Source: Harriotta raleighana
Lineage: Eukaryota
DNA: 64,000 nt
NCBI GenBank assembly: GCA_050575255.1
Contig: JBNZDD010013634.1
Span: forward strand, 2,725,046-2,789,045
Reading direction: 5' to 3'
Part shown: positions 1 through 64,000 of the stretch, piece by piece
Position numbering within the stretch: the first letter of the stretch is position 1
How the letters are laid out: each line of letters opens with the position of its first letter
Notes under the pieces: model-generated
The model's database searches: none
What the model was told of the DNA's origin: nothing
What the model saw: the letters and a program-made list of their open reading frames with translations, nothing else
Position numbers and translations under genes: made by a program

Positions 1-62
1 ACGGACTTACTCAACGATTAATCTATTGGATCAATAGACAAACTTAAAAATAACAATAATAT

Positions 63-263
63 AAATTGGTCACTTCGATCCCCGACTGTTTGTGGGTCTA
101 TGCTGTGCGCAATTGGCTGCCACGTTTCGCCCACAAACATAGAGTCAATTCATTTTACAGAATATTCTGTGAAGCGCTTTGAGACGTCTAGAAGACATGA
201 AAAGCTCTAAATCAACAACAACAACTTTGATTTATATCAAATGCAAGGGTTAGTATTATTATT
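63..263 (+). mobile_element. 5'-truncated SINE (duplicate at ~3569-3769)
   Basis: Body and tail of the same family. Confidence 0.85.
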
Positions 264-1477
264 TCAATTCATTGGTTGTTGTGCCACGAACCATTCTGTG
301 TTGAGATTTCCTCAATCCATAATGGTGCTAATTTTGTGAAGCCCAGGAAATATTGAGAGCCTTCTACGTTGACTCACCCTCCAGGTGTTCTACCCTTTAT
401 CTATGGCATAATGTGGCGCAACTCTCATTTTGACCATGTGAATGCTCTGTAACCTGGAAACTGCAAAATTATGACACAAGAGTGGCCCAAACTGGGGTTC
501 CCTCTGTAGGCAACATATATTAAAACTGTGTTTTCTCAGCAGATGTTTTTTTTCCTTTGAGAGTGCAAAACACACAATGCAAAAGGCTGCATAATGTATA
601 TTAAAAACACACCCAACCATTCTATGATACAACGAGTCATTGTATTATAAAACTAAACACTGCATTTTTTTTCAAAAAGGGTCAAACTTGCTATGTATTA
701 AAATACTTTTGAATATATTTTGGTGGATCATTGACTGTTGACATCTTTGTTGGACATTAATTCAGAGCATATCTGAAGGTGGCAGTTCATACTTTGCTTG
801 GAAATATTGAAAAACATCAGACATCAACATAGATGCAATTTGTATGTACAATTTGTAGATACAATTTGCGTCAGTGCTACAAGGTAGTGGCATTTTCGAA
901 CACTTTGTTTTTACATAGCACAAATTGCCTCGTGCAGATGCTGCTAAACAGATAGAACTTGTTCTAAAGACTCTCTTGGCAACAAATCGGAACCAGATTG
1001 AGGCTGGAATGAATGATCTCCACAGAGCTTTTCACTAATAAAAGCAGTGCAAAATTCTCTTTGGTTTTTCACAGATTATAACAATCAACAATTCCTGTTG
1101 AGTGTTCCTTGTTCTAATTCATGTTCAAATAACCCGCTGAGTTTGCCACTGGAACATTTACTATGACTAAATTCTGGTACAACAAGATGTTATAGGATAA
1201 TTCCAATGTTGCTGCTGTATTAATTAATTTACTTTCATTGGTCCTGCCTCTGAGAGTAGAAAAGGTGAGTCCACAGACCTTATAAGTATTTCTCAATGGA
1301 AACTAATAGGAGGTACTGTACACTTAACAAGGCAAGATAGCTTTCTCTGTTGGTCTTTTCCCTCACCCTTTCTCCCATCCGAGGAGGGTGTGTTCTGTTA
1401 CCATGAGGCATGCAACCTCAGGCTTTATTTAGTTTGTGGGCTTCTCGAATCAAACAGAACTGGTTTTCAAGGATAAT

Positions 1478-1780
1478 AATACAATAATCCTTACATTTGA
1501 TACAGCGCTTTTCACATCTTCTCGACGTCTCAAAGCGTTCACAAATATCCTATGAAGTGAATTGACTGTATATTTGTGGGTGAAATGTGCGGCAGCCAAT
1601 TGCATAGAGCAGGATTCCACAAACTTGTGCATTGAAGTGACCAATTTATTATTTATTTTCTTGAGGGATTATTATTTGGCATGTGGAGTAAGGAAACTTG
1701 CCCAAGGTTTCGCCCTGTCGGGAATGGAACCTAAGTCACCCACTTGCAATGCGAGTGCTCTAACCACTGCGATTCCAAGG
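1478..1780 (-). mobile_element. tRNA-derived SINE (duplicate at ~4996-5298)
   Basis: Same family. Confidence 0.85.
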
Positions 1781-1898
1781 ATGTGAATCCTGTGCAACTC
1801 TTGTTTAAACAAATAATGTTACTTTAAAATAATTACCATACAATATGCATGCAATAAAAGGGTACTTATATCATTGTTAGCAGCCTTTAGAAATTTTA

Positions 1899-1996
1899 GG
1901 CTGATGTAAGGTCATGGATCTGAAAGGTTAACTAATTTTCCTCTCTCCATGGATGCTGCCTAACCTGCTGCGTGTTTCCTAGTAACGTCTGTGTTT
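1899..1996 (+). mobile_element. Degenerate copy of the Penelope-like element (duplicate at ~5417-5514)
   Basis: ctgatgtaaggtcatggatctgaaaggttaact...ctctccatggatgctgcctaacctgctg resembles the 49.2-kb arm. Confidence 0.6.
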
Positions 1997-4900
1997 ACAT
2001 AGAAATTGTAGATCGGTTTCAAATCAACAAAAAAAACTTTGTGAGATTGTACTTTTTGTTTTGAAGAAGTAAAATTTCTCTTGTAAATGGAAGAAATCAT
2101 AGAATTTNTGAGTGTCACAAGGAACACTTTATGAAATTAACAAGATGAACTATCCTTAAAATGACATTATAATACTGTAATAATAATCCTTGCATTTGAT
2201 ATAGCACTTCACAGAATATACTGTAAAACAAATTGACTTTATATTTGTGGGCGAAATGCGGCAGCCAATTGCGCACAGGAGTTGTCTCACATAGGCATGG
2301 GAAAAGGGTTTCAGCAGCAGTAGAGTGAGGTGAGGGTATAAGGATATATGTATCAGAGATGGAGGCAACGCTTGTGTCTTTGGAGTTTCTGGTTTCCCAG
2401 AATTAACATTGTTAACACAGGGAGAACCCAGATGGAGGTTGGGTTTTTCCCTAGAGGAAGGGAGAGGATATCGGAGGACCAGTGATGACCTAATAGTAGG
2501 TTCCAGTTCAGCATTGGTTCAGGCCTGGGAGAAGGTGTTACTCTATAGGTGTAACCCAGATTCAAAAAATTGGAGGGTGTGAATGTCGAACAAGAAAATC
2601 ATAGCTCTCACTCTACAGAGCTGTTATTATGAACTGGGGATCTGGAAAGTTCACGGATTAATATTTTGCCAATCTTTCCCATTTTAGCCCTGAATATATT
2701 TGATTGAAAAGGTACAGTTGAAACAGATGCAGGGCAAACTAGTCTAGCAATTGAATTGCTGAATAAACACTATAGATGTCCATTGTTGGTAATATTATGA
2801 CACAGCCAGGAAATAATTGCCACAAGTAACTTGTTACGAAATGCCTTGTTATAGGTATCACAAGAAATAACTCATGAAACCTCAACAAATTTCAACCCCC
2901 ATAATCTTTTGTCAGTCCTTTTTTCATTGCTTTCCATTGGATCCCAACTTTTTGACTTGTAGAAATTATTCCATGTTTTAACAAAATATTTCAACACTGT
3001 TTATGATAAGTACAAGTGTGCTCTGATGTCTACCCGTGCGTGTACTTGGAGATGAATGGATTGAACTAAAAATCCTCAGATAATGACGTAGAATTACTGA
3101 TAATGTTACAACACGGAAACAAGCCATTCCACCTATCTAGTCTTTATACTCCACCTGATANCTCTCTCTGTGTCTGTGTGTGTCTCTCTCTGTGTGTCTG
3201 TGTCTGTCTCTCTGTGTCTGTCNACTTAACTCATCCTTATTGCCCCTCTCATACACCTCAATCCTTGATTTCAGGTACTATTTCAGTTACTATTCAGTTA
3301 CTAGTTACTAAATCTAATAAGAAAATTCCATTTTAAAGTGATGTATTTATAAAAGCTACTTGAGTCATATTAAAATTGTCCCTTCAAAATAGTTTTGAAT
3401 TTTAATTAAACTAAGTTAGATCTACTCTTAGCAAATCAAACATTTCAAGCGATGCAACTACAGAGGCTGTTCGTAAAGATACAGAATAGGAGTGGGAGAC
3501 GGCAGGACGGACTTACTCAACGATTAATCTATTGGATCAATAGACAAACTTAAAAATAACAATAATATAAATTGGTCACTTCGATCCCCGACTGTTTGTG
3601 GGTCTATGCTGTGCGCAATTGGCTGCCACGTTTCGCCCACAAACATAGAGTCAATTCATTTTACAGAATATTCTGTGAAGCGCTTTGAGACGTCTAGAAG
3701 ACATGAAAAGCTCTAAATCAACTACAACAACTTTGATTTATATCAAGTGCAAGGGTTAGTATTATTATTTCAATTCATTGGTTGTTGTGCCACGAACCAT
3801 TCTGTGTTGAAGTGGGCGGATAGATTTCCTCAATCCATAATGGTGCTAATTTTGTGAAGCCCAGGAAGTATTGAGAGCCTTCTACGTTGACTCACCCTCC
3901 AGGTGTTCTACCCTTTATCTATGGCATAATGTGGCGCAACTCTCATTTTGACCATGTGAATGCTCTGTAACCTGGAAACTGCAAAATTATGACACAAGAG
4001 TGGCCCAAACTGGGGTTCCCTCTGTAGGCAACATATATTAAAACTGTGTTTTCTCAGCAGATGTTTTTTTTCCTTTGAGAGTGCAAAACACACAATGCAA
4101 AAGGCTGCATAATGTATATTAAAAACACACCCAACCATTCTATGATACAACGAGTCATTGTATTATAAAACTAAACACTGCATTTTTTTTCAAAAAGGGT
4201 CAAACTTGCTATGTATTAAAATACTTTTGAATATATTTTGGTGGATCATTGACTGTTGACATCTTTGTTGGACATTAATTCAGAGCATATCTGAAGGTGG
4301 TAGTTCATACTTTGCTTGGAAATATTGAAAAACATCAGACATCAACATAGATGCAATTTGTATGTACAATTTGTAGATACAATTTGCGTCAGTGCTACAA
4401 GGTAGTGGCATTTTCGAACACTTTGTTTTTACATAGCACAAATTGCCTCGTGCAGATGCTGCTAAACAGATAGAACTTGTTCTAAAGACTCTCTTGGCAA
4501 CAAATCGGAACCAGATTGAGGCTGGAATGAATGATCTCCACAGAGCTTTTCACTAATAAAAGCAGTGCAAAATTCTCTTTGGTTTTTCACAGATTATAAC
4601 AATCAACAATTCCTGTTGAGTGTTCCTTGTTCTAATTCATGTTCAAATAACCCGCTGAGTTTGCCACTGGAACATTTACTATGACTAAATTCTGGTACAA
4701 CAAGATGTTATAGGATAATTCCAATGTTGCTGCTGTATTAATTAATTTACTTTCATTGGTCCTGTCTCTGAGAGTAGAAAAGGTGAGTCCACAGACCTTA
4801 TAAGTATTTCTCAATGGAAACTAATAGGAGGTACTGTACACTTAACAAGACAAGATAGCTTTCTCTGTTGGTCTTTTCCCTCACCCTTTCTCCCATCCGA

Positions 4901-7900
4901 GGAGGGTGTGTTCTGTTACCATGAGGCATGCAACCTCAGGCTTTATTTAGTTTGTGGGCTTCTCGAATCAAACAGAACTGGTTTTCAAGGATAATAATAC
5001 AATAATCCTTACATTTGATACAGCGCTTTTCACATCTTCTCGACGTCTCAAAGCGTTCACAAATATCCTATGAAGTGAATTGACTGTATATTTGTGGGTG
5101 AAATGTGCGGCAGCCAATTGCATAGAGCAGGATTCCACAAACTTGTGCATTGAAGTGACCAATTTATTATTTATTTTCTTGAGGGATTATTATTTGACAT
5201 GTGGAGTAAGGAAACTTGCCCAAGGTTTCGCCCTGTCGGGAATGGAACCTAAGTCACCCACTTGCAATGCGAGTGCTCTAACCACTGCGATTCCAAGGAT
5301 GTGAATCCTGTGCAACTCTTGTTTAAACAAATAATGTTACTTTAAAATAATTACCATACAATATGCATGCAATAAAAGGGTACTTAAATCATTGTTAGCA
5401 GCCTTTAGAAATTTTAGGCTGATGTAAGGTCATGGATCTGAAAGGTTAACTAATTTTCCTCTCTCCATGAATGCTGCCTAACCTGCTGCGTGTTTCCTAG
5501 TAACGTCTGTGTTTACATAGAAATTGTAGATCGGTTTCAAATCAACAAAAAAAAACTTTGTGAGGTTGTACTTTTTGTTTTGAAGAAGTAAAATTTCTCT
5601 TGTAAATGGAAGAAATCATAGAATTTATAGCATAGGAAAATGTTGGTCCATCGATTTTCTGCTGGTACTTAATCAACTGGAGCTAACCACACCAATCCCA
5701 ATTGTTTGTTCTTTTGCAGTAACCCTTTAAATTATTTTGCTTCAAATGTTTATCCAATTCTCTTTCAAACATTATTGTTGCCTTGGCTTGAATGAGTAAT
5801 TGTAGCAAAGCATTCCATGTTCTAATAACCCTTCGCGTGAGAAAGTTTAATCTCAAACGCTGCTTTAAATGAACCCGAACAAAACCTGTTTAGTGCTCAG
5901 TAAAGTGATACAAAATCGTTGCTAGACTTAATTTTGCCCATTCCGCCTTCATTATGATTTAATTGTTGTTTTTTTTACTTGGGCGGTAATGCTTTGCAAC
6001 TGCAATTAATTCACCGTGCAAAATATGACTCAGTAGTCATTTTCATGCATAAATTCACCGCTTGGCTCTGATAAAGATGAACGACTCTACCAGACAGGAT
6101 AATTCAGCCCACATACTATAATGTAGCATCATTGCAATGGACAAGTAGAATGAATATCCAGCTTTTCATTTGCTTTCATTCCACATTTCAAATACTTTCT
6201 TTGGGCATTGTTATTCAGCTCAATGATGCATATCTTAAACAAAGGTGGGCAGCTCGCACAGTACATTCTGTTATTCATTTATTTTCTCAGACACTGGCAT
6301 TTTCCAAGAAAATACGCAGTGAAGCAAAGTGTGGCCAAACACTGAACCAGACAAAGATGTGCACATTCTCAAGAACCTACGATCAAACCACTTATTTCAC
6401 AAGGCTTCATTTCCAGCAGGATATCGGACTAGCCAAATGGGTGACTGCTACAGCTGAAAAATTATATTGTTTTAAACTGCTTCCTGCAGCTTAAATGAAC
6501 TGTTAGTTTTTCGGCATGATGAGCGAAGTTTTCTTCACAAGTCCAACAGAACCCATCAACAATTTGAGCCTCATTTGTCTGAGATGGCGGTATTTTCTTT
6601 CTGGTTTATTTCGTAGTTTTTCTTTAAATTCTCCCTAGAGCTTTCCTTGTAGTCCAATAGTTTGTTCTTCTGAAGTACAGTACATCTGTTTGATTATTTG
6701 GGGGGGATTTATTTTGATTCCAAAACGAATTATACAACAATGTCCACTATTAAAGTTGTTGCATTGACCTCTTCACTGCACACACATTTCCAATAAGAAG
6801 GGCAAGCGATAGCCTGCTCTCAAAGCTCTGATTTTACTTTCCTAGTCACGAACTCTGGTACTATTTTTACATTCAACACCTCTATGCAATGCTCCCTTCT
6901 TAAAGAGTTTTAGAACTTTTACCTCAATCTCTGTTCAATCCAGTACCAGCACTGAATTAAATGCACTTTTGTCTATTATTTCAGATGGGAGTGGGGGAGA
7001 GTTCAAATACAACTAATTGTACCACAAACTTGGAGGATGTGACAGAACATTAATGGGAAAAACAACTGTTGATGCTTTGACTTAGCAGCTGGAGTTTGTT
7101 TCTTGCTGTGGTTCAACATTAAAGGAGCACTGTCTTAAGGAAAGATTTGCTAAAGTTTTTTCCCCCCTGTAAATATGCTCCTTTAAAATCAACAGCAGCT
7201 CCTAGCAGAGTTGCTGGATACTATGTATACATGAAATGTGTCTCTTGAGTTGAAGATGTTCTGATCATATACAAACCATTGCTTAGTATATGAAATGCCA
7301 AACATTCTTTGCGCATTCCTCATGTCTAGTAGATATCAATAAAGGTTTATAAGGCAACAAAACGGAATCACCAACTACTGTGGAAATAACATGTTTCAGT
7401 GTTAACATCAGTAGAGGAATCTTGTCAACACAGCACAACTTGGATGATCAGGAATGAAATGAAAACCTGGTCTTGTTCGATTTAACTTGTGTGCTTGCCG
7501 CAGTATATCAGGTAAAAATTAATCTATTGTCACCCAAAGCTGCTGAAAATCTTGGCAAATGTGAATCGTGAGGCTTGGGTTTGATGCACGGTTGCAAGTT
7601 AAGGTACATTCTTCAGCACTTTGACTCTCTGCTTTGTAGATCAATCACAGAGCTCTCATTAAGATAAGTCATTGTAAACAAAGAGATGGCAAACTATAGG
7701 CAAATTCCTTGAAATGCTAAAAAGTCAGTTCCTTTCCCACTGACAGTCGCACATGGAAAGAAGCTTCAAACTCTGAAATTCAAAACAGCGAAATAAACAT
7801 TCAAGCGCAGGATTATAAATGAAATGATCAAACTCGTAAAACCACTCCAAAATTACCCCTTTATTGTTCCACGCTCTGATTTTCTTCCTCCTCTGAAGGC

Positions 7901-10900
7901 TTCATGGTGGGGATCTATTCAAATACTTGGCAACTCAAAAAATTATGCATCTCAGTTCCCGAACTTAGCCTTTGGGAAACAGCAAGCAGTACATCACATA
8001 ATAGTTAACTGACAGTAATCTGCAAGGTCTAGCAACTACATATGAACTCAGGAATGTACAGGACATCGTCCCAACTCAGCTTTAAGGGTTAACTCATACT
8101 GGAGTGTAAGAAGATGGTATTGACATAAAAGGTTATTGTAAGGCAATGACTACAATTGATTCANCAGGACATCGTCCCAACTCAGCTTTAAGGGTTAACT
8201 CATACTGGAGTGTAAGAAGATGGTATTGACATAAAAGGTTATTGTAAGGCAATGACTATTGATTCGAAGAGGAATGATGAGAACGTTTATGCCAAACGCT
8301 GGCTTCACTATCTGTACCGACTGAAAGACAACNTGATTCAAAGAGGAATGATGAGAACGTTTATGCCAAACGCTGGCTTCACTATCTGTACCGACTGAAA
8401 GACAACCTTTCATGAAAGGGCCTTCTGTTGCCCCAACTCAGATCTTAGTTTTGCGTCCATCAAGCTCTGCCAATATTTCTGGAGAAGACTCAAGCGAAAA
8501 AAATAGTGGGTTCCTGCGGCTTGAAAAGCTTATTAAATACACACCAACTTAAGCAGTAATTCCATCAATATAAAGAGGTCTGAAGACTCTAAAAGATGAA
8601 GCTAGGTTTGGGCTCAATACTAATCCCATAAGCAAAAGCGAGCCAAGCACAATGAACCGGTTTGAAAATATTGAAACTAAATAAACTATAGTATAAAACA
8701 TCCTTTAATACTGGGGAACTTCAAGCAAAGTCCAGTATAGCATATTTTAATAAATTTTCAACAGCGTGGAATAAAATTAACTGTTTAACATCAATGCAAA
8801 CATTTTGTTTTTAAATATTTACTTTATAGATACAATATATTAATTTCAATAACAGTTCAACATTAGTCAGGTGAAGTTATATAAATGCTGTAATACAAAA
8901 TAGACGTATGATCTGCCATCTAGCTGCACGTTCTGATTACTGTACTTGTAAGCACAGGAAAAACAATAGGTCTTCTTATTTTATGAAACTTCTTAAAAGT
9001 TCAATCATTCGATCATTAAACAAAAATTGAGTATTTCCAACATCAATGAAATGTTTTGAACGCTCTTGTAAATTTATGAACCTTGGTGATATGAGGTTCA
9101 AACAAGATTTTCTTATTATGGGTGTACAAAGCCAAGGTCACTATGTTTAACCAACCAGCAGCAAATAACATATGTTTGCCTGCCAAAGGCAATTAATTTA
9201 CTAATGAGTGGAAAATCACTGGCCTCATTGACTATAGGAATAGGAGGTGATGGAGGTTAGGGTCTGCGTTTGTAGATGAGAAATGAAAGTACAACATGTT
9301 TTCTGATACAGCAGGTATTATATGCCATACCACGAGTGTTTTACGCTGTAGTTAGTTCATTTTGGCTGCGAAAAACCTTTTCCTCACGAAACTTTGATTC
9401 AGTTCCCAGAAATCAAAGAATGAACATACAGACAAATGGTGTAATTCTCGTTATGAAAACAATTGTTATGCAATAGAAATCGATGTCCCAGAAATGTGGA
9501 ACGATTCTGTTTGCATCTAAATTATAGAAAATGTTTTAAGAAGATAAAATTCTCTTTCAGAGAACCAAAAAATTTTTTTGTTTGTTTTGCGACAGAGTGC
9601 TGAGATGTATGGCATTGTTGTAGAACTACTGTATCTTGTATTACATTTATTGCAAATTGTTTCAGGTTTTTTAAAATTCATTTGAAACTTTGATGTATTC
9701 TTTCATTACCTTGCCACAGGGACCTAATCTTAGAGTACATGAGTCTCCCAGTATAAATAAAAATGGAGTGTTAATTTATATTCTCTGTGTTTTGACTTCA
9801 TTGCTGTTGTGCACTCTGTAAAATGTTTTGCAACACATCTGCAATGATCTCTGATAGCCCCATACAATCTTTTCCCCCAAGCAGTTTAACAGTGAATCAC
9901 AGATCATGTTTCTTAGCTTAAGGGAAAGGTGTAGGTTCCCCAGTGATTTTACAACTTATAAGGTGAATATTCTTTAATACAATGCAGAAAAACTGTTTGA
10001 AATCACTGGTCCTTTGTATCATGTGGTTCTGAGACTAAAGGAAACAATTTTTTATATCACAATAATAATTAGTTTTATAGTCCTCGCATTTGATATAGTG
10101 GTTTATCATGTTATTAAGACATCTCAAAGTACTCCACAGGATATACTATAAAGTGGATTGCTTGCATTTTGTGGGTGAAATGTGGCAGCCAGTTTGCGCT
10201 CAGCAATGGCCCACAATCAGCGATGGAGTGAGTGCCCAATTTTATTTGGGGGATTTATACATACATCCACAAATATATTCCCAAGTGGTAAACCAGGATC
10301 ACAGAGAGAGGAGACAGCACAATGTGGTGTTGGGAGCAGATGACAGAAAACAACTGGTAAAATTTGACAAGAGGGTTGAGGATTGGCTTTACAAGCCAGC
10401 CAACTGGCTGTAACACAATCTTAAGGTTTGATGACTTATCACTGTTGCAGCTTATGATCTCATCTGATTTTGAGACAACTATCCTTGTCAATGTTGCCTC
10501 CAGCTGGATCCTGATGTTCAATCTCCTGTTACACAAATAAAAGCGGGAAAAATTGGACCGTGTTTCAGCCTTGGAACAGATTCTCCAGACAACTTTTATT
10601 CTATATGTCCCACTTATTTTCAACGAATAAACATTACTGATATGCAATGGAAATGTTATTTTTCTTTCTATTTAGCCGTCATCCCCTGGATTTACTCTAA
10701 ATTAATCATAAATAAGAGACCAGAAAGGCATCTTATTATGAAGCAAAGTTTGAAAATCTCAAGGAACTAAAAAGCAGAACACCCTTTGACAAAGCACAAC
10801 CCAATTCTTTGAACCCTAGTTGACTAAGTGGACATTTTACATGAACAAGAATATTTTATTTCCTGCCTTATTAAACAATGTTATATCAAAACCAACATAA

Positions 10901-11522
10901 AATAGCACAATACCATACTTCCTGGGCAATTAATAAGAATTAGCTTCCATTACATTTTTTCCGCTTGTAGAAATGATATATACTACCCTCAATAAGAACA
11001 GAGGCAATGAAATGGAAAAGTTGCTCTTAACCTTCTTTCAAGATCGATAGGAAACTGACTTCAAAGATGAGACTGAATTTGACAATTTGCCAAGCTCTGA
11101 ACATCTGAAAGGCTACCTTAATTTAATAAATCTACACCCTGGTGAAATTTCACCCTATTAATGTGGCTGGTTGTTTTTCTCTTGTGTCATGAAAATACAT
11201 GTACTTCAACAGGTATAACAGGTCCAGTAAGAATTGTGCTTTGCATTGTGTAATGCATCAGGCTGAATCAGAAGCACAGGTAGAAAGAACACAGTGAAAC
11301 AATAGTGGGAGGAGGGGTAAAGTCAATCATAAGAAAGTGTGACAAACTCACGTAAGTGAGTTTATCTAAGCTTTGTTAAAGAGAACAAATCTTTGTTTGC
11401 AGTTGGGCTGCAAACAAAATGCCCACAACTAATGATACCTGATGCTGGAAATGTGCACATCACCCACAAAATACACCATTCCACCGTAGATTCTGTGAAG
11501 CTCTTTGAGACGTCTTATTATA

Positions 11523-11815
11523 TTAATAATAATCCTTGCATTTGATATAGCGCTTTCCACATCTAGCTGTTTCAAAATGCTTCACAGAATATACGGTAAA
11601 GTGAATTGACTGTATATTTGTGGGCAAAATGCGACAGCCAATTCCACAACGCTGTGTTCCACAAACACTCGTGGAATGAAGTGAGCAATTTCTTATTGCT
11701 TTTTTTCTTGAGGGATTATTTTCAGGTGGATGGAGTAAAGAAATTTGCCCACGATTTTGCCCTGCCAGGAATCAAAGCCAGGTCTCACACTTGTGAGGTG
11801 AGTTTGCTGTGCTAC
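11523..11815 (-). mobile_element. tRNA-derived SINE
   Basis: Same family; a partial + strand piece lies just upstream (~11450-11520). Confidence 0.85.
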
Positions 11816-14349
11816 AGTAGTTTGATAAACGTTGTAAAGTACTACAGTATATCAAATGAAAGGATTATTATTGATTTTAGATGTGAAAACTGGCTAAGGA
11901 CAGGACTAGGTTTGCCTGTGTATTGACTCAAAGAGTTTATCTGTTGGTTGATCTGAAAAACTTGCTGCCAAGAATGAAACTTGCATTTGGGAGCCCATAA
12001 ATTTAATCCAATAAATTCAATCCTCAGATTGTGTTGACATCAAAAAGGGCATCAGTGAGAATCATTATACAGTATTGGCCTCAATGACCCTATGCTAGAG
12101 AAGGACAAAATTACCCATTAACAACCGATGACTTCCTCTTCCCTCCAAAATGGAAGGAATACATGACTATTAGAACAGGAAGGGTTGTGACTTGTGGCAG
12201 CATCAGAGTTGAACAAGCCTCTGTCACTCACTGACTGGGTTCACACATGATCACGTAAAGCATTGAAACTCGAAGCATTCTTACAGCGTTTTGAGATGAA
12301 ACTGTTTATTTTGGAAGTGCATCATTTCAATTATTTCTGAATGAATAAATAAATATAATTCCCCGATGAAAGCAGCAATATACAAATGCTGTTGCAATCG
12401 TCTGGACAGCTTATGGATCTCTATGTCTAGGCAGACAGCTCGAGGCTTCAGCGAGTCGCATTCCCACAGGATTGTCGAGTCTGGATACTTTAGGTTCAGA
12501 ATTTAACCTCGCCTTCGTGGATGTTTACATTAAATTGAATCCCACAGATTTTTTGAAAACCACAAATCTATTGTCATGACATAGTTCTGGTTAGTTGATT
12601 GTGACTGTTGGGAATTTAATGCATCCATCAATACGCAAGACCTATGTGATAATACGATAATAATCCTGGCAGTTGGTACAGCGCTTAACATCTCAAAGTC
12701 TTTCATTTTGGATATCTGCTGTTTGGTGTTCAAGCACAGTCCCTGTTGTGATAGGTCCAGCAGAACCCCTGATGTCTTGAATCAAAGGCTTCTGAATAGT
12801 TTGAAAGAATAGCCTGGATTTGTATTACAAATACCTTTCGTTTACATGTACAAATCCGAGTCATTTGATTTATATGAACAGCTCATATGACAGATTGCAG
12901 CCAAAGCTAGTTGAACAGCTTCACGGAATATACTAAAAACTGAATTGACTATATATATTTTGATATCTATGGGAACGAATAAGAAACTACATGGTTGAAT
13001 AGCCTGCTGACACCCAGAGCCTGTATTTGAACATGAATAATGGCCACTTGAGCAAGGTACAGGAAGGCTCCTGGAACGCAAGCAAGAGCCAGCACCTTCA
13101 GGGGAGTATGCATGTAAAATAAAAGCACAGACCAATGACACAGACCAAAAATAAATGCTGTGGTGTTACTTTACTGAATACTTATCACCTTTCATTGGAT
13201 TATTCAAAGGAAGCTGCTGAGGAACATAGGAAATGTGAGATGAAAAGCTCACCAAAAAGTTCACTTTCCACCGTCCTGCAGTTGCATGTGCGTGTCACGT
13301 CCTGGACTACTCAATACACTGTATCCCTAAATATTACCTCCATTTTAATTAAAGATAAACTCTACTTGTTTAGGATCATTGTGCATCCCTGTTACTGTTA
13401 TAAGTTAACAGAAGCAATTTGTTTCACATTTAATCCATGCATTTGTAGTTTTACACACCACCCACGAGCACAAGAAATTTTCATGAAGAACTTCTGGAGG
13501 CACAATTGAAACAAAACGTTTAAGACAAATACAAAAGTGAGGCAACATAGGAGAGTTCTCCAGTTCAGCCTAATCATAATAATCTTTGACTCAACTACAA
13601 CACCTGGACTGAAAATTCAAGATGACAGCATTGAAGCTAAAATAAACTGGCATCTCAGAGCTAGGGGGAATTGGAATCCTGAACAAGAGAAAGTAATTTG
13701 TGGTCCAGTCACTCTTTTCCTTATTGTGTAATTTTTTGATTTAAAAATCAATGTTTTATTAAAATTTCCTTCCATCACCTTCAATCTCACTGGTCACAGG
13801 TAATCAAACCTGAGCTTTGTTCCAGACAGTCCTTTTTATGCTAAGTCTAGAATTTGGGTGCTAAAGATTAATTTTCCTTACCTTAAACGATACCATCTTG
13901 AAGCCTTTTTATTCGCATGCATCTTACTTTCTTGTATCAAATCTGAACCTTGTGTAAAATTGCCACCCTCCAATTGTGCAAAACTCCTCTAATATTGCTA
14001 ACTTTTCCCATTTACAATCTAAACCACAACTCTTGTTACAGCAAATTAATAGTGGCTACAGATTACTACACCAGTGATTCTTTTTGCTCGTTCACTATTT
14101 TTAATGTTTTGCTTAAACCATGGGTTAAATTAACACAAGACATGAAAGGTCAGATTAAAATGAATGTACTGTAATTTAGTTAAATTGTAAACAATTTCCT
14201 GTTACAATATCACTTTCATATTTAACATGTTTATTGTAATCCAATTATACAAACAATTCATAATATATTGCCTGGCTGATTTCAGTTTATCATCCTCTGA
14301 ACATAAATATTAATTTAAATATTAATGTTATTCACAAAGGATTGTGCCT

Positions 14350-14660
14350 TTATCCAACATCGAGGATGCTGGTCCTAACTTTCAAAGCCCTTCATGGCCT
14401 CACTCCCCCCTACCTCTGCGTCCTACTAACCAACCCCCTACCAACCTGCCCGCTCCCTCCACTTGGTGGGCTCTGGCCTGCTTCATGTCTCCCGCCTCAC
14501 TCGCCCCACCATTGACGGGCAGACTTTCAACCACTCTTCCCCCAATCTCTGGAACTCCATCCCGCAGTCCCACAACCTTGCCCTCCTCTCTTGCCTCCTT
14601 CAAGATCTGTCTCAAGACCTTCCCCTTCAATATGTCTTTGGTCACCTCCTCCCTCCCAGT
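14350..14660 (+). mobile_element. Degraded L2 LINE fragment
   Basis: GSGLLHVSRL...TFNHSSPNLWNSIP, SSLASFKICLKT across frames; similar to the 47-kb copy. Confidence 0.8.
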
Positions 14661-15902
14661 CCCTAAACACATGGTTATCTTTGGAACAATGTTCTACCTA
14701 ATGGCTGCTGCGTTTACCTTCAGAAACAACTGTACAGCCAAAACTATAATTACCCGTGAAGTATTTTTGTGATGTTTCGATATGGTATACATCTAGCTTT
14801 CTTCTTTTATCCATTGTCTACTGCTGGAAAACATTGATGTGCGGACATCAGAGAAGAACATGATTGGGATTTCCAGGCTACCAAATTTGAGAAGCTTGGG
14901 ACCCTCACTGAAGAATGAGCCATTTGTTTCTTGAATCAGAGAGTACAAACCGTCAACCTGGGGAACTAAGTCTACATATTTCATTTGGTGAAAATATATT
15001 TATAGAAAAAAAAGATAGTAAAATAGTGGGGAAGGATGTTTTGGCTTTCACTTAGCTATTCAACCAGATACTGCCGAAGGAATGCAAGGTATCAAATTTT
15101 GGTTAAATTACTGTCTATAAAAACAAGCTTCCTCTAGGCAGTAAGAAGAAACTGTTAACAAATTACAGACAGACTGAGGCTAATATTAAAAAAAACTGTG
15201 TATTTATCGGCAGGGATAGAAAGAGCTCAAATAAGGGAAAGGAGCGGTTATATAAAAATAAGATTAATTTTTAGTGATGGTTACAATCATTTTATTACCA
15301 GTACAAAGAGTGAACCCGACATGTTGTACCTCTGTAACACAAGGCTTTGGTTATAAATATCTTCTTTTGCCAAATAAATTGTGTTTTACATGTGATTTAA
15401 TATTTACAGGCAAAGTATTATTCCTTCTATTGGACCAAGTCTATAATTAATGGATTTGTAGGGAAAAGTGGAGCAGGGTTCCAAAACCCATTGTTTAATG
15501 ATCTTGCACCCTGTAAATCTCTCTACAGAAATGGTTTGTGCACACACATGGAATACATTTTGCACAGAGACTGTCTCCCAGCTGCACTGACAACTGTGGA
15601 CCACAAGCGAGTGGATGTAATGCCAGCACGAGAAAAAGAATTGTTCATAAGCCACAAACAAAACCAAAACAAACACCATCGTGTTTGACTTGTCATGATA
15701 CAGCTACCAGAGGCACAACTTTAATGAAGTTGCTAATTCTAATTGCACCTTTTGCTTCTGAATTAACCCAATATATTTAATTGGGGGCTGGGAACAGTCT
15801 CACCTGGCTGAAACGCTGAAACTCAATACGTACTGTGTACAGTACAATAGATCCCTGAGCTCTAAAGGCTCATACATAGAGAATGATCGCTTGCGTGAGC
15901 TT

Positions 15903-16100
15903 AATAATAATGATGCTTGCATTTAATACAGCGCTTTTCATGTCTTCTAGACGTCTCGAAGCGTTTCACAGAATATACTGCAAAGTGAATTGACTGTATA
16001 TTTGTGGGTGAAACTCGGCAGCCGATTGTTCACAGCAACGTCCCACAAACAGCCGTGGATTGAAATGACCAATTAATTAATGTTTTTTTTGACGGATTAC
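15903..16100 (-). mobile_element. Truncated SINE
   Basis: Tail and body of the same family. Confidence 0.85.
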
Positions 16101-16168
16101 TAAATCTCTGCACAGAAATGGTTTGTGCACATATGGAATATATTTTGGGATTGATCCCGGATGCCACC

Positions 16169-16936
16169 CCACATGAAGGGAGCTATATTAATGCAATTAT
16201 TGCAAGTTGTTGTTGTTGTTGATGATGATCAGCACCCAGTGTCCCACGNCCACATGAAGGGAGCTATATTAATGCAATTATTGCAAGTTGTTGTTGTTGA
16301 TGATGATCAGCACCCAGTGTCCCACACTCCAGCACTAGACAAAGGTAAATTGTTGTTGTTGTCTCATTGGAGATGACTCAAATTGATTGGTGATTGTACC
16401 CAAGGAAGAGGAAGGGATGGCAGAAAATTGGTGAAGAAATCTTGTCAAAATGGCCATACGTGAAGCGAGCTGTGTTCAATGTACCACAACCCTATTGCAG
16501 CAGACTGCCTGCCGACAGCTCCCAAAGACTGTCCANCCAGTGTCCCACGCTCCAGCACTAGACAAAGGTAAATTGTTGTTGTTGTCTCATTGGAGATGAC
16601 TCAATTGATTGGTGATTGTACCCAAGGAGAGGAAGAGGAAGGGATGGCAGAAAATTGGTGAAGAAATCTTGTCAAAATGGCCATACGTGAAGCAAGCTGT
16701 GTTCAATGTAGCAGACTGCCTGCCGACAGCTCCCAAAGACTGTCCGNGCACTAGACAAAGGTAAATTGTTGTTGTTGTCTCATTGGAGATGACTCAAATT
16801 GATTGGTGATTGTACCCAAGGAAGAGGAAGGGATGGCAGAAAATTGGTGAAGAAATCTTGTCAAAATGGCCATACGTGAAGCAAGCTGTGTTCAATGTAG
16901 CAGACTGCCTGCCGACAGCTCCCAAAGACTGTCCGG
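16169..16936. repeat. Overlapping 80-200 bp duplications separated by n (16249, 16536, 16747)
   Basis: Three copies of gcactagacaaaggtaaattg...cccaaagactgtcc, with an n at each junction between copies. Confidence 0.85.
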
Positions 16937-17492
16937 CATAGAGCCTCAACAACGTTTGAGTGAGGAGGGACTCGAAAACAGAAGTGTTGGGTAACTTGGG
17001 GTTTTGAAAGAGCTCGAAGTGATCCTGGAGCCAAGTCCATTCATACACTTACTCAAGTGGCCTGCATGTTACCATGCCAAAGTGTGGCGCTCCACCGACT
17101 GGCACCACACACAGTCTAGGCTTTGTGATATGTTGCCAGTTGCTGCGTGATGCACTACTAGAAGCTTTCTGAAACAGTTNACATTCCCTGGTCACGGAGC
17201 CAATCTTATATTAAGAAAAAGTAGTAAATCACATGGTCCTTATCTTTATTACTTTCTACTTTAAAAAAAGTTATTTGATGTTCTGACAAATGTAAAGGCC
17301 CTGGCAGACAACACTGCAGGCACCCATTACTCTTGATTGCAGTGTAGAATACGCTGATTTGGTTACAAATGAAATGCAAGCCCAATATAAGAGGTGGTTC
17401 TCTATCATGTCTTCTGCTAAAGAGCATTCAAAAATGTCTTCCTGTATGTCTGTAGCAGATAAAATAATCCTTTTGTTAAGAGGCCATTGCCA

Positions 17493-17806
17493 TAATAATA
17501 ATCCTTGCATTTGATATAGCACTTTTCGCGTCTAGATGTCTCAAAGCGCTTCACAGAATATACTGTAAAGTAAATTGACAGTATATTTGGTGGGTGAAAC
17601 ACAGTAGCCAATTGCACACAGCAGTGTCCCACAAACAGTTGTGGGTTGCAAATGACCAATTTCGTACTTTTTTTTAAAAAGATTATTATCAGCTGTATGG
17701 ACTAAGGAAACTTGCCCAACATTTTGCCCTTCATCCTGCCAGGTAATCAAACCCAGGTCACTCGCTTGCAAAGCAAGTGCTCTAACCACTGAGCTACAGG
17801 ACTCCA
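17493..17806 (-). mobile_element. Full-length tRNA-derived SINE
   Basis: Same family. Confidence 0.9.
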
Positions 17807-18934
17807 CTGTGTTTAACTTACTCAACATTTCAGAAGCTGTGCACCAGATTATCAACCCCCACTTTCCCCTGCTTGTTTGACCCCTCAGACAGCAAAAAAG
17901 ATCCTTGGTTTAGGAGTGTTTGTATGGTATGTCAATGTTCACAATGTACCAACTGATTTGGGTTGAAAAGAAGAAAAATAAAAGGTGGTCTTTAACGGGC
18001 CGATGCATTTTCGGAATTCTGACAAACTATCACGGCCATCCCACCCACCTCAAATTCTATTACAGCAAAAAGCCAGGTAAACATTGTATGTGTCAGCTTA
18101 ATTGACCCTTGCAGAGTATCAGAGTATCATACACATGAAGGGAAAACAGCTGGGGAATCTACATGTAGATACAAGTATTTAAGTAGTCACGCGAGCACAC
18201 AGTCAAACTCTGCCATTATTGGAGAAAGCTAATGTACCTTTTTCATGCACTTCTTCAACGTGACGCGTAAGTCTAGATCTCACGCAGTAAAGTATATGTT
18301 TATTTTATAAATTAAAGTTTTAAAATGGCTGCTCTAGCTCAGTGCATGCAATTTGGGAGACTTTAGATTTAATTAGAAGGAACTTTTATAGAATTAAGAA
18401 AAAAATTGACTGATAGATGTAGTTTGCCATCTACCCAACAAAGAGGTATGTGAATGGTTCACGGTGAGATCACAAGAGGGTTGGACAAAGAAAGCTGTTA
18501 GGCCATTTGACCTCATCCTTTCAAAGTGGCTGCCATCCTTGCGTTAGAGAATGAAGCGGCTTCTTAAATGAATCCAATGTCCTGGCCATTACTATCCTGC
18601 TTGGTAACTCGTTCCAGGATGTTGATTAATGGAAAAAAAAGTTTGTGCTTTATTGCATTCTAAAATGTTGCCTGCCCTGTATTTCAACAGAAAGGGATTG
18701 GATTACTCCGAGGTGCATTTCAAAGAATATTTGCACTTGGGTGGAAGTGGGGAGGACACACATACTGGAAAATAAATAAAACAAGGTTGTTCAGATACCA
18801 TTTAATTAAAAGTGTTCTTTTTAAAAAAATGAAATATTACAATAACCACAGAAACTCAAAATAGTTGTAAAGATTAAATCAATTATAGAAGTGGTGGAAA
18901 CTCCAGGCTCTTTCTATTTGATCCACTGGCTCCA

Positions 18935-18938
<4 letters not shown>

Positions 18939-18970
<32 letters not shown>
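18939..18970. repeat. (TG)n microsatellite
   Basis: Direct read. Confidence 0.95.
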
Positions 18971-18972
<2 letters not shown>

Positions 18973-18974
18973 CT

Positions 18975-19190
18975 GGGTATCTGACACATGCTGAAATTCA
19001 TCAACATGCTAATGAGTATCTGAACCAAAATGAGAATTCCATGTGTCCCAACCACACGTGAAAATTGCAGATAGATTGTTGGAATGGAATGCACACTCTC
19101 TCCCCGGAGAGACGCATCCTGCTTACCTATTTCCGGAAAGTATTAAGCGCAGGTTGGCAAGAGCCGAGGCTTGGGGACCCCAGAGTCTGG
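18975..19190 (+). repeat. Unclassified ~200-bp dispersed repeat (copies at ~44340-44525, 47685-47830(-), 55043-55230, 60507-60710)
   Basis: Shared blocks gggtgtctgaca, tgcttaagagtatccaaac, gattgttggaatggaatgcacactctctccc, tcctgcttacctaattccggaaagtatta. Confidence 0.8.
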
Positions 19191-20529
19191 GTCTCTAACG
19201 CTAATGTTTAACATTTCCTCTACACAGTATAATCAGGTTTGCACTTGGGAGCTGGCTGTCAAATGAAAGGCTGGGGATTGCTGGAAAACAAGGTCACACT
19301 GCTTCCTGCTGGCTGAATGTATGGAAATCTGAACAGCTCTGTATTTTAAGATCACGTTAACAGTCGAAGTGCCAGACAGTTATGAATGCTCTGAGAAAAT
19401 CAGTCTCACATTTAAATAACAAATGTGCTCACTCAATCCTCAAATGTTTGCGGAACACTGCCGTGCTTCACCCACAAAATACACAGTCAATCCACTGTAC
19501 AATATATTCTGAGAAGCTCTTGGGAGACATCTTAACAATGTGATTAGATGCTAGATCAAATGCAAGGGTTATTGTTATCACATTCTAGCATCCAAACAAG
19601 AGTGGGTTTTCTTTAATGGCTGTTTAATTTACAGAAAATAGTGCAACCTTTGGAGGTGGTGGTGGGGGTGGAGAAGGAAGGAGTTAACAATGTAAAAAGG
19701 CAACACATTTCTCCTCAGAGTTGACCTGTTACCACATGGATTTTTCTATCCCACCTGCGGAGGTAACATTGAGCACAGTCAGGTATAGTGACCGCCAAGT
19801 TTCCAAGGAGGCCTAAAAAAACATATAGAGAAAGGCCAACACTGCAGTTTTGCCATCGCATGTCTGGCTAGACTTGCTCCCTGTGGAGCTGTGGGGGGAT
19901 AAAACGTCTGAGGGTTTTTTCCCCCCAAAAAAAAAAGTTTAAGTTGCAATTTAGAACCAGTGGGTGGGCACTGGTTACCAGGTTGCTACTGCTGCCTTGG
20001 AATCACCATGCAAACCAAAGAGGCAGATTGCAAACCCCAGCAGTCTCAGGCTGGCTGACGGCTGGCAGTGTAAATTGCGCTTATGGGTTCATGCTGTTGT
20101 CGTCAGTTTATAATATCCACGGTTGTTGCCGTCCTCAAATCATGATGTACCTATAATGACAAATTACATTTCTACAGCGCTGTACACATCGGGAGGTCGA
20201 CCCAAGGCGCTACATGGAACAAGCTGAGTAAACACTGGTTGCACCAGCAATCCCAGAGCTGAAAGTAAAAACTGTCCTATATCTACCCACGGCCAAAAAT
20301 ATCAATGGTGTCAGTGCCAGGAGTCAGAGGTAAAGCTCTCGTCCATCTTAAAGTCTCCATCATGCTCCCAAAGGCAGACACTTAAACATTCTCATCTTGT
20401 TCAGTCAATGGCAATAGTACAATATAAACATGACCTAAACCAGCAGTGTGACATTGCAATCCAGTGAGATGAACAAGCTCACCCACACTGTCAGTAAGGG
20501 GAGAAAATGAAGATTAAAATTAATGTTGA

Positions 20530-20720
20530 TGGAAGATGAATGTTTTCAGAAACAATATCCTACTTGGGTCGGTGGGGGGGAGGGAAGATAAGTGAGCTGA
20601 ACTGTCTCTAAGATGACATGTTTGGCAATGGAATGTCGGAATCGAGCCAGCCCTCTCTGGTGGTCCTGGTAGTCCGGTTTCTGAGCCAGGCCAGTCCGCA
20701 GACTTCCAGGGCTCATCGGC
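20530..20720 (-). mobile_element. Degraded CR1-like 3' fragment
   Basis: Weak similarity to CR1 3' ends; other weak CR1-like remnants at ~5620-5860 and ~51585-51700. Confidence 0.35.
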
Positions 20721-21898
20721 AGAATTTGGAAAGGCAGGCCAGTCACTGGGGGCAGGGAAACCTCCCACTCAGCTTCTGTTAACCCTTCAAGCCATAGCCC
20801 TTCTGGTTAGAGTGGTCCTAGCTGGACAGGGAGTGGGAAAGCTCGTCAGAGAGTGCTATCAATGGCAATGCAGTTCAGATTTTACCCAGGTCAATCAGAG
20901 ATTGATAACAAATGCTGGCAAGTTACTACTGTAATAAACACAATTTAGAAGCAACAGATCATGTTTCATTACATCTGGAATATTTGTGGAAGGAATGAAG
21001 CAATGTACTTGTACTTTTAGAAGGCATTTGATAAAAGTTTCACATGCAAGACTCAAAGTTCATTGAGTTAATGGTAAATCATCATATTTCAGTACCCTAG
21101 CCTACAGGAGTGTTGATCCATCAGGCCACACAGGGAGAAATAAAGTTAAGAGATCCACAGCAAAGGCTACTCATAATCATTGCTTCGTAGACACTGGCAG
21201 GGATCAAGGAACAACTGACGGTAGAAAGAAAACATCAGCAATGTTTGAAAGAGTGGAGCGGAAGAGTCACCTCCCACATACAGCAACAGAAGCCAATAAA
21301 AATGACACAAAAGCAATTATGGATCTTTCGTGCACAACTTAATTTTTCTTATTTCTGAACGTGGCAGGAGGAAAGAAAAATCCTTTTTTGAATCTAAGAA
21401 ATTTTGTTTTAGATCTTTATTTGGTCTGCGCTGCTGATCTTCTGTGTGAAGTAAGAGTGGAATGGTACAAGAAAAATTGCTAAAGGGTTTGGACTGCTTG
21501 GGACGAAGCTCACTTGGTCTTCCTTTAAGTCAATGGTTGAGGAAGCAAAACATTTAGAGCAATGACAGTAATTCAAGCAGCATTTAAGTAGCTGATGCAC
21601 ATTAATACCGTAGACATTTTAATGGTTATTCAATTAACTAATGGAAAAAAATTCCATGAAAAAATCATACATACATATATTCCATGAAAAAAAATTATAC
21701 ATAAACACCTTCCCCCAAAACAGATTTAAAATTCAAGGAACCTAGAGAAAATAAACAAAATGAAAGTTTTAAGGCAAGTAAACTGCATAGTGGTATTAAA
21801 AAATCATTTTATGGCTTTGTGCTCATAGGCACACCTTTGTTCTTCAATCGTATTGCTTTGAAGTGTATTTTATTTTACTATATTGTATACTTTGTTGT

Positions 21899-21904
21899 TT
21901 TATT
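21899..21904 (-). promoter_or_regulatory. Candidate polyadenylation signal (AATAAA) for C11orf24
   Basis: tttatt on + strand, ~420 nt downstream of the stop codon in AT-rich 3'UTR-like sequence. Confidence 0.4.
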
Positions 21905-22323
21905 GCAAAAATTCCCTTTTGTCCATTAAATCAAATCAAATCTGTGCCAGACATTTGTTTCATTTTGAATAGCACAAATTGTTTGTCGATTCAGTCTGAC
22001 CAGTGACAGTCTCAAGGTATAGCTGTCAAGGTTAGCAACCAAAAACAGTTTAGTCAGTTTCAGAACAATCATGGTTAAAAAAAAAAAGTCTTTGTGTTTG
22101 GAATTATAATCCTCAGAGATACACATTGTACACCTAGGTGAAATCACTCCTGTGCAAAAAGTCTACCAAAAATTCAAGTACTTTATATTGTTTCACTTTT
22201 GGCACAAATTGCTGCTATTGATCCAAACCGTACCTTAGCCAAATGTAGTGAGTATAATAGCCAGATGAACAATTGAAACAAGTCCATTCCTATAACGGAG
22301 ATGTGTTTCAGTTTGTATTATTC

Positions 22324-23444
22324 TTACATATCCGAATCCGCATACATTCCATTTATTAAATAGTCCACTTGAACATAGTCTTTCCTCTTGTAACTGTCGT
22401 ATGCCTTTTGGATAAACAATAGAATACTTATCAAGAAACAGATCAGTCCCAATGTCAGTACCGCTATAAGTAAACTATGATTGGCTAAATATTTAGCAAT
22501 GGCTACTGTGGGCTCAAACGGGAACAGGTATTCATTCGTATTACTAGAAGCAGCTGTGGTTTTAAGTTTAGTCTCCGGTATCTCTGTGGCTACCTTGGAT
22601 GTGGAGGGGATTCTCGAAGTTGAATTGCTCGTCTTAGTTTTATCCCCTTGTTTTGTTGTTGCTGTTGTTTTCTCCTTGATTGTCTGTGTTGTGGACAAAG
22701 CTGTTGTCCTCAGGATTGTGGTTGGTGTGTTTGTCACTGTAGTATGGATTGCCGAGGTGGGGGACGAAGATAGGAGTGTCGTTTTCAAAAATGACCCTTC
22801 CAATGTAATGCTCGGGGTAGCTTCAGAGGGAATAGGGGAAGATGTGGATTCGATTAGGTTTGTCTTTGTTTCTCCAGCTGCTGTGGTTTGTGCTGCAATT
22901 GACAGTGACACGCTTTTGGTGCTGGCTGTGCTCGCTCCTTTGGTTGCCCCAATTGTTACGCTCTGTGTTGTGTACCCACCTGCGGTATTGCTAGCCAATG
23001 GAGTTTCTGTGCTAACGCTGGTTGTTGCAACTGTGCTGTTAGTTGCAGTTGTGTGTGTTCTGTTGCTTGCTTCTGGCTTTGAAGATGGGCTGTTGTTTGA
23101 CCTGACTGTCCAATTAGTGATTGGTGGTTGTTTTGTTTCTACTTCTGGTGTGGATGCATTGGTGGTGACTGCCATGGATGCATTGGTGGATGTCACTGCC
23201 ATGGATGTGTTGGTGGAGTTGCTGGATGTCACTATCATGGATGTGTTGGTACCATTATTGGATGTCACTAGCATGGCTGCGGTGGTGTCCGCGACAGATG
23301 CTGCAGTTCTCTCTTTGGTTGGCATTGATGTTGGAGTTGTTACTGATAATGTTCCGGGAATGGATGTAAGGTTTTCTGTGATTCCATTGATTTTTCTCTT
23401 TTTTCGCACATGTTTTAGAAAATTATTGATGAATGATATTTTTC
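22324..23444 (-). CDS. C11orf24: C11orf24 homolog, last coding exon (RKKR, Ser/Thr mucin stalk, TM helix, cytoplasmic tail)
   Basis: Acceptor ctgttttctag| at 23445-23447 is in frame with ORF 22324-23409. TM helix LLIAVLTLGLICFLISILLFI; tail [28 protein letters not shown] closely matches the C11orf24 C-terminus ([26 protein letters not shown], recalled). Spliced CDS is 1404 nt = 467 aa + stop. Confidence 0.95.
23150..23277 (-). repeat. Coding tandem repeat (24-36 bp units) in the mucin stalk
   Basis: Repeated atggatg...tggtgg...gtcact units encode MLVTSNNGTNTS/MIVTSSNSTNTS/MAVTSTNAS/MAVTTNAS. Confidence 0.85.
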
Positions 23445-23844
23445 CTAGAAAACAGATAATATAATAACTTATAGTGGGAAGTGAACAAGTGCTAAAGTGT
23501 GTATTTAGTCAAGCCTGCCACATCAGTGACAGACAAACACAAACCTTAATATTACTCTCACATGTGATTCACCTTCCGTGCATCTACTGTTCTTATTCCA
23601 CGTTGCAAAACTCACAGATTTTCTTTCCATCTCTGTTGCTGCTTAAAGGTTTGATATTCCACCTCTCCTTCAACCACAGGGAGCCAAAGGACAAAAGGTC
23701 CAAAATTGTGGCAATGGAAAGATAGATCCGTGTTGGATCTCATGGTGTTTCCAACGAAATAAGGAAAGAAAGTGAAACAAGCAGATACTGGAGCCTTAAC
23801 AAAGCAAAGTGCAGCTTTTTTCTGAGGGTATTTGTTAATAAAAA

Positions 23845-24145
23845 TAATAATAATCATAACCTCTGTATTTGATATAGCACTTTTTATGTCTTCTAGATGT
23901 CTCAAAGCGCTTCACAGAGTGTACTGTAAAATGAATTTACTGTATACTTGTGGGTGAAACTCAACTGCCAATTGCGCATAGCAGTGTCCCCCACACAGTC
24001 AGGAATTGAGTGTCCAAATCATTATTATGTTTTTTTCAGGGATTATTATACCCGGAAAAGCAATCCACCAATCGACTGACAACCGTGTTCCTACTTACTG
24101 CTAGGTAAACAGAGGAATGTGGAGTAAGGAAACTTGCCCAACATT
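23845..24145 (-). mobile_element. SINE, longer variant with extra internal segment (C11orf24 intron)
   Basis: Same family plus ~65 bp ending ctaggtaaacagagg. Confidence 0.8.
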
Positions 24146-24411
24146 GCCCTTATGAAATACAGGGAGCAGAAATCCTCACTTGTGTTTCATCCTCAGCTGG
24201 AGCTCTTAAAGAGCTGGCTCAGGCAGGATGGGCTGAAAGATTCTGTGATTCTATGGAAGTAGAAAACTCCAACAAGGTTGTTACAGAGACTGGATCCAGC
24301 CAAACCCATTAATATGGAACCACGATACTGAACGTAAATGATTTGTAGTTTTCTTCAGGATCTGCAATAGCTCCTGCAAAATTTAAGAACAAAACTTGTC
24401 TCTTGATTCAA

Positions 24412-24686
24412 TTCTTCTAGACATCTCAAAATGCTTCACAGAATATACTGTAAAGTGAATTGACTGTATATTTGTGGGTGAAACACGGCAGCTAATTGCA
24501 CACAGCAGTGTCCCACAAACAGGCATGGATTGAAATGATCAATTTTATTATTGTGGGTTTTTTGGGGGATTATTATTAGGCATGTGGAGTAAGGAAACTT
24601 GCCCAAGGTTTCACCCTGACCTGCCTAAATTCGAATCCAGGTCTCATGCTTATAAGTCGAGTGCTCTAACCACTGAGCTACAGGAC
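24412..24686 (-). mobile_element. tRNA-derived SINE (C11orf24 intron)
   Basis: Same family with head. Confidence 0.9.
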
Positions 24687-25012
24687 TGACGCTACACATC
24701 TGTCCTCAAAGCAGTGCAATTCAACAGGGGTTCACTGAGCAGCTTGTGACTTGGTGGTTTTCAGAACCGCAGTCAACCCTCTGGCCATAAAGATATAATA
24801 AATAGAGGAGAAACTTTTTTTTCACAAAAAAAGTCAGTGGGTGGAAGTTAAACAGATGTAAAAAATTGTTCGCTATCTGATCAAGAGGAATGACTCAGAA
24901 ACTCACTTTCTGAAACCCAGTGATGGGAGGGTTAGAAATTGTCAATGCGAGGTTAATACCCACAACCACATTTGGACACAGTTGCCCTTTGAAAGGTAGA
25001 TTGTAGTCATAC

Positions 25013-25135
25013 CTGCTTGCAAAGCTCGAACATCTTCCACAGGGGCTAGTTTGCAGACAGTCAGGTCAAGGCAGTGTAAACAAAAACATAGCTTCTCTTT
25101 CTCTTCCATCACTACCCAGTTGCACCTCAATCCAT
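25013..25135 (-). CDS. C11orf24: C11orf24 homolog, coding exon 2 (Cys-rich, DGLRCNWVVMEEKEKLCFCLHCLDLTVCKLAPVEDVRALQAG)
   Basis: Acceptor tgttgcag| and donor GCAG|GTATGA; 123 nt, phase 1-1; keeps the frame between exons 1 and 3; five Cys. Confidence 0.85.
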
Positions 25136-25140
25136 CTGCA

Positions 25141-25215
25141 ACACAACAACAACAACATCAACAACAAAACTACATTTATAGAGCGCCTTTCATGTCGGGA
25201 GAATGTCCCAAGGCC
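25141..25215 (-). mobile_element. Ultra-short L2 3'-tail insertion
   Basis: caacaacaa...tacatttatagagcgcctttcatgtcgggagaatgtcccaagg. Similar 60-80 bp remnants at ~20155, 28770, 30010, 32560, 34750, 40795, 43452, 54065(+), 56077, 57250 and 61392. Confidence 0.8.
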
Positions 25216-26063
25216 CCGAAAAGAAAATCAAAATGAACTACTGTATTCCAGTTCTGGAAGGTTATTAAGATTTTTTTCTTTTTTAAAAAAAAGTAAATTA
25301 ATTTCAACTAACTGTAAGACATTTGTCTTAGTTGTGACGAGATGCAGCTGAGATCCATCATGCATATGGGTAACTGGATTGCCACTGCTTACAGCTCTCC
25401 AAATCTTTAATAGGACACCGGAGAATACTAACTTTCATTTTATCTGTGGGCTGGAATTAAATTGTAATCCCAGGATTCAGTGGTTTCAAACCCACAAATG
25501 ACCCTGTCAACTCAGCTCAGATTTTCTAGCATTTCACTAAAAAAAAACTCCTTCCCCTTTCTGCTCCTAATGATGTTTCTTTTAACTACATGATCAAACA
25601 CCGTAAATAAGTTACTTATGTCCTTAAATCATCACCGTAATTAATATGTTCAGACATTGAGACTTGCCCTGGGAAATCTGCAGATTAGAATTGAGATGGT
25701 TCGATATAGTTTAATAACAGAGCAGATTTAAAGTTGTGCACAATCACTTTATTGAAATCTGTACTGCACTCAGCAACAAAACATAGTTCTGTAAAAACGA
25801 CTTCTGCAAAATGGGTTTTGCGATACATGTTAAACTGAAATTTGGCTGTACTGAATACAACTGCTTTTCATTTGCCTTGCTCATAGATCAATCACAATTC
25901 CACCGAACTTGGCTATCACAGGGGGATTGGGGCCAAACTTAGCTTTGCTTTGACAGAACACAGGTTTGTTCTGGATCTTTCAATGTGCGTGAACACGCTC
26001 ACAAAAATAAAGGTAAATGGGGTGAAAAAATATTGAAAGGTTTAGCAATTCTGGTCAACAACC

Positions 26064-26284
26064 TTCTGTTTGTGGGACAAAACACAAAATACTACAGATG
26101 CTGGAAATCTGAAACAAAAACAGAGAGAGCTCGGAAAAACTCAGCAGGTCAGGCAGCATCTTTGGAGAAAGGAAAGTGAGTCAACGTTTTGGGTCCACGA
26201 CCCTTCGTCAGAACAGGTTCCTTAGATGCTGCCTGACCTGCTGAGTTTTCCCAGCTCTCTCTGTTTTTGTTTCTGTTTGTGGGA
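26064..26284 (-). mobile_element. Second copy of the palindromic Penelope-like element with 14-bp TSD
   Basis: Same family in opposite orientation; short inverted arm ~26225-26272; TSD ttctgtttgtggga at 26064-26077 and 26271-26284; hammerhead core on - strand reads CTGACGA...AAAA (G12 lost). Confidence 0.8.
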
Positions 26285-26324
26285 TATTGTTGGGTGCAAA
26301 CTGGCTGCTGCATTCGTTTACAAA

Positions 26325-26510
26325 ATAATGATAATAATCCTTGTATTTGATATTGTGCCATATCCCATCTTCAAGGTGTCTCGAAGCACTTCACAGAATA
26401 GACTGTAAAGTGAATTGATTGTACATTTTGTGGGTGAAATGTGGCAGCCAATTGCGCAGAGCAGCGTCCCATACAAACAGGCGTGGATTGAAGTGATCCA
26501 TTTTTATTTG
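26325..26510 (-). mobile_element. Truncated SINE
   Basis: Tail and body of the same family. Confidence 0.8.
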
Positions 26511-27815
26511 TTTTAGACTGTCACTACACTTTACGGTACATCTTGTCAAGCACTTGCAGATGTGAAAGGCAAACATGCAAGACTACATCAAATGCAAGGA
26601 TTATTACGATTAAGATATTACACTGCATAATTGTGCTCAGTGGTAACCAGTCTAATTGATAAAAGCAATGCAGTGCCTTTTCGCAATCTGATCGCACTGA
26701 AAGTTAAAACACAATTTCTACAAGGCACAAACATGTCGGCGGAGAATATGCCAACATCCACTAGAATTTGGCCCAAAGATTAGCTCTTTAGAGTAAATTT
26801 AGAGCACATTGCAGTGGAATAATAATTATGTGCCAACACATCTGCCAACAGTTAAAATGATGGCAGATCAGAAGACTGATAATAGCACTGCAAGGCCAAG
26901 TGTTCTTTGTTGAATTATTAGCACGAGTACCAAGAAAAGTCGCTGTTTCAAACTACAAGCATCTTCGAGCATTGCATAGCTGTCCGCAATAGTGGACTTC
27001 AGTGCCAGCACCTACAAGAGGCACAGCAAATAAATAAATAAGCGTACAAGCAGTTTGAGATTTCATCTCTTAATCCGCATGGAAATAATTCTACTAAATC
27101 TGACCTGTCAGATACAGGCAGAGGATCCCGTGCACTCGTTTGACACATTATAGATGAGGTGTTTTTTTCTGCAAAGTGTAAGAACCGAATTGTTGGCTGG
27201 AAAACCAAGAAGAATTCCCTACTCCTGTTGAGTTGTGGGATTATTTGTGCCCACCTGAAGAGGGAAACCAGACAATGATTGCAAATCTTGTCTAAAGGTT
27301 GGCACCTCTGGCAATGCAGATTTCTCCCAGTTCTGGGATTCGAAGATCAAGTGTCTTGGAACATCCCAATACCTTGGGACACCCACTCCCCACCAACATG
27401 AAAGGTGTTATACAAGTGTCATCTGTTGTTGTTGTGTCAGAGCTTGTAGCTCAGTACAGGTATGTGACTGAGCAACTTAAAGGTAAACGTTCAAAACGAA
27501 GTGAGGAGGGCAGGGAGAGAGGAAAGAGACGGCAAAAAGAGGGATCAGAGAGAAAATACGGGTTTGGCAACTTCCGAGCAAGTCTGATCAAGTTGTCATT
27601 GACTGTATAAGTAGAGATAAACTGTACATTTAAAGTTGATTTTTATTCCTTCTGAATGGCAGAAACACCAATTGAAACACAATTGGAAGTTTTTTTCTGC
27701 TCACCAACTTAAACCCACCTGACAGATTGTTATGATTATTTTCCTTTGTAAATTTTATTATCCAAGGTACTTGGTAACACATTGCAAACTGGGATTTTTA
27801 AAATTTTTGTTTTAC

Positions 27816-27975
27816 CTTGGTCCGAAACACGGTTGCAAATTTGGTTACATTCTTCTGCGCTGGTAACACGAACGGACGTCAGCAGTTTGACTCCACTACT
27901 TTGTAAATTGTTGGTGGAGCTCTCAGACAAAGAGGAGATTAATAATGAGAGGAAGAGGACAGAAGACGTCCACAT
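27816..27975 (-). CDS. C11orf24: C11orf24 homolog, coding exon 1 (signal peptide + start of Cys-rich domain)
   Basis: ATG at 27975 gives MWTSSVLFLSLLISSLSES..., resembling the human C11orf24 N-terminus as I recall it (MWTALVLIWIFSLSLSES). Exon acceptor tttatttttcag at 28049-28051; donor CAAG|GTAAAA after 27816 (phase 1). Confidence 0.9.
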
Positions 27976-28761
27976 TGTTTTGGAGAAATCCAAACAAAGC
28001 CTTTACACAGCTGATTTAAAGAGGCCCACTGGTTGCTCCTCGCTGAGTCTGAAAAATAAATAAAAAGAGTTTTAGACCAACAGCTACTGAAGGTAACAAG
28101 TTAACCTCTATTAATCCAAAGCCTGACCACTTTTGCAGCAGAATTCTAGATGAACAGACTGTGATCCTGGGCTCGAGTCCCAACATCAATTAACATTTGA
28201 ACGTAGCTATCCCCAAAGGGAAAGGTCTTCAGTTCTCATGCAGGCCACTTAAAGATTAAGCATCTCACAGTGGCACTGACTGCGTCTCAGATGGAGAAGG
28301 AGGGAAAGTTTTGCTATCCTGGACAATCACAGCCTCCTTTTAGCTGAAATAGACCATCACTGACAGAAAGGAATACGTACATCTGTGTTGCAGATGGTCC
28401 CCATCCCGCACAGATTGTTGTAAAGCAATATAAAAGCAAGTAGGTTGCATTGATGACTTGAAGAGGGAATTAAACGAATACAGGACCGCAAAATGAATAA
28501 AAAGGAAACATATTTGAAGTGAGTGAAAGACATTCAACCCGAACTCCACAGTAACCCCATCATCCTATGCTGACCTTTTGCCACCACTGTAGCTCAATTT
28601 CTGAATCACTTTTACACAATACAGAGAATTCAGCAGACGAGCAATAAAACAGCGTTACGCGTAGATTCAGTCTATAGCGGGGGATGTACAGTAGGTCCAA
28701 AAAAAGTTGACCTTAGTCAGGGTCACGATCATAGTAGTTCCAAGACATGTCACCGAAACTG

Positions 28762-31233
28762 CTTTTGACACAAACAACAACAGCAAATTTACACTTGTAT
28801 AACACCTTTCACACGTCAGGAGGACGTCCAAAGGCGCTGGACAGCAATTTCAATTCTGCAGGAATACCTGTTTTGGGAGCGCTGCTTATTCAACAGATTA
28901 ATTCAACCTCCATCTTAATCATGTTCCTGAGGCTGGCCAGTCGATAGATCATATTGATAGCATTTGGATTTTTAATTCAACAAAAAATCATGGAAATACA
29001 GCAACAGTAAGAGAGCAATGATGACACTGCTAAGCTGCTGGTGCGGAGCAGATATGAAATAGTCCAACAAGACTTCGAGGATGACTCAAGAGTGCCCTCT
29101 ACTGGGAAAACATCAAATTCCTTCTGCTCAAACCTCTTGTTCTATCTACCTCACAGGAGAGCGAATTCAGTCAAACTAAATAATCTCACAACAAATTTTC
29201 CTACAGCCATAAGTAAATTCCACCTTGCCTTAGCCTGCAAGACCTTTTTAAGTTATTTCGCACAAAATTCTTGAATTCAGTTTTAATTCAGACGTCTGTT
29301 CCTTTTAAGAATGACGTGAGAACCGTATCCCAAGTGAAGTCTGAACATAGCAATTTTACACAATTCTGCACCATGTTAACTTTAAAACAAAATGGTCTAA
29401 CAGATGAAAATAGGTGAAATTTGGTGTGGTTAACAGGCAATTATGTTTCAAATAATTTTTAAAAAATATTTGAGAGTTGTCCCATTTCAGCTGAGAACAT
29501 TTCTGGCTCATGTACAATATTATTTTAGTTCCAAAAACCAATCTTCAGACGTTAGCTCATTTGCCTGTGGTAAATTGAGCTGGTTTCAAACATCTTGGGG
29601 GTTTGGAGACAGGAAGCAATGAATTTTCGGTCACTTGAAACTTTGAATTTCAAGCTTTTGATCAGGAGTAGGGCATTCAGCATTTTGAGCGTGTTCCACC
29701 ATTCTATTAAATCATGGCTGATTTGGGGGGAAATTAGAATGGGATTCTAATATCACACACACAAAACCTGCACAATGCGAAAGAGCCATGTCCAGACAGG
29801 TGAACAAGATTTAACAAATTTAAAGAAAGAAAGAAACGATTTGCAAATGCAAGATTAAATCCTTACAAAGACATAATCCAGTGTTGAAATCACTGATTAT
29901 CTGATGATCAATGGAATCTGTATCTCCTGCTCCAGGTAAAGCCACAAAATCAAAGCAAATTTTGATCTGAATGGCTAACAATAAGTGTAAAGGGGAANCT
30001 TTTGACACAAACAACAACAGCAAATTTACACTTGTATAACACCTTTCACACGTCAGGAGGACGTCCAAAGGCGCTGGACAGCAATTTCAATTCTGCAGGA
30101 ATACCTGTTTTGGGAGCGCTGCTTATTCAACAGATTAATTCAACCTCCATCTTAATCATGTTCCTGAGGCTGGCCAGTCGATAGATCATATTGATAGCAT
30201 TTGGATTTTTAATTCAACAAAAAATCATGGAAATACAGCAACAGTAAGAGAGCAATGATGACACTGCTAAGCTGCTGTGCGGAGCAGATATGAAATAGTC
30301 CAACAAGACTTCGAGGATGACTCAAGAGTGCCCTCTACTGGGAAAACATCAAATTCCTTCTGCTCAAACCTCTTGTTCTATCTACCTCACAGGAGAGCGA
30401 ATTCAGTCAAACTAAATAATCTCACAACAAATTTTCCTACAGCCATAAGTAAATTCCGCCTTGCCTTAGCCTGCAAGACCTTTTTAAGTTATTTCGCACA
30501 AAATTCTTGAATTCAGTTTTAATTCAGACGTCTGTTCCTTTTAAGAATGACGTGAGAACCGTATCCCAAGTGAAGTCTGAACATAGCAATTTTACACAAT
30601 TCTGCACCATGTTAACTTTAAAACAAAATGGTCTAACAGATGAAAATAGGTGAAATTTGGTGTGGTTAACAGGCAATTATGTTTCAAATAATTAAAAAAA
30701 AATATTTGAGAGTTGTCCCATTTCAGCTGAGAACATTTCTGGCTCATGTACAATATTATTTTAGTTCCAAAAACCAATCTTCAGACGTTAGCTCATTTGC
30801 CTGTGGTAAATTGAGCTGGTTTCAAACATCTTGGGGGTTTGGAGACAGGAAGCAATGAATTTTCGGTCACTTGAAACTTTGAATTTCAAGCTTTTGATCA
30901 GGAGTAGGGCATTCAGCATTTTGAGCGTGTTCCACCATTCTATTAAATCATGGCTGATTTGGGGGGAAATTAGAATGGGATTCTAATATCACACACACAA
31001 AACCTGCACAATGCGAAAGAGCCATGTCCAGACAGGTGAACAAGATTTAACAAATTTAAAGAAAGAAAGAAACGATTTGCAAATGCAAGATTAAATCCTT
31101 ACAAAGACATAATCCAGTGTTGAAATCACTGATTATCTGATGATCAATGGAATCTGTATCTCCTGCTCCAGGTAAAGCCACAAAATCAAAGCAAATTTTG
31201 ATCTGAATGGCTAACAATAAGTGTAAAGGGGAA
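28762..31233. repeat. Near-identical 1.24-kb tandem duplication across gap n29998, probable assembly artifact
   Basis: 28762-29997 vs 29999-31233, with few differences. Confidence 0.9.
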
Positions 31234-31744
31234 AGCTGCTGACTTGGTATTTAGATTTTATCATGCTTACATTTTTTTTTTTTTAAATCTTGCTTTGAGT
31301 TTGGGTCCATTTCTTTGATTTCAGTGCCTCTCTCCCCATACTTTACAAAAGGTTTTTCTGTACAAACAAAACTCAGACCGTACCTATTCCTAGCAAAGTT
31401 TACCCCATCTATCCCAGCAGACATGGCAAGACAAGACATAGACAACGTAAATCATAATTAGCACACTTTTATCGTGTATTTGTAATTCCTGCTGTCTATG
31501 CCCTGAGGAACTAGGGCATCAGCTTTGTGGCTAAATTGCTTGCTGTGGGATTTGACAACATTCTGTCAAACATCTGGATGAAAAGAAAAAAACATGACAT
31601 GGGAGACGATTAAATGGCCCATTGATTTTCAACACTGAAATAACACTTATTGTTAGGAGTTCAGATCAAAATTATTCTGGGATGTAATTGAAGTATCTGA
31701 TCAATCAACGACTATCAGCCTCATTATAAATCCATGCTGCACAT

Positions 31745-32020
31745 CACTTGATGTTAAACCAAGGTCCCATCTATTCGTTCAGGTGAATGTTGAAGATCCC
31801 ATGGCACTTTCAAAAATGGAAGCAAGTTTCTCCAAGAGTCCTGGTCAAAACCCCACCAAATAACAATTGGTCACTCACTTCATGGTTGTTTGTGGCACCT
31901 TGCTCGGCTGCCGAGTTTCACCCACAGAATATACAGTCACTCCACTTTGCAGTGTATCCTCGGAAGTGCTTTGAGACTTCTCAATGACGTGATAAGGCAC
32001 GATATCCAGTGTAATGATTA
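31745..32020 (+). mobile_element. Older DeuSINE (SacSINE1-like) fragment
   Basis: gatgttaaaccaagg...ttcaggtgaatgttgaagatcccatggcactttc...gtcctggtcaa resembles the Deu domain. Confidence 0.65.
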
Positions 32021-32656
32021 TAACAAACTCAACATTTCATCCTTTGTGCACAGAATTCCACAAAGTCAGTATTAAAAAAAGTGATACAGCTTTTTAATTA
32101 CGTTATTGAATATTACCAAAATAGCCACAGAGTAAACGATTACTTTTTTTTCACCTGGAGAATTAAAGCCAGGACACTGGGAAAAACTCTGTTTGCATTT
32201 TGAGAAATGCCACAAATTTCTTTAAGGTCTGCATGATTATCTCATCCACAGGACGACACCATCAACAACGCCGTGGTCTCCCAACACTGCAATAGAGTGT
32301 CAGCCAACATTGTGAGTTCAAAGCGAATGGAGACTCACACCATTCAGTGGAGAACACAGGCAGGAGAAATAATACCATCAGTACAGGATGCAGATTATCT
32401 TGGATTATCAGTCAGAATATTAGAGTGCAGGGAGCTCTTGCATTGTTGATGTAAATGGTGAACTCATTCATTATGAGCGACCTCAGTTTTAATCTGAAGT
32501 AGTCACAGATCATTTTGATTTAGACGAATGAGGAATTCTTAAGTCCAGCTTTCACTATAACAACAACATAATTACATTTATAGAGCGCCTTTCACGTCAG
32601 GAGGACATGCCAAGGCACTGAAACAATTTAAGATTAAAAAAAAGCTGTTTACTCAC

Positions 32657-32754
32657 CAAGAAAAGATCTGTAAATATCAAGCTGTTCATTAATCCCAGTG
32701 ACACCCGAGAATCAATGGGAAGTAGAATAGTGATGCAGGTTCTGGATAAGGTGC
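32657..32754 (-). other. Candidate non-coding 5'UTR exon of C11orf24
   Basis: Donor TTG|GTGAGT; acceptor tgactcattgcattgccag|; lies between the putative promoter and coding exon 1. Confidence 0.4.
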
Positions 32755-33669
32755 CTGGCAATGCAATGAGTCAACAGCTTAGAACCAGATCTTATAATGA
32801 AGCTTCACATATCATTTGTTGAGCATCCAACTCAATATATTTTATTTTGAGAATAAAACTTCTTAATTGAGAGAACACATTCCACTGTGACACAAGGAAA
32901 TAAAATTATAAGGAAATGCAATTAAGGAAATAAAAACTGCTGAGCAGTTCTGTTTAAAAACACAAAATTTGTTTGTAAAGCCAGCAACAGATATTGTTCT
33001 GCATAATAAGGTACAGTCTCCATTTCAGGGCAGTCTTGTAAACTCCTCAAAGAGGCCACAACTGCTTTTCATAAACATTGCCTGGATTAAAACTCTCCCT
33101 TGTAACCAATGAGAGGCAGAACTTTAGGTTCAGTGTAACAGACTCCTGGTGTAACGCATATAGTAGCGTACTGTATATTTGAATACTCTGAAGCACAGTG
33201 ATTCATTTCCGCATGTGTCTCAGACCTGACCAAAAATAAACACAATCCAAACACATTGTTCTGCCAAGGACAGCTTTAAGGGAAGATGTACCAGAATATA
33301 ATAGAAGAGTATAATTTTGCCCTCTCCCAACTTCTGGTTATCAAGCCAGTGTAACTCAAGATAACATTGTGGTAGTTTGGAGGTGTGGAGGAGCAGATGA
33401 GAAAGGAACTCAAATCATTTAATTAATAATCTCTGGAAAAAATCATTTACATGCACAGCAAACCAATTGGAGAGAAATAGATTTATTCTGTCTGACGAAG
33501 TGGACCATCGATGTCCACTTAGATCATCGAGGGAAATAATCTAAATATTNATTTACATGCACAGCAAACCAATTGGAGAGAAATAGATTTATTCTGTCTG
33601 GCGAAGTGGACCATCGAGGTCCACTTAGATCATCGAGGGAAATAATCTAAATATTACAATATGATGATA

Positions 33670-33836
33670 ATTTGTTCACACAATCCACTACTGTTCCTGG
33701 GACACAGCTGTGTGCAATTGGCTGCCACATTTCAGCCACAAAACACAGCCACTAGACTTTACATTATATTCTGTAAAGAGCTTTGAAGACATGATAACAT
33801 GCTATATCAAATGCAAGATTATTATTATTTTATTAT
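33670..33836 (+). mobile_element. Truncated SINE
   Basis: Body and tail of the same family. Confidence 0.75.
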
Positions 33837-33918
33837 TCTATCAGTAGAGATGGATACCAATTTTCTATGGCTGATGGTAACGTGGATCACAGCAGGATGA
33901 AAATGATACCTCACTTAC

Positions 33919-34170
33919 AGTGAGACAAACGTGGTGCATTGCACCCCAAGCATTTGTACAAAACAGACGATGTCCAAAGTCCGACACATGTCTCTACAAA
34001 TTATGGCATGATGGAGTTTTACAGACAGCTCTTTTTTCTAGACCAGAGCCCCCAAAGCAATTGAAACATCGCCCCCACACTAAATGAATCCCCCCTACCA
34101 CCGCCCAACTGCTCGCCCCTTTGACGGATGATTGGCACAAGTGATTTTGAGAAGATTCGCCTCCAATTAA
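33919..34170 (-). promoter_or_regulatory. Candidate C11orf24 promoter and first exon
   Basis: GC box ccgccc at 34101-34106; CCAAT motifs at 34131-34135 (- strand) and 34163-34167 (+ strand); locally more CpG; donor ACT|GTAAGT after 33919. Confidence 0.5.
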
Positions 34171-34416
34171 CCTAGATCCTTCCAAACGCACAAGTAGTGG
34201 AATCGGGGATAGAGTTTGACTGAAGCCATATCGATTCCAAGCTCTCCTAATTTGTCCATTTGATCAACGGGTTTCTTTTTGGTCTTTCCATTGAGGTCCC
34301 AGAGCGAACAGCGAATGTCACAGGGACAAGTTTTGATCGTCCAAGCCTCCTCTTCTATGAAGCATACAAATTACTTTATTTGGTAGCAGAGTGGATTCGA
34401 GCTTCCTGATTTCATC

Positions 34417-34439
34417 GAGAGAGAGAGAGAGAGAGAGAG
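34417..34439. repeat. (GA)n microsatellite
   Basis: Direct read. Confidence 0.95.
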
Positions 34440-36164
34440 GCCAGCCTGAGGCTCAAATAACCCGCCAGCAGGCACTGTCAAAGCTCAAACTTTTAATAGA
34501 TACTTGGACAAGGAACAGTGGTGGTCAACCCAATAGGACCAGTAGAAGAAACAGACAAGTCGAAAGTGTCGAGGGAATGTTTGAAAAGTGGGAGACAATT
34601 AGAATAAAGAATTCATTGGAAGAAACTTTAAATGTCGTGTATCGATAATAATGAAAAGATTCGCCAAAACAATTAAAAATAAATACTCTCTCTTCCTCTT
34701 GTACAAAGCATGATGATGTACCTGTTTTGCAGGCCTGCCCTGAGCTAACAACAACAACGAAAACAACAAAATTACACTTGTATAGCGCCTTTCACATCAG
34801 GAGGACGTCCCAAAGTGCCGAGCTAAAAGGAGGAAGCTACGATACGCACCATTGCCCAGATCCTTAATTGCTCCCTCCACTCACAACAGGATCCAGCACA
34901 TAAGACGGATATATAATTCACTGAAAATAAATACAATAAAAGCGATATGCGTGTAATAAACTCTAATTCCTCTCCATGCCTTTGTGTGCTGGCAGTATTC
35001 CCAGTTGTTTTGCGCTGAATCTTATTTCAGACAGAAAGTATAGCTATATAACAGGTATAAACCCCATATCATAATGTCATATGGCATGCTGGCATGCTTT
35101 GTATAATATATACTGGTTCAATAAGGTATCCTGGACTTTCTTGCGACTCCTGAGTTGCTTGCTGTACACTACATTCTGAATTTACTCCAGTGATAGTCCA
35201 TTTTGATTTCTATATTTTCAGAGAACCAAAACCAACATCGAATGGCTTCGGAGCGTTGGCAGGAATGTGCAGGCCATCAAAGGCACCGGCTAATCAACAG
35301 CAAAAATGATCAGAAATACTTCCAGTAACCTAATAATCTGGCATTTGATATAGCGCCTTATCAAGGCAAAATATCTCAGTGAACCACACAGGTAATCGCT
35401 CCCAGCTTGTGTGAGTAAATATGCCAGTGAGGTCCCACTAACAGCCATGAGGTGAATGACCAAAGATGAGGAACTGTTGACCAGGATGCTTTGTCATATG
35501 TCCTCCGAGCTTAATTGGTGGCAAGCACTGAGTTGCAAGCCCCACACTGGGACTCATTCAGTCTAGGATGACACTCCACTGCAGTGACTGAGACAAAAAT
35601 CAGTCTGACTGAGAAATCCACAGTGAGTGACTGTGTTTTGTTAAATAGATTTTTTTTTTAACCTATATCTGGTTGCTCTGTGAAGGTGCTTGCACTATGG
35701 TTCTGGGCGAAGAGGTGTTTGACCCAGCCCTGATGAAGGAACAGTGATATACTGTATCAAGATGGTAGAGGTGATCCCATGGAACCACTACGGCAGTGAA
35801 TGAGCCATTAGTTTCACTGACAAATCCACAGTGAAAGTGGATGGGAAGACCCACAGTTTCAGTTAAATAGATGTTGGTATTCAAATAGAGCGTGACTGAA
35901 TTAAGAGTTTGTTTGCTACGGGGTTGAGCACAGCATGAAAGTGCAAAAGGGTCTGTTCACTTGGGATTGCGATGCCTTCTAACTCGCATTAAGGAGCAGT
36001 ATAGAATTGCTCATTGAATAACTGTTACTTAAAGCCAAAAGCATTTACTGTAGTTTGGAGAGAACGTTTGGGATATTTTCACAATGAAATTGATTTAATG
36101 AATGTGAAATCAAATGCTACCAATTAACCCCTCATCAACATATGATTAGCATGGTTAGTTTTGC

Positions 36165-36461
36165 AATGGATAGAGCACTCACCTAACAAGCGTGAGACAT
36201 ATGTTCTAATCCAGGGCAAAACCTTGGGCAAATTTCCTTACTCCACAAGCCTAAAAATAATCCCTTACAAAAAGCAATAATAAAAAAAATTGGTCATTTC
36301 AATCCACGTCTGTTTGTGAGACACTGCTGTGTGCAATTGGTTGCCACGTTTCGCCCACAAATATACGTCAATTCACTTTACAGCATATTCTGTGAAGTGC
36401 TTTGAGACGTCTAAAAGGAGTGAAAAGCACTAGATCAAATGCAAGGATTATTATTATTATA
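36165..36461 (+). mobile_element. tRNA-derived SINE
   Basis: Same family, near full length. Confidence 0.9.
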
Positions 36462-37472
36462 ATTCTCCCATAGTATATATGTTGATGCCACAAAAGCACA
36501 ATTCCTGTTTGTGGGATCACTCAGCTGCATCAAAGAAATATTATTATTATTTTTTAATTATTAAATAACTCTCCTTAAAATGACTAAGTCACTGCCAGGT
36601 ATTCATCAGCACAGCGATGCAAATTTTTTCACTGTACAATATAACAATAGTAAATATATTTTTTCAGGCAATTGAGCACAGTGGGTAAAGCCTGATCTCA
36701 GAAGAGGTCATACATATAGTACAATGATTGGTTTTATGTTTAATAAAGAACAAGCAAACACAAAGTATACGAAAATCTTGCACTCATGTTTCTTTGGACG
36801 AAATCGTGGGTGTGAGACACACAGATATCAACCTCTCCATCATTTTCTAACTCCCCAAAAAATGACTGGCAAAGATTTCAAGAAGCAGATCAGCAGCTGG
36901 TACTGCTAACCCGAGTCAAATGACCTACTTTACGCTTCGATTATTTGCAAGCTGTGTGCGTGAGTTATCAGATGTGGCACATTTTAATTATTCTGCCCAA
37001 CCATGCGCGTACGCATACACACATACACACTCACACACGTTTAAAATTTATACCAATTCATTTGAACTCATTTACATTTTGTGTTGTAAATCGCTTTGTG
37101 TGGCAGCTAATGGTGCAGAATGTACACAACATCCCTCCCAGACAGATAATAATAATAATAATAATANTTTGTGTGGCAGCTAATGGTGCAGAATGTACAC
37201 AACATCCCTCCCAGACAGATAGGCTTGTGAGTGAGCTGCAGAGCTATTGCTCTGTTAATTCCCTGATAGGGTTAAACACCTAATTAAATCCATTCCGCAT
37301 CGGAACAAATAAATCAGCTGATCAGCGAGTGGCACTTACCAACCTAAGTGAGGAGGAGGGGGTGGAGGAAGGGAGGTGACGAGGAGAGTGATCAATATGG
37401 CTCTTCAAAGCATATGTCCTAACTGGCGATGATTGTATAGCAGTCCCTGCTGGTGGAAACAGACAACTCCAT

Positions 37473-37632
37473 AATAATAAATAAGAATCCTTGCATTTGA
37501 TACGGTGCTTTTCACGTCTTCTAGACGTCTCAAAGCACTTCACAGAATACTGTACGCTGTAAAGTGAATTGACTGCATATACAATACATGGATGAAATGC
37601 AGCAGCCAATTGCACACAGCAGTATCCCACAT
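37473..37632 (-). mobile_element. Truncated SINE
   Basis: Tail and body of the same family. Confidence 0.8.
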
Positions 37633-38029
37633 ACCATAATCTACAGCAAGCAAATTGATGTTTAGTTTTGCTATAAGACGGAGTGGCATCACAGAGATCA
37701 AACGTGAAATGCACATTTCTGCCAGTAAATTGTCTGAGTATTTCACTAAATTTAATACAGTAAATCTTCTGAAACTTTCAGCCACTATGCCCCGAAATCT
37801 GGAACACTCTTCCTCTATCCTCTCTTCCTTCCTTCCCCATTTTCAGGTCAAACCTAAAGACCCTCCTATTCAACTGTGCCTAGGTCACCTCTCTCTCCCT
37901 CTGGCACTGCCACTGTTAAGCGCTCTGGGATGCTACCTTGTGTAAATGCAAATTATTGAGACAAAATACAGTAACCAAAACCACTATTGTTCTTGAAATA
38001 CAAGATGTCTGACACATCCACAATAATAC

Positions 38030-38347
38030 TGTAATAATAAGAATCCTTGCATTTGATAATGCGCTTTTTACATCTTCTAGACGTCTCAAAGCGCTTCACA
38101 GAATATACTGTAAAGTGAATTGACTGTATATTTTGGGGTGAAACGTGGCAGCCAATAGCACACAGCAGTGTCCCACAAAAAGTCGTGGATTGAAATGACT
38201 AATTTATTATAGTTTTTTGGGGGGAGGGATTATTATTAGGCATGTGGAGTCAGGAAACTTGGCCAATGTTTTGCCAGTGCCTGGAATCGAAACACAGGTC
38301 TCACACTTGTAAGGCGGGTTCTCTAACCACTGAGCTACAGGACTCCA
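38030..38347 (-). mobile_element. Full-length tRNA-derived SINE
   Basis: Same family. Confidence 0.9.
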
Positions 38348-39107
38348 CCAATAGTCAAAAATTAATTGCCATATTTTACATTTTGAATTTAGGTTTTTGC
38401 AGAGAAATGGAGCTAGAATTTTTTTTTGCAGCAGATAGAACCTGCTACTTACATTTCAGTGTACTGTATTTGGTACCAAACCTTGCTGATTTGTGAATTA
38501 ATTGATCAAATACAAAAGATAAGTACGTCAAGAAGTTTCCCACAATCTATGTACAATACATTTTTTTTGAAAATGGCACTGACAAAGCATCCAAAGAGAC
38601 ATATTGTATAGATTTCAGGAATTCATTAAAAAAAATTATAGATCCACAAAACATTTGCCCAAATGGAGGCAAATAACTGAAATTAATGGCTATTTCAAGT
38701 TTCACTTCATTCACTTGTTGATATTTAATAATCTTTGCATTTAGTGTTTAGCCTTAGCACTTTGTTAAAATGTCTAAAAGTGCTTCACAAAATACATTGC
38801 AAATTGACTATGTATTTTGTGGGTGAAATGCGGTTAAAATGTACCTTCAATTAGAGAGCGAATTGGAATTGATCAAAAGCAGACTGAAAACAGGAACTGG
38901 TAACAGACTTAACTAGGTGTGAAATGCTCAATTTAGTCTAATCCAGTTAAATCAATGCAATATTCATTTGTTCAAATTGATCAGAAGCAGACACCAGATT
39001 TAAACAATGTGTGACACACTCCATTTATTCCCCTTTAACTCAGCAAAACAAACATTAGTATCCATTTTAAAACTGAAACAGTGAAAAATTAACTACATTT
39101 CTGTCAA

Positions 39108-39450
39108 AATAATAATCATAATAATCCTTGCATCTGATATAGTACCTCATCACATCTTCAAGACATCTTAAAGGGCTTCACAGAATATACTGTGAAATGA
39201 ATTGACTATACTGTATTTTGTAGGTGAAATACGGCAGATAATTATGCACAGTAGTGTCCCACAAACAGTTGTGGATCGAGTGATCAATTTGTTATTGTTA
39301 TTTTTGAAGAAATTATTACCCCTAGAAAAGAGATCTGACATTCGGTCAGCAACTGGGTTCCCAGGTACAGTAGTAAACAGAGGTGTGTGGAGTAAGAAAA
39401 CTTGCCCAAAGCTTTGCCCTACTGGGAATCGAAGCCAGGTCTCTCGATTA
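39108..39450 (-). mobile_element. SINE, longer variant with extra internal segment
   Basis: Same family plus a segment ending agtaaacagagg; truncated copies also at ~39822-39950(-) and ~40530-40640(+). Confidence 0.8.
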
Positions 39451-39499
39451 CAAGACAAGTACCACACACCAGCAAACACTAAATTTGGAATAGGGTTAG

Positions 39500-39727
39500 G
39501 TAGATTTCTGGAATTCTCTCCCTCCAAAAGGTCATGGATGCTGGATCCATCCACATCTTCAAGAGTGAGGTTGATAAATTTTTGGTAGGTCGGGGTATTA
39601 AGGGATTCGGGGTGAAAGCGGGAAATTGGAATTGAAATAATAAGAGACACAGATCAGCTATGATCTAAATAAATGGCGGAACTGGCTCTATGAGCTGAAC
39701 AGGCTATTCCTGTTCCTGTGTTCCTAA
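39500..39727 (+). mobile_element. CR1-type LINE 3' end
   Basis: tggaattctctccct...ttcaagagtgaggttgataaatttttg...agatcagctatgatct..aatggcgga...cctgttcctgtgttccta resembles CR1 3' ends. Confidence 0.7.
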
Positions 39728-41614
39728 TACCAATAATTTGCTTTATTGTGTATGTGTTTCTATAGAGCGTACAGTGTTCATCCATCTTAAAGAGTTTCAC
39801 ATGAAATTGGTCTCATGTGTAGTAATAATAATAACAACAATGATAATAATCCTTGCATTTGATATAGTGCTTTTCACATCTTATCGAAGTCCCAAAGCTC
39901 TTCACAGAATATACTGTAAAGTGAATTGACTGTATATTTGTGGGCGGATATATTTGTATATTTTTAGACAAATGTGGCAATCAGCTTGCAAGGAATCACA
40001 GACAAGCATGTAATTGGGACATTCTCCTGACGTGAAAGCCGCTATGGAAATGTAATTTGTTGTTGTTTACTTCAAAAACAATACTCACAGCACCAAACTT
40101 TTCAGGGAAGTCACATTTTCCATTTCTTCTGTTTCATCCGCACGAAATGTACTGTGTGAATCCGTTAGCTCCANAAACAATACTCACAGCACCAAACTTT
40201 TCAGGGAAGTCACATTTTCCATTTTCCAGTTCTTCTGTTTCATCCGCACAAAATGTACTGTGTGAATCCGTTAGCTCCAACTGGCACATCACATCATGCG
40301 ACCAAAATAAATATCAGCTGACTACACACTGGGACTGTCGCAGTCTTGTACCAAACAGGTTTGGGATTAAAAAAGCACGGGATTTTACTCTGGGTGAATA
40401 AATGCAGTCATACAGCTTATTTTCTGCAGCACTTACTTTCTACGAAATCTTGCTTAACATTAATTTGATTATCCCACCAGAGATCAGAAGCCCGGAACTC
40501 CACTTCCTCTGGGCCTATAAAATCATCATGTTTCGCCCACATATATACAGTCAATTTACTTTACAGTATATTCTGTGAAGTGCTTTGAAACGTCTGGAAG
40601 ACTTGTAAAGCACTATATCAAATGCAAGGATTATTATTATACCTTAAAAATATCAAATTGAACAGAATCCTGAAAAATTCTTTGTAAAAAAAATGAAGAA
40701 AGTCTAAGCACTAGAGAAGAACTTGTTTCCAGAGTAAGGCTGAATTTAAGAGTTTTTGCTGCACATCTGCGCCTTCCTGAATTTTAGCACCAACAAATGA
40801 CATTTAACATCGCACCTTTCACTTTGGGAGGACGTCCCAAGGTGCTGGATATTTAAGATTATAAAGATTATAGAGGTTAAGGCCAGGCACAATTTTCAGC
40901 AGCAGGTGTCCTCACTTTCATAAAACACTCCTAAACACCACAGGTGTTGGCTAACCTCCAGTGTCTGACTCAAGTGGCCTTTTTTTTTCCCCTGTAGGAG
41001 TGTTGGCAGACAATTCAACCATGGCACGATCTTGTCCTAATCTAACGTCCAAACACACGCATTCTTCCTAGCTGGGGTCACTGGATAGCAAACAGGTACT
41101 GGCTGATTTACCCCTCTCAAATTTATAGGCAGGGAAAACCAACCACAGCATTCTCTGCTGCCCCGATCAATCAACTCACTGAGCACAGCTCAGACAACAA
41201 CCTGGTGGTTGCAGGTGGGGATGGGTGTGATTTGCGAGAAGTGACTTGACCAATCATTTACCGTTAGGCGCTACTTTTATTCTTGCTTTGCTGCTTTTTT
41301 TCTCTAATACGGGCAATAATGTCCATAAATGTCCAGCAATTATTGGTCACAAAAGAACAAAACAAGAACATCAATAAAGTGTCTAGAAAGATATTTAGTA
41401 GAGTGTTAGTTCAGGCCATGGGCAGGATTAATAACAACAGTACATGTGGTATGAAAGTAAATTGTATGGTATTAAAAATATCAAATGGTGGTGTTATATG
41501 CCTCTGCTGAGCAGTAAAATACTAAATGCTGATTTCTCTCTACAGAAATTTGCGATGCCCTTCTAGCGCAAGTGGCTTTCACTTTCTAAGATGCCTTTGG
41601 AATCTAAAGACCTG

Positions 41615-41860
41615 AATAATAATGCTTGCATTTGATATAGCGCTTTTCACATCTTCTAAACGTCTCAAAGCGCTTCACAGAATATACTTTAAAGTAAATT
41701 GACTGTACATTTGTGGGCAAAATGCGGCAGTCAATTGCACATAANTTGGCTGTGTCCCACAAACAGTCGTGGATTGAAATAACCCTTTTTTTTTTAGGGA
41801 TTATTATCAGGCGTGTGGCGTGTGGAAACTTGCCCAAGGTTTTGCCCTGCCTGGAATCGC
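41615..41860 (-). mobile_element. tRNA-derived SINE
   Basis: Same family; contains an n gap. Confidence 0.85.
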
Positions 41861-42674
41861 TTGTAATCCTTTGCTAAACACTCACCAAACAAAACACTTT
41901 AAACTCTCCATTCTCTGTCATTTTCCTGTCAAGTGAGTTTGTGAAATTAACATGCAAATGCAATCAAAGAAAATCTGTTCCGGTCTTGTAAAATGTATCT
42001 CCGCCTCCCAACCAACGATGGGATGAGTTTTGCTCCTGTTATAATCAGTACAGATGCTGGCATTTCTATATTGCCCACAGTCCACATTCATCCTGACCCA
42101 ATGAATGTCAACCATACACTTATCATAACATACAGTGGTTTGTCATCACGGTATCATTCTGCTTTATATTGCAGTTGGATTTATGTTTGCCACTTGTCTC
42201 ATTCCTGGTGACAGTGGGTTTGCTGGATTTGCTAGAATTTAAATCCAGAACAATAAGGGCACACACAAGTTGAGTCACAGCCAATTGTGTTGCTTCATGA
42301 TTGTGTGGTTTGCTGAAAAGCTATCCAGGTTCTCACATGACACACTGCGTTGAACAGATACCAGTCGGTGATTTCACACAAGTTTTTTTTAAAATCAGAT
42401 AGTACTCACTGCTCACGTGGAGCTTCTGTAGAACAGAATAGGAATGGATTTATTAATGCAGCTGTCAAAGTTGTGGGCAAATTTATTTCGGTCACGAGAC
42501 GCAACTTTCTAAATTGTTTTAACCTTGTGTGAAAAGTCGCCTTTAACCCTTCCTGTACTCAATAAATGGGACACGCAGAATTAATGCTCATGTGACACTT
42601 GGGAGAGGGAGAATAAAGTATAAGCTTACAGAAACCAAATAAATGCTCCCATCTGTCACAGGCAATCAGTCCAT

Positions 42675-42938
42675 CAACAACAACAAAATTACATTTACAG
42701 AGCGCCCTTCATGTCGAGAGGACGACCCAAGGCGCTGAACAGACAGGTCAGGACCCAAGCGGGGGAGGGTGATGGGGGGAGAGTAGGTAGGGGGGAGAGT
42801 AGGTAGGAGGGAGAGAGTTGGGAGGGTGGCAGAAGGCACGATCGAGACCAGCCTTGAAGGAGGTAAGGGAGGAAGCGAGGCGAAGGGACTGTGGGATGGA
42901 GTTCCAGAGTGTGGGGGCAGGGAGGCTGAAAGCCCATT
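42675..42938 (-). mobile_element. L2 LINE 3' fragment
   Basis: Minus-strand AFSLPAPTLWNSIPQSLRLASSLTSFKAGL plus the same 3' tail as the 47-kb copy. Confidence 0.85.
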
Positions 42939-45900
42939 GCATTCAATGTTCAAAATTTCAACAAGAGTTTAGCACAGCAAATATATCCAATGGGTTATTG
43001 GTGCAGTCAGTTGAACAAATAGGTTGCGTCCAATGCAAAGGTCATTGGCATGTGTGTCTAACTGCAAAATGGTGGGGTTATAAAGTCTTCTACGCAGTTT
43101 CTGTTGGTCTCTTCCTCATGGCAGGGCATCAGATACTATGAAAGTCTGAACAAAGAGAGAAACATTACAACAGAAGGCTGACATGAATGTTTAACCTTCT
43201 AATCTTTTGGATTTGAAGCTGTGCCCAACCCTCATCCTGGAGGTGGGGACACAAACTACTGCAAGAAGCGGAAGCAGTGACAGGTTTAAAAAAGGAGCTA
43301 ATTATAAATTTACAGCAAATCGCCCATTCATTCTCCGGTACTGAACCACACCACATTCACTGGAGCTGGTTGGTCAGTCAGATAATTGGCCATCACTTCA
43401 TACAAACCCATTCGTCCAACAGCAAAATTTATTTTTACCAATGTAAAACGTTACAACAAAATTACATTTATAGAACGCCTTTCGCGTCAGGAAGACATCC
43501 CAAGGTGCTTTATCACAATGTTTAAATTTATACAATAACCACAGAACTTATTGTTTCTACTGAACAATAAAAATGAAAGCAATTAGTTCCTCAAGACATT
43601 AAACAATCATTTCAGACTTGTGAGGTGTTAAATCGAATGTATTTCTCATGCTAAAGAAGTGAAACTGCTTACAATATAAAGGGGGAAAAAGACATGATAA
43701 GATTGCAATGAATAAATCATACTCCCATATTTCATCCACTCAATCTAGTCCCAGTGATAAAATTATCTTATATAGATGACTTGAAATACACAACTTTCCA
43801 AACATATCAAGTCTTTTTAATATCATCTCCAGGAATTGATTAACACTGTATACCTAATTTACATTGATTAAGTAAATTCAAGAAAGGAGATTACACTTGT
43901 ACGGTACAAATTTAGGTTTAAATCTAAAATAAATTAGAAGTGCTGGGTTCAATTTAAAATTCAATCCATTTTCTCCCACCATATTTCTCATAATTATGAG
44001 ACATGAATTCTACTTAATTCATGTATTCGCTAATGCTTTCATATTTGAAATTAGGATTTGAATGTCCCTCCTGGTGCAGATTCTAACACAGACAGACAGC
44101 ACTTTGTATGCTGCAAATCTCAAATAATGCATCACTTCTGGCCTTGAGGCTAAGACTGATCTTTTGCCTATCAAGAGGATAAATAATTGGCTTTCCTGGA
44201 AAACCTACCAAAGCTGCTCTGCCATTGACCCAATATTAGAAAGAGGTTACTCCCTCTAACTCCTAAAAGAGAAAGAAAACTCACATTACTTGGCTTTGTT
44301 TTGAAGAACAAAAGTTGGAAGAACTTTATTTTTTGATCAGTCGGGTGTCTGACACCCACCCATGCAGAAATCCATCACTGTGCTTAAGAGCATCCAAACC
44401 AAGCTGAGATTTCCAGGCATCTCACTTGAACTTGGAAATCACAGAGGTAAGATTGTTGGAATGGAATGCGCACTCACTCCCTGCAGGGACACTTGCTTTA
44501 CCTAATTCCCGGAAAGTATTAGGCTCAAAGGGCTCCAATCACATCAGTGAGAACCAGAACATTTTGTAAGTCCGTCTCCCAGAGAACCCATCTTTGCTTT
44601 CATTTACAGTGACAAAGCAATTCCAACGCCTATATAAAAAAAAGCGTTTCTGCCACAGCGTAAAATATTAATTTCCCTTAACCTCCAGACTAAACTGTCC
44701 AGTCACATTTCACACTCTCGATTGATGTTAGTGCAACAACTCCGAGGGTCCTCATCAAATGTAGACAAAATAAACCAAAAGTGAGCCAAAAATCAACTCT
44801 GTGTGCAGTGAATGGCTCGGCATTCAATCTGTTGATAGGTTGCATAATAATAAATCAGAATCCTTGAATTTCTACAGGACAAGCACTTTACAGTGTACAC
44901 TGTGGAGTGAAATGACTATATTTTATGGACGAAACGCAGCAGCCAATTGCACATTGCACAGGAATGTCCCATGAACATAGGGAATTCAGGGCAAGCAGTT
45001 GTTAGATTTACTGCAGGCTCGGAAAGATGGAGCTAAGCCAATATATTCCAAAAGTTTGGGTCGAAGGGGTTTAGGGTGTGGGGTGAGGAGGGAATGGAAT
45101 GGTGGGGTGGAGGAGGAGACAGCTTTCAAAGCAGTTACCGCCTTTTACGTCAGCAGATAGGACAGGAAAGTAGCCTATACTGAGGCTGGTTGCTTCACCA
45201 TTTCTTCTTCATGTTCTATATTCTCCAAAGCTACTCTAACCCAGCAATCAAACGCAATACACACCAAACATCACCTTCACAATAACACATTTTTGAAATA
45301 TATACGTATAAATAACAACAACAACAACTTGCATTTGCATAGCGCCCTTCACACGGGTTAGCATCTCGAAGCACTCTCTTTCCAGGGTGGATCATTGGAC
45401 TCAAAGATGCACGTACTGAGTGTAACTGCTGCACTTAATATGCAAACTCAATTGGAAAAAAAAATGTCTTTTGACAAGATCCCTCAAGCAGAAAGCAAAT
45501 TTTCTGCTCCGCAAAGCTTATAATGACATTACTTAAATCCCAGATTCCAGTGTTAAGAATGCCTTTAACCATTTCACTGATTTCCGACATCACATGCATT
45601 TGAGAAAACAATCACCTAAACTAGGACTACCTTCAGTTACAGCTACATTTCACTCTTAGTAACCGTTGGAGGCAACAGCAGTTAATATTTTAAATGAAAT
45701 GGATCCAATTGTCAATAGCCAAACCTCAACCAAATTCCACGTGCATCTGCATGATCAGACGTGGCTGCTGCAAGGATTAGTATGCCAAACATATTTAGGC
45801 CATCATTCTACAGGACATACACTTCAGCAAGATTCATCTCATGTACTGTGAAAGAATCTCATCAATAAGAATATCTGCAAAGAGAGCAAGCACAGTGCGA

Positions 45901-46535
45901 TACAAAATTTAAAACAGGCAACCATTTCTGATCGCTGTCAATGTTGTTTTACTGGTTTGTAACCTTCCTATGGACACTGGGGGTGGGTGCGATGGGGGAG
46001 CAGATATGTTACCCATGGTGTCTAATGCAGAGTAATAACTGTGCAACTAGGCAGATACCCATCTGTTCTCAATTCTGCTGACCATACAGCAAGTCCGTCC
46101 CACAACAGCGAATTGTTTCTACAAAAGGAAGTGTTGCTTTTTTGTACCTAAACAGCCGTCATTGCTTTCTGCAAGAGGTGCCAGAGAAAGAAAGAGTGAA
46201 ATGTGGCCCTGAAAAGACACAGCAGGTCTTTGCGTTGCATGACCACTTCTCCTCCGGACGCCAATAAGTCACTGCAAATAAAAATGAAATTCAACCACAG
46301 CACGAAAGAAGCAAATCCGCCTCCTCCAAACATACCACAATTAATGTGCTGCAGATGACTGCAATAACAACAACGAAATATAATAAGTCCAGCATTTTGT
46401 CAAATTTGTCTTTGGCGGAAGTGCTGACATCCACTTCTTCCAATAATACAGCAAACAGGAAGGATTCCCCAAGCATTTAGTGCAATAGTTGGATCTGTTC
46501 TACAGATAGAGTGTTACCCAATATTCATGTCCAGG

Positions 46536-46645
46536 AACAAAAACACAAGTCGCTGAGAACACTCAGCGGGTCAGGCAACATCTATGGAGAAAGGCAAGTG
46601 AGTCAATGTTTCCTTCATCAGAACTGTCCAGGTGGCTGCCTGAAC
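46536..46645 (-). mobile_element. Degenerate copy of the Penelope-like element
   Basis: aacaaaaacac...actcagcgggtcaggcaacatctatggagaaaggcaagtgagtcaatgtttc...ttcatcagaac, with stem II deleted. Confidence 0.65.
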
Positions 46646-46879
46646 TGTGCAGTGCTGCAGTTTCTTGGGGAGGTGAAGAATGAAGAGCTGAACTGGCTCA
46701 AAGGTGACCTGTTTGGACACAGAATGTTGGATTGAGCCAGCTCTCTCTGGCAGGGTCAGTAGCCTGGTTCCTGACCAGACTAGTCCGCTTTACTCCATAG
46801 CACTGCTGATGATAGTTTAGCCAACCTGGCTTTTTGGCAGCTCTCGGAAGAGCTGAGTCATTACTGTGGCAGTGAATCC

Positions 46880-47605
46880 TCCCCCTCAATCCTGCAAGCC
46901 AAAGCTGCCTTCCACCACCTCCAGAACATCGCCAGGCTATGACACTGCCTCACCCCTCATGCTGCTGAAATACTAGTCCACGCCTTCATCACCTCAAGGC
47001 TGGACTATGGGAACTCTCTCCTCGTGGGCCTTCCCGGCTCCTACATCCACAAGCTGCAGATCATCCAGAACTCTGCAGCTCGTGTACTCTCCCGCACCAG
47101 GCTTCGAGACCACATCACTCCCACCCTCGCCCGTCTCCACTGGCTCCCCATCCTCCAGAGGATTGAATTCAAGATCCTCATCCTTACCTACAAGGCCATT
47201 CACGGCCTTGCTCCCTCCTACCTCTCCGACCTACTATCCCCCTATCTACCTGCCCGTATTCTCCGTTCCTCTGGCTCTGGTCTGCTCCACATCCCCTGCC
47301 CTAACCATCCTATCATCGGCGGCCGGGCTTTCAGCTGCTCAGCTCCCAGGCTCTGGAACTCCATCCCCTAGTGCCTTCGCCTCGCTTCCTCCCTTTCCTC
47401 TTTCAAGGCCAGTCTCAAGACCTTTCTCTTCGACCGTGCCTTCAGCTCCCCTCTCGAGTCTCTACCCCCTCCTTGCTCCCACCCTCCCCCCCCTCACCCT
47501 GAACATTTCCCCCTGCTCGGGTCTTAAACCAACTGTCCAGCGCCTTGGGATGTCCTCCTGACGTCAAACGCGCTCTATAAATGCAATTCTGTTGTTGTTG
47601 TTGTT
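46880..47605 (+). mobile_element. L2-clade LINE 3' fragment (ORF2 C-terminus, 3'UTR, (GTT)n tail)
   Basis: Translation [18 protein letters not shown]...[12 protein letters not shown]...[14 protein letters not shown]...[15 protein letters not shown] is typical of L2 ORF2; in-frame stops; ends cgctctataaatgcaattctgttgttgttg. Confidence 0.9.
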
Positions 47606-48779
47606 AATAGCTAGGGAAAGTTTATCAATGGCAAGGTTTGTGATTTTAGCTGGTCAGACTGCAGCAGTACTCGAACTCACACTCTGGGGTCCCCAAGTCT
47701 AATACTGTACTTTTCAGAATTAGTTAAGCAGAAATGCATTCCTCCAGGGAGAGAGTGCTACAGTCCATCTCTGGACTTTCCGTTTGTAAGTGGGATGCAT
47801 GGAATTCTTAAGCAACAGTGAAGGGTTTCATTTCCTGGTTGAACAGAAATAAAAACAGCCTGAAATCAGACTTTTCTCTGATTCACCAGTAAGTCACATC
47901 ACCATAACACAACTCCGGTCAATAAAAGACACAAATATGCTATTTTTAAAAATCATAAATCAACTCATTACAATGTATGACACATGTATAGGTGTGTAAA
48001 AGTGTCGTCATTATTATTCTTATGCCCAAGTCAAGCCTATATAAAGCTGCACAATATTTTAAAAAAACTTAAAATTAGGCAAGGCAGCAAACAGCATTCA
48101 CACCTAGCAGTTACCAGTTGAGTTACCAGTTACTCAAAATCAGGTTGGCAAATTGTGAACAATTACAACAAAATTATATTTGTCTAGCGTCGGGAATGAA
48201 TATGAAACGTTTCTAACACATCAGGGCACGAGAGCATCAGGAAATCTTACAATACCAATAACAATGACCCAAAAGAGGTGACAATACTGCATGATAGACT
48301 GAACCCGTCCAACAGTCACATTGTTCTCCAACACAGTGTTAACAGTCTGCGATGTTGACTGATCATTAAAAGAGCAGTCCTTTCCACAGCAACTAATAAA
48401 CTAATAAAGATTGCAACCCCCTTGTATTGATATTGCTTTGTGACTTTTCGCAGGAGTTTCAGTTTAGCCTTCGGTCATCGCAAAGGAATTTGAAAATGTC
48501 CCAAAATGCACTTGTTGATAGGGTAGTGGGGAGGAAACTGCATTAAAAACCTCATCATTGTTAGGGATTCTGCCGGAATTTTAATTTGTCTCCATTATAC
48601 AGCACCTCAAATTTCATGTTGTCTTACCTAAGGTTTCACAGAATTGTGGAAAATACTTAAGAGCTTCACCTTAATTAGGTAATAGATCGATTTTAAGAAC
48701 TGAGAAATATCTGCTTCCAAAAATAAGACCGATTCTGATGGATCTTATTGGTTACATTTCGTAATATTTCTTATATTCG

Positions 48780-49077
48780 TGGAGTCTTGTAGCTCAGTGA
48801 TTAGAGCACTTGCTTTACAAGCAAGAGACCTGGGTTTGATTCCAGGCTGGGTGAAATCTTGGGCAAGTTTCCTTACTCCATATGCCTTATAATAATAAAC
48901 CCTCAAAAAAAATTGGTCATTTCAACCTATGACTGTTTGTGGGACACTTCTATACGCAACTGGCTGCCACGTTTCGCCCACATATGTAGTCAATTCACTT
49001 TACAGTATATTCTGTGAAGCACTTTGAGACATCTAGAAGACGTGAAAAGCGCTATACCAAATGCAAGGATTATTATT
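48780..49077 (+). mobile_element. Full-length tRNA-derived SINE (Deu-related, L2-type tail)
   Basis: Head tagctcagtgattagagc (A box) ... ggtttgattcc (B box); body gggcaagtttccttactcca, tgtttgtgggacac, ggctgccacgttt; tail gtgaaaagcgctataccaaatgcaaggattattatt. Confidence 0.9.
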
Positions 49078-49124
49078 AAATTTGTACCTTGGTGAGAGTT
49101 TTACCATAGCATGTTGAGTCAGTA

Positions 49125-49384
49125 CAATACTGTTATAAAACAAAAACAGAAGTTGCTAGGAAAACTCAGCAGGTCAGGCAACATCCATGGAGAAAGGAAA
49201 GTGAGTCAACGTTTCGGGTCCACGACCCTTCGTGAGTTCTGATGAAGGGTGGTGGACCCGAAACGTTGACTCACTTTCCTTTCTCCATGGATGCTGCCTG
49301 ACCTGCTGAATTTTCCCCACAACTTCTGTTTTTGTTTCAGATTTCCAGCATCTGGAGTATTTTGTGTTTTCAATACTGTTATAA
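49125..49384 (+). mobile_element. Palindromic non-autonomous Penelope-like (pLTR-derived) element with 14-bp TSD
   Basis: Inverted arms ~49138-49232 and ~49243-49337; one arm extends to 49370; flanked by direct repeat caatactgttataa (49125-49138, 49371-49384); contains a hammerhead core. Confidence 0.8.
49232..49274 (+). ncRNA. Minimal type I hammerhead ribozyme motif
   Basis: GTGAGTT-CTGATGA-A-GGGT(ggtgg)ACCC-GAAA-CGTT-GACTCAC: stem I GTGAGTT/GACTCAC, conserved CUGAUGA and GAAA boxes, stem II GGGT/ACCC, palindromic ACGT at stem III. Confidence 0.65.
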
Positions 49385-50284
49385 GTTTGGCTGATTTAAA
49401 ATATAGGAAGTAAATTATATTAATTTTGCAAGATAACACAATTTTAAAAAAATTGTGTTGGGCAACAGTATCAGTAGCATCAAAATACACCAGATTGCAT
49501 CTTACTAACTCAACCAACTTCAATGTAGGAAATAGAGGTAGTTCAACATGTATGAAGTTCACACACCAAATTTATCTTCGATACAAAATGGATATGGTAA
49601 TGGTGTAATTATCACCAAACAGCGGTTGTGTTGAAGATTATTTTCATACAGTAACAGATGCTCAGTGACTCCACGCTCCAACATAGCCTATGAATTTTAC
49701 TGTGAATGGCCGCTGAATAGATTTTAAAAAAATAAAACACAAAGCAAACACCACACACACTTCTTGAGAGGTCAGCTTAATCTCACATGAACTAATGAGG
49801 TGCGGAATTACTGTAAGTCTCCACTTTCAAAGTCTCTACAAGACTTATAGTTAAGGAAACTCATCATGCCTGTCCTGGATCTTTAAAAGGGCTCTATCAT
49901 GTAGTCCCTCTCCCCTCCAATTTCACCATATCCTTTTATAGGTTTCTTTTTCCAAATATTTATCAACTTTCGTGTTAAAAGCTGTTTAGGATTCTCCCTT
50001 ATACCATGATCCGTGCTGCCAATAGTCCTCAAAGATAATAATAAATAAGAAATCTAACAAGTTTTTGGGGGATGGATTTTTTTTACTCTTTCAACTCCAA
50101 GGACATTGATCCTTATCATTTCCCAGGCACCTGCCACTCTCTGGTACTTTATCAAAGTAGCTATTTTTCATGTGCGAGTGTAGATGTCAGAGATACAGCA
50201 TTTGGACCATGGAGGACAGTAGGGTCAGTAGGCAGCAATCAGGAACCCTTGGTGTATCCCTGTCTCCCATCTCATCACATTAGT

Positions 50285-50610
50285 AGTAATAATAATAATA
50301 ATCCTTGCATTTTGACTTGGCGCTTTTCACATCTTATCAACGTCTCACAGTGCTTCTCAGAATATACTGTAAAGTGAATTGACTGTATATTTGTGGGTGA
50401 AACGCGCCAGCCAATTGTACCCAGCAGTGTCCCACAAACAGTTGTGGATTGAAATGACCAATTTTCATTATTATGTGTTTTTGGATGGATTATTAGTAGG
50501 CATGTGGAGTAAGGAAACTTGCCCAAGGTTTCACCCTGATCTGCCTGGAATCGAACACAGGTCTCACACTTGTAAGGCGCGTGCTCTAACCGCTGAGCTA
50601 CAGGAGCTCC
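50285..50610 (-). mobile_element. Full-length tRNA-derived SINE
   Basis: Reverse complement of the same family with intact head; a partial + strand copy follows at ~50625-50785. Confidence 0.9.
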
Positions 50611-52143
50611 TGTAATTTGTTCATCCCATGACTGTTTCAGGGACACTGCTGTGCTCATTTGGCTGCCGCATTCCACCCCAAAAATATTCAGTCAATTCAT
50701 TTAACAGTATATTCTGTGAAGCGCTTTGTGACATCTCAATTACATGATACAACGCTATATCAAATGCAAGGATTATTATGATTATCATCTCAGTTCAGGG
50801 ATGCTGAGGTCAACTGTACCACTGGTAACCTGCCTGTGATCAGCTGGGCCAGTCCGTACCTGGAGTCTGTGTGAACAGAGCATTGTCTAACTCTCTTGGT
50901 CAAAATTTTTATGCAATAAGTGTTTCACCGATCATGTGGTTTGGTCTGTATCGTTTCTTTGGGCTGGAGGCATGTGGCTGGTCAGCTGATGGTTCTGCAG
51001 CTTTTCCTCTCAATTGGTCTAATTCTGTACATAAGACAGAGAGAGAGCATAACAGCACGTTCAACAAAGCAGCTCTCAACACCGGACCACCGGAATCCAG
51101 TGGCAATCGGGCACAACGGACCGTAACACTTGGGAACATTGGCATCTTTGCCTCCACAAAAATCAAACGCACACATAATTAAACGTTTTCACAGTGCTGC
51201 ATTATGCGAATGTGAATGTACGTGAATCACTCTAAATATTCAGACGCTGGCTGACTTGTCAGCGCAGGCCAATGCTGGCATTGTTGCAGCTGAACTGTGC
51301 GGTGGTCACTTGTTGAATGGAGTTATTCATGGTATTCAACATCTGCCTGCCACACGCCCTCTGACTGCATCTCCCACAAAACAACATCCTTGCATTTTTC
51401 CCCCACTGACAATTTGTTTTCGCTCTGTCTGATGAGCAACTGAAATGACCATTTGTTTTCAAATACGAGATGTTTCAACGCTTTTGGAGAAAGCCATTTC
51501 ACTGGGACAGATTAGATCAGGTAGAGGTAAATAGAGTAACTCCCGTTCCTTTTTCGCCCCCTAAGAGCAAGTATATTACGCATTAGAACATAAGAATTGC
51601 TAGACGAATAGAGGAGTTAACGTCCATGCAGTTCGCCTTCCACTATCCTGGCAGTCGCATGCAATGACATGTCCCAAACTAAATCTTGCACCCCAAAATA
51701 TGATTTCCTAACAGAAATCTATCTCATTTGTTGTTCAAAGAGTCTTCCCTGGATGGTTGAGTGAAGAGTTAGAGATGCCTCACTTGCACTTTTCACATCT
51801 TCTTATTGAAATGAACTTTGCTTTGCACTCACAGCCAAGCCAGCAGAACTTTTTTTTCTTGAAATACAATTTGGAAAGTTTGCTTTCTCTCCCCACCCCA
51901 CCACCACCCCACTTACCATTGCCGATGGAAATCAGTGTCCCCAACTCAGCCTAGGTATAGCGTTCGTGTCTGAATAGCTCCAGGAAGGGGGAGGGAGGTA
52001 GGGGAGAGAGTTTGTACTGTGACTGCCTGGAGTTGCTGAGATGAGAAGAGGAGGGCAGTGAGGGGGGGGGGGTTGAAGGAGAGCTTGGCAAGCCTATGCA
52101 GTTACACTCGTTAATGACTGCAACGTCACCTCATGCCTGGACT

Positions 52144-52194
52144 CTCCCTCTCTCTCTCTCTCTGTGTGTGTGGTGTGTGTGTGTTGGTGTGTGT
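52144..52194. repeat. Compound (CT)n(GT)n microsatellite
   Basis: Direct read; related (TC/TG) tracts at 52409-52452 and 3162-3222. Confidence 0.9.
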
Positions 52195-52749
52195 TTAACA
52201 CGGAAATCTGTCTGGAAACGGCAGCGGAACTGATGTAACCAAAGTGGGAAGAGCAAGCAGAGATCACTGACTAGCTGCCACTTTGTGGACGATTTTTCAT
52301 AAAGTCCCAACCCAATAAATAGCGCACGGTGTGGAGGGCACTCACCTGCTATTCCAGATGAGATGCCTGACGCTTGCAGATGTGAAATAAATCCAATGCT
52401 AAATGCAGCCTGTGTCTCTCTCTGTCTGTCTCTATCTGACTGTGTCTGTGTCTGCCTTCCTTCCTTCAGTCACAGGCAACACAGGCTTGTCAGCTTTCCC
52501 TGGTTCTTCCAATCAAGGCACAGCACTGCACTGGAATCAGCATTCAAGGCTTGGTCTCAAGTCTGGAGATGTGTTTCAGTGTCTGGAGAAACCTGCCAAA
52601 AAGCTTTTCGCTTGCTCCCGCCCGGGAGACGGGGGACCAAAACCAAAACGTGAAACAATGAGCCCAATCATTTTTTTTCCAAAAAAAACATTTTTATTTG
52701 TTTTTAATAAAAGGAAAAGCTGATCACCCACAAATGCTTTCCGAGGACT

Positions 52750-53065
52750 GTAATAATCCTTGCATTTGGTACAGCGTCTCAATACGGGAACTACTGTGGA
52801 ATGAGTGACTGTCTTATCTTGTGGGCAAATGCGGCAGCACAATCGCGCACAGCAAACGTCCCACAAAATAGACGTGGAGCGAGTGACCCATTGTTTTCGA
52901 GGGGATTGACGGCCAGGACACAGGAACAAACTCCCTTTTCTTTTGAAATATTGACAAGGCATCTTTAACGTCCACCTGAACAGGCAGATGGGATCTTGGT
53001 TTAATATCTCATCTGAAGGACGGCATCTCCAAGAATGCAACACACTCCCAACATTGGAGTGTCAG
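52750..53065 (-). mobile_element. Older DeuSINE fragment
   Basis: ggcatctttaacgtccacctgaacaggcagatggg..cttggtttaatatctcatctgaaggacggcatctcc. Confidence 0.7.
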
Positions 53066-53194
53066 TAATGTCAAATTCCACCATAGCCTCATTTTAGAAT
53101 ATTATTACCTACAACTTGAAACATAATGTAGTCAGTACTGAAGTTTGATTACTGCGAGATTTTTGAAGGGGATTTTACAATGAAAAATATGCAT

Positions 53195-53345
53195 AGCAGT
53201 TGTGGATTGAAATGAACTTTTTTTTGAAGGATTATTATTAGGCGTGTGGAGTAAAGAAATTTGCCCAAGGTTTCACTCTGCCGGGAATTGAATCCAGCCC
53301 TCTCACTTGTAAGGCGAGTGCTCTAACCACTGAGCTATCGGACTC
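53195..53345 (-). mobile_element. SINE 5' half
   Basis: Head and body of the same family. Confidence 0.8.
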
Positions 53346-55989
53346 TACAGACTATCTGACCCAGGAAGTAACACCTGGTATTACTGTGGTATCAATTAAT
53401 TGTGCTTTTGAATACTTTTTTTCCCCTAATGATAACATTAATCCTTACATTTGATGTAGCTTGATCTATAAAATAAAATCACTGATAACTTGCACACCAT
53501 CTCCCACAAATAGGAGTCAGGTGAATGAGAAATGTATCTGAAGGATTGTTTGCAACGGTTTCGGGAGTAAATCCCTCTTTCCAAACAATGCAAAGGGATC
53601 AACTAATATCACCAATAAGGGCGTGACAGTAAACTCAAGTCCCACTGCGTGAGGCTGACAAACCTACAAACTTTTGACTCAAAGGCAAGAGAACAAACAG
53701 CTGACACACAAGTAACCGTTCAATCAATCTTTCCATTCAATATGGCCAATACCATCATAGTGGCCTTGGGAACAAGGTCAGTGCAAATGTGTGTCTGATG
53801 TTAATTTGGCAAATCACAGAATAAGTCTGATTGTTGTATCGTTTTTTATGTCAACAAAATACAGCAGTCACAGAAACAGGAGCAGGCTATGCAGGCCAGT
53901 GAGTCAGTGACAATTCTTTAATAACATTTTCTCACCTCTTCTCCATGTTCTTTTATTTCCTTACTTACCAAGTGTCCCCCCACCACCCCGATCTTTTGAT
54001 CATCTCCACTAACTCTCAGGCAGCTCATTCTCTTGAGCGTTTGTCTCCACAGGTGCTTACATTTGGGATGGTTAACGCTCTGAGACGCCATCCGGCGTGG
54101 AGGGCGCTATATAAATCGAAGTTATTGTTGTTGTTATGGCTGTAAAATGTTGGAAGGAGTAAATAATTTACTTCCAGAGAGAACCCTGACTGCTATAAAG
54201 TGGACTCTCAGTGATGTTTTCTGAAACTGTCAACCATAAAAGAAAAAGGCTTTTAAATGTCAACTGCAATGCAAAACTATTTCTTCGCAACATTCAGTCT
54301 AATGCACTAGAATAAAAGTGTACGGAAATGAACACCATTTGGACAGTGATTTATGCATGTGTTAGCTCTTGTGCAAATAGCCCGGACCAAAATATTTCCA
54401 ATGTATAAGTATGTATGGCACTATTGTTATATGAATGATCTAGTGTTTGAGAAGTGGGCAAGGGTGTTATTTGTCTGCCGAATTTCTTCAGAATCAGCCA
54501 TCTTTATGTACTGCAGAGCATCACATCTGATAACAAATCTGAAGGAAAGCAAAGATTTTATTTATTTAATAGGGACCTATTGTTTAACACAGTGTTGTCT
54601 TCCTCTATTTTTGGTAATGACTAAACAGGACTCCATAGGATATCTGGGCTTTTTTGCTGTTAATATCTGTGTGTATTTATTTGCTGTAAACTGAAAGATG
54701 TTCGGATGTGATTTTAAAATCTGCAAATTTAACTGAGGGGCAAAAAAGTATTTTATAAATTTTGTGTAAAATCCTTGCTTAGATTACATTGTTGAACTTC
54801 CTCACTGCTATTTATAACAAAAACAGCTTTTTTTGAAATCAAACAATATTTCTGAAATATTTCTGTTAAACAACAATAATAAACAGGGCTTTATGGCAAT
54901 ATCCCCAACATTGTTACAGAATGTTTCTCCCGGTGTCTCATTTGGTAAAGACACAACTTAAAATAACACTGTACCAGCAGACCCGCATTCACATATTCCC
55001 AGTTGAATCAGCTAATTTCCAGCAAAGAACAGGATTTTTCGATCAGCCGGGTGTCCAACAAATGCGGAAACACCTTTGCCATGCTTAAGAGTATCCAAAC
55101 TAAACTGAGAATTCTGTGCATCCCACCTAACGCATGGAAATTTCAGAGATAGATTGTTGGAATTGAATGCACACTCTCTCCCTGGAGGGACGCATCCTGC
55201 TTAACTGATTCCCCCAAATTATTTGGGGTGCAGAGCAGCATTTGAGGTGTTACAATTGGTTTTCAAAGTCTCTAAATCAGAGAGGGAAAATTACCAAGGT
55301 TTTAATCACTCCTCATCGCTCTCCATTCAGCTCTGTTGAAAGTTTGTGTGCAATTTTGGTGGGCACGCATTTAAATAGATTACTGATTATGATCAAATCG
55401 AACATGTGAAAGAATGGCCAGATCAGAACATTCACTTGGAACTTTTAACCCAGCAAAAGTCAGTCAGTACTTTCAGGAGAGGTAGACAGATGATTAGAGA
55501 ATGGAATGCTCAAAAAATATTGTTTTAATGACCCAATTTAAATGACCAGGGGAAACAGATTAAGCTTTTTAATGCAAGACACTCTGCACATGCCAACAAT
55601 GTCCACTGGAGAGCGTAAGAGCTGCAGACATGACCGCCATCAATGTATTCTCAATTTTGAAACTAAAATGAAAGCCATGTTAAGAAATGCTGCTGCAATT
55701 GTGTGCATAAAACACATGTAACACCATTCTGAGTGTGTCAGCATACAGTAATGTGCATGTTAATAACAATATAGAAATGAGTCCTGTATCAGGATACAAT
55801 TCATAAATGTACAATTTCATTTTCTTACAATTCTTTGCAGGAAGACTGAGCAAAATGGTTCGAGTGAACAAAGTGAAATTGTTTCGGCCAGTTTTCTTCT
55901 TCCTCTTGACATTGAAAGGCCTCAACAACAAAATTATTTTTCAAAGGACTCAATGTTTTTACAGTCAGTGACGAGAAGGTCACACAGAA

Positions 55990-56240
55990 CAATAATAATA
56001 ATAATAATCCTTGCATTTTATATAGCGCTTTTCGCATCTTCTTGACTTCTCAAAACGCTTCACAGAATATATTATAAACAACAACAAAATTACGCTTGTA
56101 TAGTGCCTTTCACATCAGGAGGACATCCCATAAAGTGAATTGACTGTATATTTGTGGGTGAAATGCGGCAGATAATTGAGCACAGCGGTGTCCCACAAAC
56201 AGTCGTGGATTGAAGTGACCAATTTTATTACCTTTTTTCT
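55990..56240 (-). mobile_element. SINE interrupted by a nested L2 tail
   Basis: Family consensus resumes after an insertion at ~56077-56130. Confidence 0.85.
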
Positions 56241-56242
56241 TC

Positions 56243-56730
56243 AACAACAACAGAAGCAAACAAAATTACATGTGTATAAAACCTTTCGTCCCAAAATGGC
56301 AGACAATCAGTGTTTCAGACCCAGGCTGGGGGTCGGGATCAGGGATCAGGGAACGTGGAGGGTTGGCATTGGGGGATGAGGAAGGGACTGTGAGATGGAG
56401 TTTCAGAGGATGGGGGCAGAGTGGCTGAAGGCCTGCCCGACAATAATGGGCTGAGTGACAGGGGACGTGAAGAAGGCCAGAGCCCACTGAGTGGAGGTCA
56501 CAGAGGTAGAAGGGCAAGACCAGGGAAGGCATTGAAGGTGAGGATCAGGATCTTGAACTGTATCCTCTTGTCTGATGGGAAGCTAGTTGATTACGGTTTG
56601 GGGTGATAGGATCACAGAGCTCGGTGTGGGAGAGGTCACTGGCTGCAGAGTTCTGGGTGATCTGCAGCCTACAGAAGGAGGAGTTAGGGTGGCAGTCAAG
56701 CAGGGAGTTTGCATAGTGAAACCTGGATAT
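56243..56730 (-). mobile_element. Degraded L2 LINE 3' fragment
   Basis: Reverse-complement similarity to 47.0-47.6 kb (aaggtgaggatcaggatcttgaac; tail caacaacaac). Confidence 0.75.
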
Positions 56731-58248
56731 TATGAATATGTTAAAGTCTCAGCTCTTATCCTTCCCCACCCCCGAGATTTATTTCTTATTTACTTCCCCC
56801 TATTTGTCAGTTGTGTTAGGCCAGGCAATGAGCGAGGGCAAGTCCTTTAACTCTAGAGGTTTTGGGAAGGGCAGCATAAATTAAATAGCTTGATGCTGTG
56901 CTCACCTGGTCCTCACATCACATTTTTTCAATTAGGCTCATTGGATAAGAATCTAAAACAGGAATCTTGGCAGGATATGATCATCCCTCTCACCCCACCT
57001 TTAATCCGGGAGGGGTAGGGCCAAGTGACAAAGACTCCTGGACAAAAATAGAAGAAAGTGCAGTTGTTGACTTACCCAAGCTCAGACTTTCAAAGCAGAA
57101 AGAAACCAGCACATCCTGCTCACCACTGACAACTATTGTTTGTTGCTTGTCAGGCCACTGAGACTGATGCACCAAAGCCAGAAAATGTATGCACAAAGCT
57201 CATTCTCTTATCTGCATTAACAGTGTCGAAAGACATAGTGGAGAAGGCAACAGCAACAAAATAAAATTACAGTTGGTACAGCATCTTTCACGTCAGGAGG
57301 ACGGCAGAAAGTAATAAAGAAGAATGGATGAAGGGCTAAAATGGAACTAGGGATTGAGACGAGGAGAGTACTGTAAATAGAATACCTGCGATTGCACCTT
57401 AAAGAGGAGAAGGAAAAAGATTGAATCAGTGTGAAATTTAACATGCAAATCTTGTCAGTAGCTGTTAGTCACACAATGAAGGGCACCTACATTTATCCTG
57501 TACCTGAATACTTACACAAGCATTTTAAACCAACATTTGTGCAAGCATTTACACCTGACAAATAATAGAGCCAGTTTGTGCATATCTATAATTATATATA
57601 CAGTATATGCTCTTAAAATGCACACAAGATTCAATTTCTCTTCCTTTTTTGGGGGTAAGCTGTTGTTCTTTTGCAATACACCCGTACATTATTCCCTGAC
57701 TGAGAAGCCTGGCATATGATCCACTCTGCTTCTGTTAGCAGCTTCCCCCCTTCTGTTGCCTGGCCACCTGGGAGAAGCTGTGGGATACAGGACTCGTTGT
57801 GGGTTGACTGTGATTTCACCTTTCCCTGCCACCTCTCTATTTCTGCTCAGCTTCCCTGGACAGTCAACACGAACACACTGGGGACTTGTGGAGAGATACA
57901 GGCTTGATAGGGAATGATGTTTTCAGGAGGCACAACATAGTAAAGACTCTTGAAGATATACAACATGGTTCCATGCCAGTAATGTTAATAGCACTACGGA
58001 CTGTAATTATATTCCACAATTACACCGATCTGCAGTCAGTTGCACAATTACCAATTCGAGGACTAATTACAACATACTGATTGAGTCACAGTGACTCTCT
58101 ACTTGTGTTTCACAATGTGCACAGCACTACCCAGCTATTCTAAACGTAAGCTCTCAAATAGCAAGTTCTACATTTGCCACACAAAGCATATCTACTATTC
58201 AGATTTACTGGACATTCCACCCTTAAAATGATTGAACAAGACCACATT

Positions 58249-58566
58249 TAATAATAATAATAATCTTTGCATTTGATATAGCGCTTTTCACATCTTATCG
58301 ACGTCTCAAAGCGCTTCACAGAATATACTGTAAAGTGAATTGACTGTATATTTTTGAGTGAAATGCGGCAGCCAATTGCACACAGCAGTGTCCCACAAAC
58401 AGTCGTGCATTGAAATGACCAGTTTTTATTATGATGTGTTTTTGGACGGATTATGATTAGGTGTGTGGAGTAAGGAAACTTGCCCAAATTTGCGCCCTGA
58501 TTTGCCTGGGATCGAACACAGGTCTCACACTTGTAAGGCTCTAACCACTGAACTACAGGAGCTCCA
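58249..58566 (-). mobile_element. Full-length tRNA-derived SINE
   Basis: Same family, (AAT)n tail through head. Confidence 0.9.
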
Positions 58567-61500
58567 CAACTATCAAATTGGCAGCACCTCTGGAAGAACC
58601 TCTCAAGCCACTTAGTTATCTTAGTTATCTGAATGTAGGCTGATATACCAAGCATTCAAATGGAAGTCCAGATTTTTAAATAGTCTCTGAGCACCCAAGT
58701 ATTTTCCGGTATATACCTGTTACGATTGTTGCTTAGTGATCAGAACAATTCCTTTGATGGAAAACAGACTGGGTTTCAACTTAAGGTGTTTCTTTTCTTC
58801 AGTTGGTCTATTGCTGGAACAAGACAACAACACAGATATCTGCAGCCTCTCAAGATTAAACTCTGAGGGTTAAAAGTGCATCAGGATAAGTAATAACTTT
58901 GGCTGTATCTGAAGATACTGTACTGTGTTGAATTGCTGGTACTGTATAGTATTATTTTGGGGGACAGAGCAAGATGGAATGAGGTTCAAGTGATTGTTGC
59001 AAGCACATCTTCTTTCAAAAGAGGATCAAGCATACCTTTCCTGGGTCCCACATTAAATCAATATCTACCCCATCCATTGCAGCATAGCACCAGAGAGACA
59101 TACATCACTTTTGTACTGTATGTAAGAAAATTCATCTGAGTTGCAAAATGCAATGCAAGCACATTTTGTGTTGTGATCTCAGTCAAAACAAACCGTGGTC
59201 TGTGCTGAACCGCACCGAACAGCAATCAATTAGAAAGTGACAGAAGTGACAGAATGTGACAGAAATGAAATATCAAAATGGAAAGCAGCTGTAACCCGCA
59301 CACTGCACGGATGCCTCCTTTCCTCGCAAAAAAAGGAAATGTATGTTCCAATAATTTCTGAAGAATTTCTGAATTGAGTTATAATTCAATATCTCTGACC
59401 TGTGAAACATGTAAAATGGGACGTGCATCTTTTATAGAAGCCCAAAGAGTTGTCTATTGCTCATTATACTTGCCCATTTTTTTTATCTTCAGCATCACTT
59501 AAACTGCTGGTAATTAAAAAGTCTGTCAAATCTTTGAAAAAAAGGAATCCCCAATGTGAGTTGAGTCCTGTCAGAGAAGTGTGAAATTTAATAAGAACTG
59601 ACGTGCATTGAAAATAGACATGTGAAAGATACCTTTGGGGGATTCTTTTGTTTCCTTGCTCTATTCTTATGGCCATTAACTCAGTAATTTTCAGTTTCTT
59701 CTTTGCCTGCTGTACCCAAAGGCCCTGGAGGTGTAATTCTTCTGCTGGGTTTGAGACCAAGATAAAAAGATCTGAAAGTGCTATTGGCTCCTAACTGCTC
59801 TCATGGGTATCCAATTTCAGGTTCACTTGTTCAGATGCAACTTTAAAGCCAGTTGAACGTGCTGGTGTCCAAATGGAGAACCCGGGAGGTGCAGGGCTAC
59901 AAACAGCAAGAGGAGAGATGTAGAAAGAGAAGATGGGGAGAAGCACAGAAAATGAAGAGCAGAAAGAACAAAAGTTGTGAGGGGGAAATTATCAAGGTGA
60001 AAGTGGGCAATTAAGAAGAGGTCTTGCCTCTAGATATATAGACGCCCCCAAATATACAGTCAATTCACTTTATTCTGTGAAGCGCTTTGAGACGTCAATA
60101 AGATGAAAAGCGCTATATTAAATGCAAGGATTATTATTATAAACGTGAATATGTCTGAAACCGAGAGAGAAAAGAACTAAAACACAGAGGCCTAGACTAC
60201 GATTCAGAGCAGTTAGAGAACTAGAGAGAAACAAAAGTCAGTATTGGGGACGTGTTTAAACAATGTTTCTTGTTGCCATGTGGTGGCACTGAACCTTGTG
60301 TTCAGAATGAGAAGATGGAGAGACTGAGGTTTATCCTAGCTCTGCTCACTCACTTCCTGATCCGAGCTGTGCTGAGTGGGAACATATTGAATTGCAATGT
60401 CACCATAATAGAGTGAGAGAAAAGCAGAGCGGAGAATTCTGGTTAGGAAGTCTCTATTGCCTCCTGGCAGCTCGTTACAACGCATAGGTAGTGTTTTTTC
60501 AGTGAATCAGCCAGGTGTCAGACAGATGCCGAAACTCATCACTTTGCTTAATAGTATCCAAACCAAACAGAATTTTATGCATTCCACCTATACAAGGCAA
60601 TTTCAGAACTCCAGAGTATTGGAATGGAGTGAGCACTCTCTCCCTCGGAGGGTTGCTTCCTGCTTATCTAATTCCGGAAAATATTAGACGAAGGTTGGTG
60701 AGAGCCAAGTCCACAGCTCAGACACATACACCTTCTCATTGAGTGATGATTCCACAAACTGGAGCTTAAGCAGAAGCTTTGTAGCTGCTTACCTGCAAGC
60801 CATTGAAGTGCTGAATGTACAAACGCGTTTTCATGAACTCATACCCCAAGTAACGCCTTCCAGCAGCTGTCATCCCAAGCATGAGAGATTCCTCATCAGC
60901 TTTCTGGCAGACAACTGGCTTCAACATGGTGGGAGGCTCTGGTAGTGGTATGTCCTTATTAGCAACAGATGTACTGAGGCCAGGAGGGAAGGGATATTGT
61001 ATAAAAGAATAAGTCTGTAAGTCTGTACTTCATTATTTAGTCAAATATCAAGTGAAATTACTTTCATATTTACTTTCATATCATATTGTTTTCATATTTT
61101 GTTGTTTCAATTTAATGTTTAGGGGTGCATAAGAAAATGAAATCTGATTTGCTGGGAACACATACAATGTATGTTAGATGTCTTACCTATATGCTACAAT
61201 AATGATAATCCTTGTACTGTAGTTGCTACATCATCACGGCATCTGTAAGCTCTGCAGAGGATTTGACTGTGATGTGTAGTTTGCAAACAAAAAATGACAG
61301 CCGATATGAACAAACAATGGTAAGATAAATGACCAGTTTTATTTTGGAGGGAATACAATTCAATATATGGTGTTGAATGCTGAGAGGATCAAAACAACAA
61401 CAACAAAATTATATTTGTATAGAGCCTTTCACATCAGGAGGACGTCCCAAGGTGCTGGACAGTCATTGTTTCAGACCCAAGCTGGGGACAGGGATGGCGG

Positions 61501-63294
61501 GGGGGGAGGGAAGGAAAACAGTGTTCCAATGGATGCTGGAAGAGTAAGGATCCAGGAAAACAATCATGGAGAATATAATGGGATAATGTCATAAGCTGTT
61601 GATATGAGGATCTTTCCCTTTACCATGCTTCCGCTAAAACCAAATTCCTACAGTAGTAAAGCATCTAGCGACTTGTGCAAAGGCTCCTATGGTAACTGAA
61701 GAGAATCATTTGCGTCCTTCACCAAGAAGAAATGACCCACATTCTCAACCAATGAGAAGCCCGATGATTAACTCTACAATTCTGCGTTTCACATTGGAAT
61801 GTTTTGTGCGTGCATCTGTGTGTGTAGAGGATTCATGTGTGCTCAAGGTGGGAATGGTGATGGGGGTATAGCTGATTGTCATTTTGTTGTTGTTGTTTTG
61901 TTCTTGTTTCGTGTCATTTTCTTGCCTGAGTGTGCTGTCCAGCAAGTCTAAAAGAGTCATGTGTGCTGCCTGGGTAACTGGCACACGTGTTCATGATGAC
62001 ATTGCTGGCATCGAATATATATGTGCCTTCATGGAAACTGCAAGGCCTTGTTCAGTCAGTCAGTGAAACACAAGATGTGGAGGGTGCCAGGAACCACGGA
62101 AAGCCTTCATCATTTCTTGCTGCTGTTGTAGAAGAGAGGCTGATCTCTGCCTCAGCGAATGTTTTTGAGTAGTGCCTTCTGAATTCTAATGTTCCCATAT
62201 TGTACTTGTTGTTTTGAGAGGAGGTAAACTATCTTTTGTTTTGACGCTTGTTATGCTCTCAACAAGCCAAACACCTGAGGTTCGAAAGAGCAGCCTAGTG
62301 CCAGGCCTCTCTGCCTTTATTAATAAAGATCATTACATTTGATATAGCCCCTTATCACACTGTTGGAACATTTCAAAGCACCACGGAATATACTGTGAAG
62401 TGGATTGACTGTGTATATTGTGGGCAATACTCTTGCCTGCGAACTAAGCACTGGGGGAGGAAAATAATCCCACAACAGCAGCCAGTGGAAATCACAAGAT
62501 TAAAAGAGAGGACTGTAAGAAGAAGTCCCTTTAACCCACTTTGAACTAATCTAAAACACCAACCTATCAGCTCCCTACTACAAAATCGAATTGTTTCTGA
62601 AATGTGTCCAGTGTCCTAGAATCAAACATCTTCCCCCTGTCCATCTGGCTTGACTTGCTGCAACTGCCCAGCCATGTGAAAAGACCCTTTATCCTGGGTT
62701 ACTCCAGTTCCTTGAATCAGGCACGATGCCACAGGGAGACGGGAAATATCAGAAGCCTGCTCTTGTTCATCTAACTACAAAGACGCATCGACAGAAGTCG
62801 GGTAGTGGTAGAGTTTGAATGTTTCAATAAAAGCTCTGGGACACTACCCTGAGTGAAAGATGCTATATAAATGCAAGTTATTGTTTATTATCGGGTTATA
62901 ATATTTCAATTACCATTGATTGTGGCTTTTGATAATCATACCCGCTAACCCATTACTGACTTCTCTATGGTTGATCCTCTTGCACTGCTTCAGTTCCTGT
63001 TTATTCAACATTTCACAATGCTGCCTCTGGTCAGGGTGAGCTCAGTGTTTCCAGCTTAGATCATTCCCGAGTTAAGACCTCAAACACACAGACTGACATT
63101 TCCCAGGTGGCAATAACCGGACATATAAATTATTAACAGCCTGAAGGTAGATCCATTCATTCCACCAAACATATGGAGGAAGCTTGTTCAAAATGCATCT
63201 GATGTTCACAACTTGATCACCTCATTGGAAAATGCTTCATAGCTCCTCGTTCCTAAAAGATACCCAACAGGAAAGATTGAAACAACCAGGAGGT

Positions 63295-63670
63295 GTTGCT
63301 TTAGCTCAGTAGATGGCACTCTTGCCTCTGAGTCGGAAGGTTGTGAGTTCAGGCTCCATATAGCAGGATTTAAATTCTATGCTAATCCTCCAGTGTAGAA
63401 CTGAGTGAATGCTACATTGTTAGAAATACTATCCGTTGAATTGAATATTAAACATGAGTCACTTCTGCCTATTCATGTAGATGGTAAAGATCCCACTCCA
63501 TATATTAATATAAGACCATGGAGTCTTCCTAGTCAATAATCAATAAATTCAATAAAACTGCCAATTATCTGATTGCTGTTTGGCACTGTTGAAGCAGATC
63601 AGCTGTTCATTACAATGTTGTACTTTGACATTATTAACATAAGGTGCTCATATCAAATACAAGGATTATT
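63295..63670 (+). mobile_element. Old near full-length DeuSINE with tRNA head; second copy on - strand at ~63713-64000
   Basis: tagctcagtagatggcactcttgcctctgagtcggaaggttgtgagttcagg head; atggtaaagatccca; tail atatcaaatacaaggattatt. Confidence 0.7.
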
Positions 63671-64000
63671 ACCAATAAAAATGTCAGATCATATTCAACT
63701 TATAAGTACAGTATAATAATATTTGCATTTTATATAGTGCCATATCACGTCATCAACATGCTTTGCAGGATTTCCTGTAAAGTGTTGTGACCTTTGTGTT
63801 TTCACAGCCAATCTGCATACAGCAATGTTCCTCAAACAGACCAATGTTATGTAGAGGATGGTTGGCCTGGATACACAGAGAAACTAACTTCACTTCTCAA
63901 TATGTTCATATTTAATATCCACTTGAACAGGAAAACGGGATCTTGGTTTAACGTCTCATCTGAAGGACAGCATCTCTAATAATGCAGCACTTTCCCTAGC

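Follow-up and report, generated by a model that had tools for sequence, protein, structure and literature searches.

A minimal hammerhead motif, predicted to be masked by its inverted twin, in a palindromic insertion, very probably of a Penelope-like element, in the chimaera Harriotta raleighana

The window analysed, a stretch of 64,000 nucleotides from Harriotta raleighana (GenBank assembly GCA_050575255.1, contig JBNZDD010013634.1, positions 2,725,046 to 2,789,045), carries on its minus strand a C11orf24-like membrane-protein gene (Pfam DUF5585; 22324-27975) with three coding exons at about 27805-27975, 25002-25139 and 22324-23450. The C-terminal 79 residues of its product share 80% identity with Callorhinchus milii, the closest named relative, and 59–68% with sharks and rays. 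A SINE family of about 300 bp, with a tRNA-like head (Rfam tRNA matches) and an (ATT)n-type end, is present in at least 10 copies, among them 48783-49077, 17493-17803, 50288-50603 and 58240-58540. Another dispersed repeat end, comprising families D14 and D17, occurs at 25145, 32547, 34747, 42664, 43437, 56065 and 61384 and at 46943-47560. It resembles the end of a 142-codon fragment at 46943-47371, which has no Pfam match and has the look of an L2/CR1-type LINE protein C-terminus. Near-identical tandem duplications were found at 8058-8406, 16164-16942, 28762-31233, 33438-33656, 40075-40280 and 1-5626, with one N marking each join or lying close to it (8164, 8333, 16249, 16536, 16747, 29998, 33550, 40174 and 2108), and these N-bearing duplications look like assembly joins and not real repeats.

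At 49139-49370 lies a 232-bp insert, here called the 49k insertion, which consists of a head-to-head inverted pair of arms of about 100 nt with a 33-nt tail on one side only and is bounded by a 14-bp target-site duplication (TSD). The left TSD (49125-49138; AT-rich, and 13 bp long if its last A belongs to the element) is repeated exactly at 49371-49384. The inverted arm (49139-49236, minus strand) is a second pLTR copy without tail, antisense to the plus strand hammerhead described below; left and right arms are identical at 91 of 99 positions, and the 33-nt extension of the right arm has no pairing partner in the left arm. The palindrome has an MFE of -172.8 kcal/mol (z -21), a value that none of 200 shuffles equalled. 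The original prediction had placed the hammerhead inside a palindromic mobile element, and this was borne out by the single long hairpin, its inverted arms and the TSD at both ends. Beyond the hammerhead, the remainder of the right pLTR arm (49275-49337, plus strand) runs to a U-rich end, which is the common outer end of the tail-less arms, and is followed by the tail (49338-49370, plus strand), a short hairpin and then a second U-rich stretch. The U-rich end at about 49337, 70 nt past the cut site, would be a proximal start of reverse transcription (RT), and the U-rich stretch that ends the tail, 103 nt past the cut site, a distal one. The proximal arm end (49326-49340) is a pyrimidine tract followed by CAG, resembling a splice acceptor exactly at the tail start, which may be coincidence. 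Introns are known in the pLTRs of Penelope-like elements (PLEs).

Just right of the centre of the insert, at 49232-49274 on the plus strand, every part of the minimal type I hammerhead named in the original prediction was located. Stem I (49232-49238 with 49268-49274) is paired at 7 of 7 positions, the innermost pair being a U-G wobble, and none of the 6 further positions outward is paired; its 7-nt 5' strand straddles the junction of the two arms. The core box C3-A9 reads CUGAUGA (49239-49245) and is followed by an extra unpaired A (49246, between positions 9 and 10.1), which is typical of PLE minimal hammerheads. In this copy stem II (49247-49250 with 49256-49259) has 4 bp, including the G10.1-C11.1 pair (G49247-C49259), and a 5-nt loop. 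It is followed by the GAAA box (G12-A13-A14-A15.1; 49260-49263) and by ACGU (49263-49266), a loopless palindromic stem III (C15.2-G16.2-U16.1) in which C49264-G49265 is the palindromic 15.2-16.2 pair. U17 (49267) ends the GUU cleavage triplet, and the predicted cut, between 49267 and 49268, is the one given originally. The end of the tail (49364-49370) could, by eye, pair with the 3' strand of stem I (49268-49274) at 5 of 7 positions, a weak observation, made post hoc and relevant only for a circular RNA.

The minimal-hammerhead descriptor of Cervera and De la Pena (PMC4209133, Fig. S7), with CUGANGA and GAAANNUH boxes, 3-7 bp in each of stems I and II and 3-10 nt in loop 2, was coded and run on both strands. 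It gave a single match in the 64-kb window, with the core at 49239, and on the minus strand none. Among block-wise dinucleotide shuffles (n = 1000) any match was obtained in 8, a stem I of at least 7 bp in 1, and a match to a stricter rule (G10.1-C11.1, extra nucleotide, paired 15.2/16.2) in 0, so that the descriptor scan proposed with the original prediction came out in its favour. The left arm has CUCACGA in place of CUGACGA at its inner end, or else begins there at A6, and stem I is absent; the left arm is therefore not a ribozyme. No hammerhead was among the 14 Rfam matches at E ≤ 5, which the missing stem III would explain. Rfam miRNA and plastid-hairpin matches on the palindromes were under gathering scores and reflect the long hairpins only.

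The motif is a real minimal hammerhead of an already known kind. It fits the published consensus, in which PLE motifs share CUGANGAH (PMC4209133, Fig. S3) and, as emerging features, the extra nucleotide, G10.1-C11.1 and a palindromic 15.2-16.2 (PMC4209133), and the assignment to the PLE type made originally is upheld by the extra nucleotide, the ACGU palindrome and the GUU site. The metazoan PLE motifs also have a GAAA-C-G-U-U loopless stem III, the C-G-U-U ending being shared by several motifs in Fig. S3 of that paper, and are mostly single and dispersed with some opposite-strand pairs, as here (PMC4209133). They differ in that the opposite-strand partner lies 100–700 bp away, whereas in the 49k insertion it is adjacent, and the 7-bp stem I is at the upper limit of the published descriptor. 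As a ribozyme the motif is ordinary, since fish, coelacanth and frog genomes hold thousands of minimal hammerheads at PLE ends, the coelacanth about 4,000 motifs and Xenopus about 9,000, most of them single (PMC4209133). What it adds is a holocephalan example: the alignment in Fig. S3 of PMC4209133 has no chondrichthyan row, and full-text searches of the open literature gave no description of a PLE-hammerhead family of palindromic form in sharks or chimaeras, though the family may be catalogued in Repbase or Dfam.

A profile search with the arms gave 7 matches at E ≤ 1.2e-11, all others having E ≥ 0.16, and these seven arms correspond to four independent insertions. The 5.4k arm (5414-5517, plus strand) was counted with the 1.9k arm (1896-1999, plus strand) as its duplicate, since both lie within a 2.1-kb, 98.9% identical duplication (1-2107 versus 3507-5626). 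The 26k insertion (26078-26273, minus strand) is a tailed palindrome with a long arm, a 49-nt inverted arm and a 34-nt tail, the same tail as in the 49k insertion; its 14-bp TSD (26064-26077 and 26271-26284) shares 3 bp with the element end, and the short arm could reflect a later central deletion. Its hammerhead remnant has a stem I of 3 bp and a G12 to A change at the general base of the hammerhead (PMC6155905). The 46k insertion (46536-46624, minus strand) is a solo tail-less arm that starts at GUU, has lost stem II and is flanked by an 8-bp TSD (46528-46535 and 46625-46632). At 1.9k, a more diverged solo tail-less arm (69–79% identity to the others), also with an 8-bp TSD (1888-1895 and 2000-2007), has A9 changed and a stem II kept fully paired by a compensatory change. 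With G5 changed or missing in the left 49k arm, all ribozymes other than that of the right 49k arm are damaged. The family had been predicted to be spread through the genome; for this the window offers only its four independent insertions within 64 kb.

TSDs adjoin all four independent insertions, with lengths of 14, 14, 8 and 8 bp, and two of the four are AT-rich, the kind of target that PLEs prefer. When a duplication was sought at both ends within ±2 positions for 20,000 random position pairs away from Ns, at least 8 bp were found in 17, at least 11 in 2 and at least 14 in 0; the counts were 43, 23 and 17 of 20,000 when the N-centred duplications were kept. As TSDs adjoin both ends of inserts of 89-232 bp, these insertions are not autonomous PLEs with an RT-EN ORF of their own. 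The tail is present in the 49k and 26k insertions and missing from both solo arms, and both tailed palindromes have a 14-bp TSD and both tail-less solo arms an 8-bp TSD, a comparison of only two insertions with two. Private bases common to the arms of one insertion were found in 4 of 48 columns, and bases shared in this way across insertions in none; they could stem from later gene conversion. Five of the six arms begin about -7 to +3 nt from C3, and this clustering points to a template of unit length, or to a strong stop, and not to random truncation.

Taken together, the 49k insertion (49139-49370) is very probably an ORF-less, dead-on-arrival PLE insertion, with two pLTRs head to head and a masked minimal hammerhead. 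The short, non-coding PLE derivative foreseen by the original prediction agrees with the inverted arms, the 33-nt tail, the TSDs and the absence of an ORF. Membership in the PLEs is judged from anatomy and not from homology with any named PLE. Hallmarks of PLEs are a copy that is inverted and 5'-truncated and, at one of the ends, a tail of 30-40 bp (PMC8557442), and head-to-head inverted pLTRs, a 31-bp tail, TSDs of 8-10 bp and solo pLTRs have been described (PMC3846280). The insertions of EN+ PLEs in these two papers thus share head-to-head pLTRs, a one-end tail of 30-40 bp, a short TSD of variable length and solo pLTRs with the family studied here; the differences are that none of the four insertions has an ORF between or beside the repeats and that the TSD reaches 14 bp, compared with the 8-10 bp reported for A. 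vaga (PMC3846280).

Formation of the palindrome may be pictured as follows. A PLE reverse transcriptase/GIY-YIG endonuclease encoded elsewhere would nick both strands 14 nt apart, and reverse transcription would start at a pair of internal U-rich sites separated by 33 nt, so that one arm would be tailed and the other tail-less. Copying would pass the scissile bond, so that the template would be uncut (or re-ligated), and would stop near the 5' edge of the ribozyme. Joining of the two 5'-truncated ends would then form the palindrome anew at insertion, a single cDNA leaving a solo arm. Both outer ends of the insert are indeed pLTR 3' ends, the first lying at the proximal U-rich site and the other at the distal, and in the middle the truncated 5' ends come together. 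From the private bases shared within insertions, and from three architectures in four insertions, it is probable that the palindrome does not replicate as a unit, and most likely it forms afresh when the element inserts. That both nicks are primed is inferred, the alternatives being a self-priming fold-back, as proposed for junction palindromes (PMC3846280), or later gene conversion.

The steps resemble those reported for Poseidon of Anolis carolinensis, PAc (PMC11167929). There both strands undergo nicking and extension by the PLE protein, the tail is bounded by two internal RT start sites, the main substrate is RNA that has not been processed and the ribozyme cuts only with the protein. In both systems the two tail-delimiting end points lie within about 100 nt of the cut site and the inserted copies cross the scissile bond. 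What speaks against a simple match is that the start sites, AC-rich in PAc, are U-rich (in the ribozyme sense) here, that only two of the four target sites are AT-rich and that the searches gave no partner ORF. The PAc ORF starts at stem II (PMC11167929), whereas for the present element neither an open frame to match it nor a related protein was recovered.

The original prediction also proposed a search for PLE reverse transcriptase/GIY-YIG ORFs ending in the repeat. None was found in the window: no Pfam match to reverse transcriptase or GIY-YIG was obtained for its 124 stop-to-stop ORFs of at least 75 aa, DUF5585 being the only domain above cut-off, in a scan that has little sensitivity for decayed genes, since the L2/CR1-like tail fragment escaped it too. 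Protein searches with translations of the element, in the sense frame among longer proteins and also in the antisense frame, gave no relative, a weak absence as the queries are short. The one match to a representative protein (P0033), a repeat protein without local alignment to the query, was rejected as a scoring artefact. Three matches in an exact 21-mer scan of bacterial and archaeal genomes did not extend beyond 20-21 nt and were taken as chance, and a sigma-70 scan was set aside as irrelevant to a vertebrate.

Comparison of the copies showed that the stems of the 49k hammerhead differ from those of other copies. The outer 4 bp of its 7-bp stem I, which had been noted correctly for this copy, are private to it and overlap the end of the antisense arm, while the first bases of the 26k and 46k arms are precisely the GUU that precedes the core, which leaves them a stem I of 3 bp. 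Likewise the 4-bp stem II holds for the 49k copy and not for the family, where it has 5 bp and a 3-nt loop in the other arms that retain it; the 49k copy has lost the closing pair, with G at 49251 versus C in the other three aligned arms. Of the stem II cells 95% are paired; the copy that is oldest and most diverged carries a double-sided change and a single-sided one. Covariation was not significant, the score being reached by 74 of 500 shuffles, on an alignment of only 4 rows from which 46k was left out for its deletion. Better conservation of the core than of its flanks was not significant: mismatches to the majority occur at 3 of 55 cells for the 11 core positions and 31 of 314 for the downstream arm (p = 0.45), a test of low power with 5 ribozyme-sense arms (the 5.4k duplicate was excluded, and the core is missing from the short arm at 26k). 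Neutral decay of dead insertions also predicts this core-versus-arm result, and neither the conservation nor the covariation test supports or refutes selection.

For the 7-bp stem I two origins were weighed. It may, tentatively, be an accident of the junction, the arms having met at the usual GUU start and a C-to-G change at 49234 having both finished the helix and destroyed the minus-strand core. The exact GUU starts and 3-bp stems of the 26k and 46k arms speak for this, as do the agreement of 49232-49236 with the antisense-arm end at 4 of 5 positions and the length of published stems I, mostly 2-6 bp (PMC4209133, Fig. S3). The accident nevertheless needs one specific transversion at the sole mismatched position, for which about 1% is estimated at a divergence of about 4% per arm. 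The right arm may alternatively reach 4 nt further into the true stem I of its parent and be joined through a 2-nt microhomology. This requires no mutation, and the parental stem I is the preferred reading. A perfectly palindromic family centre in which stem I has 4 bp was rejected, as the bases that supported it are the TSD of the 46k copy.

With regard to the replicating RNA, a dedicated ORF-less mini-PLE transcript of about 135 nt, with its start at the ribozyme's 5' edge and its end at the tail, is conceivable but rather unlikely, each insertion then recording its route of integration. One primed nick would give a tail-less solo arm with an 8-bp TSD, and priming of both nicks at the two RT starts a tailed palindrome with a 14-bp TSD and its own ribozyme silenced, a link between TSD length and architecture drawn from two insertions versus two. 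If this were true, a density of 4 per 64 kb would give tens of thousands of such records in a chimaera genome, and these would allow an in silico test of how the inverted pLTRs and tails of PLEs form, which is unresolved in the cited papers. The clustered 5' ends and the possible link of TSD length to architecture are in any case a mechanistic lead on the formation of the PLE inverted repeat and tail.

A further reading, which appears improbable, is that the arms are monomers of a non-LTR retrozyme with a unit of about 135 nt and head-to-tail arrays elsewhere, whose dimeric hammerheads cut, whose RNA circularises and which PLE enzymes re-insert; a PLE origin is compatible with it and only the replicating RNA differs. 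Non-LTR retrozymes are indeed short, non-coding, PLE-related elements with type I hammerheads and TSDs of more than 4 bp (PMC7229834; Li, Clavereau and Pollet, 2026 preprint). In that preprint the tandem units counted bear either canonical or minimal ribozymes, a derivation from pLTRs is argued for, and non-LTR retrozymes, solo monomers included, are reported from its one chondrichthyan. The clustered arm starts are those expected of a unit-length template, the copies cross the scissile bond as a circle would, and the 26k tail has an extra terminal G equal to the first base of the arms, a weak point of one base. Retrozymes are however defined by head-to-tail arrays and circular RNA, whereas here the arrangement is head-to-head or solo, the ribozyme minimal and the unit about 100-135 nt. 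No head-to-tail pair occurs in any of the four insertions, and none of the 19 tandem-repeat rows of the window covers an arm. A head-to-head inversion with a one-sided tail is described for PLEs (PMC8557442) and not for retrozymes (PMC7229834), and the latter paper links retrozymes with tandem repeats bearing canonical type I ribozymes and PLEs with minimal ones. The chondrichthyan mean in the preprint is 363 bp. The term retrozyme-like, used originally, is not supported in its defined sense, as the window has no head-to-tail array and the partner copy is inverted.

Folding of the motif in its context indicated that it is masked. Core bases mispair even in the isolated 43-mer, where the hammerhead secondary structure lies 1.3 kcal/mol above the ensemble. 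The penalty rises to 4.6 kcal/mol with 10 nt of the left arm and to 47.4 in the whole element, and inclusion of 8 nt of the left arm lowers the stem probabilities from 0.9-1.0 to 0.02. Predicted folds of plus strand transcript prefixes have the hairpin zipping up as the core emerges. Cleavage of a read-through transcript of the genomic copy, which should form a hairpin of about 95 bp, is thus unlikely on the folding model, and the cleavage in place implied originally is not supported, given the energy of the hammerhead fold relative to the hairpin ensemble. Descriptor matches therefore need folding in context: the 49k motif looks intact, yet lies buried under the antisense arm. The hammerhead of the source RNA would act as its published class does, weakly and either as a dimer through ACGU:ACGU or with the protein of the element. 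Cofolding of two isolated motifs gave a strand-swapped dimer with mispaired cores; as the model cannot score the geometry of an intermolecular stem III, this is uninformative for or against dimer cleavage.

It is accordingly very doubtful that the 49k copy is an active self-cleaving RNA in place, kept intact for a job in a host transcript. Among the 5 ribozyme-sense arms it alone has all 11 core positions and stem II, its stem I is the longest, and for a transcript starting at 49228-49232 stems I and II are computed to fold with a probability of about 0.9-1.0. Any transcript starting at least 8 nt upstream of the motif is nonetheless predicted to form the long hairpin, a second sense copy for a dimer was not found nearby, and no CpG island was found in the window. 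Published minimal hammerhead monomers showed no cleavage (PMC4209133), and in the 2026 preprint 1 of 9 predicted Xenopus dimers tested was cleaved and 8 were not. One intact arm among five, at about 8–10% divergence, requires no selection. Least probable of all is a MITE, in which long terminal inverted repeats would belong to a non-autonomous DNA transposon and the hammerhead would be incidental cargo: the element is short, ORF-less and strongly palindromic and has at two insertions the 8-bp TSD typical of hAT elements (PMC9004415), but TSD length varies (14, 14, 8, 8 bp), the 8-bp TSDs flank solo arms without inverted repeat, the palindromes have a one-sided tail, and arms are closer within than across insertions.

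Within an intron of the C11orf24-like gene, the 26k insertion entered what remains of a SINE. Its ribozyme lies in the sense of the host gene and is left uncovered by the short inverted arm, and its G12 to A change falls at a CpG; in this one case the change could be due to selection against intronic cleavage or to plain CpG decay.
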